Shown here: piece by piece, positions 1-64,000 of the stretch | How positions within the stretch are numbered: the first letter of the stretch is position 1 | How the letters are laid out: each line of letters opens with the position of its first letter | Source: a virus | Strand: one strand, 5' to 3' | Virus record (IMG/VR): IMGVR_UViG_3300030331_002523 | Span: 1 to 64,000 of that record | Length of the DNA stretch: 64,000 bases | Translations under genes and position numbers: made by a program | Notes under the pieces: generated by a model | What the model was told of the DNA's origin: nothing | The model's input: only the letters and a program-made list of their open reading frames with translations | The model's database searches: none

Positions 1-348
1 GGCTTTTTATTAACAAACTTTACATCAGGTAAAGTATTTTTATCATATAGTGCTACTATGGAAAATCAAGGAGGAGAGTTAATTGTACTAGATCATCCAT
101 ATTGTAATGAATATTATGAGTATGCTATTAAAGAAAGAATATTAGAAAATATGATTTTTGCTGGTGAGCAAGTAGTAAATCAATTGCAATTTATACAACA
201 GAAACTTAGAGCAGCTAGAAATAATGCATTAGGTTTTGTTAATACACCAAACTTTGAAGAACAAAGAAAAATTTGGGAAGTTAATAGAAAAGCACAGTAT
301 AGCAAATACTATGATATGTTTTCAAGTTTTGCTACTAATAGAAGATAA
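1..348 (+). CDS. Tail tubular/ring protein, C-terminal part (5' truncated by window)
   Basis: Frame is open from base 1 (GFLLTNFTSGKVFLSY...); motif DHP..NEYYEYAIK and position directly before the stabilization protein match crAss-like tail ring proteins. Confidence 0.6.
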   Translation, partial: GFLLTNFTSGKVFLSYSATMENQGGELIVLDHPYCNEYYEYAIKERILENMIFAGEQVVNQLQFIQQKLRAARNNALGFVNTPNFEEQRKIWEVNRKAQYSKYYDMFSSFATNRR

Positions 349-350
349 AG

Positions 351-3300
351 ATGGCTAAAAAACGTCAACAAAATAGTAAGAGAACACCAAGCACTTCTAG
401 TGTAAATACATCTACTCCTATTAAGGGTATGATAAAAGATGTAGACAGTGCATACTTTAGTAAAGAAAACTGGTGGCATGCACGTAATCTTGCTAATAAT
501 TCTATAGATGGTGATACAGGAGTTGTAGGTAATGAACCTGCTAACTTGGCTTGTGGTGAGGTTCCATATACAATAATAGGAACAATTCATTTGTATGGTG
601 ATAAGTGGGTTTTATATGCAACAGATGATAATAATAGTGAGATAGGATTATTTGATGACAGCAAGTGTGAATACACAACTCTTGTTAATGCTCCTTGTTT
701 AAATTTTAATAGAAGAAATTTAATAATAGGTGCAGCAAAAGAAAACTTTGATTGTACATGGCAAGTATATTGGGATGATAATTTGAATCCATCTAGAACT
801 TTAAATATTGATAATGTTCCTTATATACAACAGATAGTTTCCGGTCCTGGTGATCCTTGTATTATATATGAAGATACAGAGCAACTTGATTGTGAAAAGT
901 TAAGATTACATCCTTTAATGGATATGGCATGTTTAAGATTAGAAAAGGCTGATGAAGGTGGTGCTTTATTAAATGGATCTTATCAAGCATTTATTGCATA
1001 TTGTGATAATGCACAACAAATAGGAGATTATTTTACAAACTCTAATATTACAAGTGTATGGTCACATGAAAATACTAATTCATCTATAGTACTACATTTA
1101 GATGGACTAGATACTGACTTTGAATTTTTTAAGTTAGTAATAAGAGAAAAAGTTGCAAACGCAACTAGAAATATTGAGTTTGGTGTTTATAGTACTGAAA
1201 CAAAACGTATTCCTATTGATTTTATAGATCCTGAATTACCTACAATAGATAATGTAAAGTTGTTACTAGATAATCCTGTATTTGAAAAATCAGCAGGTAT
1301 GTTTGTTGTAAATGACTATTTAATTAGATCTCAACCTACAGAATATTTTGATTTTAATTATCAACCATTAGCTAATCAAATAAAAACATTTTGGACATCT
1401 GTTGAATATCCAGAAGATTATTATAAAAATGGTGGTAATAATCCAACCTTTTTAAGGGATGAGCAATATGCTTTCTTTATAAGATTTATTTATAATACAG
1501 GTGAATTTTCTAAATCATATCATATACCAGGAAGAGCACCAAGACAGTTATCTAATGGTGGAACAGAAGATGGCCCAGCAGCAGCAAATACTATTGATGG
1601 TAGTGAAAAAAATTATAATGTATATAATACTTTTACATCTTTAGGATTAGGTGATCCATTTCTTGCAAACTTAATTGGTACAACAACGCCTGATGGTGGA
1701 TTAGTTACAAATGGTGGTGAGATGGGTTTTTGGCAATCAACAGAACTTTATCCACAAACACAACCGGAAAGGTATAATGCTTCAGCACATCCTTGGTCTA
1801 ATCCAGGTACAACAGAGTTTGATCTTTGTGGTTTACCAATAAGACATCATAAAATTCCTGATGAATCTGAAGCTGCTATTAGTCCATTAACTGGTAACAA
1901 CTCTACAGCATTATTTAATCCATCAAATTCTACTATAAATGTATTGGGTGTTGCTTTTGATAATATTGCACCTCCAGTAGATAATGATGGTAATATTATA
2001 GAAAATATAGTAGGTTATCAAATTATGGTTGGCTCAAGAGATGGTAAGAAATCTATTATAGCCAAGGGTATTATAAAGAATATGATGAGAGCCCGTAAGG
2101 ATAGAAATGATGAAGATTATAGACTCCTTGTACCTAACTATCCTTATAATGATTTAAGAATGGACCCTTATCTATTAGATAGAGGTCATGGTAATAGATC
2201 AGGAGAACCATGGTATGCACAATTAGCTGGATGGGATACTTCTGTAGAAGATAACTGGCAAGCAGGTAATACTAATATATCAGATGGTCCTCAAAGTATG
2301 GCTGTCTCATCTATAAATGTGGGTGTTAATAATCCAGGAATCTTTTTTTTACAAAACCCAGATTATGGTCCAGGTAAGTTTGATGAGAATACATATACTT
2401 TTCATTCACCAGATTTAAATTTTACTAAAACATATTTAAATCCTACAGAAGTAAAAGTATATAAAAATATTTATGGTAATGTTACGGGAAGATTTAAAAC
2501 AGTAGAAGGACATACACAACACAAGCTTTTAAAAAATAAAGTTGTATTACTTGCAGCAATATATGGTGTAGGTTATGCAATTATGAAAATGAGAGGAGAA
2601 CGTAACTATGCATTAAAAGGAACACGTTCACATTCAGTAGGGGAGTTTGGTACTTATGCTGTAGGATCAGGTACTCACGGTTCACCATTTCCTGGTGTTG
2701 GTACAGGTTATGGTGCTCTAAATGCTGGTGCACAAAATTTGACACAAGCCGGTGCCCTTACAACAGAATACTTTGCAGCAGGTGTAGTTGATGGAGTTTC
2801 TATTTTAGGTGGTGCTTCAGAGGCTAGTAAAGTACATCTTGGAACACAACAACAAGCACAATTAGGAGCAGCTTTACTATCAGGTGGACATCAAGGACCA
2901 GAGTTTAATATGGAGTTTAGAGATTCAGAATTTAATGCAGTTCCTGGTGTTGGTACTTTTATTACAGGTATACTAACATTTATAAACTTTGTTGCTATAG
3001 GTGGTGATAAATTAGTTCAACTAATATTAGATTTAGTATCTTTTCAAGATTATGCTTTAAAATATATTTCACATGGTTTTTATCAATTTGAAAATCCAGT
3101 TGATAAAAATGGTACTTTTAGAGCAGGTATAGATAGGGCTAGATATATAAAACAAGCATTGCAATCATTTGATGGTGATAATGTAGTACATAATTTATTA
3201 AGACCATCAACAGTTGTTTTAAGACATACTCCAGGAATTAGATTAAATCCTGTACCGGATAATTTTTTAGATAATACTAAATTTACATTAGGAGCAGGTC

Positions 3301-6300
3301 CTTGTGCAGGTTTAGGTAATAATGCTGCAAATTGGTGGCAACATGGTGAAGAGATTAGATCTAGATGTTCAACTAATTATGTATCAATAAAAAATCAAAT
3401 AGATAATCAATATGGACAGTTAGATAGTATTATTCAATTGCCTATATTTGGTTGTACTACTTTATATCCAAAGGATGAGGAATCTGGACAGTTGCTTCCT
3501 TTTGATCAAGATAGTAGATTTAGTACACAAGTTCTATTTGGTGGTGACTCATATATAGCAAGATATACAGAAAAAACAAATATGCCATTCTTTTATCAGT
3601 TTTTAAAAGATGATGAAGAACGTGGTTACCAATGGAATTATTCAAGATATGCAAATGTACCATTTCCAAGATATTGGTACAATTCTGAAAAATACCGTAT
3701 GGGTGAATTTGTTAGACCTATTACAGATTTAGATTTTAACTGGACTGGTGCATTACCTGATGGTATGTATAATTTAGATACAGCTGAAAATGGTGGTTAT
3801 TGTCCTGATGGAGGTCCTGAATCTGTAAGTTTTAATGCTAATTTTGATGAGTTAGGAGAAGGTAACCCGCTTGGTGATCCTGTAGGAAGTGGAGGTACAA
3901 GTGCAACTACAATATTTACTCCTGTACCGCTACCTGCAAGTGGTGCTATAGCTCCATCAGCAAATAATACTCCGGAATATGTTGTAGGTGCAGAAGCACA
4001 AAGATACTTGGTATATGATATACCTTCTGGAAATCTTGAAACTGGTCAATTTACATTAATTAAAAATGCAAACTTAGTTTCTATACAGTCTACCGGTTCA
4101 ACTATAACTTTAAGATATCCTAATGCAACTGCAGTTGATCAGGCTGTGAGAGATGAACTTATTGATTTGGGTATAACAAATGCAGAGGTAACTATAGATC
4201 TAACTTTAAATTTAAATATTCCAATACCATACACTACACCATTTGGATCTGGGTCTGGTAATTGTAATATAGATACTCATGTTAATACAATTTTTGGAGG
4301 TGGTGGTTGTACAGATACGTATGATGAGTTAACAACAAATACAGGGGGAACAGCACAGATGGAGGGTACTATAAGTGGTGTTAGAATTATTTTTGACTGG
4401 CAGAGTATGACTGTAGTTGGTATAACTAATGCTGCAGGATATACTATGGCTGGTGGAGGAGCAGGGACAGCTTATGCATCTAATCAATATAGTTCAGCAT
4501 CAGGAAATAATAATCCACAAACACTTTCTCCATATACAGGAACGCCTGTTCCTACTGATGACAATTATAGTCTTATAAATTTTTCAAGTAATTCTTATGA
4601 TGATGCATCTTCTGGTTGTGTATATCAATTAGCAGCTAATACTATAAGAGTTGTCAATGGATTTGCAAGATGTAGAAATAGTGGTTCTGATGCTGATGAA
4701 ATAACAATGACATTTAGTGGTGTTGATAATAATACTTCATTAGGTAGTGGTGCAACAACGGGACAAACAAATTATGATAATAGTATATATAATCCAACTA
4801 ATTATCAGGGTGCAGGAGGTAGAGCTACAGGTGGTATGTTTGTATGGAAATATGGATATATCTATACTCATAACTCTGGTATTAATGATTGGTATGTTGA
4901 AACAGATTTAAATCTAGCTTATAGGGATTATGAAGATGTAAAGAGAAAAAGGCATTATGATAATGATGATTATACAGATCTTGTAGAATTGTTTCACTCA
5001 CAAATAATTGGATTTGATAATTATTATAATTATGATAAGTCAGTGAGTGTAAGAAGATTTTGGAGTGTTTCTTTTTCTAAAATACAAGAAAGATGGTATG
5101 ATCCTACTGTAGCAGAACAATGTTTTACTCAATATCCTAAACGACTAATATATTCTGTACCTGCTACAGGATTTATGGATGCAGCTAGAATGACAAAGAA
5201 AAATGATAAAGCTATTGATTTCTGGAGAGTTTTCTTAGCAGAAAATTTTAGAGACTTTAAATCTCCTATTAATGCAATAGTTCCTTTTAATCAAACTGGT
5301 GCATTAATGTTATTTCCAACATTATCACCTAGAGTTTTTCAAGGTGTAGATAAATTACAATTAACAAGAAAAAAAGTTGTTATTGGAGATGGAGGTTTAT
5401 TTAGTCAAGTATTACAAAACGCAGCTAACTCTAATGTATCACATGAGTATGGATCATGTGAAAGTTTTAGGAGTGTATTAAATACACCACAAGGTGTTTA
5501 CTTTGTATCACAAGCTCAAGGTAAAATATTTTTATATCAAGCAGGTAGAGGTCTACAAGCAATATCAGATATAGGTATGAAATGGTGGTTTAATAAATTT
5601 TTACCATCAAGATTATTAGCAGATTTTCCAGGTGTAGAAGATTGTCCAGAATTTATAGATAATCCTGTAATTGCTGCAGGTATTAATACAGTTTATGATC
5701 CTAATGATGACATAGTGTATTTCTGTAAGAGAGATTATAAAGCACATGATCATGTTTTACCTTGTATAGATTTTATACCATGTGAAGGGTTTGTATATAA
5801 TGCTACAACATGTGATGGTGCAGAACCACAAGTACAGTGTCCAGATGGATATTCATTTGTACCAGGATCAGTAACATGTCCTCCTGGAGCTCAATTAGTA
5901 TACCAAGACCCAGATACTCCTGTATGTATAATTCCAGGGGCTGGAGGAAATCCAGTACCAGCAACTGTTGTAGAAGATCAATGTTGTCAAACAACAGTTG
6001 AGCCAGCTTTATTTACAACAGAACCTGTAGAGATTGACATTGTTTTTGCTATTGACTCATCAAATAGTATAGATCAAAATGGTAATACTGCTGGTATGAT
6101 TAATATTATAAGTGATCTTGTAGCTGCATTAGGAGCTGCACAAAATACTAATGGAGAGATAAGAATTGGATTTGTTCATTTTGGATCAGGTAGAGCAGAT
6201 ATAAATGGTAATTTAGCTGGTATTACTGCACCTGTGGGTAATGATACTATGTTTAATGAATTTGACCAACAAGCACTTTCTGATGACTTTTCAGCAAGTG

Positions 6301-9300
6301 GCCCTTTATTTACATACATAAATAATATATATAATCATGCAGTGACTACACCAGATAATCCTAGTGGTACAGATGTAATTGGAGGTATATGGGCTGGCTT
6401 AAATATTTTATTTGGATCAAGTGCAAGACCTAATGCAGAAAAAAGATTAATTACTTTAGCAGATGGTCCACAGTTTACAAAAAATAATGGAGCTGTTTAT
6501 ACAAGTCCAGTTGATGTTCATGATGCAGCAGGTGTAGTATTTCCAGCTACCCCTAATGTAAATATTGGACCTAATAATGAAGGTGTAAATAATATATATG
6601 ATACGCCATTATCAACAGCGGGTGCATGGTTTAATACAAATGTAAAAAATAATCCTAACTATACACATTTAAAATCTTACTTTATAGGATTAGATACAAA
6701 CCAACCTAATCCATCTCCTCCTCCTACAAGTATTATAACTACTCCTAATGCAAATCAACAAACATATTTTTCACAATTTGCAAATGATAATGGTACACCT
6801 ACAGCAAATGATACTTATACATTTTTTGGCACTGTGCAAGATCCTGACTCAGTTCAAGAAATAGTAGATGCAGTTGTGGACAGTGTTATACCTGATCCTA
6901 ATTACTATTGTCCTGATCAATCATGTGATCTAGTTGCTATGCCAATAGGAGCACCAGTTTGTAGATGTGTAAATTGTGTTGATCCAACATTAATTGATGT
7001 TACATTTCCTATAGATTTACAAGATGAACAATATTTTAAAGATGTATCATGGACTGTAAGTTATGATCCTAAATCTAAAGCATGGATATCTTTTCATGAT
7101 TGGCACCCAGAACTTACAATGAATAGTATAAATCATTTTTTAACTACTAAGTCTAAAGAAGGTGAGGTTCCTATTTGTCCTCCTGGTGCTACATGGAATG
7201 GTGTTGAGTGTTGTATATCAGCATTTCAACAAGCTCCAGCAGTGCCTATTATTAATGAAATATTAGCAGAAGTAAATACAGTACCTACTGGTCAAGTTGA
7301 ATCACAAAATTTAGATATTATATTTGCAGTAGATGTATCTGCTTCTACTGCTAGTGGTGGTGTACAAAGTCTACAAAGAAATTTTGTACAGAATATAATT
7401 AACAGTTATGATTTTTCTAGTGGTACTGTAAGAGCTGGAGTTGCTACTTGGAGTGCCACAGGTGGTAATAATGTACTGTTATCAGGTTTAACTACTGATC
7501 AAGCAGCTTTAATAACAGCTACTAACTCATATGCTGTTGGTGGTGGTACTAATTATAAAAATGCAATAGAGGCAGCAAATAGTGTTGTTAATAGTGTTGA
7601 TGCAGATACATTAGCGGATACAGTAGTTTGTATTATGATTACAGACTCTGACGTAGACAGAAATTCTACATTAAATACTTCACCTCTTATTAATTATAGC
7701 AATTTATTTACAGACATAAAAGTTGTAATGGTTCATCAAGGTGATGGTGCAGGTTTTGTAGGTTTTGGGTGTGATGATACTTCATGGCAAAGTAGAATTG
7801 CTGGTCTAGTAGATAGATTTGTTTTACCCGATGTACCAATTCCTATGACTCTAGTGGGTAATTCTTATAACGGTTTTAATGATGGTAGTACCCAGGTTAT
7901 ATGTAATGCTCCTGATGATAATGCTAATCTGTATGAGGTAACTTCTTGTACTGATTGCGATGTATGTAATACATGTTTTCAAAATGTAGCAGCACAATTA
8001 GTAAATGCACAATTAACTTGTGGATGTCCTCCTAATACAATACCTGATCAAAATCCAGCTAATCCACCATGTGAAAATATAAACAACCCTCCATTGTGTG
8101 TAGTAGATTGTACTTGTCCTCCTGGATATGTATTAGTTGGAACATGTAATAATTCTGCTGCCCCTCCTATTTGTAGATCTGTAGATTGTGAATGTCCTCC
8201 AAGTGAATCTCTTGGGTTACCTAGTGGGGTAACGCCAACTGCTACGGGTGATTGTTCACAAGAGTTAGTAGAAACTATAAATACAACAACTATAGAAAGT
8301 ACTGTAGCAGATGGAACAAATGTTGGACAACAATTATTTTTTACAAATCCTGGATTTAATGGACCAACTGGTTTAGAAATAACACCTAGTCCATGGAATA
8401 GAGGATATCAATGTAGAGATAGTGCTTGTGTTGGTGGTCTAATTGATCCAGATCAAGGTAACATAAAAACTATGACTGCAGATACTTTACCAGTTATAAC
8501 AAATTTACTTGGAGAGCTTGTTGATGGTACTCCTATTGTAGTTAGTTCAAGTGTTGGTGGGAATTTGCCTCCATATGAGGGAACTTCATATTTAGGATTA
8601 GTAGAGTTTAAAAAGGCAATTTGTTGGAGAGGTCTTGGAAATCTTAGTACTGTTTGTTGTGGACAACCATTTGGAGCAGAGCTATTTACTAATGGACCAC
8701 CTACATATTATCAAGAGGGAAGTTGGCAAGAACTTTTAGATGCAAATGGTCTACCAACTGAAATGGAAATGAATTTAGAATATGTAGGAACAGTGCAATT
8801 AAGTCAAATAAGTGATCATACGCTACAAGGTTTTCAGCTTGTAGAAAATAGTGAGGAGTATACCCCAGGCTATGATGAATTTTCAGATCCACCTAATATA
8901 TGTTTAGATCTTCCAGTTGAAAGCACTGCTTCACAAAATCTGGATTTTGCTCCAAGTCTTGAAATTTGGGGTGGTACACATTCCCCTTTATCACAGGGTG
9001 AGAACTACAAAGGACATCAATTTGGTTATCCATTAGGTACAGATACTGTAGGTTATAGTAAACTGTTATGGAGATCAGGTCCTGTTACTTCAGTAGATGA
9101 ATGGACGGAATATCAATATAGTTTGAATGTAAATGATTCTGATGGCTCTATAGAAGCAGCGCATGGAAAGTTTAAATATATATTTATTAAAATACAAATT
9201 GTACGTGTAAGTGATGGTCAACCAGCTGGAATTCCTGCTACAAGACAATATGCTGCAAAGTATTTAGCTGTAGATGGTTTAAGTAATCCTAGACCACCTA

Positions 9301-10013
9301 GTATAGAACCTGAAACAATTACTACAGTTTCTACAGAAAGTGTTATAACAAATGCTACAATATGCACATATCAAACAGAAATTTGTACTCCACCAAATTA
9401 TACAACAGGTGGTATATGGAGACATAACGTAAGAACTGATCTTTTTGCTAACTTCTATGATATTCAGTATCCTTGGGAGGTAGATATAATAGAAACAACA
9501 GGTCAGACTGTAAATACATTAAGAAGTGTAGAGTATCATTTAGAATCATATTTTTATAGTGAAGATCAATTAAACAGATTTCATGATCTAGATTATAATT
9601 TTGATGAAGCTATTATTTACAACTCAGAACAAATATCAGGATTATTAAATCTTGTTCTTACACCTAAGAATAACACACCTTTAACAATGTTATATCCTAT
9701 TTTTAATGCAAATAGTATTGATATTTTATTTAGTAAAGAAGAGCAGAAATATAGATTTAACCAGTTTTTTGATGTAACAAATGACAGAGGTGAGTTTTCA
9801 GGTGCTATAACACAAATGTTTGAGACAGAACAGAATGGTTATATTATAAATTTAAATCAAGCTAATTTAAATTATAATAAACCACAGCATGAGAGAAAGA
9901 AGTTTAGACATTACTTTAATCATCTTATACTTAGAAAATCTGCTGATGCAGCAATGACAAGAAAAATGTTATTGAGATTAGAAAACTTTAAATTAAACGT
10001 ATCCTTTAGATAA
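351..10013 (+). CDS. Tail stabilization/muzzle protein with inserted VWA, Cys-rich and jelly-roll domains (3220 aa)
   Basis: N-terminal GM.KD...NEPAN..C..IIG beta-propeller-like region, YWDD..NP.R, WTVSYDPK..AWISFHDW and C-terminal KKFRHY motifs of crAss stabilization proteins; MIDAS motifs DSSNS (6054-6068) and DVSAS (7332-7346). Confidence 0.75.
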   Translation: MAKKRQQNSKRTPSTSSVNTSTPIKGMIKDVDSAYFSKENWWHARNLANNSIDGDTGVVGNEPANLACGEVPYTIIGTIHLYGDKWVLYATDDNNSEIGLFDDSKCEYTTLVNAPCLNFNRRNLIIGAAKENFDCTWQVYWDDNLNPSRTLNIDNVPYIQQIVSGPGDPCIIYEDTEQLDCEKLRLHPLMDMACLRLEKADEGGALLNGSYQAFIAYCDNAQQIGDYFTNSNITSVWSHENTNSSIVLHLDGLDTDFEFFKLVIREKVANATRNIEFGVYSTETKRIPIDFIDPELPTIDNVKLLLDNPVFEKSAGMFVVNDYLIRSQPTEYFDFNYQPLANQIKTFWTSVEYPEDYYKNGGNNPTFLRDEQYAFFIRFIYNTGEFSKSYHIPGRAPRQLSNGGTEDGPAAANTIDGSEKNYNVYNTFTSLGLGDPFLANLIGTTTPDGGLVTNGGEMGFWQSTELYPQTQPERYNASAHPWSNPGTTEFDLCGLPIRHHKIPDESEAAISPLTGNNSTALFNPSNSTINVLGVAFDNIAPPVDNDGNIIENIVGYQIMVGSRDGKKSIIAKGIIKNMMRARKDRNDEDYRLLVPNYPYNDLRMDPYLLDRGHGNRSGEPWYAQLAGWDTSVEDNWQAGNTNISDGPQSMAVSSINVGVNNPGIFFLQNPDYGPGKFDENTYTFHSPDLNFTKTYLNPTEVKVYKNIYGNVTGRFKTVEGHTQHKLLKNKVVLLAAIYGVGYAIMKMRGERNYALKGTRSHSVGEFGTYAVGSGTHGSPFPGVGTGYGALNAGAQNLTQAGALTTEYFAAGVVDGVSILGGASEASKVHLGTQQQAQLGAALLSGGHQGPEFNMEFRDSEFNAVPGVGTFITGILTFINFVAIGGDKLVQLILDLVSFQDYALKYISHGFYQFENPVDKNGTFRAGIDRARYIKQALQSFDGDNVVHNLLRPSTVVLRHTPGIRLNPVPDNFLDNTKFTLGAGPCAGLGNNAANWWQHGEEIRSRCSTNYVSIKNQIDNQYGQLDSIIQLPIFGCTTLYPKDEESGQLLPFDQDSRFSTQVLFGGDSYIARYTEKTNMPFFYQFLKDDEERGYQWNYSRYANVPFPRYWYNSEKYRMGEFVRPITDLDFNWTGALPDGMYNLDTAENGGYCPDGGPESVSFNANFDELGEGNPLGDPVGSGGTSATTIFTPVPLPASGAIAPSANNTPEYVVGAEAQRYLVYDIPSGNLETGQFTLIKNANLVSIQSTGSTITLRYPNATAVDQAVRDELIDLGITNAEVTIDLTLNLNIPIPYTTPFGSGSGNCNIDTHVNTIFGGGGCTDTYDELTTNTGGTAQMEGTISGVRIIFDWQSMTVVGITNAAGYTMAGGGAGTAYASNQYSSASGNNNPQTLSPYTGTPVPTDDNYSLINFSSNSYDDASSGCVYQLAANTIRVVNGFARCRNSGSDADEITMTFSGVDNNTSLGSGATTGQTNYDNSIYNPTNYQGAGGRATGGMFVWKYGYIYTHNSGINDWYVETDLNLAYRDYEDVKRKRHYDNDDYTDLVELFHSQIIGFDNYYNYDKSVSVRRFWSVSFSKIQERWYDPTVAEQCFTQYPKRLIYSVPATGFMDAARMTKKNDKAIDFWRVFLAENFRDFKSPINAIVPFNQTGALMLFPTLSPRVFQGVDKLQLTRKKVVIGDGGLFSQVLQNAANSNVSHEYGSCESFRSVLNTPQGVYFVSQAQGKIFLYQAGRGLQAISDIGMKWWFNKFLPSRLLADFPGVEDCPEFIDNPVIAAGINTVYDPNDDIVYFCKRDYKAHDHVLPCIDFIPCEGFVYNATTCDGAEPQVQCPDGYSFVPGSVTCPPGAQLVYQDPDTPVCIIPGAGGNPVPATVVEDQCCQTTVEPALFTTEPVEIDIVFAIDSSNSIDQNGNTAGMINIISDLVAALGAAQNTNGEIRIGFVHFGSGRADINGNLAGITAPVGNDTMFNEFDQQALSDDFSASGPLFTYINNIYNHAVTTPDNPSGTDVIGGIWAGLNILFGSSARPNAEKRLITLADGPQFTKNNGAVYTSPVDVHDAAGVVFPATPNVNIGPNNEGVNNIYDTPLSTAGAWFNTNVKNNPNYTHLKSYFIGLDTNQPNPSPPPTSIITTPNANQQTYFSQFANDNGTPTANDTYTFFGTVQDPDSVQEIVDAVVDSVIPDPNYYCPDQSCDLVAMPIGAPVCRCVNCVDPTLIDVTFPIDLQDEQYFKDVSWTVSYDPKSKAWISFHDWHPELTMNSINHFLTTKSKEGEVPICPPGATWNGVECCISAFQQAPAVPIINEILAEVNTVPTGQVESQNLDIIFAVDVSASTASGGVQSLQRNFVQNIINSYDFSSGTVRAGVATWSATGGNNVLLSGLTTDQAALITATNSYAVGGGTNYKNAIEAANSVVNSVDADTLADTVVCIMITDSDVDRNSTLNTSPLINYSNLFTDIKVVMVHQGDGAGFVGFGCDDTSWQSRIAGLVDRFVLPDVPIPMTLVGNSYNGFNDGSTQVICNAPDDNANLYEVTSCTDCDVCNTCFQNVAAQLVNAQLTCGCPPNTIPDQNPANPPCENINNPPLCVVDCTCPPGYVLVGTCNNSAAPPICRSVDCECPPSESLGLPSGVTPTATGDCSQELVETINTTTIESTVADGTNVGQQLFFTNPGFNGPTGLEITPSPWNRGYQCRDSACVGGLIDPDQGNIKTMTADTLPVITNLLGELVDGTPIVVSSSVGGNLPPYEGTSYLGLVEFKKAICWRGLGNLSTVCCGQPFGAELFTNGPPTYYQEGSWQELLDANGLPTEMEMNLEYVGTVQLSQISDHTLQGFQLVENSEEYTPGYDEFSDPPNICLDLPVESTASQNLDFAPSLEIWGGTHSPLSQGENYKGHQFGYPLGTDTVGYSKLLWRSGPVTSVDEWTEYQYSLNVNDSDGSIEAAHGKFKYIFIKIQIVRVSDGQPAGIPATRQYAAKYLAVDGLSNPRPPSIEPETITTVSTESVITNATICTYQTEICTPPNYTTGGIWRHNVRTDLFANFYDIQYPWEVDIIETTGQTVNTLRSVEYHLESYFYSEDQLNRFHDLDYNFDEAIIYNSEQISGLLNLVLTPKNNTPLTMLYPIFNANSIDILFSKEEQKYRFNQFFDVTNDRGEFSGAITQMFETEQNGYIINLNQANLNYNKPQHERKKFRHYFNHLILRKSADAAMTRKMLLRLENFKLNVSFR

Positions 10014-13000
10014 TGAATAAACCATATAAAATAGGAAAATCTAATATAGAAGGTCAAGGTCTTATTGCAGCAATGGATCTTAAACCTGGTGATCTTATTG
10101 GTCTAAGTCATTCTAATGGTGAGATTGCATCAGAGATAGGTCAATATTATAATCACTCTGACACACCAAATGCTGTAAGTGCATTAGTTGGTGGTGATAG
10201 ATATGTAATTGTATCTGAGAATATATCTATGGGAGGTGAGATTACAGTTGATTATAGAAAACAACCTGAACTTGGGCAACCAGAGGATTTTATAAAAAAA
10301 ATGCAACCTGGTGGTCCAGTTATAATTAATTTTAGTAAAAAACTTTTAAAGAAGGTTGCAAAAGATAATAGATATTTACCACTAAAAAAATTAGATAATG
10401 TATTAACTAAAAACTTTAATACAGGTGAACAGCTTGTATTAGCAAATGTTTTAAAAAACAATCCTAATCTTATTCAAAATGATTTGGTTGATTTAAAACG
10501 GTTAGGAGATCTTGCAAACACGGATTTGGAAAAATCTTTACCTAGATTTACTAAAGTAGATGTAAATACTGATGATGTAGGTAAGGTTACTTCTAATTGG
10601 AAAAGTTTAGAAGCAGATGGTGCAGATTTTGGAGCACATAGATTACCTGAGCTTATGCCAAGTCAATTTAACTACGGATTTGGAAATGTCTTTTCCTATA
10701 GAATGCCAGGTACAAATAGATTTACTCCATTAAATTATTCTTTTGCTATGCCTCAACTTTTTACTAACCCTAGATTACCAGCTCATCATGATGGTCTACA
10801 TTTAATAGATGATAAAGCAATAGGATGGTTTAGAGGTTTAAGTGATGCACAAAATCCAAATAGATACTTAGCACAAGAGTTTCAAATGGATCTTGGAAAA
10901 GATAGGCAAAATACATATTTAGCAGAGAGATTAGATATGGGTTATAAAAGACCTAATACTCTATCACTAGGTTTACCAGGTAGACTAGAGAATCAAAGAA
11001 TAAATTATGCTCATATGATTAAAAGAGTTGATCAACAGCATCAAAGAAAACTTGATGAGTTTTATGATAAAAAAAGACAAAAAGAAATTTTAAAAACTGA
11101 GTATAATAATAAATTTGGTTTAGATGAATATAAAGGAGAATTAAATGACATTGAAAATAGGCTAGTAAATTTAAACTATGAGATATCTGAATTAGGTATG
11201 AAACTTGGTGATTCTAGATTTACAGAGTACATTACTCCAAGAATTAAATCTATTAAAAATCCTTTACAGGCAAGCAGAATAATGCAAAGTCCATATATGA
11301 CTTTACATAATGAAAGTCTTAATTTTTTAAGAAATAAAGGATTTAATGAGATAGTTATACCTGATGCAAAAACAATTACAAATATACAAAATTGGCCATC
11401 ACCTAGACAAGGAACATTAGATCTATATACTAGACTTAGAAATAATCCTATGTTAAAACAAGGAGATCCTTTTAAGTTTGATGAGTATGAAGGAACAATT
11501 TTTAATATTTTAGATAAACCATACAAAAGATTTAAACAGGATGGTGGTGAAGAAAATAATGAAGAATTATTTTCTATAAATAAATATAATGAAGTTATTA
11601 CACCTGAAGAATATACAAATGAACAGTTATTTGATTTCTTAAAAAATAACTATAATACAATTGATACATCTCAACAACAACAAGATCTTTTAGCAAAGTT
11701 TAGAACTCCTACTTTTTTAAATAGATATAAAAAGAATTACTTTAATATTACAGGTGAACAACTTGATGATGATCAAGCAATAAAGAATATATCAGAACAG
11801 TATGATTTTACTTCTAAAGGAGCACCTTTTCATGTATCATTTCCATTTGTTAGATATAATCCAGAGGGATACAAACAGTCATATTCACCATATATACAAC
11901 CATATCATGATAACAAAAGAGTTATTTTTAGTCCACAATTAAAAGGTTTATATGCAGATCCTCCTAACTTTACTTATAGAACTGTAGAAACACCAAACAT
12001 TCCAGAATTAGCAAATCAATATTCATTTGTACCAATGTTATTTAATAAAAGAAGTATAGATTCAATGGTAAGTGATGGTAGAGATGTAAGACCTTTTAGT
12101 GATGCAGATGAAACAATAGTTCATGAATATGCTCATTCATATAATACTGAAGATTCACCATTGTTTAAATCTATAGCTAATTTACTTAATAATCAAGATG
12201 ACTATGCTTATAAAGGGCCAGGTAAACGTTATAAAGGTTGGTTAACTAATTTATTTGGTGAAGAGTATTTTGATAAAGAGAAAAATCCATATGGTGAGTG
12301 GGCTATGCAACCAATGGAGATAAGTTCTATGAGAGCTGAGACTGAAACTAAATTAAAAGATGCAAATATTTGGGATCATACAAAGGGGGAATTTGGTATG
12401 GATAATTTAAATGCCATGTTAAAAAATAAATTTAATATGGAAGAAGGACCTGGTTATCATTTAAATCTTTTAGGTTATGGTGATTTACAACAAATAAGTA
12501 CAAATAAGCAGAAAATAAACAGAGAATATAAAAATGCATTACGTGATCTAGAGTCAAGTGGTGCTGATTCTGACAGAAAAATAGATTTTATAAAGTATAA
12601 TATATTAGAAGATTATGATGGAAATCCTAGAACTGATACTAGAGTAAATCCAGATCTTAAAAGATATTCATATGATAGTATAGATATAGATACATTTAAC
12701 AAGATATTATCAAATAGTCAAAGTGACATAAAAGAAAGAAATAGATATGCAACTTATGAGGACTTATTAAACGATTATAATTCTGGAAGAAAAAAGAAAA
12801 GAGAAAGAGCAGAATCTGTTCTTAATACTTTATATGATGGTATTAAAACTGAGATAGGTAATATATACAATCCAAAAATTGAAGAACAAGAAAATATATT
12901 AGAAAAAAAGAAAGAAGAAGTTTTACCCAAAATGGATAAATATTTTAATGAGATTGCAATGGAGGATCAGGAGAGTGATACTAGGCTAGCTAGATATGGT

Positions 13001-13927
13001 ACAGAATTACCTTTAGCACAAGACGGTACAGAAAAAAAACCTATGTTTGATTTTATGGGTTACTTTAAAGGAGAGCAAGGTTTAATACCAGATCTATATG
13101 GAAAGACTACTAAAGATACCTATATGGAAAATAAAGATGCTATTCAGAAAGGTGCAGATGTAGTTGCAGCAAGTGGTCTTCCTTTTGTATCTCAAGCTGC
13201 TAATGTAGTTAGCACCGGTATTGATTATGGTGATGCAGCTATGGCATATGCACAAGGTGATTATGATACAGCAAAAAAAGAATTTGCTCAAGGAACTACA
13301 GGTTTTGCATTAGGTATTTTACCAGGTGGTAAGGCAATTAAAGCCGCAACAAAAGGAGTAGGAGAATCAATAGTAAAAGGTGGTATTAACACAGGAGTAA
13401 AGTATGGTGCAAAATCAGGTGTTAAATCTGGAGTACAAGAAGCTGTTGATACAATAGTTGATACTAATACTCAGAAGAAGAATATAGGTGATGTAGTAGA
13501 AAATACTGCTTCAAATAGTATGGCAATGATGGGAGGTGAAGTATATAGATATGAAAGATCTCCTTTTAAAGATGGTAAGTTTGTTATATCAAATCCGGAT
13601 GATCTTATTATACAAATAACAAAGACAGAAATGTTTACACCTGAATTTAAAATGGGCGGTGTTGTTACAGCTGATGGTTTTACATTAGAAAAGAAATTTG
13701 ATAATAAAAGAAAATTACCTTTTATACAATATTCAAAAGAAACAGATGTAGAAGGTAGAGTGTATTATGATAATACAACAAATGAAATAGTAGATGTTAC
13801 AACTTTAGAATTAAAAAAGAAAAGAAAACATAATAGAATTAAAACTATTATTGATAAATATGAATCTGGAAAAGAGTTATCTAGACTAGAAACTGATGCT
13901 TTAAACTCTTTAGGGTTATTAGATTAA
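10013..13927 (+). CDS. Multidomain virion cargo polyprotein: N-terminal SET domain, E-x-Q-x-D domain, HExxH zincin, pre-toxin-like hydrophobic segment
   Basis: SET motifs GxG (EGQGL), NHS (10151-10159), EITVDY (10238-10255); HEYAH at 12122-12136; TAATG coupling to the upstream gene. Confidence 0.7.
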   Translation: MNKPYKIGKSNIEGQGLIAAMDLKPGDLIGLSHSNGEIASEIGQYYNHSDTPNAVSALVGGDRYVIVSENISMGGEITVDYRKQPELGQPEDFIKKMQPGGPVIINFSKKLLKKVAKDNRYLPLKKLDNVLTKNFNTGEQLVLANVLKNNPNLIQNDLVDLKRLGDLANTDLEKSLPRFTKVDVNTDDVGKVTSNWKSLEADGADFGAHRLPELMPSQFNYGFGNVFSYRMPGTNRFTPLNYSFAMPQLFTNPRLPAHHDGLHLIDDKAIGWFRGLSDAQNPNRYLAQEFQMDLGKDRQNTYLAERLDMGYKRPNTLSLGLPGRLENQRINYAHMIKRVDQQHQRKLDEFYDKKRQKEILKTEYNNKFGLDEYKGELNDIENRLVNLNYEISELGMKLGDSRFTEYITPRIKSIKNPLQASRIMQSPYMTLHNESLNFLRNKGFNEIVIPDAKTITNIQNWPSPRQGTLDLYTRLRNNPMLKQGDPFKFDEYEGTIFNILDKPYKRFKQDGGEENNEELFSINKYNEVITPEEYTNEQLFDFLKNNYNTIDTSQQQQDLLAKFRTPTFLNRYKKNYFNITGEQLDDDQAIKNISEQYDFTSKGAPFHVSFPFVRYNPEGYKQSYSPYIQPYHDNKRVIFSPQLKGLYADPPNFTYRTVETPNIPELANQYSFVPMLFNKRSIDSMVSDGRDVRPFSDADETIVHEYAHSYNTEDSPLFKSIANLLNNQDDYAYKGPGKRYKGWLTNLFGEEYFDKEKNPYGEWAMQPMEISSMRAETETKLKDANIWDHTKGEFGMDNLNAMLKNKFNMEEGPGYHLNLLGYGDLQQISTNKQKINREYKNALRDLESSGADSDRKIDFIKYNILEDYDGNPRTDTRVNPDLKRYSYDSIDIDTFNKILSNSQSDIKERNRYATYEDLLNDYNSGRKKKRERAESVLNTLYDGIKTEIGNIYNPKIEEQENILEKKKEEVLPKMDKYFNEIAMEDQESDTRLARYGTELPLAQDGTEKKPMFDFMGYFKGEQGLIPDLYGKTTKDTYMENKDAIQKGADVVAASGLPFVSQAANVVSTGIDYGDAAMAYAQGDYDTAKKEFAQGTTGFALGILPGGKAIKAATKGVGESIVKGGINTGVKYGAKSGVKSGVQEAVDTIVDTNTQKKNIGDVVENTASNSMAMMGGEVYRYERSPFKDGKFVISNPDDLIIQITKTEMFTPEFKMGGVVTADGFTLEKKFDNKRKLPFIQYSKETDVEGRVYYDNTTNEIVDVTTLELKKKRKHNRIKTIIDKYESGKELSRLETDALNSLGLLD

Positions 13928-13947
13928 AATTAGTTTATATTGCGTTT

Positions 13948-13967
13948 TTTTAGTATATTATTATTGT
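13948..13967 (+). promoter_or_regulatory. Candidate late-promoter motif, copy 1
   Basis: TTTTAGTATATTATTATTGT, intergenic before 13991. Confidence 0.55.
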
Positions 13968-13990
13968 AGTACAAATTACAGTCAAAAAAT

Positions 13991-16528
13991 ATGGCAAGAA
14001 AGAAAAAAAATAAAAAACAACAAACTTTTAATGTTTATCCATTTTTGGCTGAATATGGTATAACTACTGCAAATTTACCAAAAGCACAGAAGGGTGTAGA
14101 ATTTACTGCACAAGCTCCTATTTATAATGCAATAGGTGAATGTGTTATGAATTGTACAAAAGTAACTATGCAGCCACAAAGTGATTTTGAAGTTGGACTA
14201 GGATTCTCAGGTGGTAAAACTTTGGATGATAACTATACAGGAAGTGGTAAATTAACATCTGGTTTATCTTTTAATCCTAGAGGTGGTTTAGGTGGTGTAG
14301 ATGGCTACTTTGGAGGTAACTTGGGTGCTAGAGCAACTACAAATGAAAGTACTGCTAGTATAGATCCTTTTGCTAATCTTGTAGGACGTTTTGGATATTC
14401 AGATAGATTACCTCCTCTTAACAGACGTAATAGAGTTGGTTTACCTATAGCTCTTGGTGCTTTTGGTCAAAAAAGTCTTATGGGTAATGAAGGTGATTTA
14501 GCTGGTTTATATGGTCAACTAGGTAACTTTAATGTAACAGGTGGTTATAACTTTAACACAAAAAGTCCTCAGTTTACTGTTGGTTTTGGTATTCCTATTA
14601 GAGAAGAAGGTGGAGATAGTGGAAAAGATGAAAAGAGTTTTATAGAATTGCAAAATGAGATGATGGATGCACAACGTGCTTCAGTTCAAAATGCACTTGG
14701 TTCTCCTGTTCCTGCATTTGCAAATACTAATGCTTTTAATTTAATTAATTTGATTTCAGGAGTTGGTAAGTTTGCAGATGATGCAAAAGCAGGGTTTCCT
14801 AATATGATTAATCCAGCAACTGGTAAACCATATGAAAAAAGTAATTTTGAAAAAATAACTGTTACTAACCCAACAGGTGAAAATAGATTATTAAATACAA
14901 AAGTTCTTAATGAATATATAAAAGGAAATAAAGAAGACAGAAGTAAAATCAGTCAAGATGAATTGTGGAGAAAACCAAATGAGGTTAGAGCGGAATATTA
15001 TAATGCTGCTATGGCTGATAGACAAGAATTATATCCTGATATGTTTTCTAATTCTTCTATGGATTTAGATGGTAATATTTCTTATGATGATATAACTGTA
15101 CCAAATCCAAATTATGATGAAGAACTATTTAAAACAACAGGAGATCCTCAATATGGTCCTACAATAGTTGAACCATTTGATTTAGAAAAACATGGAACTG
15201 AGTTTGATAAGGCAGAACAAAATTTAGCTGATTATAATGTTGATTATTTTATTTCTGATGATGAAGGTGTATTTGATCCAAATAATATCACATTCCAAAC
15301 ATATAAAGAAGGTCAACCAGTTACTGAAGCATATGATCCAACAAAAAATTATAGAGATCATACTATAACTACTAACGTTCAAGAAGATATAAATAAAGAT
15401 TATGTAGATGAACAAAGATTAGGAGGTACAATAAGATTTGGAAATGGTGGTGACAATAAAAACCGTAAGGTAGTAAAAAATTATGCAAAAGATTGGGGTC
15501 TTGATAATAGTGCTGTTAGAGATATATTATCTAATTTTCCTAGTTTTAATGCAGAAACTGATACTATTATTTCAAGTGTAAATCCTAATATAGGAGAACT
15601 AGGTTATCAAAATATGGATGATTATATTGCTCAACTTTTACAAAATGCAAATAATGCAGGATTTAATTTTGATATAACAGGTGGACGTGGACAGTTACAA
15701 AATGTTCCAACTCTCTATGGTGGTGCAGGTTTTGCACAATTTTCTAAACCTATGTTACAAGGAGGAGGAGGAACACCAGTAGATCAAAATTTTCCATTGA
15801 TAGATTCTGATGGAGATGGTATTCCAGATAGTATTGATGCAGACTCAGGTGTAAACGCACCTATGGGTCCATTTCCTGAATTTGATCAAGACGGTGATAA
15901 TATACCTGATCTTGTTGAAGCACCAGGTCCAGATAATCCACAAACACAAGAACCATTTATAGGACCTATGAATCAAGAATCACAAGAACCACAACCAGAA
16001 GGAGATCCTGATGATTTAGGAATAGAAATTGATAAAGGTAATTTAAATACAAGATTTGATAAGTTTCTTAAAACAAGTAAGTTTGCTAATGTTTCAGATA
16101 GTTTTGTAAGAAATATAGGAGAACCTTTTATTGATTTTGTAGGAGGTTTAAAAAGTGGTTTTGATACCAAAATGAACAGGTTTAGGGCTGAGGAAGATAA
16201 TGATGAAGCTATGGACTTTATGGCTGTAGTAGAATCAACAAGAGATGCTAAAGGTGATAGAGAATTTAGAACAGGTAGTACAAAACCTTTTACACAAACA
16301 CAAGAAGAAATATATGGACAGTTAGCACAATTGGGAGGACAACCTACAAATCCACAAGCAGGTCCTGACTTTTCTATGTTAATGCAATATATACCTACTC
16401 CTACTACAATGAGATTTGATGAGATATATTTACAAAAACAAATGGAAGATGGGGGACAAATAGTAGATGTTGATATAGATACTTTAAAAGAATTAATGGC
16501 TGCGGGAGCAGATATTGAAATATTATAA
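13991..16528 (+). CDS. Putative virion cargo protein with a beta-barrel-like segment and thrombospondin type-3-like Ca-binding motifs
   Basis: 845-aa ORF in the cargo block; alternating hydrophobic/Gly strands 14180-14600; DSDGDGIPD and DQDGDNIPD at 15803-15919; multiple xxGG motifs. Confidence 0.55.
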   Translation: MARKKKNKKQQTFNVYPFLAEYGITTANLPKAQKGVEFTAQAPIYNAIGECVMNCTKVTMQPQSDFEVGLGFSGGKTLDDNYTGSGKLTSGLSFNPRGGLGGVDGYFGGNLGARATTNESTASIDPFANLVGRFGYSDRLPPLNRRNRVGLPIALGAFGQKSLMGNEGDLAGLYGQLGNFNVTGGYNFNTKSPQFTVGFGIPIREEGGDSGKDEKSFIELQNEMMDAQRASVQNALGSPVPAFANTNAFNLINLISGVGKFADDAKAGFPNMINPATGKPYEKSNFEKITVTNPTGENRLLNTKVLNEYIKGNKEDRSKISQDELWRKPNEVRAEYYNAAMADRQELYPDMFSNSSMDLDGNISYDDITVPNPNYDEELFKTTGDPQYGPTIVEPFDLEKHGTEFDKAEQNLADYNVDYFISDDEGVFDPNNITFQTYKEGQPVTEAYDPTKNYRDHTITTNVQEDINKDYVDEQRLGGTIRFGNGGDNKNRKVVKNYAKDWGLDNSAVRDILSNFPSFNAETDTIISSVNPNIGELGYQNMDDYIAQLLQNANNAGFNFDITGGRGQLQNVPTLYGGAGFAQFSKPMLQGGGGTPVDQNFPLIDSDGDGIPDSIDADSGVNAPMGPFPEFDQDGDNIPDLVEAPGPDNPQTQEPFIGPMNQESQEPQPEGDPDDLGIEIDKGNLNTRFDKFLKTSKFANVSDSFVRNIGEPFIDFVGGLKSGFDTKMNRFRAEEDNDEAMDFMAVVESTRDAKGDREFRTGSTKPFTQTQEEIYGQLAQLGGQPTNPQAGPDFSMLMQYIPTPTTMRFDEIYLQKQMEDGGQIVDVDIDTLKELMAAGADIEIL

Positions 16529-16530
16529 TT

Positions 16531-19500
16531 ATGGCAAAAATTAAAATAAATAAGTTACCAAAGGGATACATATTAAAAGGTGGACAAATCATCAAAGAGG
16601 CTAGTTATGGAGGTCAATCTATGGGTTCTAACTATGATAATAAACAATCATATGCAACAACATTACAACCTGTGCCAAGAGATGAAGCTAATATTGAAGC
16701 AGAAAAGGGTGAGACAGTATTAACTGATATTGGTGGTGATGGTACTTATCAAATGTATAATATAGGAGGAAAACGTCATTCTGAAGGTGGTACTCCATTA
16801 AATTTACCTGAACAATCTTTTATTTACTCTGATACAAGAAAAATGCTATTAACAAAAGATGAGATGGCAGAGCTTGGTATAAAGGGTAAGAAAAGGATTA
16901 CGCCAGCTAAAGCATCTAAAAAGTTTGCAATAAAAGAATACATGGATATTCTTAATGATGAAGGATCAGATGAGCTTGCCATATCTACTGCTGAATCTAT
17001 GGTAAAAAAGAATAAGATAAAATTATCACAGCTAGCATTTATACAAGAAAGAAAAAAGAACTTTGAAGAAGGTTTACCTATAGCAGCTTACCCTTACCTA
17101 TTGGAGAATGGTATTGATCCAAGAATGGTAGAGCAACAAATAGAAAAATCAAAAGCACAAGCATCACAACAACAAGCACCACAAGCTCCTTCAGCAGACC
17201 AAGGACAACCATCTCCAGAACAGATGCAACAAATGGCTATGGCAATGCAACAAGGTCAAGGTATGCCTCAACAACCTATGGCAAATTTAGGTGGTAATGC
17301 ACCTGATAATACTGGAAGTATTGATCAAACAATGGGAGAAGCAAGTTTAGTACGTACACCCTATTCAGGTGTAGATTCAAACTTTAGTGGACCAATGGGT
17401 GAAATGGGATTAGAATTAAAAGTTCCTAAAATGCCACCTAGAATGCAAGACGGTGGTGACGGTGGTGCAGAAACTTATAAGCAAAGAATACTAAGATCAG
17501 TAGAAGAATCAGCAGTTGATTGTAAAACAACAATCTGTAGTTTTGAACAATGGGCAAAACAATACAGAATGAAAGATAATCAAGAAACAAGATTTATGTA
17601 TGAGAGCTATAAAACAAGAGCTATAGATCAAATGAGAGCTCCTGAGATTAGTTCTGAAATAATGCCAGGTCATGAAAACATGATGCCAACTCCTCCTATA
17701 AATACACAACAAGCAGGTTTTGGTAATATGTTAAAACAGTTTATACCTGGGGAAGAATATGATTATATAATAGATGATCCTATGCAAGGTATGAAGGATG
17801 CTTTTGGTTATGTAAAAGGTTTAATGGGCATGCAAATGGGTGGTCAACCAATGACTCAATCAGAAGATCAGTCACAAATGCAAACGTTAATGATGGGTAT
17901 ACGAGAATTAGCTATGAGAAGAGAATCATTAATGACTGCTTTTAAAACTAATCCTGATGCATTTCAAGGTGAAGAAGCACAGACTAATTTAGCTTTACAG
18001 TTAAAATTAATTGATACTGAGATAGGAGCTTTACAATTAAAATTAAAAGAGATTGAAGATAAAGAACTATTAAGACAAACTACTTTATCATTATCTGATT
18101 TTATACCAGGTATGGAGCAACAACAACAGCCACAAGGTTTTCCTACTGAAATGCCTATGGCTGAAGATGGTACAGAAATTACATATACATTGAATCCTCA
18201 ACAAATAAATGTGAATAGTCCTTATTCAGAAGGGAATTTTCCAATTATGTCATATGACTATAGAGTGGATGCAGATGAACCAAATGCTGCTCAAAAAAAT
18301 ACAGGTATGGATAAGAGCATGGATTGGCAATCTACACTTGCTCGGGACCAATTTGATCCAGTAAGAGAGCAGTGGATTAAATCTTATAGAGATGGTGTTG
18401 AGGCTTTTAGAGGTAAAAAGAATAGTGATGGTAATGACATATCTTATCCTGAGAAATATAGTGATGATGAGTTACTTTCTATTTTCAATGAACTTAATCA
18501 ACAACTTTTAATTTTTGATCAAGCAGGTGAAGAACTTGGTAATAGTGGTGAAAATTATATAGGACTTGCTAAGAAATATGGTCTGCGTGAAATGACTAAG
18601 GAAGAAATAAAAGCTTGGCAAGGTATGTATGCTTCTCTTAATGAGACTAAAAAGTTACCAGAATATAAAGATTTATTTAGTAACATTAGTACAGAACTTA
18701 GAGGATTAGATAGAGAAGATACACATCAGTCTAGTACAGGAGAACCACAATCAGATGCTGATGGTTTCTTAGGATCTACATCTCAAGGACAGTTTGTTAG
18801 TATAAAAGATCCTGTTGACACAACTAAAATAGAGAATCCATGTCCTCAAGAAGTTATAGAAAAGAAAATTATAGAATGTCAAGAAGCTGGTAAAATATTT
18901 AGTAGAGCTACATGTAATTGTATAGAAAGGCCACCAGATCCAGTACCTGGAAAAATACCTCCATACTTAACATTTCCTGGTGATGATGCAGAGGTATTAT
19001 TTGCTGCACAAACTGTAAACAATAGAGACTTATATCTACCAGATAGAGAGCAGTACATGCCATATATGCGAGATCCAGGTTATGTAGGTCCTAGACAAGA
19101 AATAGCTGCTATTACAGCTGCAGTAAATGCACAAGCTGAAATGGGAGATGATAGTTTATTTACACAAGGTAAAGCTCAAGATGCTATTGATAAAGCTATA
19201 AATAAAGCTGCACAAACAAATACTAAAATATTTGATAATACTCAAGCTTATAATGTAGCAGAATTAAATAAAGCTAATATGAAAAATGCTGAGTTTAGTA
19301 ATATATATACAGATGAAGTTAATACTGCACTACAGGAATATGATAATACTAGACTCCAAGATCTTGAGAATTTAAAAGATGCTGAGATAACAAGAAGAGA
19401 AAATGCAGATAAACTATTAGAGCTTAATATGCAGAATCCTAATTATTTCTACAATCCACAAGCTAGCACATATCAATTTTATAATGAGGATGGTCTACAA

Positions 19501-19809
19501 GCATTGCAAAATCCTGGTGGGCAAATGAAGTCTTTTGAACAAATTTATAATGAGGTGTCAACTGCTAATCCTTCTATGTCTGCAGAAGAAAAAAGATTAT
19601 TAGCTCAACAAATATATGAGACGCAAGCTGGAGGTGGTATAACTACAAATTCAGGATCTCCTTTAGATATTAGAAATAATAATCAACCAGCTGATACTGA
19701 AACATCTAGATTTGGAGGTCAAAGATATAGGCGTGGTGGTAGTACTAGACAACGTAGATTAAATGAAAGTAAAATAAAAATGAGAAATTTCCTTTTAGGT
19801 ATTTCATAA
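16531..19809 (+). CDS. Conserved crAss-like virion cargo protein
   Basis: N-terminal EAEKGE...GGKRHSEGG..L...SFIYSD domain typical of crAss-like cargo proteins; Q/M/P-rich linker; position just before the giant ejection proteins. Confidence 0.6.
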   Translation: MAKIKINKLPKGYILKGGQIIKEASYGGQSMGSNYDNKQSYATTLQPVPRDEANIEAEKGETVLTDIGGDGTYQMYNIGGKRHSEGGTPLNLPEQSFIYSDTRKMLLTKDEMAELGIKGKKRITPAKASKKFAIKEYMDILNDEGSDELAISTAESMVKKNKIKLSQLAFIQERKKNFEEGLPIAAYPYLLENGIDPRMVEQQIEKSKAQASQQQAPQAPSADQGQPSPEQMQQMAMAMQQGQGMPQQPMANLGGNAPDNTGSIDQTMGEASLVRTPYSGVDSNFSGPMGEMGLELKVPKMPPRMQDGGDGGAETYKQRILRSVEESAVDCKTTICSFEQWAKQYRMKDNQETRFMYESYKTRAIDQMRAPEISSEIMPGHENMMPTPPINTQQAGFGNMLKQFIPGEEYDYIIDDPMQGMKDAFGYVKGLMGMQMGGQPMTQSEDQSQMQTLMMGIRELAMRRESLMTAFKTNPDAFQGEEAQTNLALQLKLIDTEIGALQLKLKEIEDKELLRQTTLSLSDFIPGMEQQQQPQGFPTEMPMAEDGTEITYTLNPQQINVNSPYSEGNFPIMSYDYRVDADEPNAAQKNTGMDKSMDWQSTLARDQFDPVREQWIKSYRDGVEAFRGKKNSDGNDISYPEKYSDDELLSIFNELNQQLLIFDQAGEELGNSGENYIGLAKKYGLREMTKEEIKAWQGMYASLNETKKLPEYKDLFSNISTELRGLDREDTHQSSTGEPQSDADGFLGSTSQGQFVSIKDPVDTTKIENPCPQEVIEKKIIECQEAGKIFSRATCNCIERPPDPVPGKIPPYLTFPGDDAEVLFAAQTVNNRDLYLPDREQYMPYMRDPGYVGPRQEIAAITAAVNAQAEMGDDSLFTQGKAQDAIDKAINKAAQTNTKIFDNTQAYNVAELNKANMKNAEFSNIYTDEVNTALQEYDNTRLQDLENLKDAEITRRENADKLLELNMQNPNYFYNPQASTYQFYNEDGLQALQNPGGQMKSFEQIYNEVSTANPSMSAEEKRLLAQQIYETQAGGGITTNSGSPLDIRNNNQPADTETSRFGGQRYRRGGSTRQRRLNESKIKMRNFLLGIS

Positions 19810-19826
19810 ATTATTAATTTTGTAAA

Positions 19827-22800
19827 ATGGCAACATATATACCAAACGTAAAAGATTATATACCAAAGAGTGAGCCGTATACTCCTGACTTTAAATTTAT
19901 TTCTGATGCTTTAGCAAACAGACAGGATAGATATGATAAAAATTTAGCTCAACTAAATAATCTTTATGGTCAAGTTGTTTATGCTGATTTGTCTAGAGAA
20001 GATAATAAGAGTGTAAGAGACCAATATACTAAAGAATTAGCACCTAAGATACAACAAGTAACAGGTTTAGACTTTTCTTTAGCTCAAAATGTTGATGCTG
20101 CACAAGCTTTATTTAAACCATTTTATGATGATGCGCATATTGTAAGAGATCTTGTTTATACAAAACAGTATAAAAATGAAATGAAGAAAGCTGAGGCTTA
20201 TAAAAATAGTCCTGATAAAGATGCTAATTCTAAGTACTGGGCAGATGGAGTTAAGTATATGAATTATCAGATGCAAGATTTTAAAGATGCAACTAGAGAA
20301 AAATCTATGACTAAGGCATTGCCACAATATTTTCAAAATCCTGATCTTTATAATAGAGCACTAGAAGTTTTGACAACTGGTGGACCAGATGGTAAGGGTT
20401 TTAAAGTTAAAAATATGTATCTTGATTCAACTGGTAATTTTATTGTTGAACAAGAAAATGGTATAGAATTATTATCTAGACCAACTGGTGCAATGATAGA
20501 TAATCCTAATTTTGATCCCAATAAAAAAGAAGGGACAAATAATCCAAAACTAATCCCAGAAATGTATAATCCAGCTGGATCACATATTAGGTTTGCATTA
20601 GGTAGAGATCCTATTATACAACAAGGTATGCAAGTACAGGGTTATGTAGCTGCACGTGATTGGATGGAAGCTAATAAAGATAAATATGGTGGTAATATGG
20701 ATGCTGCTAAAAATGCTTGGTCTGATATGATAATTGCACAATATACTACAGATGAGTCAGCAAACATTAAAAAAGGAAAACAGGAATTAGATAAATTAAA
20801 TAAAACAGCTAATAGTTGGGATTCATATATAAAGGACGCACCTCTTGTTGAGATGTCTGATGAATATAAAAATTGGCTGCAAACTATAGCTTCAAGAGGC
20901 GCTTTACAAAAAGGGCTTGATGAAGCTGAATCAAATATAGAGTTTGTAAATTCTCAACCTGAAAATGCAGAAAATAAATTTAATAGAGCTATGACAGCTT
21001 ATGTATATAATTCTATACAAGGAGAAATATTTAAAGCTGCACAAAATTATGCTGATCTAACATCTGTAAGAGAGATAGATGAAAATCAATTTGCATTAGA
21101 AAAATATAAAGCAGATAGAAGAGAGGAATTAGCAAGATTAAAAGCAAGATTAAAAAGTCAAGCTGAGAAGAATAAAAATCAAACCTCATTTAGTTCTAAT
21201 CCTTTTGCTCCTAGAGGTGGTAATAACATTCCAGGGGATGCAAATGAGAATATGATATTTATGCCTTTAGATGAAAATGGAAATTCAGATTTTATTGGAG
21301 CAAATAGAAACAGTCAAAAAACTGCACTAGAGGCATTAGATGAATATGATTTATATTTTATAAAAGAGTTTTATACTAAGTTTGCAGACGAGTTAAACTC
21401 TGATATAAATACAGCAAATATGAATAGTTTAACCTTAACATCTGCAAATGATGAATTAGGTGAGGTATCTACTGCTGGTATATTTGTACCTAATTACACT
21501 AGTGGAAAGTTAGATTTTTATTCATGGGATGAGACACCTAAGTTGTTAGAAACTAATCCTAACTTTATTAGAAGACATTATGAGTATGTATCATCTGGTC
21601 TAAATAATTATGCTAAAGTTTTTCCGTCTATACAAAAAGATGAGATGAGTACTTTTATGGGTGATATGTCTGAGTTAACTATGGTACGTGAAAACTTACA
21701 AACCAGATATGATATTACTCAAAAAGAAATGGCCAATGTATATGCTAATGTTATAGATAAATTAGGTTTAAATAGTAAAAAAAGTTTACAAGGATTTAAT
21801 TTTGAAGGTGATCCTGTAGATTTTATGGATAGTAGAGGAAATATTAGAACAATAGATGAGATTGTAGAGGAAAGAAAGAACTTAGTACTGGGTCAAATAT
21901 TACCATTACTACCACGTACAATACCAAGTCTTGAGGAAAGTATAGAGCTTAGTCTAAGTGGTCAACTTAATAATAGTAAGCAGATAAGAAATAGACAAAC
22001 TGGTCAAGTATATAATGTACCTATGAGTTTTGTAGATGTGTTAAATGATACATACGGTGCAGATAGAATAACTGATCAAGTTATTGATGCACAGTGGAGA
22101 AGCACACCTGCATTTGGTATGCAATCTTATTATGTTGCAAATGAACTAAAACCATTAGCAGAGTATTTAGCTAGTGTTGGTGTTGATCCTAGAACAAATG
22201 GTCCTATGGTATTAGCTCAAACATACTATCTACCATCAGATAGCCGTGATAATTTTTCTGAATATATTAGAAGAGATCAATCTGATGATGAATTAAATAA
22301 TCAATTAGTTGGACCATTTAATCAATTACAAAAAGTTGTTGGTCAAATGCATGGTATGATTAACAAAGAGATGTCTAGTATAAATGCTATACCTGGAGTA
22401 ACTGCATTTAACTTTGATTCAAGATTTTATGGTAGAGATGATGCAGGTGATGGGGCAATATCTAATGGGCGTGAGTACAAAATGGATTCTAGCTTTGATC
22501 CAGCAGGTGTAAATGAAACATTAAAGATATTTGATATAATAGAAAGATTACCATATGGTACAGGACAAATAGCTCTTGTTGGTGATTTTGGTAATGCATA
22601 TAGTGAAGATTTACCAACGCTACTTCAGGAGAAAGATAATGCTTGGTGGACTAAAAATTATGGTGTAGAGGTGCCAGATGGACGGGTAGCATTAAAAGGT
22701 TCAGAAGTTTTAAAACAAATTAAATTAGATCTTGCTCAACTTTATGAAAGAGGTCCTAAGTCATTTGGTATAGGTAAAGCTCCTTCATTTAGAATAGAGA

Positions 22801-23348
22801 GTTTTCCATATGGTGGTGGTAAAGGTGCTGAAGGTAATCAATTAATAAAAAAGATAATCTTAGATGAAAGTTATGCAAGGACATTAGAAGAGATATTTAC
22901 TGCTAAAAATGAGAAATTTCAAGATGAGAAATTTAAGATTCCTAACAATACTCTTACTATATTTGCTAATAGAGAATTATATGATGATCCGCAAGATCCT
23001 GCTTATCAGTATGTTTCTGGTGTAGGATTTAGAATTGGTGCTACTGGTTCTAATGGTCAAGATATTTTAAATATAGATAGAGGGGGTAAAGTTGTATTTG
23101 AAAAAAGAGGTGGTATATATTATGCTAAGGAAGCAAAATATACTTATGATGGAACAAATTATAATTTAGGAACATTTACAGCACCAACACCTTTAATTAA
23201 ACAAAATGGTGAACCTTTTAGTGAAAAGGAGGTAGATGCATATTACAGATTTAAACATCAACAAATGGTACAAAATGCACAAACTAATTTACAATTTTCT
23301 AATAATAGCAAAAGAAGTAAAACCAATGATAACTCTCTTAATGAATAA
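19827..23348 (+). CDS. Large ejection/cargo protein (first of the three giant vRNAP-block proteins)
   Basis: 1173 aa; N-terminus MATY...Y.P..PY.PDF...AL..RQ.RYD resembles the protein preceding vRNAP in crAss-like phages. Confidence 0.6.
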   Translation: MATYIPNVKDYIPKSEPYTPDFKFISDALANRQDRYDKNLAQLNNLYGQVVYADLSREDNKSVRDQYTKELAPKIQQVTGLDFSLAQNVDAAQALFKPFYDDAHIVRDLVYTKQYKNEMKKAEAYKNSPDKDANSKYWADGVKYMNYQMQDFKDATREKSMTKALPQYFQNPDLYNRALEVLTTGGPDGKGFKVKNMYLDSTGNFIVEQENGIELLSRPTGAMIDNPNFDPNKKEGTNNPKLIPEMYNPAGSHIRFALGRDPIIQQGMQVQGYVAARDWMEANKDKYGGNMDAAKNAWSDMIIAQYTTDESANIKKGKQELDKLNKTANSWDSYIKDAPLVEMSDEYKNWLQTIASRGALQKGLDEAESNIEFVNSQPENAENKFNRAMTAYVYNSIQGEIFKAAQNYADLTSVREIDENQFALEKYKADRREELARLKARLKSQAEKNKNQTSFSSNPFAPRGGNNIPGDANENMIFMPLDENGNSDFIGANRNSQKTALEALDEYDLYFIKEFYTKFADELNSDINTANMNSLTLTSANDELGEVSTAGIFVPNYTSGKLDFYSWDETPKLLETNPNFIRRHYEYVSSGLNNYAKVFPSIQKDEMSTFMGDMSELTMVRENLQTRYDITQKEMANVYANVIDKLGLNSKKSLQGFNFEGDPVDFMDSRGNIRTIDEIVEERKNLVLGQILPLLPRTIPSLEESIELSLSGQLNNSKQIRNRQTGQVYNVPMSFVDVLNDTYGADRITDQVIDAQWRSTPAFGMQSYYVANELKPLAEYLASVGVDPRTNGPMVLAQTYYLPSDSRDNFSEYIRRDQSDDELNNQLVGPFNQLQKVVGQMHGMINKEMSSINAIPGVTAFNFDSRFYGRDDAGDGAISNGREYKMDSSFDPAGVNETLKIFDIIERLPYGTGQIALVGDFGNAYSEDLPTLLQEKDNAWWTKNYGVEVPDGRVALKGSEVLKQIKLDLAQLYERGPKSFGIGKAPSFRIESFPYGGGKGAEGNQLIKKIILDESYARTLEEIFTAKNEKFQDEKFKIPNNTLTIFANRELYDDPQDPAYQYVSGVGFRIGATGSNGQDILNIDRGGKVVFEKRGGIYYAKEAKYTYDGTNYNLGTFTAPTPLIKQNGEPFSEKEVDAYYRFKHQQMVQNAQTNLQFSNNSKRSKTNDNSLNE

Positions 23349-23353
23349 AATCA

Positions 23354-26300
23354 ATGGCTCTAGAAGAATTAAATACGTATAGTGGTGCTGTAGATAATAC
23401 ACCAAACAATCAGAATAATCCTGAAGATAATAATAGGATAGCTCCAGATAATCTTCAAGTGCAAACTGTTTTAGATCCTGTAACTATTAATCAGGGTCCT
23501 ACACAGGTGGGTAAAACTCATCAAAATAATTTAGGAAGGATTGTACCTGGACCAGCTCCTGGAATGATTGATCTAGAGGTAAGAGATGTTTTAATACCAT
23601 CTCCATTACCTATTGGTCCTCTTGATCCTACAGTTGTTGAGAATGCTGATGTGTTACAAAATGTGTTAAAATATAATCCGGTAGAAATGAATTTTCCTGG
23701 TGTACTTGATCCTAACTCACCTATCTATAAACAACAACCAACACCCAAATTGCAATTAACAGATCTGCAAAAAGAAATACAAATGTTTGGACAGGATACA
23801 AACATGCCTGATCCTGTTACAGCAGAACAACCATTAAGATTTGGTATAAAAGCTACAAATTATGATAGATATGATGCACCAGGTTTTGAACAATTATTTA
23901 ATGATATAGGATTTCATCCTTATGTAGATAATGAATCTTATTATAATGCTAATTCTACATGGTGGGATGAGAATGCAAGAATGCGTAGCCAATGGGGAAA
24001 GATTTTTAGTACTGGTTTTATGAGTACTTATAGAGCAATTAGTGATGCATTTAGAGGTGATTATTTAGCACCAGACACAAGTGGATCAGATGTTTTTGAA
24101 GATGCTATGCGTATTGGTAATTCATCTAAGGGTGGTACAGGTGCTTTCTTTAATAACTTGGCATTAAATTCAGGATACACTTTTGGTATTCTTGCAAATA
24201 TAGCTGTAGAAGAACTTGCACTAGCTGGTTTAGAAGCCGTAACATTTGGAGGTGCTACTCCTGTTGTAGCTAGTAGAACAGCATATAATCTAGTAAGAGG
24301 TGGTAAAGCATTAAGAGGTGCTCCAAAAGTAAAACAAACAGCTGCAGCTAGTAAGTCTTTGTTACAAAGAATGAAAAACTTTGATTTTACTAGAGATGTT
24401 TGGAATGCTGGTGGTAGATTTTTAGGTAATGCAGTTACACCTAACACATACAAAGCTATTAAAAATATTTATACTACAAATAATACAGCACGTCAGCTAT
24501 CTGGATTAGCAAAAATCTCAAGTACTGTTGGTGGTTTATATAGAGATGTAAGAGCTGTAAATTTAGCTATGTCTGAATCAAAATTAGAGGCTGGTTTTGT
24601 AGAGAACTCAACATTTAATAATTTATATTCTCAACATTTAGCAGACTTTGGAGCTCCACCAACTGGTAAACCTCTTGAAGATATGAGAATGGCAGGAGCA
24701 GAAGCTGCATTTACAGCAACATTATGGAACTTCCCACTAATCTATTTTTCAAATGCTATTGTTTTTGACACAGCATTAAGAGGATTTAAAGGTCTTGCAA
24801 AACCTATGGCTGATCTAACTACAGAAGCTGGTAAAAGGGTGGTTAGAAAAACAAAAGGTCAGTTAGCAAAAGAAACTGCTAAAAAGGGAACTAAAGGTAG
24901 TGTAGAAGCATATGTAGATTTAGGCAAAACAGTATCAGGTTTTGGTATAAGAAGAACATTTAAAAGAGGTATAAGAGGTAATCTTAATTTACTTAAATGG
25001 GGTGGTCTAAGATACTTTGGAGCAAATTATGTTGAAGGTATGCAAGAAGTTGGACAAGAGGCTATTGCTGTTGGTGCAGAAGATTATTATACAAATCTTT
25101 ACAATGATCCATCTATGGGTGGGATAGATGCTCAGATGGCCTCTATCTATCATGGTATAGGATCTCAGATGACTTCTCATGGTTTTGAAGTATTTATGTC
25201 TGGGTTCTTAATGGGTGGTTTAGTACAAGGTCCACAAAAGTTAGTTTTTAATACTTTACCTGAACTATTTCAATCTAAGTTTAATAAAGAAAAGTTTGCT
25301 GCATATGATAAATCAAGAGAAGACTATATTAAAAATGTAGTTAAAGTTTCTAATGAAGTTTATAATGATCCTGATTTTTATTTTAATGAAACTAAATTAA
25401 ATGCAATACAGCAAAAATTATCTAATGAAGATTTCTTTGCTGCATCATATGCAGGTAGTGCATTAAATGGATATGACGCTAAAGATTCAGGAATATTTCA
25501 TCATTTATATACTTTAGCAGAATCTGGTAAATTACATGACTTTAGACAAGATATAAAAGCTTTTCAAAAGCTTGATGACAAAGCATTATTAGAAGCATTC
25601 CCACAAGCTACTGAAGAAGATGTTAAGTCTGGTAAACTGAGAGAAAGGTTAACACAAATGGAGACCCGTTTAGATAAGATTGATAAGGCTTATAAAAAAC
25701 TTAATGATGAAATTATAAATCCATTTGATCCAAGTTTATATAAAGAAGGAACACAAGAGCACCTAAATGAAAAAATAAATCAGGCTGCATTTCATCATGC
25801 TAAGATGATTTCAATTTTTGCTAATGATACATTTGAGAGGGCAGTAGAAAGAGCTAATTCAATGTATAATGATATATCTGAAATTAGTGGTGAGTTTGCT
25901 ACTAATGATGTTGATAATCTATTAGATATTAAAAAGCTTATATCTGAGATTGATCTTTTAAAGATAGAGATTGAGTTATCTAATAAACCTGAAATAGTTC
26001 TTAATGAAGAAGGAGAAGCTGTAGAACAAAAGAAAGAATTATCAGATGATGAAAAGATTTTAATTGAAAAGAAAAAAGAAAGATTAGTTTTATTACAAAA
26101 TATATTTAAAGTACTATCTAATCCTGCTTTTGTTAATAGAGGTCCTTTTGTAAGTGTTGTGCCTAAACAAGATGAGGAGGAAGAGCAAACAGAACAACAA
26201 AAAGCAACAGAACAACAGATCTATGAAAAGTCTTTAGAAACAATGAGAGCAAGAATTTTGTCTGATGAAGCATTAAAGACAGATCCTGATCTTATTAGAA

Positions 26301-29300
26301 AACTAGCTGCATCTGTATCAGATCCTTTTGGTGAGTTTAAAACAGAGAATATTGAAGAGTTAACTGCAGTTATTAGACCATATTTAGAGTTTTTACTTAT
26401 AAATACAGAAAATGCTGATGTATCATCATTGCCTACAGATATAACAGAAATAGTACAAAAAATAATTGACTATAAAACAGTAAAGGGTAGATCAGAAGAT
26501 GTAGACTTTGCTATGAGAAATATATTAAGTCCTGAGAATTTAGCATCATTAGCTGAGAAAATTGCTCCAAGATTTAAGAAAGTATATTTTGAAAATAAAG
26601 GTAAGGTTGAAGAAAGAATAAGAAACTATGTAGGTATAGTAGAAAGAAATGAGTTTTTATCTACACTAGCAAAAGCAGGTATTTTTCCAAGGGATGAGCA
26701 GGTTGCTAAGTTTCTTAAGGATGGTACAATGCCAACAATTTATGGTAACTATAATGGTGTTATAGATGAGACAAGTGGACAACCATGGACAATCTTACAA
26801 GATGCTATAAAAAAGTATGAAGGTATAAGAAGTAAAAAAGATAAACCTAAATCACAGGAAACAACAGAGAAGGATGAGACTAATGTAGATGATAACTTTA
26901 ACTATGAAGAAAACTTTGAAGATATAGATCCTGAGCCAGAGGTTGATCCAGATAATATAGAGGCAGAACAAGAAAAGATAGAAGATAAAAAGATTGCTAA
27001 GGACTATCTAAAAGAACAGTGGAGAAAGTATGTAAAACTTAGATCTAGTAAAGATCAAAACTATTTAGATTATACAGCTTGGTTAAAGAGTGATAATTCA
27101 CGTACTGTAAGAAAGAGAGCTAAAGCTATAAATGATATAGTACAAAATGTATATACACCTGCAATTGTATCTGGTGAAACAACAAAACCTTTTTACGAGT
27201 TTTTATCTGAGAAAAGAAATGATAGACGTGTTAGAGATATTTTAAGATTGTATAATTTAACTATAGGACAAATATCTTCTGCAGCTTTACCAAAGAGTGT
27301 TGATACAAGTAATGAAAATACAAAGAAAAGAAAAACAACTCCTCATAGTTCTGGATTAAATATACAGAAGAGAAGTATGAGAACTAAGGAAGGAGAAGAA
27401 GTTACTGAATATATTATTGTAGATAACAACAAAGATCCTATAAATGATAATATCTATAGTACAGCAAGAGAAGCTACTACAGCTAGGAATGCTATTGCTA
27501 AAGCAGAGACACCAGAGGAAACTTATACTATAGGTCAAGAACAAATATCTAAAGGTGAAATAGTTCAAGATAAAAATGGTAACTGGTGGACAGTACAGTC
27601 TGATAAGAAACAAGTTGAGGGCGGTAAAATAACATTACATAAATACAATGTAAAAAATCCAAGAAAGAAAGATAAGAAAAATATAAAAATTTCTACATTT
27701 CAGAAAGGTTATACAGTTGTTACTAATGATGAAATAAACTTTATTAATACGGTAAGTAAGTTACCAGTAAGAGAACCTTTAACAGTATTTCCTGCAAGAG
27801 ATAATAAAATAGAAAACTATGAAGAAAGAGTAGCTAAGTCTGTAGAACAACAACAAGAGTTTTTTAGAAAATTAACTCCATCACAAATAGAACTTATAGA
27901 TGTTGAGATTATTAAAAATCAACAGCAAGGAGATATTGATATTAGAAATAGACGTAGTTTTAGATTTGGTGATAAAGAAACTAATGATAAAATTAAACTT
28001 GGATCTCAAAGGTATAGTATTAAGTTATCACTATATAATTCAAAAACTAAAACAAATGATGTACTTGGATATTTTCAAGGACCTGAGACAGCATTGTTTC
28101 TGACACAAAGTGGAAAAAATGGTAAACAATTATCTCCTTTTCAAATTGATGAAAGTAATGTTAGAGAATACTTTATTATATACCCAAATCAAAATATACA
28201 AGATGTTGTAAAACAGATACATGAAAATTATACTGCAGGATTTTATATTTATGATCAGATAGATAAGATGTTTGAGAATAGAATAGAGAGTAAGCTAGAA
28301 GTGAAACTATCTGATTTACCTTTTTTAAGTGCAGCATTAAGTCCTGGACAGCAATCATTAAATCCAAATAATGATAGAATACCTTTTAACACTTTAGAAA
28401 CTCAGTTTGTTTTAGGTGATACTACTGATACTACTGATGGTAACAAACCATATTATATTTTAGATTTCCAAAGAGATTATGAAAGACGTGGAGATGATAA
28501 GATTACAGCACTACCTATAACAAATATAAAATCAAACACTGAGTTACGTGCACGTATTAGAGAAAAAGTAAAAGACTTTCAGAAATCTGATATTAAAAAT
28601 AAACTGGGTAGATATTTTGCATATGTAGAATTAGAAAATGGCGCTGGATCTTTTGTTGATCTTAGTCCTGCTGAGATGTCAGATGCTGATTTTAATAAGA
28701 TGTTAGCTGATATGAAAAAAGTATCACAGAATACTTATGATAATAACACAGAAGAGAATAAAGCAGGTGCAAGAGTAGCAAAGAAACTTAACTATAAGAA
28801 CAATGATGAATTGTCTAAGAAGTTAAATGAAGAATTATTTATTGCAACAGACAAAAAGGGTGAATATATTACTTTATCATACTCTCCTGCAAGTGGACTT
28901 ACTATAGATTATGTAAACCTTAATGCTAAAAAGAATTCTAAAAAAAGAAAAGGTAAAGGTTTTATGAGTAATGACAATTTGCAAAAGGTAAGAGATCAAG
29001 TTGATTTTGCAAAGGAGTTAAATAGTATTATAAAAGATGCATCTGGTATAGATATAAAACCTGAATCATTTAAGTATTCTGTAAATAAAGAAGGAGAAGG
29101 TATTGATATTATTGGTTTAATGTTAACAAGACATAAGCCAGAAATCAAATCTAATTTTAGTTTACAGTTAAAAGTAGATCCTGTTGAGATATCTTTAGAA
29201 AAATATCAGGCTAATTTACTAACATCACTTAACTTAGAAGAAGTAACTGAAGACAATGAGACAGAAGAGGCACCTTTAAAATTAACATCTGAAGAGAAAA

Positions 29301-32300
29301 TAGAAATTGTAAAATCAGATTACAAAGCTGTATCAAGAGAAAAGTTAAAAAGTATTGCTAGAAAACTAGTTAATGGAGAAGTTTTAGATGAGTTTGATAA
29401 CAATATACTAGAAGAAAATAATGATGTTATTGATGGTCTTAAATTAGAAATTATATCCGAAAATAATGAAGGTGTTATAACTGAGTCTGGTGCTGCTAAT
29501 CAAACTGTATTAGATGCTTTAGACATTGCAGAAAAAGCTCTTGATGATTTTATTAAAGATTATAGAAAAGCAAGACTTGAAGAGCTTGGTGATACAATGA
29601 ATCAAGCTAGCAAGAATAGATTGATAAATAAAGAAATCAAAGATTTTAAATCAAATCCTGCAAACCCGTTATACTTAAGCTATAGAAAGTTAATAAATAC
29701 TATTAATCAATTAGAAGATGATTCTAATGCTTATAAGATAACAGATGAGTTTGATGGAAATGATATAGAAGATGTGGATACATTTGGTAGATGGTTACAA
29801 GAAAATGTAAATACTGACTATGTTCAATTAGATCCAGGTTTAGTTGTAGACAAAATGATAAATGATAAGACAATAGTTGGTAAAGTTATAATGAGTTTCC
29901 AAAGAATTGCTGATGGTACACCTGGTTTAACTACTACAATAAAAGTTGGAACTGACACACCATTTAAATATCATGAAGCATTCCATGCAGTATTTAGAAC
30001 ATTTTTAACTGACGCTGAGATTAGTAAATATTTATCTTTAGCTGCTGTTAAAGTAAATGCTAAGTTAAAAGCAGAGGGTAAAACTTTAGATCAGGCATTA
30101 GAAGAAATGCGTATGGAACATCCTATGTACACACAAATGGATAAAGCAACTCTTACTGACAGATTATATGAAGAGTTTATGGCTGATGAGTTTGATAAAT
30201 TTAAGATGGATCAAAGATCTGCTAATGTTGACACAGAAACTAAGAGTTTATTCCAAAGAATTATAGATTTAATTTTATCTATCTTAGGTAGATTCCAAAC
30301 TAACACACTAACTAGATTATATAAAAATATTGATTCTGGTAAGTATAAAAATGCAGGTGTTGCACAAAATAGATTTACAAGCCCATTTCTTAATGAGTTT
30401 GACACAACACCAAGTGTAGCTCTTAAGGTATCTATAAAGTTGGGTACTAAGACTATAAAAAAGTTTAATTCTGATAAGACTAGTTACATTAAAAAAAGAA
30501 TTAATAACTATATGCCTGCTGATGATCAGCATACTATTATTTCTGGTATAACTAACTTATTTATTATGCGAGAAATGAAGTCTGATTATCCTAATCCTGA
30601 AGTTATATTAGATGAGGCTATTTTTGATTTTATAGAGTTATATAATCCTGACAGAGAGTTTTATACTGCACAAGAAGACTGGTATACAGAGAATGCACAA
30701 AAGATTGATTTATATTATACATCATTGCTAAATCAAGCAGATAAACTAAAAGAAGCTGTTTTAGATAGACTAGCAGATTTTAATTATCAAGTAGATCAAA
30801 AGTCTATTGAAAGAGAAGAAGCAGAAGCAGACTTTGGAGATATTACAAGTGAGCAATGGGATAGACAAGTTAATGAAATAGGTGGTTATGGATCAGCTCC
30901 TAGGTTAGTAAGAAGGCTTTTAGCAGGAACTACAATAGCTGAACAAGATATGTTTGGTAATAAGTTTGTAGATGAGAATAATAAAGAGCCTGTTTTAGTT
31001 AGTATTGACTATAACATGGTATATGAATCATTGTTAAAAATAGCAGCCGGAGAAACTAACACAAGAAGGATGTTAGAAAAGATTTGGGTATATGCTGATG
31101 GTAATCCTCAAACAAAAGCTGCTGTTGATGAGATGTATAAGCAAATGGGTATTATAGAATTTGCTAGATCTGGTGAGTTGTTTGATCCTACACAACCTAT
31201 GCCAACGATTAATTCTGAAAGTGGAGTACAGGAATCTTTATATCAGATGTTTACTAATACTTTTAAGAACTTTAGACAAGATTATATGATTGTCCATAGA
31301 GATAAGGGTACAGGTATTGTTCATCTATATTCTGCAACTAAGTCTGATGATGCACATCACTCTCTAATACAGATGGCAGATAGTTTTAATACTAAGTATT
31401 CAAAACTTAAGATTGAAGGCTCTGAAGAAAAACAATTAGCAATAGATGCATTAGAAGATTTAGCTCAGTTTATTTCATATAGACAAGTACCAGAAGATAT
31501 AAACCTTCTTGACGAGGCAAAAAGAATTTCTACAGATCTTTATAACACAACAGGAATTAAGGTATCTGCTAACTACTTATTATTTAGTTTATATCAAAGA
31601 CTTATAGATCAAAATATAGAACTAGACTATAAACAAGAATTATTATTTGAGGCTTTTGATTATGCAGAACCTATAGTTTTTGAAGATGTTCAAGAGATTA
31701 CAAAGTCTATTCAAAGAAATGAAAATATATTTTTAGATAATCAGTTTGATGAAAGAGATCAGTCTAATAATGAAGAGAAACAAACAGAACAAGAGCAAGA
31801 TACAGAGACAGAACCTGAGCAGTATGAAGCAGGTGCACAAGGTAGATTAAGATCAATTGCCTTAAACAATGCATACTTTGATGAGTCTATTGGTTCTTCT
31901 ACATTCTTTGATGCAGAAAACAATAGAATATACTCACATCAACAAGGTACTTTCCATTTAGAAAAGATAGCTGAAATGGATAATGCTGATTTTATTGATT
32001 TAAAAAAGGGTGAGTCAGCATATATGTCTGATAACTTTTTAATTAATGATCCAGCTTTCCAATCTATGGTTATGAATGGTCAAGTAAGATCAATGAGAAT
32101 AGGTGGCTATAAAGAAGGTAGATTAGCTGTTTCACCTGCTGGTAAGATTAAGGCTGCAAAAAGTTATAACAGAAACGAAAAGGGAACTAAGTTTGGATCA
32201 TTAACACCACAACAGTTTATACTATCTGTTATAGATGCATACTTATATAACTATAATAGGATATCACCTGACAAAACAAAACTAGGTTCTTATGAAGGTA

Positions 32301-35300
32301 AGGATGGGCCAGTTAAGTTTGCTATGTCACCAAACTTTATTAGAGTTATTGAAGCTTCTGATACAGGAGATTTTGTAACATTACCAGTTAGAAAAATGAT
32401 AGAGGATAGTGGAGATGGTATACAATTAACTAAAGAAGGTATAGAAGGATTTAAAGAAGCAATCAAGCAAGAATTTAACAGGATTAGACAAGCAAGTCAA
32501 GAAGGCAATGTTGATAATGAAGAGAACTTTGAAAAGAAGTTAACATTTACAAATACAAAAGAACTTCTTAAAATTATAAAGAAGAGAAATAGATTAAGAG
32601 TATCATATAGAGATCCTAACTTAGGTGCGGATGTAAAAGAAGCTATTATATCAGGCAATCAAAAGGTTATGTTATCTAATACTACCTCAGCTAGTTTCTC
32701 AAATCTAAGTGCTAATCAGCAAGGTAGAATAATGTTTGAGGAGATTGATCCTAATGTTGATATTACAATGTCTAATCAAGGTAAGGTAAATGCTAAAGAT
32801 CTTTCTGATGAACAAGTTACACAGTTGATAAAAGACTTTGGATCATATATAGGTAAGACAAAAGAAGGTAAAAGAATATATACTTTTAGTATAGGTGAAA
32901 CTACCTATTATACTTATAGTCCTACTATTGCACAGTTCTTCCAGTCTAGAAATTATGAAAACGGAAGAGAATTAACTTTATTTAGATTTACAACAAGTGA
33001 AGATCAAACAGCATTAGTCTTAAATGAAGATGGATCTGTAGAAGCAGCTGATGTTGATATGTCTGTTGTAGAAGTTTTAGAAACATTTGCTAAAGATCCA
33101 GATGTTACATTTGAAACAGCATGGAATTCATCAGGAGCTGAAGAAGTGATGACTACTAGATTAATAAATGAAGCAACAGAGTTTATTGAATTACTAAAAG
33201 ATTTTAAAGCTTATAATAAAATTTCAAGTGAAATATCTGTTGGTTTAGGTAAAATGGTTTCTAATGATAAAGGAACTGTTAGTTATGATAGAACCGATGA
33301 TACTGAAAAGATATCTGAATTATATAACCTAAAGGATGATTCATTAGATTATAACCTTGTACAGATCTTTTTAAATAATTATCTAAACACAAAAACATTT
33401 AATGATCTAATCTTAGGAGATCAGTCAATAACTTTGGGTGATGCTATTACAGCAATTAAAAGAGCTAAGATGCAAAATGCTGCAGGAAAAGCTGCTGCCC
33501 ATGATATTACTGCCCCTGCTTTAGGTATTAATCATTCTTTAGAAAGTATAGCTCAAGTAACATACAATGACTCTAGATATAAGAAATTATTTACACAAGT
33601 TTTGCAAGAGCAAAAACCTGATCTAAAACCTGGTGAAAGAGGTGATGGTCAAATGCTTATTACACTTAAGGCCATGAGACACTTTATGTTTGGTTTTGGA
33701 ACTTTAACTAAAGCACAAGCAAGAATACTAGATCTTATTGATGAAGGTGATTTAGAAACTGTAGAAAGAGAATTTTTTGGAACAAGAGACTTTGCTAGTT
33801 ATAAAAAACTAGATGCAATTATAAATTCACAAAAGCTTGTATATGGTGATGGTCAGACATACCTAAAAATGTCTGCTTTTATACTTACTAAAAACTTTAC
33901 ATCTGTTAAAGATGCATCAGGAAACTGGGTAGCTATAGATGGTAGAGAAGGTTTACACAATCTTAGAGAAAAATTAGAAAAGTATGAATCAGATAATAAC
34001 ACTGTAGGTATAGCAGTTCCTGAGTCAGCTTCCAAGATGTACAAAAGAAATGTAATTACTGAAAGAGATGCATTTAGCACAGCACCTTTAGATGAAACTA
34101 ATACATCTACAATAGATGCAGCATTTATGCGTCAACAAGTAATTAATCCATCTAATAAGACTGAGCAAGTTGATGCACGTCAGATTCTAAATCTAATTAC
34201 TGGTGAACAGAATAGAACAGATAAGGTTATGCTAGATGGTGTTGAGTTACCAGTAGGAGATGTTATTGATCTTTATCATCAAGCTAGAGAAGATAAGCAA
34301 GCAAATGCATACTTTAGTAAAAGAAACTTAGTATTTGATTTTAAAGGCATACTAACTGACTTCTTAGACTTTAAGCAAACTCAAGAAGTTACACCTAGAC
34401 TTACAGCATTTTTACAGTTTGCACAAGCTGGTTTACGTGCTTCTCAAGCTAAGAGTCAAATGCTATCTTACTTTTCTATGGAAGAGAGTGGTACTGGAGA
34501 TCCTGATTTTAACTTAAACAATCAGCTAACAGCAAGAAAGTTCCAAGAGTTATTCTTGTCCTTTATAAGTAAAGGTACTATATCAGCCAGACAACCTGGT
34601 ATATCTGCCGCACTTGTGTCTGATGATCAGTTCCAAGTTGTAAAACAAGTTATAGCTACAGACGCAAAAGGTACACCTACTGAGTGGAGAGTTATAAGAC
34701 AAAAGGATTGGGAGTCAATAAAAGCTGATAACACTTTAATTAAAAAGTATGCTGATCCTGAAAATGAAATACATGAAGGATTATCAAAAGATCAATTTTA
34801 CTTAGACCGTCTTAGAATGGCAAAGGACAAAGATGGTAATGAGTATATGGAGATGGTTATACCACCACACTTTAAATCTATACTTGATAATCTAGATCAG
34901 TTAGATATGTATGAAGATCTACCAGATTCTATTGCAAAGTATTTTGGTGTAAGAATACCATCACAAGACAAACACTCTGCTGCAAACTTAAAAGTAGTAG
35001 ATTGGTTACCTGTATATTATGGATCATCTGCAATATTTGCAAGAGAACTTGTAGAATTATCTGGAGCTGACTTTGATATTGATAAGTTATATATGCAGAT
35101 TAAAGACTTTTATTATGCAAATGGACAGTTTAAAGAGTTTGGATCAGCACAATCAGAGATAGATAAGTATGAAGAGTATGTAGAGTTTATTAAAAGAGAA
35201 GTAAAGAATCCTACATCTATATATAGACAAGCTGTAGATGCTTGGGTTGAGCAAGGTTCAGTAATTGAAGAAGGTATTGTTGATGTTATAAAAAATGAAG

Positions 35301-38300
35301 ATTATGATGCATTATCAAGAGAAGAGAGAGCTAGGATTACACAAGGTAATTTTAAAATTGCAGCTGAGATATTAAGTTTAGATCCTACATTAGATATAGA
35401 GTCTGATTTATTTTTCAAGACTGTATATGGAGTACCTGAAGCTTTGACTTCTTTAGGACTTCCTGTTTCTTTTGAGCAGTATACAGAGTTTAAAGAAAAG
35501 AATAGACGTGAGCCATATAATGCTCCTATAGATAATAAGATATTAGATTATAAGTTTGCATTACTTGGTCACCCTGGTATGAGTGAAGGTAAGAATGGTA
35601 GACCTCTTGGTATAGCTAAAGAACCTGCAAACTTAGTACCACTTAAAGATGACTTAAATAAGATGGGTGCTCTTGAGTTTATACTTGAAGAGATGCCAGA
35701 ACTTGCAGAGTTTATTAATGATGTTGACATAGATGTAGATAACTTTAATGGACAATTATTAGCATACGAATCCAATAAAGAGGGTGCAAGATCTATTGGT
35801 ACAGTTGTTTTACCTAATATTGTAGTAAATATTCTAAAAGAGTTTGGTATTGAAGTAAGAACTAGACTAGTAGATGATGTTGAACAAATAAAAAGATTTA
35901 CATATAATGATGTTGAATATACTAAGTTTGTTGATTATGTTATTAATGAAGAAGGTGTAGCAGATCCAAAATTATTTAGAACACAGTTTATTATATCTGC
36001 CCTTGTAACAGCAATGACAGATAATGCTAAAGAAAGATTGGCTGCTAAGTTAGGATTAAAGAAACAGACGCTTGGTATGGTAACTCAAATGACTGCAATG
36101 GGTCTTAATATAAAAGACTCTGTTCTAATGTTACAACATCCTACAATTAAAAAAGCATTATTTGAAGCTACAAATAAAGAGGATATATTTGATCCTGGTT
36201 TTGCTACATTATTAGGTCTAAGGATGTTAGCTCTTGAAAATTATTTTGCTGATAATGAAGTTGATACAGATAAACTTAAATTTAAATTTAATAGGGAAAA
36301 CTTAATAGATAGTGTGAGAAGAACTCCATTAAATCCTGAGTTAGCATCAGATGAGATTGACCCAAAAACACCAATTAATGACCTAGTGTTTGAGTATACA
36401 TTTTTAGAACAGTTTACTATAGCGCTAGGACAAGCTGACTTTATGTATAATATGTCAGTTTTATTACAATTACAAACAGGTTTCACAAGAGATTTATATG
36501 ACTTTAATGAAATAACTAAAGCTGCTGAGAAACTTGGCTTGTATATGAGCAACAAAGAGTTTGCAGAGAGCAATTTACCGTTTGATGTTAGACCAATATT
36601 TAAAGGAGAAAATTCATTCCATGCATTTTATTTTAACGCATTTGAAGAGTTAAGAACAGATTTATTACCTAAGCTTTTTGTAGAGTTAACAGATCCATTC
36701 AAAAAGATTGAGAATACTATATTGGGCAGTACAACGATAAGAGATAAAGCAGACTCAGTTGCTCTAACTAATAATGTTATTGCTATATTAAACACAATGG
36801 CATATATGGAATCACTCAGAAATGATTCACAATACAATGGTACACAACTTGCAAGTTTAAATAATGCGTTTATTTATCCAAATGCTAAGTATGGCATACC
36901 ACTGACAGCAGAACAAAAAGCTGCAGGTATAACAGAGAATTTGGATATAGCAAGTGTTGTTACAAGATTAAGAGAAAACAGTAACTATAATTACTTTATA
37001 GATGAGTTTATATCTTTACGTGAGGTTGATAGCGAGCATAACTATGAGGGTCTTACACAAGTTATAACAAATAACTTTACAAGATTATCAGATGCTAATC
37101 TAACTAATATTCAAAATGATATATTATCTTTATATAGTAACCGTAGAACATATAAAGACACTCTTCATTTAGTAAATTATCTTCTTGTTAAAGATGGATT
37201 TATGCGTGCAAAGAATTCATTTATATCTGTTTTACCAATTGATTTAACAAGAGATATATTAAACTCAATAGATAAGGTACAAAAGTTATTCCTTACAGAA
37301 AATGCAGGAGATGAGGCATACAAAAGAGTATTTGGTAAAACATACTCTGATCTTAAAGAGTATATAGTATTTGAATATCTACAAAGAACAAGCAATAAAT
37401 TTTTCTTAAAAAGAAAAAATAATGATGCTATAGCTACTTCATATTTAGGTGAGTATGAAGAGATAGATTATGAAGATGGAAGAATAATTATAGACGCTGA
37501 TGTTACTGAGTCAGAAACTTCATCTAATATGCTTTCTAGATATGGTAAGAGATCTTTTACATACGCTGGTAAAACTTTCTATAGTGTGGAACATGCATAT
37601 CAGGTTATGTTAAGCGGAAGTTTTGATGCTAGTTTAGATAAGAAGTGGAGATCTGGTAAAGGAGATCCAATAGATTCTATACCTGGTAAGAGAGGAACAG
37701 GTAAACTTAAGAGTAGAAGAAAGGGTAAAGATAACGCAGCTTTACTAACACAATTGACTAGAATTTCTATTTTACAGAATGCTAATATGGAAACTGAGAA
37801 TGGTGTTCCATTAGCTCAACAAGTTGTTTATAACTCACAGTTTGATTTTGTTGGTGAAACAAAAGCTGATGCTGATGCTATTAGACAGGGTATTTCACAA
37901 GCTAGATCTCAGTTAAGATTTGAGACTGTTAAAGATCAAAATGGTGTTGAAGATCTAAAATATATATCTACAGAAAAAATAGCTGAAAGAGAAAAGGCTT
38001 CTAAAGATGCGCTTAAGAGTCCTGTATATGATGATACTGTTAAAGGTGAGTTTATTATTGATTTATATAAAGGTTTACCTACATTCTTTGATAAAACTGT
38101 AAAGAAAATAAGAAGACTAAAGGTTAAAAAAGGAGATGCTACAGGTGTCCAAAAATTAAAAGATAATGCTAATGAAATAAGAAAAGCTGGTTTTGTTACT
38201 AAATTTAGAGAAATAAAAGTACAGGGTCAAACGTTTGTTAGGCTAGAGATTGATGCACCTTTAGAGTTTTTAAGAACTAATAGAGATGGTGTAGATGAAG

Positions 38301-38878
38301 TTTATAAGCTTGTTGAAGTACAGAGAGATGGAGATTATAAAGCAGAAGATAAATTAGATCTATTGTTACCTACAAATGAAACAGAAGTATTTGGAAACTA
38401 TTTACGCTATAAGAACATAGGTCCACCAAAAGGTTCAAGATCACAGAATGTAGTTGGTTTCTTATTTGGAGAAAGTCCTAATGAACAGCAGATAGATCAA
38501 CTTAATTTAGCTAAATTTGCAATGGATGTAGAAGATGTTTCAGATGATTTTGAAGCGCAAGAGGAAGACTTTACTACAGAAGAAGATGCTAGAGAAGGAG
38601 AAGATCAGACAGCTGAACTATTCTCTGCATTGGGAGTAGCAGAAGAAGCAACAACAGAAGAAGAAGCAGAAGCTGAAGATGTTGATCCTGGTACAGAATC
38701 ATTAGAAGAACAATTAGAACTTACAAAAGATGCATTAGTTGAAGCATTTTATGATAACTTAACAGAAGAGCAAAAAGAGATAGTAGGAACTAAAGATGAA
38801 ATAATGGAAGCTTATTTATCATATCAGCAAGATGCAGAAGAATTTATAGAGAATATTAAAAAATGTTATTTAAAATAA
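23354..38878 (+). CDS. Virion-associated two-barrel DNA-dependent RNA polymerase polyprotein (5174 aa) with zincin and NADAR-like domains
   Basis: Catalytic loop GADFDIDKLY (DFDID at 35069-35083) preceded by RIPSQ, as in phi14:2 gp66-type vRNAPs; HEAFH (29972-29986) with downstream EEFMADEF; hydrophobic N-terminal ejection region. Confidence 0.9.
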   Translation: MALEELNTYSGAVDNTPNNQNNPEDNNRIAPDNLQVQTVLDPVTINQGPTQVGKTHQNNLGRIVPGPAPGMIDLEVRDVLIPSPLPIGPLDPTVVENADVLQNVLKYNPVEMNFPGVLDPNSPIYKQQPTPKLQLTDLQKEIQMFGQDTNMPDPVTAEQPLRFGIKATNYDRYDAPGFEQLFNDIGFHPYVDNESYYNANSTWWDENARMRSQWGKIFSTGFMSTYRAISDAFRGDYLAPDTSGSDVFEDAMRIGNSSKGGTGAFFNNLALNSGYTFGILANIAVEELALAGLEAVTFGGATPVVASRTAYNLVRGGKALRGAPKVKQTAAASKSLLQRMKNFDFTRDVWNAGGRFLGNAVTPNTYKAIKNIYTTNNTARQLSGLAKISSTVGGLYRDVRAVNLAMSESKLEAGFVENSTFNNLYSQHLADFGAPPTGKPLEDMRMAGAEAAFTATLWNFPLIYFSNAIVFDTALRGFKGLAKPMADLTTEAGKRVVRKTKGQLAKETAKKGTKGSVEAYVDLGKTVSGFGIRRTFKRGIRGNLNLLKWGGLRYFGANYVEGMQEVGQEAIAVGAEDYYTNLYNDPSMGGIDAQMASIYHGIGSQMTSHGFEVFMSGFLMGGLVQGPQKLVFNTLPELFQSKFNKEKFAAYDKSREDYIKNVVKVSNEVYNDPDFYFNETKLNAIQQKLSNEDFFAASYAGSALNGYDAKDSGIFHHLYTLAESGKLHDFRQDIKAFQKLDDKALLEAFPQATEEDVKSGKLRERLTQMETRLDKIDKAYKKLNDEIINPFDPSLYKEGTQEHLNEKINQAAFHHAKMISIFANDTFERAVERANSMYNDISEISGEFATNDVDNLLDIKKLISEIDLLKIEIELSNKPEIVLNEEGEAVEQKKELSDDEKILIEKKKERLVLLQNIFKVLSNPAFVNRGPFVSVVPKQDEEEEQTEQQKATEQQIYEKSLETMRARILSDEALKTDPDLIRKLAASVSDPFGEFKTENIEELTAVIRPYLEFLLINTENADVSSLPTDITEIVQKIIDYKTVKGRSEDVDFAMRNILSPENLASLAEKIAPRFKKVYFENKGKVEERIRNYVGIVERNEFLSTLAKAGIFPRDEQVAKFLKDGTMPTIYGNYNGVIDETSGQPWTILQDAIKKYEGIRSKKDKPKSQETTEKDETNVDDNFNYEENFEDIDPEPEVDPDNIEAEQEKIEDKKIAKDYLKEQWRKYVKLRSSKDQNYLDYTAWLKSDNSRTVRKRAKAINDIVQNVYTPAIVSGETTKPFYEFLSEKRNDRRVRDILRLYNLTIGQISSAALPKSVDTSNENTKKRKTTPHSSGLNIQKRSMRTKEGEEVTEYIIVDNNKDPINDNIYSTAREATTARNAIAKAETPEETYTIGQEQISKGEIVQDKNGNWWTVQSDKKQVEGGKITLHKYNVKNPRKKDKKNIKISTFQKGYTVVTNDEINFINTVSKLPVREPLTVFPARDNKIENYEERVAKSVEQQQEFFRKLTPSQIELIDVEIIKNQQQGDIDIRNRRSFRFGDKETNDKIKLGSQRYSIKLSLYNSKTKTNDVLGYFQGPETALFLTQSGKNGKQLSPFQIDESNVREYFIIYPNQNIQDVVKQIHENYTAGFYIYDQIDKMFENRIESKLEVKLSDLPFLSAALSPGQQSLNPNNDRIPFNTLETQFVLGDTTDTTDGNKPYYILDFQRDYERRGDDKITALPITNIKSNTELRARIREKVKDFQKSDIKNKLGRYFAYVELENGAGSFVDLSPAEMSDADFNKMLADMKKVSQNTYDNNTEENKAGARVAKKLNYKNNDELSKKLNEELFIATDKKGEYITLSYSPASGLTIDYVNLNAKKNSKKRKGKGFMSNDNLQKVRDQVDFAKELNSIIKDASGIDIKPESFKYSVNKEGEGIDIIGLMLTRHKPEIKSNFSLQLKVDPVEISLEKYQANLLTSLNLEEVTEDNETEEAPLKLTSEEKIEIVKSDYKAVSREKLKSIARKLVNGEVLDEFDNNILEENNDVIDGLKLEIISENNEGVITESGAANQTVLDALDIAEKALDDFIKDYRKARLEELGDTMNQASKNRLINKEIKDFKSNPANPLYLSYRKLINTINQLEDDSNAYKITDEFDGNDIEDVDTFGRWLQENVNTDYVQLDPGLVVDKMINDKTIVGKVIMSFQRIADGTPGLTTTIKVGTDTPFKYHEAFHAVFRTFLTDAEISKYLSLAAVKVNAKLKAEGKTLDQALEEMRMEHPMYTQMDKATLTDRLYEEFMADEFDKFKMDQRSANVDTETKSLFQRIIDLILSILGRFQTNTLTRLYKNIDSGKYKNAGVAQNRFTSPFLNEFDTTPSVALKVSIKLGTKTIKKFNSDKTSYIKKRINNYMPADDQHTIISGITNLFIMREMKSDYPNPEVILDEAIFDFIELYNPDREFYTAQEDWYTENAQKIDLYYTSLLNQADKLKEAVLDRLADFNYQVDQKSIEREEAEADFGDITSEQWDRQVNEIGGYGSAPRLVRRLLAGTTIAEQDMFGNKFVDENNKEPVLVSIDYNMVYESLLKIAAGETNTRRMLEKIWVYADGNPQTKAAVDEMYKQMGIIEFARSGELFDPTQPMPTINSESGVQESLYQMFTNTFKNFRQDYMIVHRDKGTGIVHLYSATKSDDAHHSLIQMADSFNTKYSKLKIEGSEEKQLAIDALEDLAQFISYRQVPEDINLLDEAKRISTDLYNTTGIKVSANYLLFSLYQRLIDQNIELDYKQELLFEAFDYAEPIVFEDVQEITKSIQRNENIFLDNQFDERDQSNNEEKQTEQEQDTETEPEQYEAGAQGRLRSIALNNAYFDESIGSSTFFDAENNRIYSHQQGTFHLEKIAEMDNADFIDLKKGESAYMSDNFLINDPAFQSMVMNGQVRSMRIGGYKEGRLAVSPAGKIKAAKSYNRNEKGTKFGSLTPQQFILSVIDAYLYNYNRISPDKTKLGSYEGKDGPVKFAMSPNFIRVIEASDTGDFVTLPVRKMIEDSGDGIQLTKEGIEGFKEAIKQEFNRIRQASQEGNVDNEENFEKKLTFTNTKELLKIIKKRNRLRVSYRDPNLGADVKEAIISGNQKVMLSNTTSASFSNLSANQQGRIMFEEIDPNVDITMSNQGKVNAKDLSDEQVTQLIKDFGSYIGKTKEGKRIYTFSIGETTYYTYSPTIAQFFQSRNYENGRELTLFRFTTSEDQTALVLNEDGSVEAADVDMSVVEVLETFAKDPDVTFETAWNSSGAEEVMTTRLINEATEFIELLKDFKAYNKISSEISVGLGKMVSNDKGTVSYDRTDDTEKISELYNLKDDSLDYNLVQIFLNNYLNTKTFNDLILGDQSITLGDAITAIKRAKMQNAAGKAAAHDITAPALGINHSLESIAQVTYNDSRYKKLFTQVLQEQKPDLKPGERGDGQMLITLKAMRHFMFGFGTLTKAQARILDLIDEGDLETVEREFFGTRDFASYKKLDAIINSQKLVYGDGQTYLKMSAFILTKNFTSVKDASGNWVAIDGREGLHNLREKLEKYESDNNTVGIAVPESASKMYKRNVITERDAFSTAPLDETNTSTIDAAFMRQQVINPSNKTEQVDARQILNLITGEQNRTDKVMLDGVELPVGDVIDLYHQAREDKQANAYFSKRNLVFDFKGILTDFLDFKQTQEVTPRLTAFLQFAQAGLRASQAKSQMLSYFSMEESGTGDPDFNLNNQLTARKFQELFLSFISKGTISARQPGISAALVSDDQFQVVKQVIATDAKGTPTEWRVIRQKDWESIKADNTLIKKYADPENEIHEGLSKDQFYLDRLRMAKDKDGNEYMEMVIPPHFKSILDNLDQLDMYEDLPDSIAKYFGVRIPSQDKHSAANLKVVDWLPVYYGSSAIFARELVELSGADFDIDKLYMQIKDFYYANGQFKEFGSAQSEIDKYEEYVEFIKREVKNPTSIYRQAVDAWVEQGSVIEEGIVDVIKNEDYDALSREERARITQGNFKIAAEILSLDPTLDIESDLFFKTVYGVPEALTSLGLPVSFEQYTEFKEKNRREPYNAPIDNKILDYKFALLGHPGMSEGKNGRPLGIAKEPANLVPLKDDLNKMGALEFILEEMPELAEFINDVDIDVDNFNGQLLAYESNKEGARSIGTVVLPNIVVNILKEFGIEVRTRLVDDVEQIKRFTYNDVEYTKFVDYVINEEGVADPKLFRTQFIISALVTAMTDNAKERLAAKLGLKKQTLGMVTQMTAMGLNIKDSVLMLQHPTIKKALFEATNKEDIFDPGFATLLGLRMLALENYFADNEVDTDKLKFKFNRENLIDSVRRTPLNPELASDEIDPKTPINDLVFEYTFLEQFTIALGQADFMYNMSVLLQLQTGFTRDLYDFNEITKAAEKLGLYMSNKEFAESNLPFDVRPIFKGENSFHAFYFNAFEELRTDLLPKLFVELTDPFKKIENTILGSTTIRDKADSVALTNNVIAILNTMAYMESLRNDSQYNGTQLASLNNAFIYPNAKYGIPLTAEQKAAGITENLDIASVVTRLRENSNYNYFIDEFISLREVDSEHNYEGLTQVITNNFTRLSDANLTNIQNDILSLYSNRRTYKDTLHLVNYLLVKDGFMRAKNSFISVLPIDLTRDILNSIDKVQKLFLTENAGDEAYKRVFGKTYSDLKEYIVFEYLQRTSNKFFLKRKNNDAIATSYLGEYEEIDYEDGRIIIDADVTESETSSNMLSRYGKRSFTYAGKTFYSVEHAYQVMLSGSFDASLDKKWRSGKGDPIDSIPGKRGTGKLKSRRKGKDNAALLTQLTRISILQNANMETENGVPLAQQVVYNSQFDFVGETKADADAIRQGISQARSQLRFETVKDQNGVEDLKYISTEKIAEREKASKDALKSPVYDDTVKGEFIIDLYKGLPTFFDKTVKKIRRLKVKKGDATGVQKLKDNANEIRKAGFVTKFREIKVQGQTFVRLEIDAPLEFLRTNRDGVDEVYKLVEVQRDGDYKAEDKLDLLLPTNETEVFGNYLRYKNIGPPKGSRSQNVVGFLFGESPNEQQIDQLNLAKFAMDVEDVSDDFEAQEEDFTTEEDAREGEDQTAELFSALGVAEEATTEEEAEAEDVDPGTESLEEQLELTKDALVEAFYDNLTEEQKEIVGTKDEIMEAYLSYQQDAEEFIENIKKCYLK

Positions 38879-38884
38879 AAAACC

Positions 38885-41800
38885 ATGGCAGTTTGTTACA
38901 ATAGAAATACAGAAGAATACAAAGCTCTAAAGACAGAGTTTAAAAGTCCTTTTATTGTAGATTCAATAATAAGAGATTATCAAATTATAAATAAGAATGA
39001 TAATATTCCTACTGTTGAAGAGGCTCTTGAGGTTGTTAATGATCAAAAATCTATTAACAAGATAACTACAAGAAAAGCTGTATCAACTATTTACGCAAAC
39101 TTAGTGTCTAAAGGTTATGTCTATCAAAGAGGTAATAAGTATTATGTAACTAATAATAGTATACAAGTTGCTAAAATTGCTGCTAAATATCTTGAGACAG
39201 CAGGATTTCCTAAATCTACTTTACAAGTAAGAAAGGGAGCTAATATAATGGAAGCTGTTGTTAATGACTCAATAAACTATGGTGATATTATAACTAATAT
39301 AAATATAGATCAAGACAGAACACACACTGTAAAAGTATTAGATGAATTAACTAAGAAAGTCCAAGGTCTTAAATATGCTGTAATGGATTCAGCTACTGCA
39401 GGTGCTCTATATAAGATGTTACCAAATGAAGTAAAACAAGATGTTCCATTTTCAGAAGTAAAGTCTTTTTTCTATGATGGTGCTGCTATACTTATAAAAG
39501 GAAGAGTAAATAATGCTGTAGCACTTGAGGAAGTATTACACCCTGTGGTTGAATCTTTTTACTTAGATGATATAGAGCTGTTTAATAGATTTGTAGAAGA
39601 GGTATCACCAGAAATAAAAGAAGAAGTAGAAGAAAGATATTCTGCTCAGAGAGGCTTTACTGAGAAAGAAAGACAGCTAGAGATGGTTACTAAAGCATTG
39701 AGCCAACATTTTAGTGGTGAAAGACCTGCTACATCAAGATCTTTCATTCAGATTATGAATGATTTTCTTAAATGGTTTGCTGATGTAATTAGATCATTAT
39801 ATAAAAAACTATCAGGTAAAACTCTTAATTTATCAGACTCAGTTATAAATTCTTCAATGAACTTATCTGATCTTGCAAGAAAACTTAATACAGAAGATTT
39901 ACAGTTTGTATTAAATCCAAAAGCATTACAACCAGAAAAGGTGAGATATGCATTATCACCACAGAAAAAGACTGTGCTTAATAATATAATTAAACAACAT
40001 AGTTTTCCTGTTCAAAAGATGTTAATTGAAAATTTATTTCATGGGGTTGCTTCTGCTAAAGATAGATTTAATGATTTAGCTGCAGCACAGGTTGTATTTG
40101 TAGATGGTAAGTATGAGAATGTAGAAACTGGAGAAGAATATAGATCAGCACGTGAAGCTCTAATGGGTGATCAGTTTGATAGTAGCTTTGATGTAGAAGA
40201 AGTTTTTGGTGAAGATCTTAGTAAAGTATTATATGGTGCTGTATTAGGAACATCATATGAAACAATTGAGAAAGGTTTTACTAAAATAAGCAGGGGTAAT
40301 CAAGAAGTTGAAGCAATGTATAACGATCTTGTTACAAGGATTGATACCATGAAAGATTTAGATAAGTCTGTATTTATACCAGAAGTAATTATAGCAGACC
40401 ATACAAATAAGATAGCTGATACTGTACATATCCTTAAAGTGGACAGATATGGACAATTTACACCAATAAATTTAAGAATTGGTAAAGTAAGTAAAAAGTC
40501 AAAAATATATAGAGATAGAACAGAAGCTGTATCAAATACTAGTTTATTCTTTGAAGAAGGTGCTGAATTTGTTCTAACACCAAAGATGCAAGACAACCTT
40601 AGATTAGGAGTGCAAAGAAGAATGTTTGAAAACTTAGGTTATGTCTTATCTGATGCTGGTACTACATTCCACGTACAAAAGAAAGGTAACAACTATATAA
40701 TAGAAGACACAACATTACATATGTTATCTGAGAATGAATATCTAATTAATCAGGTAATGCCAGAAAATGTTGATGAAGAGAATGCTGCTGTTATTGATCA
40801 GATATTAAGTATAGATAGAAACCCTGAGATTGATGTTACTTTTGATGATTTTGAGGTAGAAGATGTACCAGAGATTGGTGCTGATATGTTTGATGCTCTT
40901 GTACGTGCTCTTACAGACTTTAGAAAAGGTTTAATATCTAGAGAACAGGCTTTGACAAATGCAAGGAATGTGTTACAAATGGATAAGTCTAGGGCTCAAA
41001 TGCTTAAGGAAGTGGGCATGACTAGAACATTAATAGAGCAAAATATTAATGATCCAGATGAAATTACCAGAGTATACTTTGAAATAGTAAATGATAGTAT
41101 AAAACAAATTCAAGAGTTTAAAGAATATATAGGTGATCCTGATAACTTTAACAAACCAGAGTATATAACAAGAGTATTATCATGGCAAAAATTTGTTGAG
41201 AGCTATAGAGGGTTGGCTAATATTGCTGAGTCAGAAGGATTAAGCTCAAATCAAAAGTCTAAGATTATTGAGCTTATTAAAGAACTAAACAGCTTAGTTG
41301 GTGTAAGAAGAGCTGATGGCACTATTGTTGAGTCAGGACAATTTGACTTAGCAATAAGAAATTATATAAAACAATTTGTACGTGATAATTCAAATCAAGA
41401 TTTTGATAATGAAGATCTTGAAGAACTATTAAATACTGCAAAAGATATAGGTTGGGGAGAACAAAATTTATATGATTTAGATGGATCAAAAGATACTTTA
41501 CTTGCGCTTATGGCTAAGAAGTATAAGTATGATCAGCAAACAATAAAAGATAGAATTGAAGCACGGATACCAAGAATTCAAGCAGCAACACTAAAGTTAA
41601 AACAAGCTAATGGTGGTAGATTAGACAAGAATGCGTTTGATTTTATGATTCAAATGATTGATGGTAAAATGACTGGTAGGTATGTGAAAAAAATAGGAAG
41701 TATATTTTACCAACAACTTAATGAATTAAATCAAAAACTATATGATGATGAAGGAGGATGGAAACAGTATATAGAAATAGATGATCTTGCTGATGCTACT

Positions 41801-44503
41801 GAAGAACAAATAAACTATAATAAACAGCTGTATGCAGATAAAACAGCTGTTAGAAACTTTAAAAGACCTGAGATCATAGATGAGAATGGTTATAGAGATG
41901 GAGATAACTTTAAGTATACAGATGAGTTTAAAAGAGCAAGAAGGCAAAATGAAGTTTTTGTAAAAACTACAACAGGTGGTTATTGGACAAAAAGAGAATC
42001 AGTATCTGATACGCAGTATAATGAATACCTACACACATACTTTGATCATGTTACAGAAGAAGATCAGGTTCATATAGCAATAAAAGACGCAGATGGTAAC
42101 TTTACAGGACAAACATATATTCTAGATAACGGTACATTTGTTAAAAAAGAGTATCAAGAAATAAGAGAAGAGTCTAGAGATGGTGTTGACTTTGTAGATC
42201 CTAAGTATAAAAAACTTATGAATCCTACTAATGCATTAGAAGAAGCACAGGCTGAATATTATGCAATGTTTACTGATATATATGAAAATGAATTATTAAA
42301 TCTTTTACCAGAAAATGTAATGATGGTAGGTAAGATGCCTAGGATCATGGGGCGTGTTACAGAAGACCTTGATAAAAAATCTAATGTAGTTGGTAAACTA
42401 TATACAAGAATGAAGACAGGAATCAAAGAAGCGTTCTCAACAACTACTACTGTAAAGAAAGCTATGACAGATGAGTTTGGTAATATTATTACAGATTCTT
42501 TACCAATTTATTATACAGGCACATTAGCTAGACAAGAGACTATAGAAAAGACTGAAGCACTTATTGATACATTAACACAAGAATATCAAGCTGCAGATTC
42601 TTTTATTAAGAAGAGAAAGATTGGTAAAGAGTTAACTAAACAAAAAAGTTTACTAAACAACTTAAAAAACAAACCTTCAGTAGAAAACTTAAATACAAAT
42701 CTTTCTGAGTCATTAATTTCATTTGCAGCAATGGCTGAGAGCTATGAAGTTAAAGCACAGGCTGAAGATACCTATAAAGCTTTTCTACAGATTATAAAAG
42801 ATAGAGATTACACTGATTCAAAAGGGAATGTAAAAATTAATGATGAGGGTCAAGAAGTTGGAACTGGTAGAGGTAGAGGTCAAAACTCAAGAATATATCA
42901 AAGAGCACTTAAGTGGATGAAGATGGTATATTATAATAATGATAATGATACTAAGACCTGGTTTGATAAATTTTCAAAAGGTTTAATTACAACTACATCA
43001 CTTGCATATGTAGGATTTAACGTTTTTGGTAACATTAACAACTATGTTATGGCACGTGTAAACAATGCTATAGAAACAGCTGGAGAAAGATTTTTTAAGA
43101 GAAGAGCAATGTATAGAGCTACTGCAAGATTTAATAGTAGACTTCCTAGAGATATTATGAGTGGTTTAGCTAATAATATGGATGGAGATAGAAAGTGGAA
43201 AGATGGAAATAATAGAGGAAAATATTTAGCTATGGTTCAGTTGTTAAGAATGATGGATGATAAAAAAGACATCCGTGAATCTAATATAGAAGCTGACTCT
43301 GCTTCAGTACGTGGTACAGCTAAAGATATGTTTTCAGATATGAATGCTGATAATGTAATTAGATTTACTAAGGCTGCTTTTGATAGATTTCATGAGATTG
43401 GATATATTCTTCAGGATGCTGGTGAGTTTAATGTACAAACTAAAGTTGGACATGCAATTGTTGAGTCTACTACTATGAAAAATAGTAAGACAGGAGAAAC
43501 CCTTTCTTTATATGATGCTTTCTCATGGGATAGTACAAAACTAGAACTCAAGCTAAAGGATGGTTTTGACACTGTAATATTTTACAATCCTGGAACACCA
43601 AAATTACATAACAAAGAATTTAAGATAGGTGAGAAGGGACACAGGTTTAAAACATTTGATGATGTAAGAAAAGAAATAAGAAATTATATACGTGAGGTAA
43701 ACAAGCAGATCCATGGTAACTATGCTCATGAAGATAGAATGGTTATTCAATCACACGCATTAGGTCAACTAGCAGCACAGTTCCATAAGTGGGTTATACC
43801 TGCATACAAAGCTAGATTCCGTCCTGAATATTTTGATGAGAACTTAGGATGGTTAGAAGGTAGATACCTTACATTTTTTAATTTTATGAAGTATGCTTTC
43901 AAGAATATAGGTCATATAGGATCTATTGCATCTAACTATAAGGAGTTTAATGGTGAGAAGGGTATGATGAAACTACAGAATGTTAATAGAGTTATAGGAG
44001 AGATGGCAATCATCATGACTGTATTTATCATTAAAACTTTACTCTCAAATGCTCTAGGTAATGATGATGATGATGAGAGAAATGTATATGCAGTAACTCT
44101 ACGTTCTAGAACACGAAAGGGTGTGGTAAGATCTAGATTAGAAAATGCACTATTATATCAAGCAAGTAGACTACATAAAGAACTTATATTATTCTCTCCT
44201 TTAGTAGGTGTACCTGTCTATGGTGGGGGTCTACAACAGATGTATCAAATGTGGAAGTCACCTCTTGCTTCAACTAGAACATTAGGTGAACTTGGACAAG
44301 CATTAGAGATGACTGTTGGTACAGGCTTAGCTTACTTATATATGGACTCAGATAGCTTTAGAGAATCAGAATTCTTCTATGAAAGAGGAAAGAGGAAAGG
44401 ACAACTTAAACTTAAAAAAGAATGGGGTGATGCCCTTCCTATTCTCTATACTATAAACAGATGGAAGTCTTATGATAATGCAAAAGATTTCTTTATTAAA
44501 TAA
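38885..44503 (+). CDS. Large ejection protein (third of the vRNAP block) with degenerate zincin and nuclease-like motifs
   Basis: 1872 aa; EEVLHP at 39527-39544; C-terminal helical region with HGNY...QFHKW...EGRY and a hydrophobic segment. Confidence 0.65.
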   Translation: MAVCYNRNTEEYKALKTEFKSPFIVDSIIRDYQIINKNDNIPTVEEALEVVNDQKSINKITTRKAVSTIYANLVSKGYVYQRGNKYYVTNNSIQVAKIAAKYLETAGFPKSTLQVRKGANIMEAVVNDSINYGDIITNINIDQDRTHTVKVLDELTKKVQGLKYAVMDSATAGALYKMLPNEVKQDVPFSEVKSFFYDGAAILIKGRVNNAVALEEVLHPVVESFYLDDIELFNRFVEEVSPEIKEEVEERYSAQRGFTEKERQLEMVTKALSQHFSGERPATSRSFIQIMNDFLKWFADVIRSLYKKLSGKTLNLSDSVINSSMNLSDLARKLNTEDLQFVLNPKALQPEKVRYALSPQKKTVLNNIIKQHSFPVQKMLIENLFHGVASAKDRFNDLAAAQVVFVDGKYENVETGEEYRSAREALMGDQFDSSFDVEEVFGEDLSKVLYGAVLGTSYETIEKGFTKISRGNQEVEAMYNDLVTRIDTMKDLDKSVFIPEVIIADHTNKIADTVHILKVDRYGQFTPINLRIGKVSKKSKIYRDRTEAVSNTSLFFEEGAEFVLTPKMQDNLRLGVQRRMFENLGYVLSDAGTTFHVQKKGNNYIIEDTTLHMLSENEYLINQVMPENVDEENAAVIDQILSIDRNPEIDVTFDDFEVEDVPEIGADMFDALVRALTDFRKGLISREQALTNARNVLQMDKSRAQMLKEVGMTRTLIEQNINDPDEITRVYFEIVNDSIKQIQEFKEYIGDPDNFNKPEYITRVLSWQKFVESYRGLANIAESEGLSSNQKSKIIELIKELNSLVGVRRADGTIVESGQFDLAIRNYIKQFVRDNSNQDFDNEDLEELLNTAKDIGWGEQNLYDLDGSKDTLLALMAKKYKYDQQTIKDRIEARIPRIQAATLKLKQANGGRLDKNAFDFMIQMIDGKMTGRYVKKIGSIFYQQLNELNQKLYDDEGGWKQYIEIDDLADATEEQINYNKQLYADKTAVRNFKRPEIIDENGYRDGDNFKYTDEFKRARRQNEVFVKTTTGGYWTKRESVSDTQYNEYLHTYFDHVTEEDQVHIAIKDADGNFTGQTYILDNGTFVKKEYQEIREESRDGVDFVDPKYKKLMNPTNALEEAQAEYYAMFTDIYENELLNLLPENVMMVGKMPRIMGRVTEDLDKKSNVVGKLYTRMKTGIKEAFSTTTTVKKAMTDEFGNIITDSLPIYYTGTLARQETIEKTEALIDTLTQEYQAADSFIKKRKIGKELTKQKSLLNNLKNKPSVENLNTNLSESLISFAAMAESYEVKAQAEDTYKAFLQIIKDRDYTDSKGNVKINDEGQEVGTGRGRGQNSRIYQRALKWMKMVYYNNDNDTKTWFDKFSKGLITTTSLAYVGFNVFGNINNYVMARVNNAIETAGERFFKRRAMYRATARFNSRLPRDIMSGLANNMDGDRKWKDGNNRGKYLAMVQLLRMMDDKKDIRESNIEADSASVRGTAKDMFSDMNADNVIRFTKAAFDRFHEIGYILQDAGEFNVQTKVGHAIVESTTMKNSKTGETLSLYDAFSWDSTKLELKLKDGFDTVIFYNPGTPKLHNKEFKIGEKGHRFKTFDDVRKEIRNYIREVNKQIHGNYAHEDRMVIQSHALGQLAAQFHKWVIPAYKARFRPEYFDENLGWLEGRYLTFFNFMKYAFKNIGHIGSIASNYKEFNGEKGMMKLQNVNRVIGEMAIIMTVFIIKTLLSNALGNDDDDERNVYAVTLRSRTRKGVVRSRLENALLYQASRLHKELILFSPLVGVPVYGGGLQQMYQMWKSPLASTRTLGELGQALEMTVGTGLAYLYMDSDSFRESEFFYERGKRKGQLKLKKEWGDALPILYTINRWKSYDNAKDFFIK

Positions 44504-44565
44504 AATTTAATATTCTTTTAATACTCTCTTAATATGTAGTTAATATCTACTTCTTATATTATAAT

Positions 44566-44643
44566 ATGAAGAAGATAGATATAACTCCAGCAATTTATAT
44601 AGCAGTAATGGTTGTTATGTTTGTGATAGGTACTTTTATATAA
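44566..44643 (+). CDS. 25-aa hydrophobic membrane peptide MKKIDITPAIYIAVMVVMFVIGTFI (not in ORF track)
   Basis: Manually translated; single TM helix; immediately preceded by the TATATTATAAT motif. Confidence 0.45.
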   Translation: MKKIDITPAIYIAVMVVMFVIGTFI

Positions 44644-46495
44644 CCTCACAAGCACCACCAGCACAAGCTAGTTCACCTTTAAGATCTGTATTATCTGCAA
44701 GTTCTACAACTTTGGATAGATCAACAGATTTTAAAGTTTCTAGCAATTCCTCATACTTCTCTTTTGTAATGTCTTCAAAAGGAGCTTGAGTATATGTACC
44801 ACCATCATATGGTAATACAGATAGACCATTATAGTGTTTTCTATTATCCCACATCCAGTTACCGGCTTTTTCCCACTCTTCTTCCTTAAGTGATATTGTA
44901 GCGGATACATTGTGAGAGTTAGAACCTCTTCTGTGTCCAGGAGCAATCCACTCTTGTGATATCTTTTTTACTCTTTCAAGTAAATCAAATGGAGATTCTG
45001 TTCTAAGTATAGATCCTTCAGGTGCCATTTGGGGTATGCTAATTATAGCAGTATCAGCAGGTCTAAAGAAGCAGTCTTCAATAAGTTCTGGATGATTTGT
45101 AAGCAAGTATGTATAGATAGCTTCATTCTTTCCTACACGTAGCCTTCTTACATAGTAATCATTATGCCAAGCGTGTATACCAGATGAAGTTCCTAGGGTT
45201 AAGGATGTAGTACCTGCAGGCTTTACGGTAGTGCACCTTGCAGAAGATTTTATATTTAGTAGTTTTGCAACTCTTGCATTCTCCTTTTTTACTATAAGTG
45301 CTGACTCAGAAGCATTAAGATTTAAGACTTTACCACTTCCAATACCAGTCATAGATATACCAATAAGTGCATCTTTTTCTGTAGTTTCTTTCCATATCTG
45401 TCTGAGGTAGTGGAAGTTAGTATAACTAGCCTGGAGTGTTCCAATAAATGTTGCAGCTTTTACCCTTTCATTCAAATCTTCTTGAGACACTACATTTGAT
45501 ACGTTTACCTCACATAAGTTACAGAATTGATAAGGACGTAGTGCTATCTCACAACAAGGATTAGTTCCCCAGTCTTTGTCATTATTTAAGTATATACCAG
45601 GCTCACCTGCACCAGACAACTCAACACGTTTCCATAGATCCATAAAGAACTTCTTAGTTATTTTATGTCTCATTAATACAGCAGAGTTATTAGCTCTACC
45701 ACGTTGTGGATTATGCTCCCACCATGCTCCTGATTTAGCACCAATCATTTGATCATCATCTGCACTAAATAAACTAATAAGAGCAGCACGTCTAATACCA
45801 CCAGCAAGTACAGCATCAGCAATATGACATACCATATCATGCACCTCAAGTGTAGTTAACTGATCACCATTTTCTTTTGCACTTAATAATCCTTCAAGTT
45901 TAAGTAAACATTCTTTAAGTGGTTGTGGGCCTGGAGCTTTACCACCTGACGTAACTAACCTTGCACCTTTAGGTCTTATATCAGAATAGTCAAAGATAAC
46001 TTTAGACGATCTACCATTCATGTAAGACTTTACAAGTACTTTAACTGCATCAGCCCAACCCTCAATAGAGTCACCAATTAAATATCTTTTAGTTCTTTTT
46101 GCATATGGTTTATTAATCTGTGGTAACTTTTCTATATGATGTTTTTGAACAGAATAACCAACACCTGTACCACCAAGTAATAAAAACATTATCTCACTAA
46201 ATGATTCAACAGAGTCAACAGGAAGATATGCACAGTTGTAGATTCTATTAGGAGAAATTTCAATTGGCTTACCACCAAACTGCATAGATCTCATAGAAGG
46301 CAAAACCTTTTTATCATAGACAAATTTATACACCTCTTCTATTTCTTCCTTAAGATCAGGAAATTTCTTCAAATGCATGCTTTTATTTCTTGTTACTAAT
46401 TCTTCCCATGTTTCTCTTCTATTAAGTTCTGGGATATATTTTGCATATTTCATATGTACTGTTATGTCACTAAGGATTTTGTTACTTCTGTTCAT
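44636..46495 (-). CDS. nrdJ: Class II (adenosylcobalamin-dependent) ribonucleotide reductase
   Basis: NCA, GTGVG, RRAAL, TNPCCEI thiyl-radical loop, TVKPAGT, C-terminal CAGGAC redox pair; no adjacent beta subunit gene. Confidence 0.9.
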   Translation of the reverse strand: MNRSNKILSDITVHMKYAKYIPELNRRETWEELVTRNKSMHLKKFPDLKEEIEEVYKFVYDKKVLPSMRSMQFGGKPIEISPNRIYNCAYLPVDSVESFSEIMFLLLGGTGVGYSVQKHHIEKLPQINKPYAKRTKRYLIGDSIEGWADAVKVLVKSYMNGRSSKVIFDYSDIRPKGARLVTSGGKAPGPQPLKECLLKLEGLLSAKENGDQLTTLEVHDMVCHIADAVLAGGIRRAALISLFSADDDQMIGAKSGAWWEHNPQRGRANNSAVLMRHKITKKFFMDLWKRVELSGAGEPGIYLNNDKDWGTNPCCEIALRPYQFCNLCEVNVSNVVSQEDLNERVKAATFIGTLQASYTNFHYLRQIWKETTEKDALIGISMTGIGSGKVLNLNASESALIVKKENARVAKLLNIKSSARCTTVKPAGTTSLTLGTSSGIHAWHNDYYVRRLRVGKNEAIYTYLLTNHPELIEDCFFRPADTAIISIPQMAPEGSILRTESPFDLLERVKKISQEWIAPGHRRGSNSHNVSATISLKEEEWEKAGNWMWDNRKHYNGLSVLPYDGGTYTQAPFEDITKEKYEELLETLKSVDLSKVVELADNTDLKGELACAGGACEVI

Positions 46496-46616
46496 TTTAT
46501 TTTTTTTTTATTAGATTAATATTAAGTAGGGACTTATAAGATACTTAAAATAAATTTTATTTCTATATAATATAACAGATAAATTTATAGAATAAGAACT
46601 TTCTTTTCTTAAATCA

Positions 46617-46636
46617 TTTTTGTATATTATATATGT
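46617..46636 (+). promoter_or_regulatory. Candidate late-promoter motif, copy 2
   Basis: TTTTTGTATATTATATATGT, intergenic before 46677. Confidence 0.55.
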
Positions 46637-46676
46637 ATATAAAATAGTTTACAAATATAAGAATTGTTTCTAAGTA

Positions 46677-46988
46677 ATGGCTGATAATACTACAAATATG
46701 GAACTTATGTCACTAAGAATGGATAATATGGAAAAAAAGCTAGAGGAAATAGATGAAAAACTAGATGCTTTAACAAAAAAATTATTAGATCCAGATGATG
46801 GTTTTGTTACAAGAGTAAATAAAAACACTGCTTTCAGAAGACTAAGAGAAGAAGAAATGCCTTATTTAGATGAAATGATTGAAGACTTTAATGATGTAAA
46901 GAAGTGGAAAGATAATGTTTCAAAAGCATTATGGATACTGTTTACTGCTATTGTTGGTGTTATAATTAAATTAATATTTTTTGCATAA
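46677..46988 (+). CDS. Coiled-coil protein with C-terminal TM helix (XhlA/holin-like)
   Basis: Heptad N-terminus; ALWILFTAIVGVIIKLIFF at the C-terminus. Confidence 0.5.
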   Translation: MADNTTNMELMSLRMDNMEKKLEEIDEKLDALTKKLLDPDDGFVTRVNKNTAFRRLREEEMPYLDEMIEDFNDVKKWKDNVSKALWILFTAIVGVIIKLIFFA

Positions 46989-47443
46989 TGGCAGCCCCAA
47001 CTCCGCAACATACAGCATCAGGATCTGTTACGACAGACTTCTTTCAACAGACATCATGTTCTTCTGCTGATACCTGGACAACTTTAATACCACAAAAGGC
47101 TATTCCTTCTGGTGTTAAAATAGGAAGAGCTGAATCAAGAAGGAAATTAGGGATGATATCATTTCATCATACAACAACAGGAGAACCAATTAAATTTGGT
47201 ATAAGAGTGCTAAATAAGCTAACTGGTGCTGTAGGAACAGAGTTTATGTTAGTATATGAGGATTATGTTACATCACAAGAAGAAAGAATGAGTGATGTAG
47301 ATATAATACAGGGGATGGATAAAAAAAGTTGTAAAACTTTTGATTTTTCAAAATTTGAATATATCTGGATTAATTATGAATTACAGTATTATTCATCTAA
47401 AACATCAGGTTTTATAATAAATTGTAATTTACAAATAAGCTAA
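46988..47443 (+). CDS. Hypothetical beta-rich protein, possible virion decoration
   Basis: 151-aa ORF coupled by TAATG overlap. Confidence 0.45.
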   Translation: MAAPTPQHTASGSVTTDFFQQTSCSSADTWTTLIPQKAIPSGVKIGRAESRRKLGMISFHHTTTGEPIKFGIRVLNKLTGAVGTEFMLVYEDYVTSQEERMSDVDIIQGMDKKSCKTFDFSKFEYIWINYELQYYSSKTSGFIINCNLQIS

Positions 47444-47447
47444 TATC

Positions 47448-47732
47448 ATGGCAAAAGAACTAAATGAAGACACAAGTTTTAAGGTAAGTATAAAAACACT
47501 TATAGGTATTGGTTTTGGTATAGCCACTATTGTAGGAATGTGGTTTGCTTTGCAAGCAGATATTGAAGAGGCTAAAGAATTACCAGCACCTCCTGATCCT
47601 GAAGTAACACGCATGGAGTTTGATATGAAAGATCAAATGATCCGTGGAACCATTATGAATACACAAGATGATGTTAAGGAGATAAAAGAAGATATTAAAA
47701 GAATAGAAGAAAAAATAGATAAACTAAAATAA
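47448..47732 (+). CDS. Single-TM coiled-coil protein
   Basis: TM LIGIGFGIATIVGMWFAL followed by a C-terminal coiled coil. Confidence 0.55.
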   Translation: MAKELNEDTSFKVSIKTLIGIGFGIATIVGMWFALQADIEEAKELPAPPDPEVTRMEFDMKDQMIRGTIMNTQDDVKEIKEDIKRIEEKIDKLK

Positions 47733-47863
47733 TGGCAAAGAGACAAAAAAAATTATTAACCTATATTTCTAAGAAGAGAAAGAAAAGACCTGGTGTACAT
47801 AGTAAAAATGCATCTAGAAGTCAAAGTAAGAGAAAAAAGAAATATAGAGGCCAAGGCCGTTAA
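47732..47863 (+). CDS. 43-aa basic peptide ending in KKYRGQGR (not in ORF track)
   Basis: Manually translated MAKRQKKLLTYISKKRKKRPGVHSKNASRSQSKRKKKYRGQGR; TAATG coupling; the YRGQG tail is a recurrent motif in small phage proteins. Confidence 0.7.
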   Translation: MAKRQKKLLTYISKKRKKRPGVHSKNASRSQSKRKKKYRGQGR

Positions 47864-47874
47864 ACTAAAAGATT

Positions 47875-48225
47875 ATGAGAGACCAAGTATGGAAAATATT
47901 TTTGAGTTATTTATTTGTATTGTTTTTATTGTTTGCCTCATCAGATGCTTATTCACAGATTACAGCAATACATTTTAATGCTGGTTGGAATGACGCAAAT
48001 GGTGTAACTTGGTTTAGTAAGTTAAAGGAATGTGAAAAGAAAAAGCTTTCTATAGATAAAGCTGGTATACAGAAAAAATATAATATAGCAGTAATACCTA
48101 CTATTATAATATTTAAAGATGGTGAGGAAGTTAAACGTTTTCAGGCAGACCTTAGTTTTAAAATGGTAGCTACTAAAGAAGAGATACAAGAGTTTATAGA
48201 TGATTTAATAATGAGTGAATTTTAA
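47875..48225 (+). CDS. Exported thioredoxin-fold protein lacking CxxC
   Basis: Signal peptide (..ASSDAYSQ); HFNAGWN in place of F.A.WCxxC; cis-Pro motif IPTIIIFKDGEEVKRF. Confidence 0.7.
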   Translation: MRDQVWKIFLSYLFVLFLLFASSDAYSQITAIHFNAGWNDANGVTWFSKLKECEKKKLSIDKAGIQKKYNIAVIPTIIIFKDGEEVKRFQADLSFKMVATKEEIQEFIDDLIMSEF

Positions 48226-48226
48226 T

Positions 48227-50692
48227 ATGAAAAGAATTTTATTTATAGTATTTATTATGATGTCACAATTTGTGATGTCTCAGCCTTCATACGTAGTTGT
48301 TGAAGCACAATATGATTCTTGGGGACCTCAAGAGTCTAGTTTTTATATGACTAATAATCAAGGAGATACAATATATGAACACACACCAACACAACCTTAT
48401 GAATACTTACTAGATACTGTATGGACTAATGCGGGTCAATATACAGCATTCTTACTAGATCAATATGGTGATGGTTGGCAAGATACAGACACAACAGGAT
48501 ATTTTAGAACATGGAATAGTTGTCAAGATACTATAGTAGAGTTTATATGCAGCCCTACTAATTACTTTTCAATGGAGGTTATAAACTTTAACTTAGGACC
48601 ATGTCTACCTAATGGACCACCTCCAACACCATGTTTTCCTGCAGCACTAATAATAAATTTAGATCAGTATCAGTCAGAAACATCCTGGCAGATAACCGAT
48701 TCTTTAGGTACTATAGTAGCTTCAGGTAGTGGTTATGGATCTCAACCAGACTATGGACAAGTGGTAGAACCACTATGTTTACCAGAAGGAGACTTAAATC
48801 TTACAATGTTTGATTCATATGGAGATGGATTACAAGGCTCTCTTTGGCAAGGTCAAGATGGATCATACTTTTTAAAACAGTGTGGAGACACACTTGTAGC
48901 AGGTACTGACCCTGCTTTTGGTACAGACACAACACATGTCTTTACTATAGGTGAATGCCCTCCTATATATGGGTGTACAGATGATGATTATGTAGAATGG
49001 AATCCGTTTGCAGATACTGATGATGGTAGCTGTCAAACATTAAAAGTATTTGGGTGCATTGATCCAGATGCATTTAACTATGATTCTACAGCTAACACAA
49101 TGGACCTAGTTCCACAATGTGAGTTTACACTAATACTGCATGATCTGATGGGTAATGGTTGGGTTGGTTCAAATTTACAATTAGAGTTGCCTGATACGTC
49201 TTTTAATTTTACTCACACAGGTGGTTTCAATGATGAATACCAATTTACAATAGATGCTCCGGATCCTGCAGTATTCAGATTTAATATATCTCCTCAAGCA
49301 TCTCTAACAACTATTGAGTGTGGGTTTACTTTACTTAATCCAGAAGGTGATACGCTAATAAGTGTGCAACCTCCATTTATACAACCATTATTTCCTTATG
49401 GGTTTATCACTAATTGTGGTAATACGTGTATAGAAAAGATATTTGGGTGTACAGATAGCCTAGCTTTAAACTATTATGATGAGGCTAATACAGATGATAG
49501 CTCTTGTTACTATGTGGCAGGATGTATGAACCCACTGTATTTAGAATATGATACAGCTGCTGATTATGATGATGGATCATGTGCAACTTTAATTGTTGCA
49601 GGATGCATGGACTCAACAGCTCTTAACTATGATCCGCTAGCAAACGTAGAGATACCAGGATCATGTGTAGCAATAGTAGAAGGATGTATGAATCCTTTAG
49701 CATTTAACTATAATCCTAATGCTAATGTTGATGACTCAACGTGTGTACCTGTTGTTGATGGTTGTACAAATCCTATTGCACTTAATTATGACTCAACTGC
49801 TAATACAGATGATGGTTCTTGTGTATTACCAGTACCAGGGTGTACAGACCCTAATGCATTTAATTACAATCCCCTAGCAAATGTGGATGACTCAAGTTGT
49901 GTTGATATAGTATATGGTTGTACAGATGCTTCTGCCTTTAACTATGATCCTTTAGCCAATGTAGATAATGGTTCTTGTGAACCTTTTATCTTTGGTTGTA
50001 TGGATTCTACTATGTTTAACTTTAATCCACTAGCCAATACAGATGATAACAATTGCATTCCTTTTATTTATGGGTGTACTGACCCTAGTATGCTTAACTA
50101 TAACTCACAAGCTAACACAGAAGATTTTAGCTGTATTCCTTACATTTATGGTTGTACTGATAGTACTGCCCTTAATTATGATCCGTTGGCTAATACTGAG
50201 AATGGCTCTTGCATTGAAGTGGTTACAGGGTGTATGGACCAAGATGCGTGGAACTATGACTCTGTAGCAAATGTAAATGATCCTGAGTCATGCTTATATG
50301 ATGCTGGTTGTATTACGGGCCCTGGTAATCCTTATTGGTTAAATGATGATTGCTATGCATGGGTTATTAGTGTAGATAACTATTGCTGTGATGTAGAGTG
50401 GGATGAAACATGTCAACTAACATATGACTACTGTGGTACAACGTGGACTGGACCAGAGCCACCAGCAAGAATAGGAATAGAAGCAATTATATTATATCCA
50501 AATCCAACACCGGGTATAGTTAATATAAAAGGAGAAAATGTAAATATAAAAGTATATAACCATCTAGGTAAGTTAATTATAACTGAAACAAATGCAACAA
50601 GGTTAGATCTTTCTAACTATGCTGATGGTATATATCATTTACACATAACATTAAATGATAAAACAATTATTAAAAAAATTATTAAAAATTAA
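48227..50692 (+). CDS. Secreted Cys-rich repeat protein with type IX secretion (T9SS) type A C-terminal sorting domain
   Basis: Signal peptide MKRILF...; 13 GC(T/M/I)(D/N)..A.NY...AN.DDGSC repeats; C-terminus LYPNP...VYNHLG...GIY...KKIIKN. Confidence 0.85.
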   Translation: MKRILFIVFIMMSQFVMSQPSYVVVEAQYDSWGPQESSFYMTNNQGDTIYEHTPTQPYEYLLDTVWTNAGQYTAFLLDQYGDGWQDTDTTGYFRTWNSCQDTIVEFICSPTNYFSMEVINFNLGPCLPNGPPPTPCFPAALIINLDQYQSETSWQITDSLGTIVASGSGYGSQPDYGQVVEPLCLPEGDLNLTMFDSYGDGLQGSLWQGQDGSYFLKQCGDTLVAGTDPAFGTDTTHVFTIGECPPIYGCTDDDYVEWNPFADTDDGSCQTLKVFGCIDPDAFNYDSTANTMDLVPQCEFTLILHDLMGNGWVGSNLQLELPDTSFNFTHTGGFNDEYQFTIDAPDPAVFRFNISPQASLTTIECGFTLLNPEGDTLISVQPPFIQPLFPYGFITNCGNTCIEKIFGCTDSLALNYYDEANTDDSSCYYVAGCMNPLYLEYDTAADYDDGSCATLIVAGCMDSTALNYDPLANVEIPGSCVAIVEGCMNPLAFNYNPNANVDDSTCVPVVDGCTNPIALNYDSTANTDDGSCVLPVPGCTDPNAFNYNPLANVDDSSCVDIVYGCTDASAFNYDPLANVDNGSCEPFIFGCMDSTMFNFNPLANTDDNNCIPFIYGCTDPSMLNYNSQANTEDFSCIPYIYGCTDSTALNYDPLANTENGSCIEVVTGCMDQDAWNYDSVANVNDPESCLYDAGCITGPGNPYWLNDDCYAWVISVDNYCCDVEWDETCQLTYDYCGTTWTGPEPPARIGIEAIILYPNPTPGIVNIKGENVNIKVYNHLGKLIITETNATRLDLSNYADGIYHLHITLNDKTIIKKIIKN
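48968..50293 (+). repeat. Coding repeat: 13 copies of a ~26-aa GCTD/ANxDDGSC unit (11 in tandem, 49442-50293)
   Basis: Counted directly in the translation. Confidence 0.85.
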
Positions 50693-50696
50693 AACT

Positions 50697-51056
50697 ATGC
50701 AAACAACAAATAGACAATCAATGGAGCGTTATGCTGCAAAAACAGCAGAAAATACTAGAGAAGTATATATGCCCAGAAATACAGTTATAGTAGAAGGTGG
50801 ACAAGGTATAAAATGCGTAACAGGACATATATATAAAATATATGCTATAAAAACATCCACTATAGAAGCAGCAGCATCTGACTGGGATGTTTTAGGTGCA
50901 GCAGGTACTTCAGGTGCTGGACTAACTGACTATTCCGCTGATATAAAACTTGCTATTAGTCAAGAAATATTAGGTAGATTTAAGACAATAAAATTGGCTG
51001 CTGGTAGTAGTGCAATATGTTATGCAGCAGCAGGAACTTCTATGGAAGTTTTATAA
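50697..51056 (+). CDS. Small beta-rich protein, possible capsid decoration/spike base
   Basis: Start reassigned to MQTTNRQ, just after the upstream stop; G.F..I.L..GS.I.Y-type C-terminus. Confidence 0.4.
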   Translation: MQTTNRQSMERYAAKTAENTREVYMPRNTVIVEGGQGIKCVTGHIYKIYAIKTSTIEAAASDWDVLGAAGTSGAGLTDYSADIKLAISQEILGRFKTIKLAAGSSAICYAAAGTSMEVL

Positions 51057-51066
51057 AAATAAAATT

Positions 51067-52122
51067 ATGAGAATTATATTAATAGTCATATTATTTTTAG
51101 TTTCATGTGTAGCACCAAAAAAGTGTTGTGCTCAGAATCCATTTGATGGTTTCTTTAAGTATTCAACTTTTTATACAGCTGTTAATGGAGGTAACTCTAT
51201 TTCAGATCAGAGTATATTTTCCGTTACAACCGGACTGCTAACAGAAGATATTGTAAAAACACCATTTGACTATTCAGCAACGTTTGGAGTACGAAAGATA
51301 CAGAGATTCCAGTATGAACCTGCAACACCATTTAAAGATGGAACAGAGACTTCATATAACGATGCAGCTACATTAGGTAGACTTAAAGGTAAGTTTGAGT
51401 ACCTATTTGAAATAGATTTAAGACGACAACAAGGCATTAGGTATATAGACCAACAACACTTTGTTAGGTATGTAGCTGACAAGTGGATGACGAAGGTGCA
51501 GTATATACAAGATGGCTTTGCAGACATAGAGTATTTCCAAGCATCACAAAGACTTAGGTTACTTTCAGATAAAAAGCTCTCTTTTAACATAGGGGCATGT
51601 CAGAGAATCTCACAACCATATGGGTTTGATCCTTTGTCTATTTGGTTGCTAGACAATGGTGGTATTCACTATACGTACCTAGCAATACAGGAAGGATACT
51701 CTGTAGATGTATACAATAGTGAGTATTACGATCCAAGTGGTAACTTAGTAGCAACGTCCCCAGAGGTTTGGGAAGAAGTGGTGATCCCCGGTGTTATCTC
51801 AGACTATGTTAGAGATGAGAAAGATAAACTTGCTAGGCAATGGGTACACTCTCTGATCATTGGATTTGACTATTATACTTATAAGAAAGACTTCTGGTTA
51901 CATTCCTGGGGTAACTTGCTTCCTTATCACTATAATGATGGTGGTCAGTATTCTTATCATAACTTCAATGACGGTGAACAATGGTTGGACTACTCTACTG
52001 GAATGATCTTTGGATACAAGATAACAAAGAACCTAGGGACCTTTGTTGAGGGAGTATATAATAAGTACTGGGACAGAAAGTGGTACGATTTTAAAGTGGG
52101 TATTAACTATTTAATAAGATAA
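51067..52122 (+). CDS. Probable outer-membrane beta-barrel protein
   Basis: Signal peptide MRIILIVILFLVSC; aromatic-rich amphipathic strands; C-terminal beta-signal-like WYDFKVGINYLIR. Confidence 0.65.
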   Translation: MRIILIVILFLVSCVAPKKCCAQNPFDGFFKYSTFYTAVNGGNSISDQSIFSVTTGLLTEDIVKTPFDYSATFGVRKIQRFQYEPATPFKDGTETSYNDAATLGRLKGKFEYLFEIDLRRQQGIRYIDQQHFVRYVADKWMTKVQYIQDGFADIEYFQASQRLRLLSDKKLSFNIGACQRISQPYGFDPLSIWLLDNGGIHYTYLAIQEGYSVDVYNSEYYDPSGNLVATSPEVWEEVVIPGVISDYVRDEKDKLARQWVHSLIIGFDYYTYKKDFWLHSWGNLLPYHYNDGGQYSYHNFNDGEQWLDYSTGMIFGYKITKNLGTFVEGVYNKYWDRKWYDFKVGINYLIR

Positions 52123-52125
52123 ATT

Positions 52126-52287
52126 ATGGCAAAGAAAAAAAAGAAAAAAGCTAAAAGAGATGCTTGTTACAATAAAGTAAGAGCAAGATATAGTGTATGG
52201 CCTTCAGCTTATGCATCCGGTGCATTGGTAAGATGTAGAAAAGTTGGTGCTGCTAACTGGGGTAATAAATCTAAAAAGAAAAAATAA
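52126..52287 (+). CDS. 53-aa basic protein (PSAYASG family; not in ORF track)
   Basis: Manually translated MAKKKKKKAKRDACYNKVRARYSVWPSAYASGALVRCRKVGAANWGNKSKKKK. Confidence 0.75.
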   Translation: MAKKKKKKAKRDACYNKVRARYSVWPSAYASGALVRCRKVGAANWGNKSKKKK

Positions 52288-52442
52288 TGGCAGTAAAAAA
52301 AACAAAAGCTAAAAAATTTAAAGTGCATATGATGTATAGCAAATCAGGTAAAGCTGTTAAAGCTGGTACATATAAAAAGCATTTAGAGTTAAAGAAGAAA
52401 GGTTACAATCATGATAAGCGTAGACTTAAAAAGAAAAAATAA
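52287..52442 (+). CDS. 51-aa Lys-rich protein (not in ORF track)
   Basis: Manually translated MAVKKTKAKKFKVHMMYSKSGKAVKAGTYKKHLELKKKGYNHDKRRLKKKK; TAATG overlaps on both sides. Confidence 0.7.
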   Translation: MAVKKTKAKKFKVHMMYSKSGKAVKAGTYKKHLELKKKGYNHDKRRLKKKK

Positions 52443-52663
52443 TGGCTAAAGAAAGCTTACATAAATGGTTTAGTAGAAACAAAGGAAAAGGTTGGATAGA
52501 TTGTAAGACCGGTAAACCTTGTGGAAGAAGATCAGCAAAGGGTGGATCTAAGAGACCATACCCTGCTTGTAGACCAACAAAAGCACAATGTAATTCTGCA
52601 GCTAGAAAAAAAACTGGCCCAAAGAGGATCAGCTGGAAAAAACGTAAAACTAAAAAAAAGTAG
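52442..52663 (+). CDS. Small basic Cys-containing protein (DUF5872-like, tentative)
   Basis: L.KWF...W.DC.TGKPCGR...YPACRP motif; coupled to neighbours. Confidence 0.65.
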   Translation: MAKESLHKWFSRNKGKGWIDCKTGKPCGRRSAKGGSKRPYPACRPTKAQCNSAARKKTGPKRISWKKRKTKKK

Positions 52664-52668
52664 AAATA

Positions 52669-52893
52669 ATGAATAAAAGATATTATAAAAAAGGTGGTCA
52701 AAAAAAGACTGCATGTATAGGCAAAGTAAAAGGTGTTGACGTATGCGCTTTAACAATGAGACAACAAAAAACACTTGAAAAACATTCTGTGCATCATTCA
52801 AAAAAGCACATAGCAATGATGGTTAATGCTATGAAAAATGGAGCATCATTTGGAGCTTCTCATAAAATGGCACAGAAAAAAGTTGGAAAATAA
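52669..52893 (+). CDS. Small basic protein
   Basis: HS.HHSKKH..MM...MK.G.SF..SHK.A motif; YYKKGG near the N-terminus. Confidence 0.65.
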   Translation: MNKRYYKKGGQKKTACIGKVKGVDVCALTMRQQKTLEKHSVHHSKKHIAMMVNAMKNGASFGASHKMAQKKVGK

Positions 52894-53195
52894 TGCCTAA
52901 GAAAAAAGATCCTAAAAAAGGCACTGGAAAGAAACCTAAAGGGTCTGGTAGAAGACTTTATACTGATGAGAATCCAAAGGATACTGTTAAGATAAAGTTT
53001 GCTACTCCTGCTGATGCACGTGCAACTGTAGCTAAGGTTAAAAAAATTAAAAAACCTTTTGCTAGAAAGATACAGATTTTAACTGTTGGAGAGCAACGAG
53101 CAAAGGTTATGAAGAAGATGCAGGTTGCTGCAATATTTAAAAGAGGTAAAGAAGCAATAAGAAAAAAAAATAAGAAAAATGTCAAAAAGAAGTAA
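52893..53195 (+). CDS. Small basic protein (RRLYTDENP family)
   Basis: KKGTGKKPKGSGRRLYTDENPKDTV motif; TAATG coupling. Confidence 0.7.
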   Translation: MPKKKDPKKGTGKKPKGSGRRLYTDENPKDTVKIKFATPADARATVAKVKKIKKPFARKIQILTVGEQRAKVMKKMQVAAIFKRGKEAIRKKNKKNVKKK

Positions 53196-53445
53196 AAAAG
53201 GTGGAATGTCAGGCTGTACAATCAAGAATGGTTGTAAAAGCAAGTCAGGTGGTCTTACTGCTAAGGGCCGTAAGATGATTAATAGAAAAACTGGGTCTAA
53301 ACTTAAAGCACCACAGCCTGGAGGTGGACCACGTAAAAGATCTTTTTGTGCAAGAAACCTAGGTCAGATTAAAAAGTTTAGAATAGATTGCAGAAAGACT
53401 CCTAAGAAAAGAGCTTGTCTAGCAAGAAAAAGATGGAAGTGCTAG
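53179..53445 (+). CDS. Small basic protein (DUF6321-like, tentative)
   Basis: GGLTAKGR...GSKLKAP...RKRSFCAR...RWKC motif. Confidence 0.65.
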   Translation: MSKRSKKGGMSGCTIKNGCKSKSGGLTAKGRKMINRKTGSKLKAPQPGGGPRKRSFCARNLGQIKKFRIDCRKTPKKRACLARKRWKC

Positions 53446-53631
53446 ATGGCAAAGAAAAGATTAGATATTAAGAAAGCTATAAAAAAGCCTGGCTCACTAA
53501 CTGCTGCTGCCAAGCGTAAAGGTATGACTATAGCACAATACTGCAAGAACCCACCTAGTAAAAAGGCCGGTTATAGATGTAGATTTGCTAAGACACTTAA
53601 AAAAATTGCTAAAAAACGTAAAAAGAAATGA
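53446..53631 (+). CDS. Small basic protein
   Basis: IKKAIKKPGSL...R.RFAKTL motif. Confidence 0.65.
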   Translation: MAKKRLDIKKAIKKPGSLTAAAKRKGMTIAQYCKNPPSKKAGYRCRFAKTLKKIAKKRKKK

Positions 53632-54071
53632 GATCTGGAGAAATAAAAACAGTATTCCATAGGATAGAATCAGCAGGTACTTTACAAGTTATTGGTAATG
53701 CGGGTCCTTCAGGTGATCATGAAGATGGAACTAAGGTAAATAAAATCACCATATGTAATATTAATCCTTGTGCAGCAGGTTTACTACTTACCGTAGCTTT
53801 TATAAAAGGATCATTAGATGATTCATCAGCTCTTGTCCCTGTCAATAATGGATTTTATATATATTATCAAAAACCTTTAGCTTTAGGTGAGACACTGACG
53901 ATAGATAAGTATTATTTTGATAGAGCTTTCTCTTATGTAAAAGGATCTCCTAGTGATACAAAAGCTGAAGAGGACTTGCAAATTGCATTTAGAATAGATA
54001 TACCACCAAAGGGCGGAGAATGTGTAGTAAGTGGAGTAAAACCTGCTATAGATGTGCATATTACAAAATAA
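53628..54071 (+). CDS. Hypothetical beta-rich protein, possible virion protein
   Basis: I.ICN....L.V...P...GETL pattern; ATGA coupling. Confidence 0.45.
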   Translation: MRSGEIKTVFHRIESAGTLQVIGNAGPSGDHEDGTKVNKITICNINPCAAGLLLTVAFIKGSLDDSSALVPVNNGFYIYYQKPLALGETLTIDKYYFDRAFSYVKGSPSDTKAEEDLQIAFRIDIPPKGGECVVSGVKPAIDVHITK

Positions 54072-54090
54072 TTTTGTATATTATAATATA
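54071..54090 (+). promoter_or_regulatory. Candidate late-promoter motif, copy 3
   Basis: ATTTTGTATATTATAATATA, intergenic before 54116. Confidence 0.55.
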
Positions 54091-54115
54091 ACAATAATGA
54101 TGATAGTGATTAACT

Positions 54116-54331
54116 ATGTGGAGTATATTTAAAGATAAAAATGACATTAATGAGAAAGCTGTAGTAGGTTTTGCCTCTTTTATATTAATGGTATTATTTG
54201 CTATTGCTGATCTTATTACCGGCCTATCTGGGATGGAGCTTGTAATAAACGATGTTATATATAATAGTTTTGTAATAGTAACCCTAGGTAGTTTTGGAAT
54301 TAGCTCTCTAGAAAAAATTAAAAACAAATGA
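54116..54331 (+). CDS. Two-TM membrane protein (possible holin/antiholin)
   Basis: Two hydrophobic helices; INEKAVVGF...LGSFGISS. Confidence 0.55.
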   Translation: MWSIFKDKNDINEKAVVGFASFILMVLFAIADLITGLSGMELVINDVIYNSFVIVTLGSFGISSLEKIKNK

Positions 54332-54444
54332 AAGAATTCATATGTAGAATAGTGTGTTTGATAACGTTTAACACTGTATCACTAAAGTGGTGCGCAGACA
54401 AATGTTGTGGAAAAAATGATGATTGTTTAACTAAAAAAGATTAA
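54328..54444 (+). CDS. 38-aa Cys-rich peptide (not in ORF track)
   Basis: Manually translated MKEFICRIVCLITFNTVSLKWCADKCCGKNDDCLTKKD; ATGA coupling. Confidence 0.45.
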   Translation: MKEFICRIVCLITFNTVSLKWCADKCCGKNDDCLTKKD

Positions 54445-54448
54445 AATT

Positions 54449-54724
54449 ATGCCAGCAAATATGAATAAACCTTACAGAAATGGTGGAGGTTCTAAGAAAA
54501 AAATGAAAAGAACAAAAAGAAAGTATGGTACGGGTGGAACAGCAAAACCTATGGAATATGGTAATGGTGGAGCTTATGGACGTAGAATGGCACGTATGGG
54601 CACAGGTATGTCTATGCCTAATGATGTTATGAATATGGTTAGAGCTGCAAAAGGTAAGCAGATGAAAGGTGCCATGAAGTTATTTAATGCTCTAGCAAAA
54701 AAGCTAGGTAAAAAAGTAAGGTAA
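54449..54724 (+). CDS. Small basic Met/Gly-rich protein with repeated YxxGG motifs
   Basis: YRNGG, YGTGG, YGNGG, ARMG, AAKG within 91 aa. Confidence 0.7.
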   Translation: MPANMNKPYRNGGGSKKKMKRTKRKYGTGGTAKPMEYGNGGAYGRRMARMGTGMSMPNDVMNMVRAAKGKQMKGAMKLFNALAKKLGKKVR

Positions 54725-54888
54725 TGGGATTTAAAGGATCAAGAAGAAGCACAAGATCAGCTGCAAAAGGAAAACTCCTTCCAAAGGCGGGCCATGGTGG
54801 ACAAAAAAGTCTACTAACAAAGCTGTCTATGCCATCTAGACCTGCAAAAAAAGCAGGTGGATGTGGTTGCGGAGGACAAACACGTTAA
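54724..54888 (+). CDS. 54-aa basic protein (not in ORF track)
   Basis: Manually translated MGFKGSRRSTRSAAKGKLLPKAGHGGQKSLLTKLSMPSRPAKKAGGCGCGGQTR; TAATG coupling. Confidence 0.65.
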   Translation: MGFKGSRRSTRSAAKGKLLPKAGHGGQKSLLTKLSMPSRPAKKAGGCGCGGQTR

Positions 54889-54891
54889 TAT

Positions 54892-55287
54892 ATGAGTATT
54901 TTAAAAAAGATCTTTAGTTCCGCTGGAGGTGATCTAGTTGAATCTGTTGGTGGTGTATTAGATAATCTAATCACTAGTAAAGAGGAAAAGCTAGAAGCTA
55001 AAAGAAAACTAAAGGAACTCATCTTGAGCCATGAGGCTGAGATGGAGAAACAAATAACTAACCGCTGGACTGCAGACATGAACTCAGACAGCTGGTTATC
55101 TAAGAATGTAAGACCAATGGTGCTTATATTCCTTATTGTTTGCACAATGTTGTTAATATTTATTGACGCAGGTGCAATAAGCTTTGAAGTAGAGGAGAAA
55201 TGGACTGACCTGTTACAACTTGTTTTAATAACAGTTATTGGTGCATACTTTGGAGGAAGATCAATAGAAAAGGTAAAGAAGAAGTAA
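54892..55287 (+). CDS. Holin (GTA 3TM holin family)
   Basis: RW.ADM.SDSWLSKNVRP, then two TM helices, then YFGGRS.EK. Confidence 0.8.
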   Translation: MSILKKIFSSAGGDLVESVGGVLDNLITSKEEKLEAKRKLKELILSHEAEMEKQITNRWTADMNSDSWLSKNVRPMVLIFLIVCTMLLIFIDAGAISFEVEEKWTDLLQLVLITVIGAYFGGRSIEKVKKK

Positions 55288-55658
55288 TGTATACCTATAA
55301 TATTGAATTAATACGCTGCATAGATGGTGATACTGTTGATGCTTATATAGATCTAGGCTTTAGTGTTAAAGTTAAGAAACGTATAAGACTGCATGGTATT
55401 AATACTCCTGAGTCAAGAACAAGAGACCTTGAAGAAAAAGCAAGAGGGTTAGCTGCCAAAAACAGACTTAAAGCTATACTAGAAGGGGCCAAATCAATAC
55501 AACTAAATTCCTTTGGTGTAGGTAAGTATGGTAGATGTCTAGGTGAATTACACGTAGATGTGTTAGATGGTAAAGAATGCATAACTCTAACAAATGTAAA
55601 TCAATTATTAATCACTGAGGGACATGCTGTAGCATACCACGGTGGCAAAAGAAAATAG
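55287..55658 (+). CDS. Thermonuclease (SNase-like)
   Basis: IDGDT, RIRL.GI.TPE, GKYGR.LG motifs. Confidence 0.85.
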   Translation: MYTYNIELIRCIDGDTVDAYIDLGFSVKVKKRIRLHGINTPESRTRDLEEKARGLAAKNRLKAILEGAKSIQLNSFGVGKYGRCLGELHVDVLDGKECITLTNVNQLLITEGHAVAYHGGKRK

Positions 55659-55659
55659 A

Positions 55660-55812
55660 ATGAAAATAGATTGGATAAACGGCTTTGCAGCTGGTAACAA
55701 GAAAGAAAAGTACTATCTAGAGTTTAGATTAGGTACTTTTACTATATTAGAATTAAAGTGGGAATCAAAGAAGTTCAGATTTATGATCTGTAATCTAGGA
55801 TTTGAGCTATAA
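55660..55812 (+). CDS. 50-aa hypothetical protein (not in ORF track)
   Basis: Manually translated MKIDWINGF...NLGFEL; fills the gap between the nuclease and the promoter motif. Confidence 0.5.
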   Translation: MKIDWINGFAAGNKKEKYYLEFRLGTFTILELKWESKKFRFMICNLGFEL

Positions 55813-55832
55813 TTTTAGTATATTATAATGTA
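55813..55832 (+). promoter_or_regulatory. Candidate late-promoter motif, copy 4
   Basis: TTTTAGTATATTATAATGTA, immediately before 55832. Confidence 0.55.
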
Positions 55833-56107
55833 TGCCAGCAAAGAGAAACTATAAAAGGGAATATAAGAAGTTCCAGTCCTCTACTAAAGCAAAAAAAGAT
55901 AGAGCGGCTAGAAATAAAGCCCGTAGGCAGGGTCTCAAGGTTGGTAAAGTACGTAGGGGAGATGGAAAAGATCTTCATCACCCAAATGGACCACGCTCAA
56001 AAAAGACGGTAGTAATGTCATCTTCTAAGAACCGTGGTAAGAAAGAGAAAAGTAGAGTAAAGGGTAGTAAAAGAAACTACCCTAAAACTAGAAAAAAAAG
56101 GGTTTAA
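55832..56107 (+). CDS. Small basic HNH-like protein
   Basis: RNYKREY...RAARNKARR...GDGKDLHH...NRG pattern of small phage HNH proteins. Confidence 0.6.
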   Translation: MPAKRNYKREYKKFQSSTKAKKDRAARNKARRQGLKVGKVRRGDGKDLHHPNGPRSKKTVVMSSSKNRGKKEKSRVKGSKRNYPKTRKKRV

Positions 56108-56128
56108 CAAATAAAAAATTAAAAAAAA

Positions 56129-56494
56129 ATGGCATCATCAGTAACAACACAACTAACTATCAGTTCCAATAATGCAACAAGTGATACCTTGAGCATAGTA
56201 GTAAACAAAACATTATCAACTAAAGAACCTATTATAGGTATTGCAAGAGTATCTGTAGGAACAACAGCTGTAGAAGTATTTGCAAAAACTGTGACAGATA
56301 TAACTTATGCATATCTAAAGAATACACATGGTACACACACAATTACTGTATCAGACTCAGTTGCTCCAACAGCATTCTTAACTTTAAGTCCAGATGAATT
56401 TGCATTCATACCTATAAAGGCCTCTGCTGGATTAAAATTAACTTCATCAGGAGCTGGAGCTGTAGTAGAGTACGCTCTATTCACTAAGAGTTAA
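56129..56494 (+). CDS. Thr/Ser-rich beta protein, probable virion protein
   Basis: YAYLKN...L.P.EFAFIP...VEYA pattern. Confidence 0.5.
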   Translation: MASSVTTQLTISSNNATSDTLSIVVNKTLSTKEPIIGIARVSVGTTAVEVFAKTVTDITYAYLKNTHGTHTITVSDSVAPTAFLTLSPDEFAFIPIKASAGLKLTSSGAGAVVEYALFTKS

Positions 56495-56707
56495 GACATT
56501 CTCAATTAAATATTGTTGAGCCCATTCATATGCGGAAGCTGGATGGTTGAATAGTTTTCTTTTTCTTTTCAACCATCTGGCTCCTTGCTTTTCATAGATA
56601 GCCATTTCCCACTTTTGTTTGTTATATACGTTGATTTTCTTTTTTACAGGGTGACAAGACACCCAGATCTTATTTTCTAATAAATATAGTATGTCATCTT
56701 TTTCCAT
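56477..56707 (-). CDS. Hypothetical protein
   Basis: Abuts the SPL-like gene; last gene of the minus-strand block. Confidence 0.55.
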   Translation of the reverse strand: MEKDDILYLLENKIWVSCHPVKKKINVYNKQKWEMAIYEKQGARWLKRKRKLFNHPASAYEWAQQYLIENVLTLSE

Positions 56708-57544
56708 TTAAAATATATATCTTATAGTGTTTATATTAAAATACGTGGAGTATATCTTTTTGAAATCTCCAAGTAATCTCTTCTTATGTGCCAGAGGATA
56801 GCGCATTACTCCTGATGCATTCTTTGCTTCTCTAGAATACTTCATGATCTCACGTGCCTCATCACTAGCTTTTATCATTTGATTAACATGATTAGTAAGT
56901 GCAATAACTTCACACTTGTTCTCTCCTGCATAAGCGTTGACTTCAGAGAACAGATCATTATACTCTTCTCTCCAACCAGGATAAAACACCAGGGGACTGT
57001 AGTTTAAGTGTACTTCCCATCCTAGCATCTTAAGTCTATCCACATCTTTTATTCTAGAGTGGATCTTCTGCATCTTAGGTTCAAGAATATCTGAATACTT
57101 CTGAGGCATCAAGCTTACCCTCACTCTTGGTGGTTTTTTGAAATGATTCACATCAAGTTTAAGTAATCCTGGATACTTAGTAGCCATAGTACTATTTAAC
57201 CGGGGATGGTCATCAAAGCGCTTAAGGTAATCATGTAAAGGTTCAGGCATAAACTTTTGCATCAGAACTAAATCTGAGTTACAAGCTATGTCTACCATTG
57301 TATATACTGGATCTTGCTGGTTAGGTACTTTAGTATACCCGGCTTCCCAGTCAAGCACAGACTTAAATATGTCATTAACGTTTTGGTTTACAAAAACTCT
57401 TTTACCATTATATCTTGCCATATAACAATAGGTGTTCACACAGCCCCCCATACATCCGTAGATTATATTGGGAGCTATGCAATCAGAACTATTATTGTTG
57501 GTCTTTGTAACGAGAGTCTTTGTCTTTTGGTATTTGACTGCCAT
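56708..57544 (-). CDS. Spore photoproduct lyase-like radical SAM protein
   Basis: PN...GCMGGCVNTYCY Cys cluster, DIACNSD, ATK, RVRVSLMP, HLNYSP, MRY motifs of the SPL family. Confidence 0.8.
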   Translation of the reverse strand: MAVKYQKTKTLVTKTNNNSSDCIAPNIIYGCMGGCVNTYCYMARYNGKRVFVNQNVNDIFKSVLDWEAGYTKVPNQQDPVYTMVDIACNSDLVLMQKFMPEPLHDYLKRFDDHPRLNSTMATKYPGLLKLDVNHFKKPPRVRVSLMPQKYSDILEPKMQKIHSRIKDVDRLKMLGWEVHLNYSPLVFYPGWREEYNDLFSEVNAYAGENKCEVIALTNHVNQMIKASDEAREIMKYSREAKNASGVMRYPLAHKKRLLGDFKKIYSTYFNINTIRYIF

Positions 57545-57617
57545 TATCTATCTCTTTACTTATTATATTAAAAGCAACAATAAGAATTATAAAAAAAATT
57601 ATATGGCCAATAGTCAT
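57492..57617 (-). CDS. 41-aa single-TM peptide (not in ORF track)
   Basis: Manually translated MTIGHIIFFIILIVAFNIISKEID...; ATGA coupling to the upstream gene. Confidence 0.45.
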   Translation of the reverse strand: MTIGHIIFFIILIVAFNIISKEIDNGSQIPKDKDSRYKDQQ

Positions 57618-57928
57618 TCTTTTACCTTAAAAACTATTGTAGGAACCCACTCTGGTGGTTCTCCTGGATCATAATTACTTTCATAATGATTACTTTCTTC
57701 TAGGATTTCATAATCCTCTTTTAAATAATCTGTTACTTTTTTCCAAACTTTTCCAGGTACAATACCACGGCCATATCTAAACTTCATAATAAGTTTATCT
57801 TCCTGCTGATTGTACCTTATACTAGGAGAGTATTGATTATATTCATTTACTTTTAGAACATGTTCTATGATATAATATTCTAAATCATCAACGTTTGCAA
57901 CTTCATCTTTATTCCAATCCATTACCAT
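57614..57928 (-). CDS. Hypothetical protein
   Basis: 104-aa ORF overlapping the ung stop in operon fashion. Confidence 0.6.
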   Translation of the reverse strand: MVMDWNKDEVANVDDLEYYIIEHVLKVNEYNQYSPSIRYNQQEDKLIMKFRYGRGIVPGKVWKKVTDYLKEDYEILEESNHYESNYDPGEPPEWVPTIVFKVKE

Positions 57929-58632
57929 TCAATCTCTTTATGACCTAACTCTCTTAGATTCTTATTAATATTTATAAATAGATTACCTGAATCCCATTTA
58001 CCTCCTCTATATGCAGCCGCAGCTGGATGAACTACAAAATGTTTGTGATGATCATTAGAAATAGATTTAGCAAATGGTTTTGCTTTAGCACCCATAAATA
58101 CAAACTGAAGATTGTTAGGATGATCAGCTAAAATATGTGCAAATATACATTGACTCCAATGTTTCCATATATTAACATGAGCTCCTATGTTATCTACTTC
58201 ACATGTAAGTGCGGTGTTTAACATAAGCACGCCTTGCTTAGACCATCTACTTAGATCACAGTCTCTGGTTGCATCTGGATACTGTGTTTGTAGTTCATCA
58301 AATATATACCTCAACGATGGTTGTTCCTTATTAGTCTTTGAACAACTAAATGCTATTCCGTCAGCAACTCCTTCTTGAGGGTATGGATCTTGTCCAACAA
58401 TAACAACTTTAAGATCTCTATATGGGCACATCTCATATGCTTTAAGTAAATCAGGAAATTTTGGTGTAAACTTCTTACCATTATCAACTTCCTTAGCTAA
58501 CGCTAGTAGTGGATCAGAGAATGCTTTAGAATTTACTATATTCCAAAGCGCCTCTACCCAACCTTCATATGGACTCTCAGCAGCATCTGAGAGCTTATTC
58601 ATAAATTTTTCTTGAATTTCTTTAACGTCCAT
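57922..58632 (-). CDS. ung: Uracil-DNA glycosylase, family 1
   Basis: KVVIVGQDPYP, ADGIAFS, PSLR, W..QGVLMLN.ALT, HPAA; start reassigned to MDVKE. Confidence 0.92.
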   Translation of the reverse strand: MDVKEIQEKFMNKLSDAAESPYEGWVEALWNIVNSKAFSDPLLALAKEVDNGKKFTPKFPDLLKAYEMCPYRDLKVVIVGQDPYPQEGVADGIAFSCSKTNKEQPSLRYIFDELQTQYPDATRDCDLSRWSKQGVLMLNTALTCEVDNIGAHVNIWKHWSQCIFAHILADHPNNLQFVFMGAKAKPFAKSISNDHHKHFVVHPAAAAYRGGKWDSGNLFININKNLRELGHKEIEW

Positions 58633-58750
58633 CTTTATCTCTATTAATATTTTTATCAATACCCTTCTCTATCTGAGAAGCTATATATATGCCAGCAAGT
58701 ATTCCAGCTGCTAATACAAATATGTGAGTTGTTATGTATATTGTTTCCAT
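58622..58750 (-). CDS. 42-aa single-TM peptide (not in ORF track)
   Basis: Manually translated METIYITTHIFVLAAGILAGIYIASQIEKG... Confidence 0.5.
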   Translation of the reverse strand: METIYITTHIFVLAAGILAGIYIASQIEKGIDKNINRDKDGR

Positions 58751-58869
58751 AATTTTTGTTTTTTAATTAAAGGTTTTCCACAGCAAAGACAATCATCATA
58801 CTCTTCTCCTTGCGGTTGTATATTATATACTTTACAATGTTTACATCTTATAACTTTATCTTTATTCAT
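58732..58869 (-). CDS. 45-aa zinc-ribbon protein (not in ORF track)
   Basis: Manually translated MNKDKVIRCKHCKVYNIQPQGEEYDDCLCCGKPL...; CxxC-x14-CxxCG. Confidence 0.55.
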   Translation of the reverse strand: MNKDKVIRCKHCKVYNIQPQGEEYDDCLCCGKPLIKKQKLWKQYT

Positions 58870-58883
58870 ATGTTTAATTTTAG

Positions 58884-58957
58884 TACACCCAGTAGGACTT
58901 GAACCTACAACCTACAGCTTAGAAGGCTGTTGCTCTATCCAATTGAGCTATGGGTGC
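58884..58957 (-). tRNA. trnR: tRNA-Arg(UCU)
   Basis: GCACCCA/TGGGTGT acceptor stem, D arm GCTC/GAGC, anticodon arm ACAGC-CTTCTAA-GCTGT, T loop GTTCAAG; followed by CTA, so CCA is not encoded. Confidence 0.95.
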
Positions 58958-59012
58958 ATAAAGGGCCCAGCAAGAAAATTACAAAGACGCCAGGCCCTCA
59001 AACAACAACACT

Positions 59013-59495
59013 TTACTTTTTAAGATTATTTAATCTATCTAGTTCAAAGTCAAGATGATTCTTGGCTTTTACTATATCTTCTATATGTTTATCAATATCC
59101 TCCATACCTTGTTCATATTTTTTACCACAACGTAAAAGGTATGCAACAGAGTTACCAACATTATAGGATAGGTCAAAGTCTTCAACAACTTTGCGTGCTT
59201 CATAACCGTAAGTTTTTCCTATATAATAGTTAGGAATCTTTTTTTCTGAGTAATCTACTTTTTCTTTTTCCATTTGTTCTTTATTTATTTTATTAAACTC
59301 CTCAAAGGTGTAGCTTTTATTGAATTCAAACCCAGGAGGACAACTCATTGTTACTTCAAAATCTATTGGTTTTTTATGATTAGTGACAGAATAACCGTAG
59401 TTATTACAGACTCTGCCCATATCCCAGTAATGTTTATTTTTACCTGTTAGTTTACAGATCAAATATATTAGCAGCTTGATCAAACGTGCTTTCAT
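59013..59495 (-). CDS. DUF3310-like (T7 gp1.7-like nucleotide kinase family) protein; true start may be 59273
   Basis: P.YY...E...V...Y.VGN...YL.R.GKK....EDI.KA...L motif in the C-terminal 86 aa. Confidence 0.65.
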   Translation of the reverse strand: MKARLIKLLIYLICKLTGKNKHYWDMGRVCNNYGYSVTNHKKPIDFEVTMSCPPGFEFNKSYTFEEFNKINKEQMEKEKVDYSEKKIPNYYIGKTYGYEARKVVEDFDLSYNVGNSVAYLLRCGKKYEQGMEDIDKHIEDIVKAKNHLDFELDRLNNLKK

Positions 59496-60291
59496 CTAAT
59501 TCTATTTCTTGAGGAATATCTACATCATCCTCTGGTTCTTTAACTTGGTCCCTGTTTTGTAATTGAGAGTTACTTAGTAGCTCTGCAACCATAAACTCAT
59601 GAAACTTAGATTGCTTTTCCATCCACGTTCTAGGATGATTAACCTTAAATGCATGAGTAACATGATTGTAAAACATCCATGCGGTATCTGGATCTACTCC
59701 ATAGTTATATGAAGGATCAGACATCTCAGCCTTTACAATGCTTAGTTGTTGTGAGTCAATAAGTTTCTCATCAATAAACAAACGCCCAGCAAACTCAGCC
59801 TGCTCCTTAGTAGATAAAGAAACATTTTTCATTTCATCTTTATCTTGTATTAGTTGAGCATAACTATGTTTAGCTTGACCCAGTTGTCTAGCAATAGTAA
59901 GAGCAATGTCTGCATTAGCAGTTCCAGTATGTTTACGACCGTAGTTGGCCATATCTCCCTTAATCATTCCATTATTGCAAACAAACACATAAGCACCTAT
60001 CCCGCATTGGAACCTTGTGCTTTTGTCATATGAATTAGTCCAGGCAAACATCATACCTAACTCTGAGTCAGAGCTATTTGTATTAATATGATATATACCT
60101 TGCGCTACATTAGCATTCAGGTTAGACCTGAAGACACTTTTGGTTATCTTCAGGTTGTGCTGATCTAGTAGCTTCTTTGTATGATCCATTACTTCCTTGT
60201 GAGAGACAACGGTATATGTCTTTCCATGGCTTGGTAATGGGGCAGTTTCTAGATAAGTCTTAGAGACTTGAGTTGGTTTTGAATGTCCCAT
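59452..60291 (-). CDS. DUF932-like protein
   Basis: Y..VSH, NSYDKS, G..VFVC.NGM, RKHTG, W..YN..T motifs; start reassigned to MGHSKP downstream of a promoter. Confidence 0.7.
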   Translation of the reverse strand: MGHSKPTQVSKTYLETAPLPSHGKTYTVVSHKEVMDHTKKLLDQHNLKITKSVFRSNLNANVAQGIYHINTNSSDSELGMMFAWTNSYDKSTRFQCGIGAYVFVCNNGMIKGDMANYGRKHTGTANADIALTIARQLGQAKHSYAQLIQDKDEMKNVSLSTKEQAEFAGRLFIDEKLIDSQQLSIVKAEMSDPSYNYGVDPDTAWMFYNHVTHAFKVNHPRTWMEKQSKFHEFMVAELLSNSQLQNRDQVKEPEDDVDIPQEIELDESTFDQAANIFDL

Positions 60292-60302
60292 ATTTTTTCT
60301 TT

Positions 60303-60333
60303 CAAAGTTAATAAAATTATTTAAATAAATCAA
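60303..60333 (-). promoter_or_regulatory. Bacteroidota sigma-A-type promoter (TTG-20 nt-TAACTTTG)
   Basis: Exact TAnnTTTG -7 box at 60303-60310 and TTG at 60331-60333; the -7 box lies 11 nt upstream of the ATG at 60291. Confidence 0.55.
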
Positions 60334-62305
60334 GCTGTCCACAGCTTATTCCTAAGATATTATCTATCTCTTTTTCAATAGCTTGCTGATAATATTTATA
60401 GTTAATATCATAGGTATCCCACTTAGGGTTCAGAGTCATCTTATTATAGACTGTAGCTAACCATGGACCTGACTCAAGTTGAATCATACGTCCATCATTT
60501 TTGTTTACCTTAATAAGCTTACTACCTCTATTAGAGATATAATATCTATTTATCTTTTGTAAATTGTCAACAGTAAGATTGTTATCTTTAAGATACTGTG
60601 ATGTTACCTGCCAACCACTGTTAGTTTTACTACCTATACAATAATCCAGAATGTTTTGATTCTGTTGTAAATATACTTGTGGTAAAACACCGTTTACAAA
60701 ATATTCATAGATACCTTTTGGAATAACTAGTTTAGACTTATTCTTATGCATAGCTAGATCTGTAAACTCAAACCTACCTTTACATTTAACAGGAGCATAG
60801 TAGAATTTATCCTTATCTGTTTTAAATAGATAATGAGGATTCTTCTGCTTAAGTTCTCTAAACTTTGTTAGATCTGTCTCAATATATTTAAAGATACCAA
60901 TATAGTTATTGACATCACCAAATACAATCTTTTGATACTGATCATGCTCAAGTTGCAACATAGTTATCTCTTCCCATTTCTTACATACCTTCATATAAGT
61001 TTCAATAGCAGTTTTAGGAATCATAGTCTCTATACCATCTGTATTCTGCATAATAGCAATGGCCTCTGGTATTGCTTCCATGATCATCTCATAAAGCATC
61101 ATCAAGGTTAACTGACCATTAATTGTAATACGCATAGTAAACTCCGGATCATATAGAAAAGAATTCTTATCATTAGAAAGACCATATGTACTATTAAGTA
61201 TAATCTTGTATACATAGTTCATAGGATTACTCTTAGGAATCTTTTTTCTTTCATTAAAGAACCATTCATACTGATCACAAAACTGTTGTGCTGGAAAGTG
61301 TCCTGGAGACCATTTATTCTTAATAGCCAAGTTAGGATAGAAGCTTGTAACATCTGAAGACATTATAACCATATCTTCTGTCTCTTCAAACACCCCCGCT
61401 CTTGTTGCACCATGTACACCACCTAAGCCAAAGTCTGTTTTAACACCCCGGTATTTTACACTATACTTAAAAGCACCTTTGATACTCAACGGATCAAGTT
61501 CAACAGTCCTAAATCTATCAAGAAGACTATTAAACTCTGCTGTCTCAAACTTAATATAAGGTAATATAATATCTTCAAGTTTAATAACACGTCTAAAAGT
61601 TCTTAATTGCTTAAGGTCCCGCTTGGGTATATTAAGCTCCTTACTAAGATAGTAACTAAATAACTCTTTAGATATTCTTGGCTCTGATGCATTTAGTAGA
61701 TTAATACCATAACGTTTAGATAAATCCAATCTTAGTGCAATCAAACTTTTTGATTTATTATATATCTCCTCTGTTGCTTCCACATCATTAATACAATACT
61801 CAATGATCATATCAATCTCTTCTTGAGTAGTTATCTCTGTGTCATGCTCAATAGGCATATCAAGAATATTATTCCAATCCATTGTATACTCAATCCATTT
61901 AAGACTAGACCGCTTGGCCATATTGTCCCAATGATTAAGTTTGTATACATCAATATGTGGTATCTTTAGATCCCATGGTGCATAGGGCGGAAAGTTTCTA
62001 TTATTAATTAAGTCAATAGTTTTTTGTGCAAAGTCATAAATCTTCCTTGCAAACACTTCACCTTTACCCCACTGTTCATGGTTCTCCATTATATGGTTGG
62101 TTACTTGTCCATCAAAAGCTAATCCATTAAAGGATATGTGAAAAGATCTTTCTTCTACATTTTCTCTCAAGAAATCTATAAAAGAATCAGAATCATCTCT
62201 TAGCTCATGAATGACAAAAACCCTTGTATCATTGCTTTTATAATGTTTGAACACTGCAACAAAGCAATTGCATAGTGTTTCATAATCCATGACCCAGTGA
62301 TTCAT
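60317..62305 (-). CDS. polB: DNA polymerase, family B, with 3'-5' exonuclease
   Basis: Exo motifs DYE, FNG..FD, YC.NDV; polymerase motifs DVTSFYPN, KIILNSTYG, NTDG. Confidence 0.92.
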   Translation of the reverse strand: MNHWVMDYETLCNCFVAVFKHYKSNDTRVFVIHELRDDSDSFIDFLRENVEERSFHISFNGLAFDGQVTNHIMENHEQWGKGEVFARKIYDFAQKTIDLINNRNFPPYAPWDLKIPHIDVYKLNHWDNMAKRSSLKWIEYTMDWNNILDMPIEHDTEITTQEEIDMIIEYCINDVEATEEIYNKSKSLIALRLDLSKRYGINLLNASEPRISKELFSYYLSKELNIPKRDLKQLRTFRRVIKLEDIILPYIKFETAEFNSLLDRFRTVELDPLSIKGAFKYSVKYRGVKTDFGLGGVHGATRAGVFEETEDMVIMSSDVTSFYPNLAIKNKWSPGHFPAQQFCDQYEWFFNERKKIPKSNPMNYVYKIILNSTYGLSNDKNSFLYDPEFTMRITINGQLTLMMLYEMIMEAIPEAIAIMQNTDGIETMIPKTAIETYMKVCKKWEEITMLQLEHDQYQKIVFGDVNNYIGIFKYIETDLTKFRELKQKNPHYLFKTDKDKFYYAPVKCKGRFEFTDLAMHKNKSKLVIPKGIYEYFVNGVLPQVYLQQNQNILDYCIGSKTNSGWQVTSQYLKDNNLTVDNLQKINRYYISNRGSKLIKVNKNDGRMIQLESGPWLATVYNKMTLNPKWDTYDINYKYYQQAIEKEIDNILGISCGQLDLFK

Positions 62306-62306
62306 A

Positions 62307-62399
62307 CTAATAAAATATAAATGTTAATATCAATGTAACTAATATACCAATAATGCCTATGGTAAATCCTAACATAGCATCATCATAATTATTTTTCAT
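62307..62399 (-). CDS. 30-aa single-TM peptide (not in ORF track)
   Basis: Manually translated MKNNYDDAMLGFTIGIIGILVTLILTFIFY. Confidence 0.45.
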   Translation of the reverse strand: MKNNYDDAMLGFTIGIIGILVTLILTFIFY

Positions 62400-62544
62400 C
62401 TTTATCTTTTCTATATTTTTCTTCCCACCTAGTCATATTTTCTATAAGTTGTTTTTGGTTTTCTATTTGATTAGCTTGTCTAACACATATCTTAATCAAT
62501 CTAAATATAAAATATAAAACCAGTATTGTAGTTAATGCTACCAT
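62389..62544 (-). CDS. 51-aa N-terminally anchored coiled-coil peptide (not in ORF track)
   Basis: Manually translated MVALTTILVLYFIFRLIKICVRQANQIENQKQLIENM... Confidence 0.45.
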   Translation of the reverse strand: MVALTTILVLYFIFRLIKICVRQANQIENQKQLIENMTRWEEKYRKDKDEK

Positions 62545-62561
62545 AATTTAAAATTTTTAGC

Positions 62562-62589
62562 AAAAGAAAGGGGACCGAAGCCCCCTCTC
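62562..62589 (-). terminator. Intrinsic terminator
   Basis: Minus strand GAGAGGGGGC-TTCG-GTCCCCTTTC hairpin (cUUCGg loop) followed by TTTT, about 25 nt after the 62614 stop. Confidence 0.75.
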
Positions 62590-62613
62590 ATTGCATTCAC
62601 ACAAATAAAATAG

Positions 62614-63069
62614 TTAAGAAACTATGTTAAGATTAGTTGCCTTTGCAGAACTCATGTTCTTGTTATAAGGCTCAGGATCTTTTGTTAAAAATCCTTCAAT
62701 GTCATATTTATTTTTGCTTATATTGATACCAAAAGTTTCAACAAAGCCTTTGATTTCTTCAGCATCTGTTATATAATACTCTGCATGAGTATCCAGCATA
62801 ACTCTCTGCTCTTTAATTTCTTTACCGTTAGCTCTTTTACCTACTCTTAGTTTAACCTCATCTCCATTGTCATCTAACTTAGGGACCATGTGATAAGAAC
62901 CTTTGTAGGTCTTAGATATAACTGCAAGAATTTTACTTCCTGGATCAAATATTGCCTCTACATAAGGACAATCATTTGTTGCAGGCATTAGTTTAAAGGT
63001 CTTATATGGACCCCAGTTTGATGTGGTAATGATCATGTTACCACCAAAACTTATTGATTTTTTTGCCAT
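62614..63069 (-). CDS. Hypothetical phage protein
   Basis: 151-aa ORF with its own promoter and terminator. Confidence 0.65.
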   Translation of the reverse strand: MAKKSISFGGNMIITTSNWGPYKTFKLMPATNDCPYVEAIFDPGSKILAVISKTYKGSYHMVPKLDDNGDEVKLRVGKRANGKEIKEQRVMLDTHAEYYITDAEEIKGFVETFGINISKNKYDIEGFLTKDPEPYNKNMSSAKATNLNIVS

Positions 63070-63088
63070 AATTTTATATAGTTTTTAA

Positions 63089-63664
63089 TTATTTTACTCT
63101 CAGCAAAGATAGTAATTTTTTATTAAAAATATCCAAATCATCACTCTTTTTCATTGTAAGTTCTTCTTTTTTCAAATTGGGTTTGTCACAAAGTTCAAAG
63201 ACTTTATATAACAACTCCGGATCTACTGCTAGTTCTTCAGCATACTCATCATGATAAAACTCAGGATGTAAATATGAATCAACATATATAGCAATAGTTC
63301 CTTTATCTCCAAAGAAATCTGTAATATTAGTTTTTATTGGCTCACTTATTTTTGAATATCTACCACGTACTATGTGGTTAAAGTCATGACCAATGCCAGA
63401 CATGTCAAAGACATATACATGTTTTGTAGGACTCACTTGAAAATAGTCTTCAAATTTAGAGTTCTGCAAAAGATATAATGTCTCAAACTTTGCCCAAGCA
63501 TCAGTCTTCCTTTGTTTATATAAACATATAAATTTTCTATCAACAACACTATAGTAATCTTTCCACGATAAATATGTTTCTACAGGAGTATAATCTACAC
63601 CCCTGCGTATCCCAAGCAATGGATACAAAAACACTTTACTTTTTTGGAAATATTTACTGTGCAT
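63089..63664 (-). CDS. Hypothetical phage protein
   Basis: 191-aa ORF coupled by TAATG to the upstream nuclease. Confidence 0.65.
   Translation of the reverse strand: MHSKYFQKSKVFLYPLLGIRRGVDYTPVETYLSWKDYYSVVDRKFICLYKQRKTDAWAKFETLYLLQNSKFEDYFQVSPTKHVYVFDMSGIGHDFNHIVRGRYSKISEPIKTNITDFFGDKGTIAIYVDSYLHPEFYHDEYAEELAVDPELLYKVFELCDKPNLKKEELTMKKSDDLDIFNKKLLSLLRVK
63104..63137 (-). promoter_or_regulatory. Bacteroidota sigma-A-type promoter (TTTG-22 nt-TATCTTTG)
   Basis: TAnnTTTG at 63104-63111 and TTTG at 63134-63137, upstream of the ATG at 63069. Confidence 0.55.
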
Positions 63665-64000
63665 TATAATGTTACTTCATTCACTAAAAATTCATATGGT
63701 AAATCAAAATTCATATTATCAATATGATATTTTGCTACATCAAGTGCCTGCTCTAGTCCTACATACCATGAATCCATAGTAGTAGGTCTTACAGGAAAAC
63801 TATAAATTTGATTATACTTATCTATTACTATAAAGGTAAAGTTTATTTTGTAATCTTTACCCTTATCACCAGCATTTTTTAATGCTAGTACTGAATAAAT
63901 AGCCGCTTGTAACCAATAATTATAAAATTCTACTGTTTCAGCAAACTCTGTGACACTCTTGCCTGTGGTTTTAAAATCTATTATTCTTATTGTCTTATTC
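63664..64000 (-). CDS. PD-(D/E)XK (RecB-like) nuclease, C-terminal part (truncated by window end; not in ORF track)
   Basis: Manual translation IRIIDFKTTGK...YNYWLQAAIY shows motif III DxK and QxxxY. Confidence 0.75.
   Translation of the reverse strand, partial: NKTIRIIDFKTTGKSVTEFAETVEFYNYWLQAAIYSVLALKNAGDKGKDYKINFTFIVIDKYNQIYSFPVRPTTMDSWYVGLEQALDVAKYHIDNMNFDLPYEFLVNEVTL

Follow-up and report, generated by a model that had tools for sequence, protein, structure and literature searches.

Organization of the locus

The window analyzed covers the initial 64 kb of a complete genome of 115 kb, that of an uncultured marine crAss-like phage. A gene for a muzzle-like tail protein is followed, in order, by three open reading frames (ORF1 to ORF3), a 1173-aa ORF, a 5174-aa ORF, and a 1872-aa ORF, the last two of which were taken in a sequence-only reading of the window as candidate virion RNA polymerase genes.

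351..10013, + strand: 3220-aa muzzle-like tail protein (PHROG 37948, "virion structural protein," E 2.5e-42; two VWA matches)
10013..13927, + strand: ORF1 (P0001), 1304 aa, cargo-type protein of four modules (translation; blocks of 25 relatives)
13991..16528, + strand: ORF2 (P0002), 845 aa, modular cargo-type protein (translation; 53 relatives)
16531..19809, + strand: ORF3 (P0003), 1092 aa, with a conserved N-terminal domain (aa 1 to ~205)

The muzzle-like gene lies directly 5' of ORF1 and sets the cargo-slot synteny of ORF1 to ORF3; the order muzzle, cargo, polymerase slot is common to crAss001, csAssE-Sib, and the present phage. As ORF1 to ORF3 lie between the muzzle-like gene and a candidate polymerase ORF, like C1 and C2 of crAss001, they are probably virion-carried, injected cargo, an assignment based on gene position. 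No sequence homology was detectable between ORF1 to ORF3 and the virion proteins of crAss001 or phi14:2 detected by mass spectrometry (MS).

The modules of ORF1 are, in order, a SET module (Pfam match of 24 bits; cutoff, 22.4), module 2, an HExxH zincin-like module, and a Gly/Ala-rich C-terminal module, and the homology blocks of its 25 relatives stop at copies of a short Gly-Gly peptide, referred to here as the tag. The relatives of ORF2 came from an exhaustive search, and ORF3 belongs to a family whose members number at least 1240 and share the N-terminal domain.

10301..10315, + strand: MQPGG tag closing the SET module, aa 97 to 101 (eight alignment blocks of relatives end at aa 93 to 118)
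11531..11548, + strand: FKQDGG tag at the border of module 2 and the zincin-like module, aa 507 to 512 (alignment blocks end or start at 507 to 523)
11561..12955, + strand: folded core of the zincin-like module, aa 517 to 981 (AlphaFold2 model)
12122..12136, + strand: HEYAH of the zincin-like module (HExxH motif)
12989..13027, + strand: full-form tag ARYGTELPLAQDG, aa 993 to 1005 (alignment blocks end at 996 to 1017 and start at 1003 to 1005)
13523..13660, + strand: AMMGG (13523-13537) and FKMGG (13646-13660) in the C-terminal part of ORF1 (starts of relatives' blocks)
13991..14095, + strand: basic leader and tag of ORF2, MARKKKNKK...AEYG...LPKAQKG, aa 1 to 35 (AQKG at 14084)
14096..14614, + strand: module a of ORF2, aa 36 to 203, ending ...GIPIREEGG (tag at 14600-14614; recurs in relatives)
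15413..15451, + strand: QRLGG and FGNGG tags, aa 475 to 487 (alignment blocks end at 468 to 493)
16325..16456, + strand: AQLGG (16325-16339) and MEDGG (16442-16456) tags, the latter 23 aa short of the C terminus of ORF2 (translation; Gly codons with synonymous changes only versus a close relative)
16600..16614, + strand: ASYGG leader tag of ORF3, aa 24 to 28 (G27 and G28 invariant in alignment A1)
17281..18171, + strand: linker tags ANLGG (17281), MQDGG (17443), MQMGG (17830), and MAEDG (18157) (conservation; predicted structure)
19705..19740, + strand: SRFGG and YRRGG tail tags, ~22 aa from the C terminus, followed by a conserved terminal helix

Form, enrichment, and conservation of the tag

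Judged from these proteins and their relatives, the core of the tag opens with an aromatic residue or Met, has Lys/Arg/Gln at the second position and any residue at the third, and closes with Gly-Gly; the full form, conserved over about 13 residues, is this core plus x-Leu-Pro-Lys-Ala-Gln-x-Gly. The copy ARYGTELPLAQDG in ORF1 fits a family consensus such as MARYGTELPKAQKG, and four LPKAQxG-type words occur in the whole proteome. Tags occupy the disordered linkers that separate modules, follow immediately on short basic leaders at N termini, and recur approximately 20 to 25 residues before C termini. All 24 copies checked translate exactly as the sequence-only reading had placed them. Of the roughly 20 copies that it listed, no more than about 14 match the strict pattern [AMFY]xxGG; REEGG, QRLGG, SRFGG, AEYG, and MAEDG match only a wider consensus taken from relatives. 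No published description of this Gly-Gly junction tag was found in the literature.

The motif is enriched over background. Using the strict pattern, which is loose and was picked post hoc, 14 copies were observed in ORF1 to ORF3 against 4.0 expected (z = 5.1), a count reached in none of 1000 composition-preserving shuffles; for [FYM][KRQE]xGG the figures were 6 and 0.6. A chance or compositional artifact of Gly-rich low-complexity sequence would draw on the looseness of the pattern, on a per-protein signal that is modest in the present genome alone (P = 0.007 to 0.05, 100 proteins), and on enrichment of the GG dipeptide itself in ORF1 to ORF3 (38 observed versus 22.6 expected; 1.2- to 2.1-fold). 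Such an artifact is nonetheless very improbable and was rejected on the shuffles, on the invariant columns of alignment A1, on the coincidence of tags with module borders, and on the excess in 120 ORF3 homologues, which is ~9-fold for the core ([FYM][KRQE]xGG, 238 observed versus 26 expected) and nearly eighty-fold for the LP(K/R)(A/F)Q-x-G half (46 versus 0.6). The tag is regarded as real above all because of its conservation in relatives.

Most ORF3 relatives carry M(K/A)xGG at residues 23 to 27. Within ORF3, G254, G309, G437, and G547 are invariant and G255 and G438 nearly so, whereas the flanks share 10 to 40% identity, leaving the Gly-Gly pairs as invariant islands amid hypervariable, predicted-disordered linkers; in the structure prediction, every conserved tag is placed in a coil segment with pLDDT <50. 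Across 1545 GG sites, the hydrophobic position -3 from the first Gly (Phi-x-x-G-G) was the most informative column. Tag copies differ at synonymous sites, with no long identical DNA between them, and comparison of tag Gly codons with a relative ~81 to 86% identical revealed synonymous changes only. By these comparisons, selection acts on the tag as a peptide, not as DNA.

Tags mark module borders and sites of module exchange

Internal alignment end points fell within 15 residues of a tag in 39 of 55 cases for ORF1 (6.7 expected at random) and 77 of 125 for ORF2 (29 expected at random). Proteins P0130 to P0132 and P0144 share with ORF1 only aa 1155/1171/1174 to 1304, with blocks beginning at or just before AMMGG. 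The zincin-like module is optional, as the close ORF1 relatives P0126 to P0128 are without it; in P0126, ...KRFKQDGG is fused straight to module 4. Module a of ORF2 recurs, at differing positions, in at least 20 distinct proteins, flanked in most of them on the N side by GG-x-LPKAQxG or a close variant and in nearly all on the C side by PIR(K/R/Q)xGG. It is missing exactly tag to tag from a relative ~81 to 84% identical over the aligned parts of ORF2, and the close relative has a ~110-aa insert directly after FGNGG; tag-to-tag indels occur in close relatives. Besides SET and HExxH, modules of the relatives include LysM, lytic transglycosylase, and other blocks. From these alignments, ORF1 to ORF3 are strings of exchangeable modules that relatives swap, lose, and gain at the tag, and the earlier proposal of swappable domains is upheld by the end points and by the exact tag-to-tag module loss. 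What is observed directly is a conserved tag that lies at module borders and at which modules are exchanged.

That copies sit at domain junctions, as had been noted, is a point on which two structure predictions and the homology-block ends agree. The AlphaFold2 model of the zincin-like module (mean pLDDT, 76.4; pTM, 0.72) is ordered over model residues 13 to 477, with FKQDGG within the disordered N-terminal 12 residues and ARYGTELPLAQDG in the disordered C-terminal end. The sequence H-E-Y-x-H-S-Y-N is invariant in 16 sequences, the Ala of HEYAH is nearly so, and downstream Glu residues are, like HExxH, also invariant. The module matched no Pfam family, and no solved structural neighbor was found for the 516-residue model, which is too long for a clean search by domain and whose matches were dominated by a helical hairpin and listed no zincin. 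The module is almost always part of a larger tagged protein: only two short matches had it alone, of which one is clearly truncated and the other probably so.

Exchange of this kind could also be explained by a tag with no reader, a flexible linker carried along with the module cassette and marking recombination seams. Tag-to-tag indels between near-identical phages leave hybrid tags (LPLSKAEEG in a near-identical relative where ORF2 reads LPKAQKG ... REEGG), the P0126 junction is KQDGG-EEKK where ORF1 has AQDG-TEKK, and Gly-rich linkers are common between domains. This explanation is nevertheless improbable. Copies differ at synonymous sites and have no long stretch of identical DNA in common; Gly-Gly and the hydrophobic position are kept across relatives of 30 to 40% identity while the surrounding linker is scrambled; flexibility does not need the LPKAQxG half; and tiny proteins with no modules to connect carry the tag too, as do N-terminal leaders.

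In these respects the three proteins resemble the polyvalent proteins (Iyer, Burroughs, Anand, de Souza, and Aravind 2017, PMC5512222), which are likewise very large and multidomain, with mixed effector-type domains (here SET and HExxH zincin-like, with LysM and lytic transglycosylase in relatives) and mosaic, fast-changing architectures. Polyvalent proteins accompany the DNA, as ORF1 to ORF3 probably do, and a zincin peptidase is predicted to process them. ORF1 has at least two unrelated effector-type domains and a mosaic architecture among its relatives. Unlike the present proteins, those in that paper are described without a conserved junction peptide ("linker" and "crAss" each occur zero times), and the zincin-like module here differs in having no Pfam or solved-structure match.

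The tag outside ORF1 to ORF3

52669..52893, + strand: 74-aa basic protein starting MNKRYYKKGG (tag at residues 6 to 10)
54449..54888, + strand: two tiny basic proteins, of 91 aa (YRNGG, YGTGG, and YGNGG) and 54 aa (LPKAGHGG) (translation)

The reported recurrence of the motif in small basic proteins was confirmed for all five copies (YKKGG, YRNGG, YGTGG, YGNGG, and LPKAGHGG), and the 91-aa ORF holds three tags against 0.44 expected (P = 0.0075). Strongly basic leaders ending in Gly-Gly are found in ORF3 and in the 74-, 88-, and 91-aa proteins, and a 1674-aa lysozyme-like protein is also capped by the tag. No tag was found in the 3220-aa muzzle-like protein, where the motif count does not exceed expectation, or in the 5174-aa and 1872-aa ORFs of the polymerase slot. 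As these two ORFs should also be packaged, the tag is not a general packaging signal, and the packaging code put forward in the sequence-only reading does not hold in that general form.

The tag as a possible cleavage site

It is possible, but short of likely, that the tag is a cleavage site. The chains would then be polyproteins, with the cut falling at Gly-Gly or beside it, whether during maturation in the head or once injected. The cutter would be the zincin-like module within the chains, a phage protease that escaped detection, or one from the host; modules would be freed for different compartments, and leaders and tails would be trimmed. One tag per joint, leaders of ~10 to 35 residues, and tails of ~22 to 25 residues are exactly the layout of a processed polyprotein. 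Several tags lie in tiny basic proteins, where a hinge would be meaningless, and the invariant HExxH module resides within tagged proteins. In relatives, cell-wall modules (LysM and lytic transglycosylase) beside SET, which is presumed intracellular, would act in different compartments.

No protease of the adenain, Ulp1, C39, HK97, T4, S49, or Prp type was detectable, which counts against the proposed cutting at the motif. A six-frame search of the complete 115-kb genome yielded no match at E <= 1 to C5/C48 (PF00770 and PF02902), although one of the giant ORFs may harbor a very divergent protease; the genome likewise gave no match to C39 (PF03412), none at E <= 1 to the prohead protease families S77, S78, and S49/ClpP-like (PF03420, PF04586, and PF01343), and no detectable Prp family. 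Pfam and PHROG scans of the head-gene neighbors were empty. HExxH zincins are not known to cut Gly-Gly; this module is optional, and its AlphaFold2 model left both flanking tags disordered and not docked in it.

Adenovirus protease cuts at (M/I/L)XGG-X and (M/I/L)XGX-G, and ASFV pS273R at Gly-Gly-X. The tag is like these sites in having a hydrophobic residue a few positions ahead of Gly-Gly and in occurring on core or internal proteins, small basic ones included. The register of the adenovirus site does not fit, as the hydrophobic residue stands three, not two, positions before the first Gly. The tag also has the extra LPKAQxG half, and the present virus is a bacteriophage, from another viral realm. 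In double-glycine leader/C39 systems, an N-terminal leader of 15 to 30 aa ends in Gly-Gly; here the leaders are strongly basic, and the tag is also internal. In T4 internal proteins, a capsid-targeting leader is cut at Leu/Ile-x-Glu. Like the putative cargo here, these proteins and the ejection proteins of phiKZ and SPN3US (PMC10052503, PMC7411985) share a short motif within a head-internal subset, have N-terminal leaders, and are injected with DNA; however, their motifs have Glu as the last residue and are substrates of a recognizable S77/S78-type protease, and swappable modules joined through tags are not a feature of these proteins. In favor of processing, phiKZ-like phages process ejection proteins by prohead protease (PMC10052503, PMC7411985); for polyvalent proteins, a processing role of zincin peptidases has been proposed, and one protein of the phage P1 dar operon undergoes cleavage prior to packaging (PMC5512222). 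The earlier picture of a modular cut polyprotein stands for the modules, the peptide selection, and the small-protein copies but not for the cutting.

The tag as a possible uncut handle

The reading that we tentatively favor, with a cleavage site close behind, is that of an uncut docking or threading handle. The conserved span of ~13 residues exceeds most protease sites, and no Gly-Gly-type or prohead protease was detectable. The N4 virion polymerase has a zincin yet is packaged unprocessed (PMC5512222). Proteins C1 (gp45) and C2 (gp46) of crAss001, a phage of the same virus order (Bayfield et al. 2023, PMC10172136), occupy the slot directly after the muzzle and before polymerase-associated genes and have a basic MAKKK-type N terminus followed by aromatic-x-x-Gly-Gly and long disordered stretches. 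C1 is anchored at multiple points on the tail and portal (muzzle, rings, and portal), and the authors read one chain through the portal. As a point against the uncut reading, the crAss001 MS came from a single gel band and gave no protein sizes (PMC10172136). The portal-bound modelled piece of C1, residues 425 to 552, opens with Ala-Phe-Gly-Gly, so that the bond is intact there, and this similar-looking Phe-Gly-Gly was modelled within a continuous chain (PMC10172136).

The likeness of this Phe-Gly-Gly to the tag is not backed by detectable homology: comparison with gp45/gp46 gave an hhalign probability of 0.15% and a best BLASTP E value of 0.26, and with an HMM of the N-terminal domain (120 sequences) gp45 scored no better than 500 shuffles and nothing was found in phi14:2. 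The crAss001 proteins are also unlike ORF1 to ORF3 in that the LPKAQ half is missing, no junction tag or module exchange is described (PMC10172136), and the aromatic-Gly-Gly count of gp45 is about that predicted from composition (a rough estimate without a shuffle test). Against docking, one handle per protein would suffice, yet the tag is at every joint as well as in leader and tail; the 5174-aa and 1872-aa ORFs, which should also be packaged, lack the tag. Against a hinge, tags in the basic proteins of 54 to 91 aa, including that at residues 6 to 10 of the 74-aa protein, join no domains.

If the tag is an uncut docking or threading handle and flexible joint, ORF1 to ORF3 would be modular internal (cargo or ejected) proteins in which each module is capped by the tag. 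The tag would tether the chains to some component that recurs in the particle, which may be the portal, the tail-barrel rings, or a scaffold, and the tethered chains would stay as strings of beads, passing partly unfolded through the tail before the DNA; the intact chain, its packaging into the virion, and the nature of the reader are the parts that we infer. Because each module would bring its own caps, the system would keep working when modules are gained by insertion, lost, or swapped for others.

Gene order and the putative cargo slot

The 64-kb window forms the start of a 115,405-bp virus record that is rated complete. For the capsid protein, Pfam gave the crassvirus major capsid protein family (E value of 1.9e-30), the portal and terminase were identified through PHROGs, and a type IX secretion sorting domain on one phage-encoded protein indicates a Bacteroidota host. 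The proteins bearing the Gly-Gly tag, a short peptide found at module joints, leaders, and tails, include those encoded by ORF1 to ORF3, which lie in the following order.

351-10013, plus strand, muzzle-like structural protein with VWA inserts, 3220 aa
10013-13927, plus strand, ORF1, 1304 aa
13991-16528, plus strand, ORF2, 845 aa
16531-19809, plus strand, ORF3, 1092 aa
next on the plus strand, a 1173-aa ORF
23354-38878, plus strand, 5174-aa ORF, slot of the putative virion RNA polymerase by position
38885-44503, plus strand, 1872-aa ORF, slot of the putative virion RNA polymerase by position

crAss001 shares this layout: after its muzzle gene, gp44, come the genes of cargo proteins C1 and C2, then the polymerase-associated giants (PMC10172136). 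It is by gene position that ORF1 to ORF3 are regarded as putative cargo. No homology was detectable between ORF1 to ORF3 and the virion proteins that mass spectrometry identified in crAss001 or phi14:2. Among 50,697 records of a phage database, ORF1 had no match and the region had no DNA match. The sole match to ORF3 there (aa 19 to 135, 37% identity) lies in the gut crAss-like phage csAssE-Sib (OR575929.1, L011:11368-14208), inside a 946-aa "structural protein" encoded downstream of the annotated muzzle protein and also holding the tag-like sequences WEREGG, FFRDGG, and KMAEGG.

Abundance, form, and conservation of the tag

All motif positions in the sequence-only reading were exact on re-checking. 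Its count of about 20 copies held in part, as the strict pattern [AMFY]xxGG occurs 14 times in the three ORFs and REEGG, QRLGG, SRFGG, AEYG, and MAEDG break it. The enrichment that it had proposed testing for was recovered, with 14 copies against 4.0 expected and none of 1000 composition-preserving shuffles reaching 14; the narrower core [FYM][KRQE]xGG was found 6 times in the three ORFs against 0.6 expected. Within this genome alone, significance per protein is modest (p values of 0.007 to 0.05). On sequence comparison, it is the relatives that settle the reality of the tag. The ORF3 family comprises at least 1240 proteins, and among its best 120 hits the core occurs 238 times against 26 expected, with at least one copy in 100 of the 120. 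In an alignment of 17 ORF3-family members sharing 33 to 84% identity, G27/G28, G254, G309, G437, and G547 are invariant and G255 and G438 nearly so, while the Pro/Gln/Met-rich linkers around them are scrambled and rich in indels. An origin of the tag by chance is thus extremely improbable.

Many copies run on as x-Leu-Pro-(Lys/Arg)-(Ala/Phe/Met)-(Gln/Asp)-x-Gly, giving full forms such as MARYGTELPKAQKG and FVYGGDLPKAQDG; the LPKAQ-type half occurs 46 times in the same 120 ORF3-family proteins against 0.6 expected. A 2658-aa polyprotein from a related viral contig carries EGGELPKAQFG three times, the variant KGGELEKAQKG as a fourth, and two shorter tags. Full forms in the window are ARYGTELPLAQDG in ORF1 and the ORF2 leader (...AEYG...LPKAQKG), and the LPKAQxG half is present only four times in this genome: one copy each in ORF1, ORF2, and a 54-aa basic protein, and the fourth in a 1674-aa protein, at residue 9. 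A likeness of LPKAQxG to the sortase motif LPXTG was dropped because the spacing differs. No description of the tag was found in literature on Crassvirales cargo or proteolytic processing, or on LPKAQ in phage.

Proteins carrying the tag

When the proteome was ranked by the shuffle test, the top included ORF3, a 91-aa basic protein with three tag copies, a 1674-aa lysozyme-like protein, ORF2, and ORF1. The claim that the motif recurs in tiny basic proteins was borne out by the three copies in the 91-aa protein, by a 74-aa protein beginning MNKRYYKKGG, and by the LPKAQxG-type half in the 54-aa protein. The lysozyme-like protein lies outside the window.

G000:C1:82582-87606 of the full phage record (L004:582-5606), 1674-aa lysozyme-like protein, upstream of the terminase

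Its leader is MARKLKKKLPKAQPG, the stretch from aa 717 to 1153 contains about seven Y-(K/Q)-x-G-G copies, and its phage-lysozyme Pfam match is weak and under the cut-off (E value of 0.006). It is probably a further tagged, ejected cell-wall enzyme.

The motif scan found no tag in the muzzle-like protein, capsid, portal, 5174-aa ORF, or 1872-aa ORF; the tag thus marks a subset of the probable internal proteins rather than all large virion proteins. The 5174-aa ORF contains fewer GG dipeptides than expected (11 against 15.6), none of them tag-like. This ORF clearly consists of several fused parts yet lacks a junction tag, and Pfam gave nothing significant in either half.

Tags at module borders and module exchange

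The placement of the copies at domain junctions was upheld independently by structure prediction, the ends of homology blocks, and clean indels. The predicted model of the ORF1 HExxH module (pLDDT of 76.4, pTM of 0.72) is ordered over aa 517 to 981, with FKQDGG (507 to 512) and ARYGTELPLAQDG (993 to 1005) falling in its disordered ends, and in the poorer ORF3 model (pLDDT of 53.7) every conserved tag is in coil at pLDDT below 50, so that in both models the tags fall outside folded parts, a comparison that the sequence-only reading had proposed.

The expectation that module swaps break at the motif was confirmed by end-point tests in two ORFs and by tag-to-tag indels. Against 25 relatives, 39 of 55 internal BLAST end-points in ORF1 were no more than 15 residues from a tag, where 6.7 were expected and 2000 randomizations gave at most 18; the swapped joints in these relatives bear the tag as well. 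For ORF2, an exhaustive search yielded 53 relatives, and 77 of 125 end-points fell within that distance (29 expected; randomization maximum of 45). The related protein P0126 is ORF1 without the entire HExxH module, the join running tag to tag. A close relative, with about 81 to 84% identity where ORF2 aligns, is missing module a (ORF2 aa 36 to 203, window 14096-14599), the gap running exactly from LPKAQKG to REEGG, and has an additional insert of about 110 residues directly after FGNGG. At least 20 different proteins contain module a, at varied positions; in most it is preceded by GG-x-LPKAQxG or a close variant, and in nearly all it ends with PIR(K/R/Q)xGG. On these comparisons, recombination clearly takes place at or beside the tag.

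In the close relative L007 (IMGVR_UViG_3300005074_000003, ORF from 10001), ORF2 and ORF3 are 81 to 86% identical and ORF2 differs by whole-module indels, indicating that payload turnover is recent. Module a, which is Gly/aromatic rich and ends GIPIREEGG, is among the most widely shuffled modules; in the related protein P0138 it directly follows the HExxH module.

Selection on the peptide

Full-form copies inside one gene differ in their synonymous codons. In comparison with the close relative, the tag Gly codons vary synonymously only; a Tyr-to-Met change keeps the hydrophobic position within its class, and variation at the x positions is free. Codon usage thus argues that selection acts on the tag peptide. 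A DNA recombination linker was rejected, as the copies differ at synonymous sites, and the codon evidence likewise weakens the tag as a mere recombination seam; a linker or seam that nothing reads is accordingly improbable, even with exchange concentrated at the tag.

Possible cleavage or docking

The sequence-only reading had proposed swappable effector domains that are loaded into the head and/or cut apart at the motif. Exchange of modules at the tag stood, whereas cutting did not gain support: searches for the C5, C48, C39, S78, S77, S49, and Prp protease families found none of the seven in the genome, and the register of the tag is unlike that of the adenovirus site. That the tag is a cleavage site is nevertheless a possibility of some standing, if a doubtful one. 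Each joint has one tag, with others in leaders and tails, and copies are present in tiny proteins, for which a hinge would make no sense; tagged proteins contain an invariant HExxH module that is almost never free-standing; and processed injected proteins are predicted or have precedent (PMC5512222, PMC10052503, PMC7411985). Against this, close relatives can lack the ORF1 HExxH module, its flanking tags are undocked in the predicted model, and the N4 virion polymerase carries a zincin yet is packaged unprocessed (PMC5512222). The crAss001 model of the C1 segment bound to the portal starts at Ala425-Phe-Gly-Gly, which resembles the tag without supporting homology; C1 is interpreted as a single chain attached to the muzzle, the rings, and the portal, and the mass spectrometry of that phage gives no sizes (PMC10172136). 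An uncut tag serving as a docking or threading handle is plausible, and we hold it tentatively.

Between the portal and capsid genes lies a 437-aa ORF (G000:C1:97532-98845, L004:15532-16845) that has no Pfam or PHROG family. Its language-model look-alikes weakly indicate scaffolding proteins (0.81 to 0.82, noise range), making this candidate scaffold a candidate reader of the tag. A Prp lead for the same ORF was discarded, the look-alike score of 0.81 being within noise and the Prp family not found in the genome.

The zincin-like HExxH module (window 11561-12955) is predicted with a confident fold (pTM of 0.72), its C-terminal third forming a very long helical hairpin (ORF1 aa 822 to 979). Foldseek returned nothing at an E value of 0.001 or below, and VIA-align gave Z scores up to 6.2 on the hairpin only, with no solved structural neighbor. 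Searches for free-standing zincin modules gave two short hits, one running off C terminally and the other apparently incomplete. For ORF3, the fold search gave nothing under an E value of 0.2 with a poor query model (pLDDT of 53.7), and profile searches of a solved-structure sequence library with the protein or its alignment gave coiled-coil noise only. By eye, the N-terminal domain of ORF3 had suggested homology with the part of crAss001 gp45 that binds the portal, but homology tests gave no support, and nothing was found in phi14:2.

Relation to known systems

Crassviruses rank among the most abundant gut phages and are also common in marine waters. Recent structural papers explicitly treat the selection, storage, and ejection of their protein cargo, several megadaltons in all, as an open question (PMC10172136, PMC13434306). 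The crAss001 cargo proteins have slot and style in common with ORF1 to ORF3, without homology, and the tag is not described there. Polyvalent proteins (Iyer et al. 2017) share the logic of the architecture, again without a described junction peptide. Internal proteins of T4 and phiKZ-like phages are leader-tagged and cut by a prohead protease, with a different motif, and their protease was not found here.

A more speculative and rather doubtful proposal is an undescribed system for processing and release, widespread in Crassvirales, that would recognize the Gly-Gly/LPKAQ tag as its signal. Tag-capped modules of plug-and-play polyproteins would be loaded, injected, and cut free by an unrecognized protease (perhaps the HExxH module), together with small basic core peptides. 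Such a system, if real, would parallel in a bacteriophage the core maturation of the adenovirus type, and a tag that is cut would define a new virion protease system. The tag coincides exactly with the relevant proteins and module borders, offering an experimental handle and a simple rule for spotting injected effectors in uncultured phage genomes, and it accounts for the shuffling of payload modules by tag-to-tag indels even between phages more than 80% identical. The analysis contributes quantified end-point tests for ORF1 and ORF2, a module structure predicted with confidence in which both flanking tags lie in disordered ends, tag-to-tag indels between such close phages, codon-level evidence, and a negative search for seven protease families.

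Other features of the payload modules

The ORF1 C-terminal module (window 13028-13522) contains a Gly/Ala-rich stretch (...GTTGFALGILPGGKAIKAATKG...) that recalls, in composition only, the predicted membrane segment of crAss001 gp45. An acidic Asp/Gly/Pro repeat in ORF2 (aa 599 to 652, window 15785-15946; ...DSDGDGIPDSIDAD...) looks like a calcium-binding repeat and has 6 to 11 matching repeat stretches in further large proteins (P0182, P0192, P0193, and P0200).

Follow-up and report, generated by a model that had tools for sequence, protein, structure and literature searches.

What is a SET domain doing at the head of a large bacteriophage protein encoded among virion genes? The question is raised by a 64,000-nucleotide stretch of viral DNA (positions 1 to 64,000 of IMG/VR record IMGVR_UViG_3300030331_002523; hereafter the window), in which an open reading frame of 1304 amino acids opens with a very small version of this fold. 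Known virion-delivered modifiers include ADP-ribosyltransferases, kinases and DNA-modifying enzymes, and to our knowledge protein lysine methylation has barely been explored as a weapon in the conflict between phages and bacteria. The crAss-like phages include the most abundant viruses of gut and marine Bacteroidota, and a SET domain at the leading end of their first cargo protein would point to an unstudied activity in early infection. The reading we prefer, with a probability of about 0.5, is that residues 1-93 are a catalytically competent, stripped-down SET methyltransferase which forms the exchangeable head of a polyvalent cargo protein in a marine crAss-like phage.

Results

Genomic setting of the SET-headed gene

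The gene (10013..13927, plus strand) encodes a modular protein that is defined by the ORF call and by homologues P0002-P0008, and that is the positional equivalent of the crassvirus cargo protein C1. Its ATG start codon overlaps the stop of the upstream ORF as TAATG. This upstream ORF (351..10013, plus strand) encodes a 3220-residue muzzle-like virion protein which matches phrog_37948 (virion structural protein, 2.5e-42) as well as structural proteins of the Cellulophaga phages phi17:2 and phi4:1 and of csAssE-Sib. Terminase, portal and MCP genes lie upstream of this block on the same strand, and the overall order is terminase, portal, capsid, muzzle, SET-headed gene and then virion RNA polymerase homologues. 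The latter (23354..44503, plus strand) were recognised by BLASTP and motif and comprise proteins of 5174 residues, with GADFDID at residue 3906, and 1872 residues; BLASTP of the downstream ORFs against PhicrAss001 matched gp50 (7e-15), gp47 (6e-7) and gp49 (3e-24). The genome is that of a marine crAss-like phage, and its host is probably a member of the Bacteroidota. The phage is uncultured and its source is marine metagenomes only. Two metatranscriptome contigs (X19 and X20) match positions 13364-13950 only, which takes in the 3′ terminus of the gene but none of the SET region; as these are contigs, and RNA libraries can hold DNA, they are no evidence either way on transcription of the SET module.

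A SET fold with almost no SET-I

The original prediction had placed a SET region at 10013-10315, coordinates which correspond to residues 1-101, and had proposed a Pfam search of the N-terminus as a check. That search supports the assignment, and the resemblance far exceeds what chance would give: the SET family (PF00856, cut-off 22.4 bits) scores 30.7 bits (E = 4.5e-7) when residues 1-106 are searched and 24.0 bits for the full-length protein. In two sets of relatives, 22 of 23 and 13 of 13 modules also score above the cut-off. The alignment covers only positions 59-104 of the Pfam model, its C-terminal half, and support for the N-terminal half of the module therefore comes from the fold match and not from the HMM. 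Among PDB sequences, phmmer found the SET domain of KMT2D (1.2e-3) and vSET (0.028), setting the phage NHSxxPN opposite RYINHSCAPN of KMT2D and FNHSKDPN of vSET, and Y81 opposite the tyrosine of LTYDY and ITISY, respectively.

The AlphaFold2 model of the module has a pLDDT of 85.4, with values above 90 for residues 1-80. Foldseek returned only SET or PR domains among the matches listed, the best of them vSET (3kma; E = 3e-6, TM 0.62/0.65), and VIA-align superimposed 73-91 residues on SET structures, vSET, MLL1/3, EZH2 and SMYD3 among them, with Z of 11-12.5 and rmsd of 1.4-3 Å (for EZH2, MLL1/3 and vSET, Z 12.1-12.5 and 1.4-2.9 Å over 76-87 residues; for vSET, Z 12.1 and 1.7 Å over 79 residues at 28% identity). 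Structure prediction thus recovers, at high confidence and with Z of about 12, the SET fold that had been proposed from motifs; as modelled, residues 1-93 (10013..10291, plus strand) are a genuine SET domain with the SET-N plus SET-C beta-fold, joined by a linker of at most eight residues in place of SET-I and followed by an acidic tail.

Some eight residues (S34-I41) join the IGLSH strand to the helix ahead of NHS, and the counterpart of residues 1-82 spans 121 residues in MLL1 and 103 in vSET, so SET-I is essentially absent and the module is shorter than vSET for want of this insert. SET-I is of variable length and typical of the SET family, but the Pfam definition does not require it. In known SET enzymes the substrate groove and the lysine channel have it as one of their walls, and without it the module may require a partner or operate differently. 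The predicted complex of a SET homodimer with SAM scored 0.06 and is uninformative on whether a vSET-like dimer forms.

The comparison with vSET (A612L of Paramecium bursaria chlorella virus 1; PDB 1N3J, 3KMA) made in the original prediction holds, in that vSET is the best Foldseek match, and the phage module is smaller still. Both are minimal SET domains of viruses, and both lack pre-SET and post-SET zinc clusters. vSET, however, is a stand-alone, dimeric enzyme of 119 residues from a eukaryotic virus and acts on histone H3K27, whereas the phage module, with about 25 residues fewer, has a SET-I of at most eight residues and a QPELEQPEDF tail of its own, forms the head of a 1304-residue protein, and belongs to a phage whose host has no histones. 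The sequence similarity between the two is marginal, as the phmmer value indicates.

Conservation of the catalytic motifs

All of the motifs on which the original prediction was based are present: S10-x-I12-x-G14-x-G16-L, YYNHS (residues 45-49) with PN (52-53), GEITVDY (75-81) and MQPGG (97-101). On the plus strand, the GxG motif of SET-N is G14-Q-G16 (10052..10060; G16 invariant, G14 nearly so), NHSxxPN is N47-H48-S49-D-T-P52-N53 (10151..10171; N47, H48 and P52 invariant in set A1), and the ELxF/YDY motif is G75-E-I-T-V-D-Y81 (10235..10255), with an invariant Y81 as the putative catalytic tyrosine. They are followed by the tail Q84-P-E-L-G-Q-P-E-D-F93 (10262..10291), in which Q84, P85, L87, Q89 and P90 of the family hallmark QPELEQPEDF are invariant or nearly so. 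GxG occurs in all 166 modules compared, ExxxY in 165 and NH[S/D/T] in 156; the three motifs vary little or not at all across the family, and G16, G30, G43, N47, H48, P52 and Y81 are invariant. The dN/dS ratio to the closest relative is about 0.28 (one pair, 93 codons). In known SET enzymes GxG is the SAM-binding loop and NHSxxPN contributes to SAM binding and to the pseudoknot, and the invariance of catalytic and SAM-binding residues predicts that the module is likely to be active.

An alternative is that the fold is catalytically dead and has a structural or binding role, such as that of a plug or adaptor touching the muzzle or tail barrel. Without SET-I the canonical substrate groove is not complete, no catalytic role is known for the conserved tail, and the module occupies the N-terminal end, the part of PhicrAss001 gp45 that is in contact with tail barrel and muzzle (PMC10172136). 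We nevertheless think such a role quite unlikely: GxG, NH and Y81 are invariant over hundreds of diverged copies in three unrelated architectures, which is hard to explain other than by catalysis, and one would not expect a structural plug to be dispensable or to be swapped for an unrelated head, as this module is (see below). An active enzyme might, on the other hand, use an acceptor other than lysine, or other than protein, such as histidine or a protein N-terminus. SETD3 demonstrates that a SET fold can methylate histidine, and the surroundings of the active site are unusual here, SET-I being absent and the tail novel; lysine methyltransferases, however, make up nearly all of the SET enzymes characterised, nothing positive speaks for another acceptor, and we consider this highly improbable.

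The end of the module is marked by a GG motif, M97-Q-P-G-G101 (10301..10315, plus strand), whose G100 is nearly invariant in set A2. A GG within the following 12 residues, or the end of the protein, was found for 116 of 159 modules; copies at the C-terminus of their protein stop a few residues past the QPELEQPEDF tail; and the modules inserted in homologues P0003, P0005 and P0006 all finish with xQxGG. The motif marks where the module ends and may be a site of processing.

A phage-specific family with exchangeable partners

Searches with the module gave 734 cluster representatives at E ≤ 1e-3. The family is almost confined to large phage proteins (79% of copies lie at the N-terminus, and the proteins that carry them have a median length of 860 residues), and a search of 185,579 species genomes yielded a single match, located on a MAG contig of 4.4 kb. 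Judged by sequence, then, the module is a widespread, phage-specific family. Two PHROGs (28741 and 34170) contain it under 'unknown function'. Other copies occur in DHH-SET proteins adjoining a DNA methyltransferase, or as stand-alone forms outside structural modules, and since the DHH-SET copies are found in non-structural contexts, virion delivery is not intrinsic to the family.

Within the 1304-residue protein, BLASTP against relatives places module joints at residues 512, 1007/1012 and 1174. The non-SET modules of the gene are common to relatives at 42-54% identity, and the breaks coincide with GG motifs. The last module (residues 1174-1304; 13532..13924, plus strand) is common to SET-headed and SET-less versions of the gene, with 42-43% identity to the C-termini of muzzle-adjacent proteins at four loci (L085, L086, L087 and L094), and is also kept in homologues P0002-P0008. 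The head, in contrast, varies: a different one stands on the same gene in 10 of the 12 closest muzzle relatives, and four of five near-complete relatives lack SET. By these sequence comparisons the SET head is an optional, exchangeable cassette.

SET is the sole enzymatic domain that Pfam, PDB and AlphaFold2 analyses confirmed in the protein. An HExxH motif (H704-E-Y-A-H708; 12122..12136, plus strand) marks a candidate zincin peptidase, but the label is a motif-level lead: the region had no match in Pfam (E ≤ 10) or in PDB phmmer searches, the AlphaFold2 model of residues 515-1002 from a six-row alignment was unusable (pLDDT 31), and the ESM Atlas returned nothing reliable for the module (best score 0.85; an LPD23 lead at 0.82). 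The whole protein had no tblastn match among 50,697 phage records and contains no convincing transmembrane helix (best 19-residue hydropathy 1.19).

Cargo assignment

The module had also been predicted to sit at the front of a virion cargo protein. A SET-headed ORF begins at the muzzle stop in about 38 other viral contigs in IMG/VR, and in 23 such muzzle-adjacent ORFs Pfam identified Phage_lysozyme, SLT, Amidase_2/6, LysM, ART-PolyVal, GNAT and DUF6782 metallopeptidase domains. The lysozyme, SLT, amidase, ART-PolyVal and GNAT domains in their bodies mark these proteins as polyvalent cargo. In PhicrAss001 the muzzle gene (gp44) is likewise followed by that of cargo protein C1 (gp45). Mass spectrometry verified gp45, gp47, gp49 and gp50 as virion proteins, and in virions the N-terminal part of gp45 lies in the tail barrel, touching both barrel and muzzle, while its C-terminal domain sits on the portal (PMC10172136). 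BLASTP of the SET-headed protein against gp45 and gp46 gave no match at E ≤ 10, and the case for cargo is therefore made by gene position and by the domains that homologues carry. The prediction thus stands in its positional part, namely adjacency to the muzzle gene, upstream of the gp47, gp49 and gp50 homologues, and hydrolase and ART-PolyVal domains in homologues, and does not extend to similarity with gp45 or gp46. On this evidence the SET-headed protein probably travels inside the virion and is injected into the host.

The likeness to gp45 lies in gene order, directly after the muzzle and before the virion RNA polymerase genes, and the gp45 arrangement fits a constant C-terminal module with a variable N-terminal head. 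The differences are the lack of BLASTP similarity, the lack of a predicted transmembrane helix in the SET-headed protein and the lack of SET in gp45. An alternative is a genuine SET enzyme whose protein is not packaged, or whose SET part is not delivered, and which would act late in the cytoplasm of the infected cell. The missing similarity to gp45 and gp46, the stand-alone and DHH-fused forms outside structural modules and the non-committal PHROG annotation all fit such an enzyme. We consider it unlikely, given the strict muzzle synteny in the approximately 38 loci, the sister modules (lysozyme, SLT, amidase, ART-PolyVal) that are typical of ejected proteins, and the virion protein genes on either side.

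Relationship to the lysine-rich small proteins

The window contains, at 52126-56107, a block of very basic proteins of 50-100 residues, which the original prediction had put forward as possible substrates in a histone-like writer/substrate pair, proposing co-occurrence of SET and such proteins across related phages as a check. The two are not strictly linked. A composition-based ORF scan found the block, including an identical 61-residue protein (53446-53631 in the window), in three relatives (G001, G002 and G004) that are 96-100% complete and encode the SET module nowhere, and in other relatives the SET head is swapped. Since the block is conserved where SET is absent, an obligate pair is not supported. 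A homology search with one of the basic proteins (52893-53192) against five relatives gave no match and, the query being of low complexity, is uninformative. The basic proteins are still compatible with the data as substrates, but the argument from co-occurrence is gone.

A looser form of the same idea is that SET methylates the phage's own proteins, be they these basic proteins, other cargo or itself, in the producing cell or the virion, and thereby tunes DNA condensation, protease resistance or ejection. The basic block would offer candidate substrates, which the acidic tail (residues 84-95, pI 4.1) could draw in; the operon layout suggests co-expression with late structural genes; and prokaryotic SET enzymes that act on chromatin proteins exist, for example the Methanosarcina mazei SET protein that acts on MC1-alpha. 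Yet the block persists in the near-complete relatives without SET, an unrelated head replaces SET in most of the closest relatives, and elsewhere the module is fused to DHH phosphoesterases in other phages. A module so dispensable is unlikely to be the essential writer for a conserved substrate, and we regard methylation of the phage's own proteins as improbable.

Discussion

We return to the preferred reading, of a working SET methyltransferase as the exchangeable head of a polyvalent cargo protein. The sequence of events that we infer from the computed fold, intact motifs, family-wide conservation, synteny and modular swapping would begin late in infection, when the protein would be made together with the muzzle protein, a co-production proposed on the basis of the TAATG overlap. 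By analogy with PhicrAss001 gp45, the constant C-terminal module would then mediate packaging, with the variable N-terminal modules directed toward or into the tail. Ejection would precede that of the DNA, and a possible cut at the xQxGG joints would free an enzyme of about 100 residues. As SAM is available only in the cytoplasm, it is there that the module would have to work. Its most likely action would be lysine methylation of a host protein in early infection, as an accessory effector of take-over or counter-defence, in which it would resemble the ADP-ribosyltransferase and acetyltransferase modules present in this gene in relatives. Taken in full, this would make it the smallest working SET enzyme known (about 90-100 residues, no SET-I), from a phage-restricted family numbering hundreds of lineages, stored in the tail or capsid, ejected before the DNA, cleaved at GG and methylating a host protein for take-over or anti-defence; that complete chain is a tentative proposal, which we think more apt to fail at some step than to hold throughout. 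If true, it would be the first protein methyltransferase that a bacteriophage is found to inject from its virion.

Polyvalent proteins are large proteins of chained, unrelated effector domains, encoded in packaging or structural neighbourhoods and predicted to be co-delivered with DNA (PMC5512222; Iyer, Burroughs, Anand, de Souza, Aravind 2017). The SET-headed gene resembles them in its structural neighbourhood, between muzzle-like and virion RNA polymerase genes, and in the shuffled ART-PolyVal, GNAT, metallopeptidase and cell-wall hydrolase modules of its homologues. It differs in that polyvalent proteins have at least two unrelated domains whereas here only SET is confirmed, beside an HExxH motif; the homologues clearly have several. 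The term 'SET domain' is absent from the main text of the paper describing polyvalent proteins (PMC5512222).

The delivery proposed here, of a protein modifier that depends on a small molecule and acts at the start of infection, has parallels in other systems. T4 Alt is a virion ADP-ribosyltransferase, and Legionella RomA/LegAS4 and Chlamydia NUE are secreted SET effectors. The ART module in the same gene of relatives parallels T4 Alt. The bacterial effectors are full-size SET enzymes that act on eukaryotic histones, in contrast to the stripped-down phage module. Because all catalytic motifs are kept without SET-I, the module tests the minimum that a SET domain needs for catalysis, and it offers a tractable system: a protein of 100 residues, a single tyrosine and natural SET-plus and SET-minus relatives.

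Literature searches on SET in phages, in Crassvirales, in jumbo phages and in virions turned up no account of such a module and, as far as they show, no characterised phage-delivered protein methyltransferase. They yielded mention only of a C2-set immunoglobulin domain (PMC10172136) and, in Stenotrophomonas phage Ps15, of an ORF that is labelled 'SET domain protein' but unstudied.

A minimal SET domain heads a 1304-residue phage protein

The ORF that carries the predicted methyltransferase (10013..13927, + strand, 1304 aa) opens at a TAATG, its ATG sharing a base with the stop of a 3220-aa ORF upstream. The original prediction placed a SET-domain lysine methyltransferase at 10013-10315; this stretch corresponds to residues 1-101 of the ORF, and every motif quoted was found. 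The Pfam SET profile (gathering score 22.4) gives 30.7 bits (E 4.5e-7) with aa 1-106 and 24.0 bits with the full protein, the alignment being confined to the C-terminal half of the model. In phmmer comparisons with PDB sequences, the module matches the SET domain of KMT2D (1.2e-3) and vSET of chlorella virus PBCV-1 (0.028), with NHS..PN and the Tyr of the E-x-x-x-D-Y motif in register. An AlphaFold2 model of the module, for which 36 family members served as input, has a mean pLDDT of 85.4, with residues 1-80 above 90. Its best Foldseek match in the PDB is vSET (3kma; E 3e-6, TM 0.62/0.65), and the Foldseek matches listed in the output are all SET or PR domains. VIA-align comparison of the model with EZH2, MLL1/3 and vSET gives Z 12.1-12.5 and rmsd 1.4-2.9 Å over 76-87 residues. 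Pfam, phmmer, the AlphaFold2 fold, Foldseek and VIA-align thus confirm a SET domain at the front of the protein, and because HMM, fold and motifs all agree, aa 1-93 qualify as a member of the SET family.

The mini-SET family essentially lacks SET-I

A phmmer search of 1.84 billion cluster representatives returned 734 relatives of the module at E<=1e-3 and 245 at E<=1e-10. Module statistics were drawn from 162 proteins (median ~860 aa, largest 3301 aa) holding 166 modules, four of the proteins having two copies; 131 modules are N-terminal, 19 C-terminal and 16 internal. The SET fold is intact and the catalytic and SAM-binding motifs are conserved across the family, with GxG present in all 166 modules, E-x-x-x-Y in 165 and NH[S/D/T] in 156. 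Invariant or near-invariant positions are S10, I12, G14, G16, G30, H33, G43, N47, H48, P52, E76, T78 and Y81, and the tail Q84-P-E-L-x-Q-P90-E-D-F equals the catalytic motifs in its degree of conservation. Copies at protein C-termini stop a few residues past ..EDF, which places the domain end at F93.

Only ~8 residues separate the IGLSH strand from the helix preceding NHS, and the part of MLL1 covered by residues 1-82 of the model is 121 residues long, that of vSET 103. The module therefore has essentially no SET-I, the insert between SET-N and SET-C, and falls below vSET in size. Since SET-I forms one wall of the usual substrate groove, that wall is absent here; its place may be taken by the tail, which is acidic and conserved, by a partner protein or by oligomerisation. 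A pattern scan of 185,579 prokaryote species (one genome per species) turned up just one relative, located on a MAG contig of 4.4 kb; the family is in effect phage-restricted. Compared with its closest relative, the module has a dN/dS of ~0.28, a rough value from one pair and 93 codons.

The gene occupies the position of a crassvirus cargo gene

The 64-kb window (~32% GC) lies at the start of a 115,405-bp IMG/VR record. Terminase, portal and major capsid protein are encoded at 92-100 kb of the record, on the same strand as the SET-headed gene, and the virion gene block continues across the record ends into the window, where 351-10013 encodes a muzzle-like virion protein (phrog_37948 match) with relatives among the structural proteins of Cellulophaga phages phi17:2 and phi4:1 and of a gut crAss-like phage. 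For its N-terminal third (351-3350) the best isolate-phage match is the cyanobacterial Leptolyngbya phage Lbo-JY46 (28.6% identity over ~500 aa, E 4e-30), ahead of the Cellulophaga phages.

The SET-headed gene is followed by ORFs of 845, 1092, 1173, 5174 and 1872 aa. The 5174-aa ORF carries a crAss-type GADFDID motif at aa 3906 (35069-35083) and a HEAFH motif at aa 2207 (29972-29986). These two regions match gp50 (7e-15) and gp47 (6e-7) of Bacteroides phage PhicrAss001, so that one frame combines regions that belong to two separate proteins in that phage, and the 1872-aa ORF matches gp49 (3e-24). In PhicrAss001 the muzzle gene gp44 is directly followed by gp45 (cargo C1). Proteins gp45, gp46, gp47, gp49 and gp50 were seen in virions by mass spectrometry, and gp45 extends through the particle, from an N-terminal part in the tail barrel to a C-terminal domain on the portal (PMC10172136). 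With a muzzle upstream and gp47, gp49 and gp50 matches downstream, the SET-headed protein therefore sits in the gp45 position; BLASTP found no similarity between it and gp45 or gp46. The closest relative by position is crassvirus cargo protein C1, the likeness being positional only.

A T9SS sorting domain in an ORF neighbouring the SET-headed gene, together with the Cellulophaga phage relatives, points to a Bacteroidota host. DNA of the phage is present in marine metagenomes of several studies. Contigs of two metatranscriptomic libraries match 13364-13950 at 99-100% identity, but they span only the last ~590 nt of the gene and the marine sample also holds phage DNA, which is too little to claim transcription.

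Cassettes are exchanged at GG motifs

Among 12 loci collected by way of the muzzle protein's C-terminal part, two have the SET head and ten an unrelated head of ~70 aa. This alternative head (MKYSKDGYKR..IPSGNITM..) likewise closes with a GG motif; in the closest relatives it is found in the muzzle-adjacent gene as MKYSKDGYKRNSKD..IPSGNITM..VDFPVFG.. (L085:6672-8213, L086:6629-10780, L088:7044-, L094:6699-11420). A DGY[KR]..SPFKD-type stretch resembling it occurs near the C-terminus of the window protein (aa ~1175-1215) and also after SET in the DHH-SET proteins described below.

The window protein and its SET-less counterparts share aa 512-1007 (43% identity by BLASTP), aa 1012-1186 (47-54%) and the C-terminal aa 1174-1303 (42-43%). 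The alignments break at FKQDGG (11531-11548; aa 507-512), AQDG (13019-13030; aa 1003-1006) and AMMGG (13523-13540; aa 1171-1176). Because they start and stop at GG motifs, these motifs delimit units shuffled between phages, and modules added in three homologues (P0003, P0005 and P0006) each have their own xQxGG end. The gene is thus a string of GG-delimited cassettes, constant in its C-terminal module and variable at the front; it is headed by the SET module and lies within the virion/cargo block. Q-x-GG-type motifs are present in the 1304-, 845- and 1092-aa ORFs; none was found in the 1173-, 5174- and 1872-aa ORFs.

Of five close relatives with near-complete genomes, four are entirely devoid of SET modules. 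The remaining one (G005) does not have the SET head but encodes a different, stand-alone SET protein of 104 aa (L096:1474-1788, - strand; FLNHSDKPN..ELTVKY) that lacks the QPELEQPEDF tail; its gene is flanked by the last cargo gene on one side and a ribonucleotide reductase gene on the other.

The module occurs in three architectures

Scanning IMG/VR with the module gave 95 loci, of which 80 were kept. At ~38 loci a SET-bearing ORF (~600-1750 aa) starts where a muzzle homologue ends, at its stop codon, and is followed by homologues of the 1092- and 1173-aa ORFs. Mutual alignment of these muzzle-adjacent proteins is limited to the first ~95-135 residues. Pfam detects SET in 22 of 23 and, in the same set, Phage_lysozyme, SLT, Amidase_2, Amidase_6, LysM, PG_binding_1, ART-PolyVal, two GNAT families and the DUF6782 metallopeptidase; three homologues (P0009, P0011 and P0013) add YkuD and LysM. 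Such a domain mix characterises the polyvalent proteins described by Iyer et al., 2017 (PMC5512222), the closest known system.

DHH-SET proteins (~690-750 aa) combine an N-terminal DHH phosphoesterase (PF01368), the module at ~aa 477-533 and a conserved C-terminal module of ~120 aa (..DGYR.YSPFKD..). Their genes adjoin a DNA methyltransferase in a non-structural region (L026:7815-9980, L045:8399-10636, L063:7475-9550, L082:8426-10639 and ~35 others). Stand-alone proteins of ~100-120 aa form the third architecture.

Discussion

By analogy with gp45, the 1304-aa protein would be packaged with its constant C-terminal module as anchor and the variable N-terminal cassettes in front. Its ejection would precede that of the DNA, and the cassettes might be separated at the GG joints. 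A HExxH motif at aa 704 is, at motif level, a candidate zincin, an identity for which a search gave no confirmation. SAM is a cytoplasmic cofactor, so the SET domain would have to work in the cytoplasm of the host or, before that, in the producing cell.

As to substrates, the original prediction named, besides host proteins, the lysine-rich proteins encoded at 52126-56107, which would form a writer/substrate pair with the SET domain, and proposed a co-occurrence check. The small basic ORFs are real: the block (proteins of 45-100 aa) lies at 52126-53631 and 55832-56107, and recurs in two near-complete related genomes (G001, 4190-8556; G002, 60669-64696), in which one 61-aa protein is identical and three or four others are close copies; part of the block is in a third (G004). 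The 61-aa protein (53446-53631) is identical across three genomes, while the neighbouring basic proteins have diverged. The check is negative, since G001, G002 and G004 hold the block, or part of it, and no SET; the basic proteins therefore belong to the clade's core genes, with SET as an accessory. They may be one substrate among several, but the evidence does not single them out. We favour a host target, in take-over or counter-defence, because of the sporadic distribution of the module and the company of ART and GNAT effectors.

Structurally, the closest relative of the module is vSET. The main text of the polyvalent-protein paper (Iyer et al., 2017; PMC5512222) makes no mention of a SET domain, and the literature that we searched nowhere describes phage cargo or polyvalent proteins with a SET module. 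PHROGs 28741 and 34170 contain the module and are annotated 'unknown function'.
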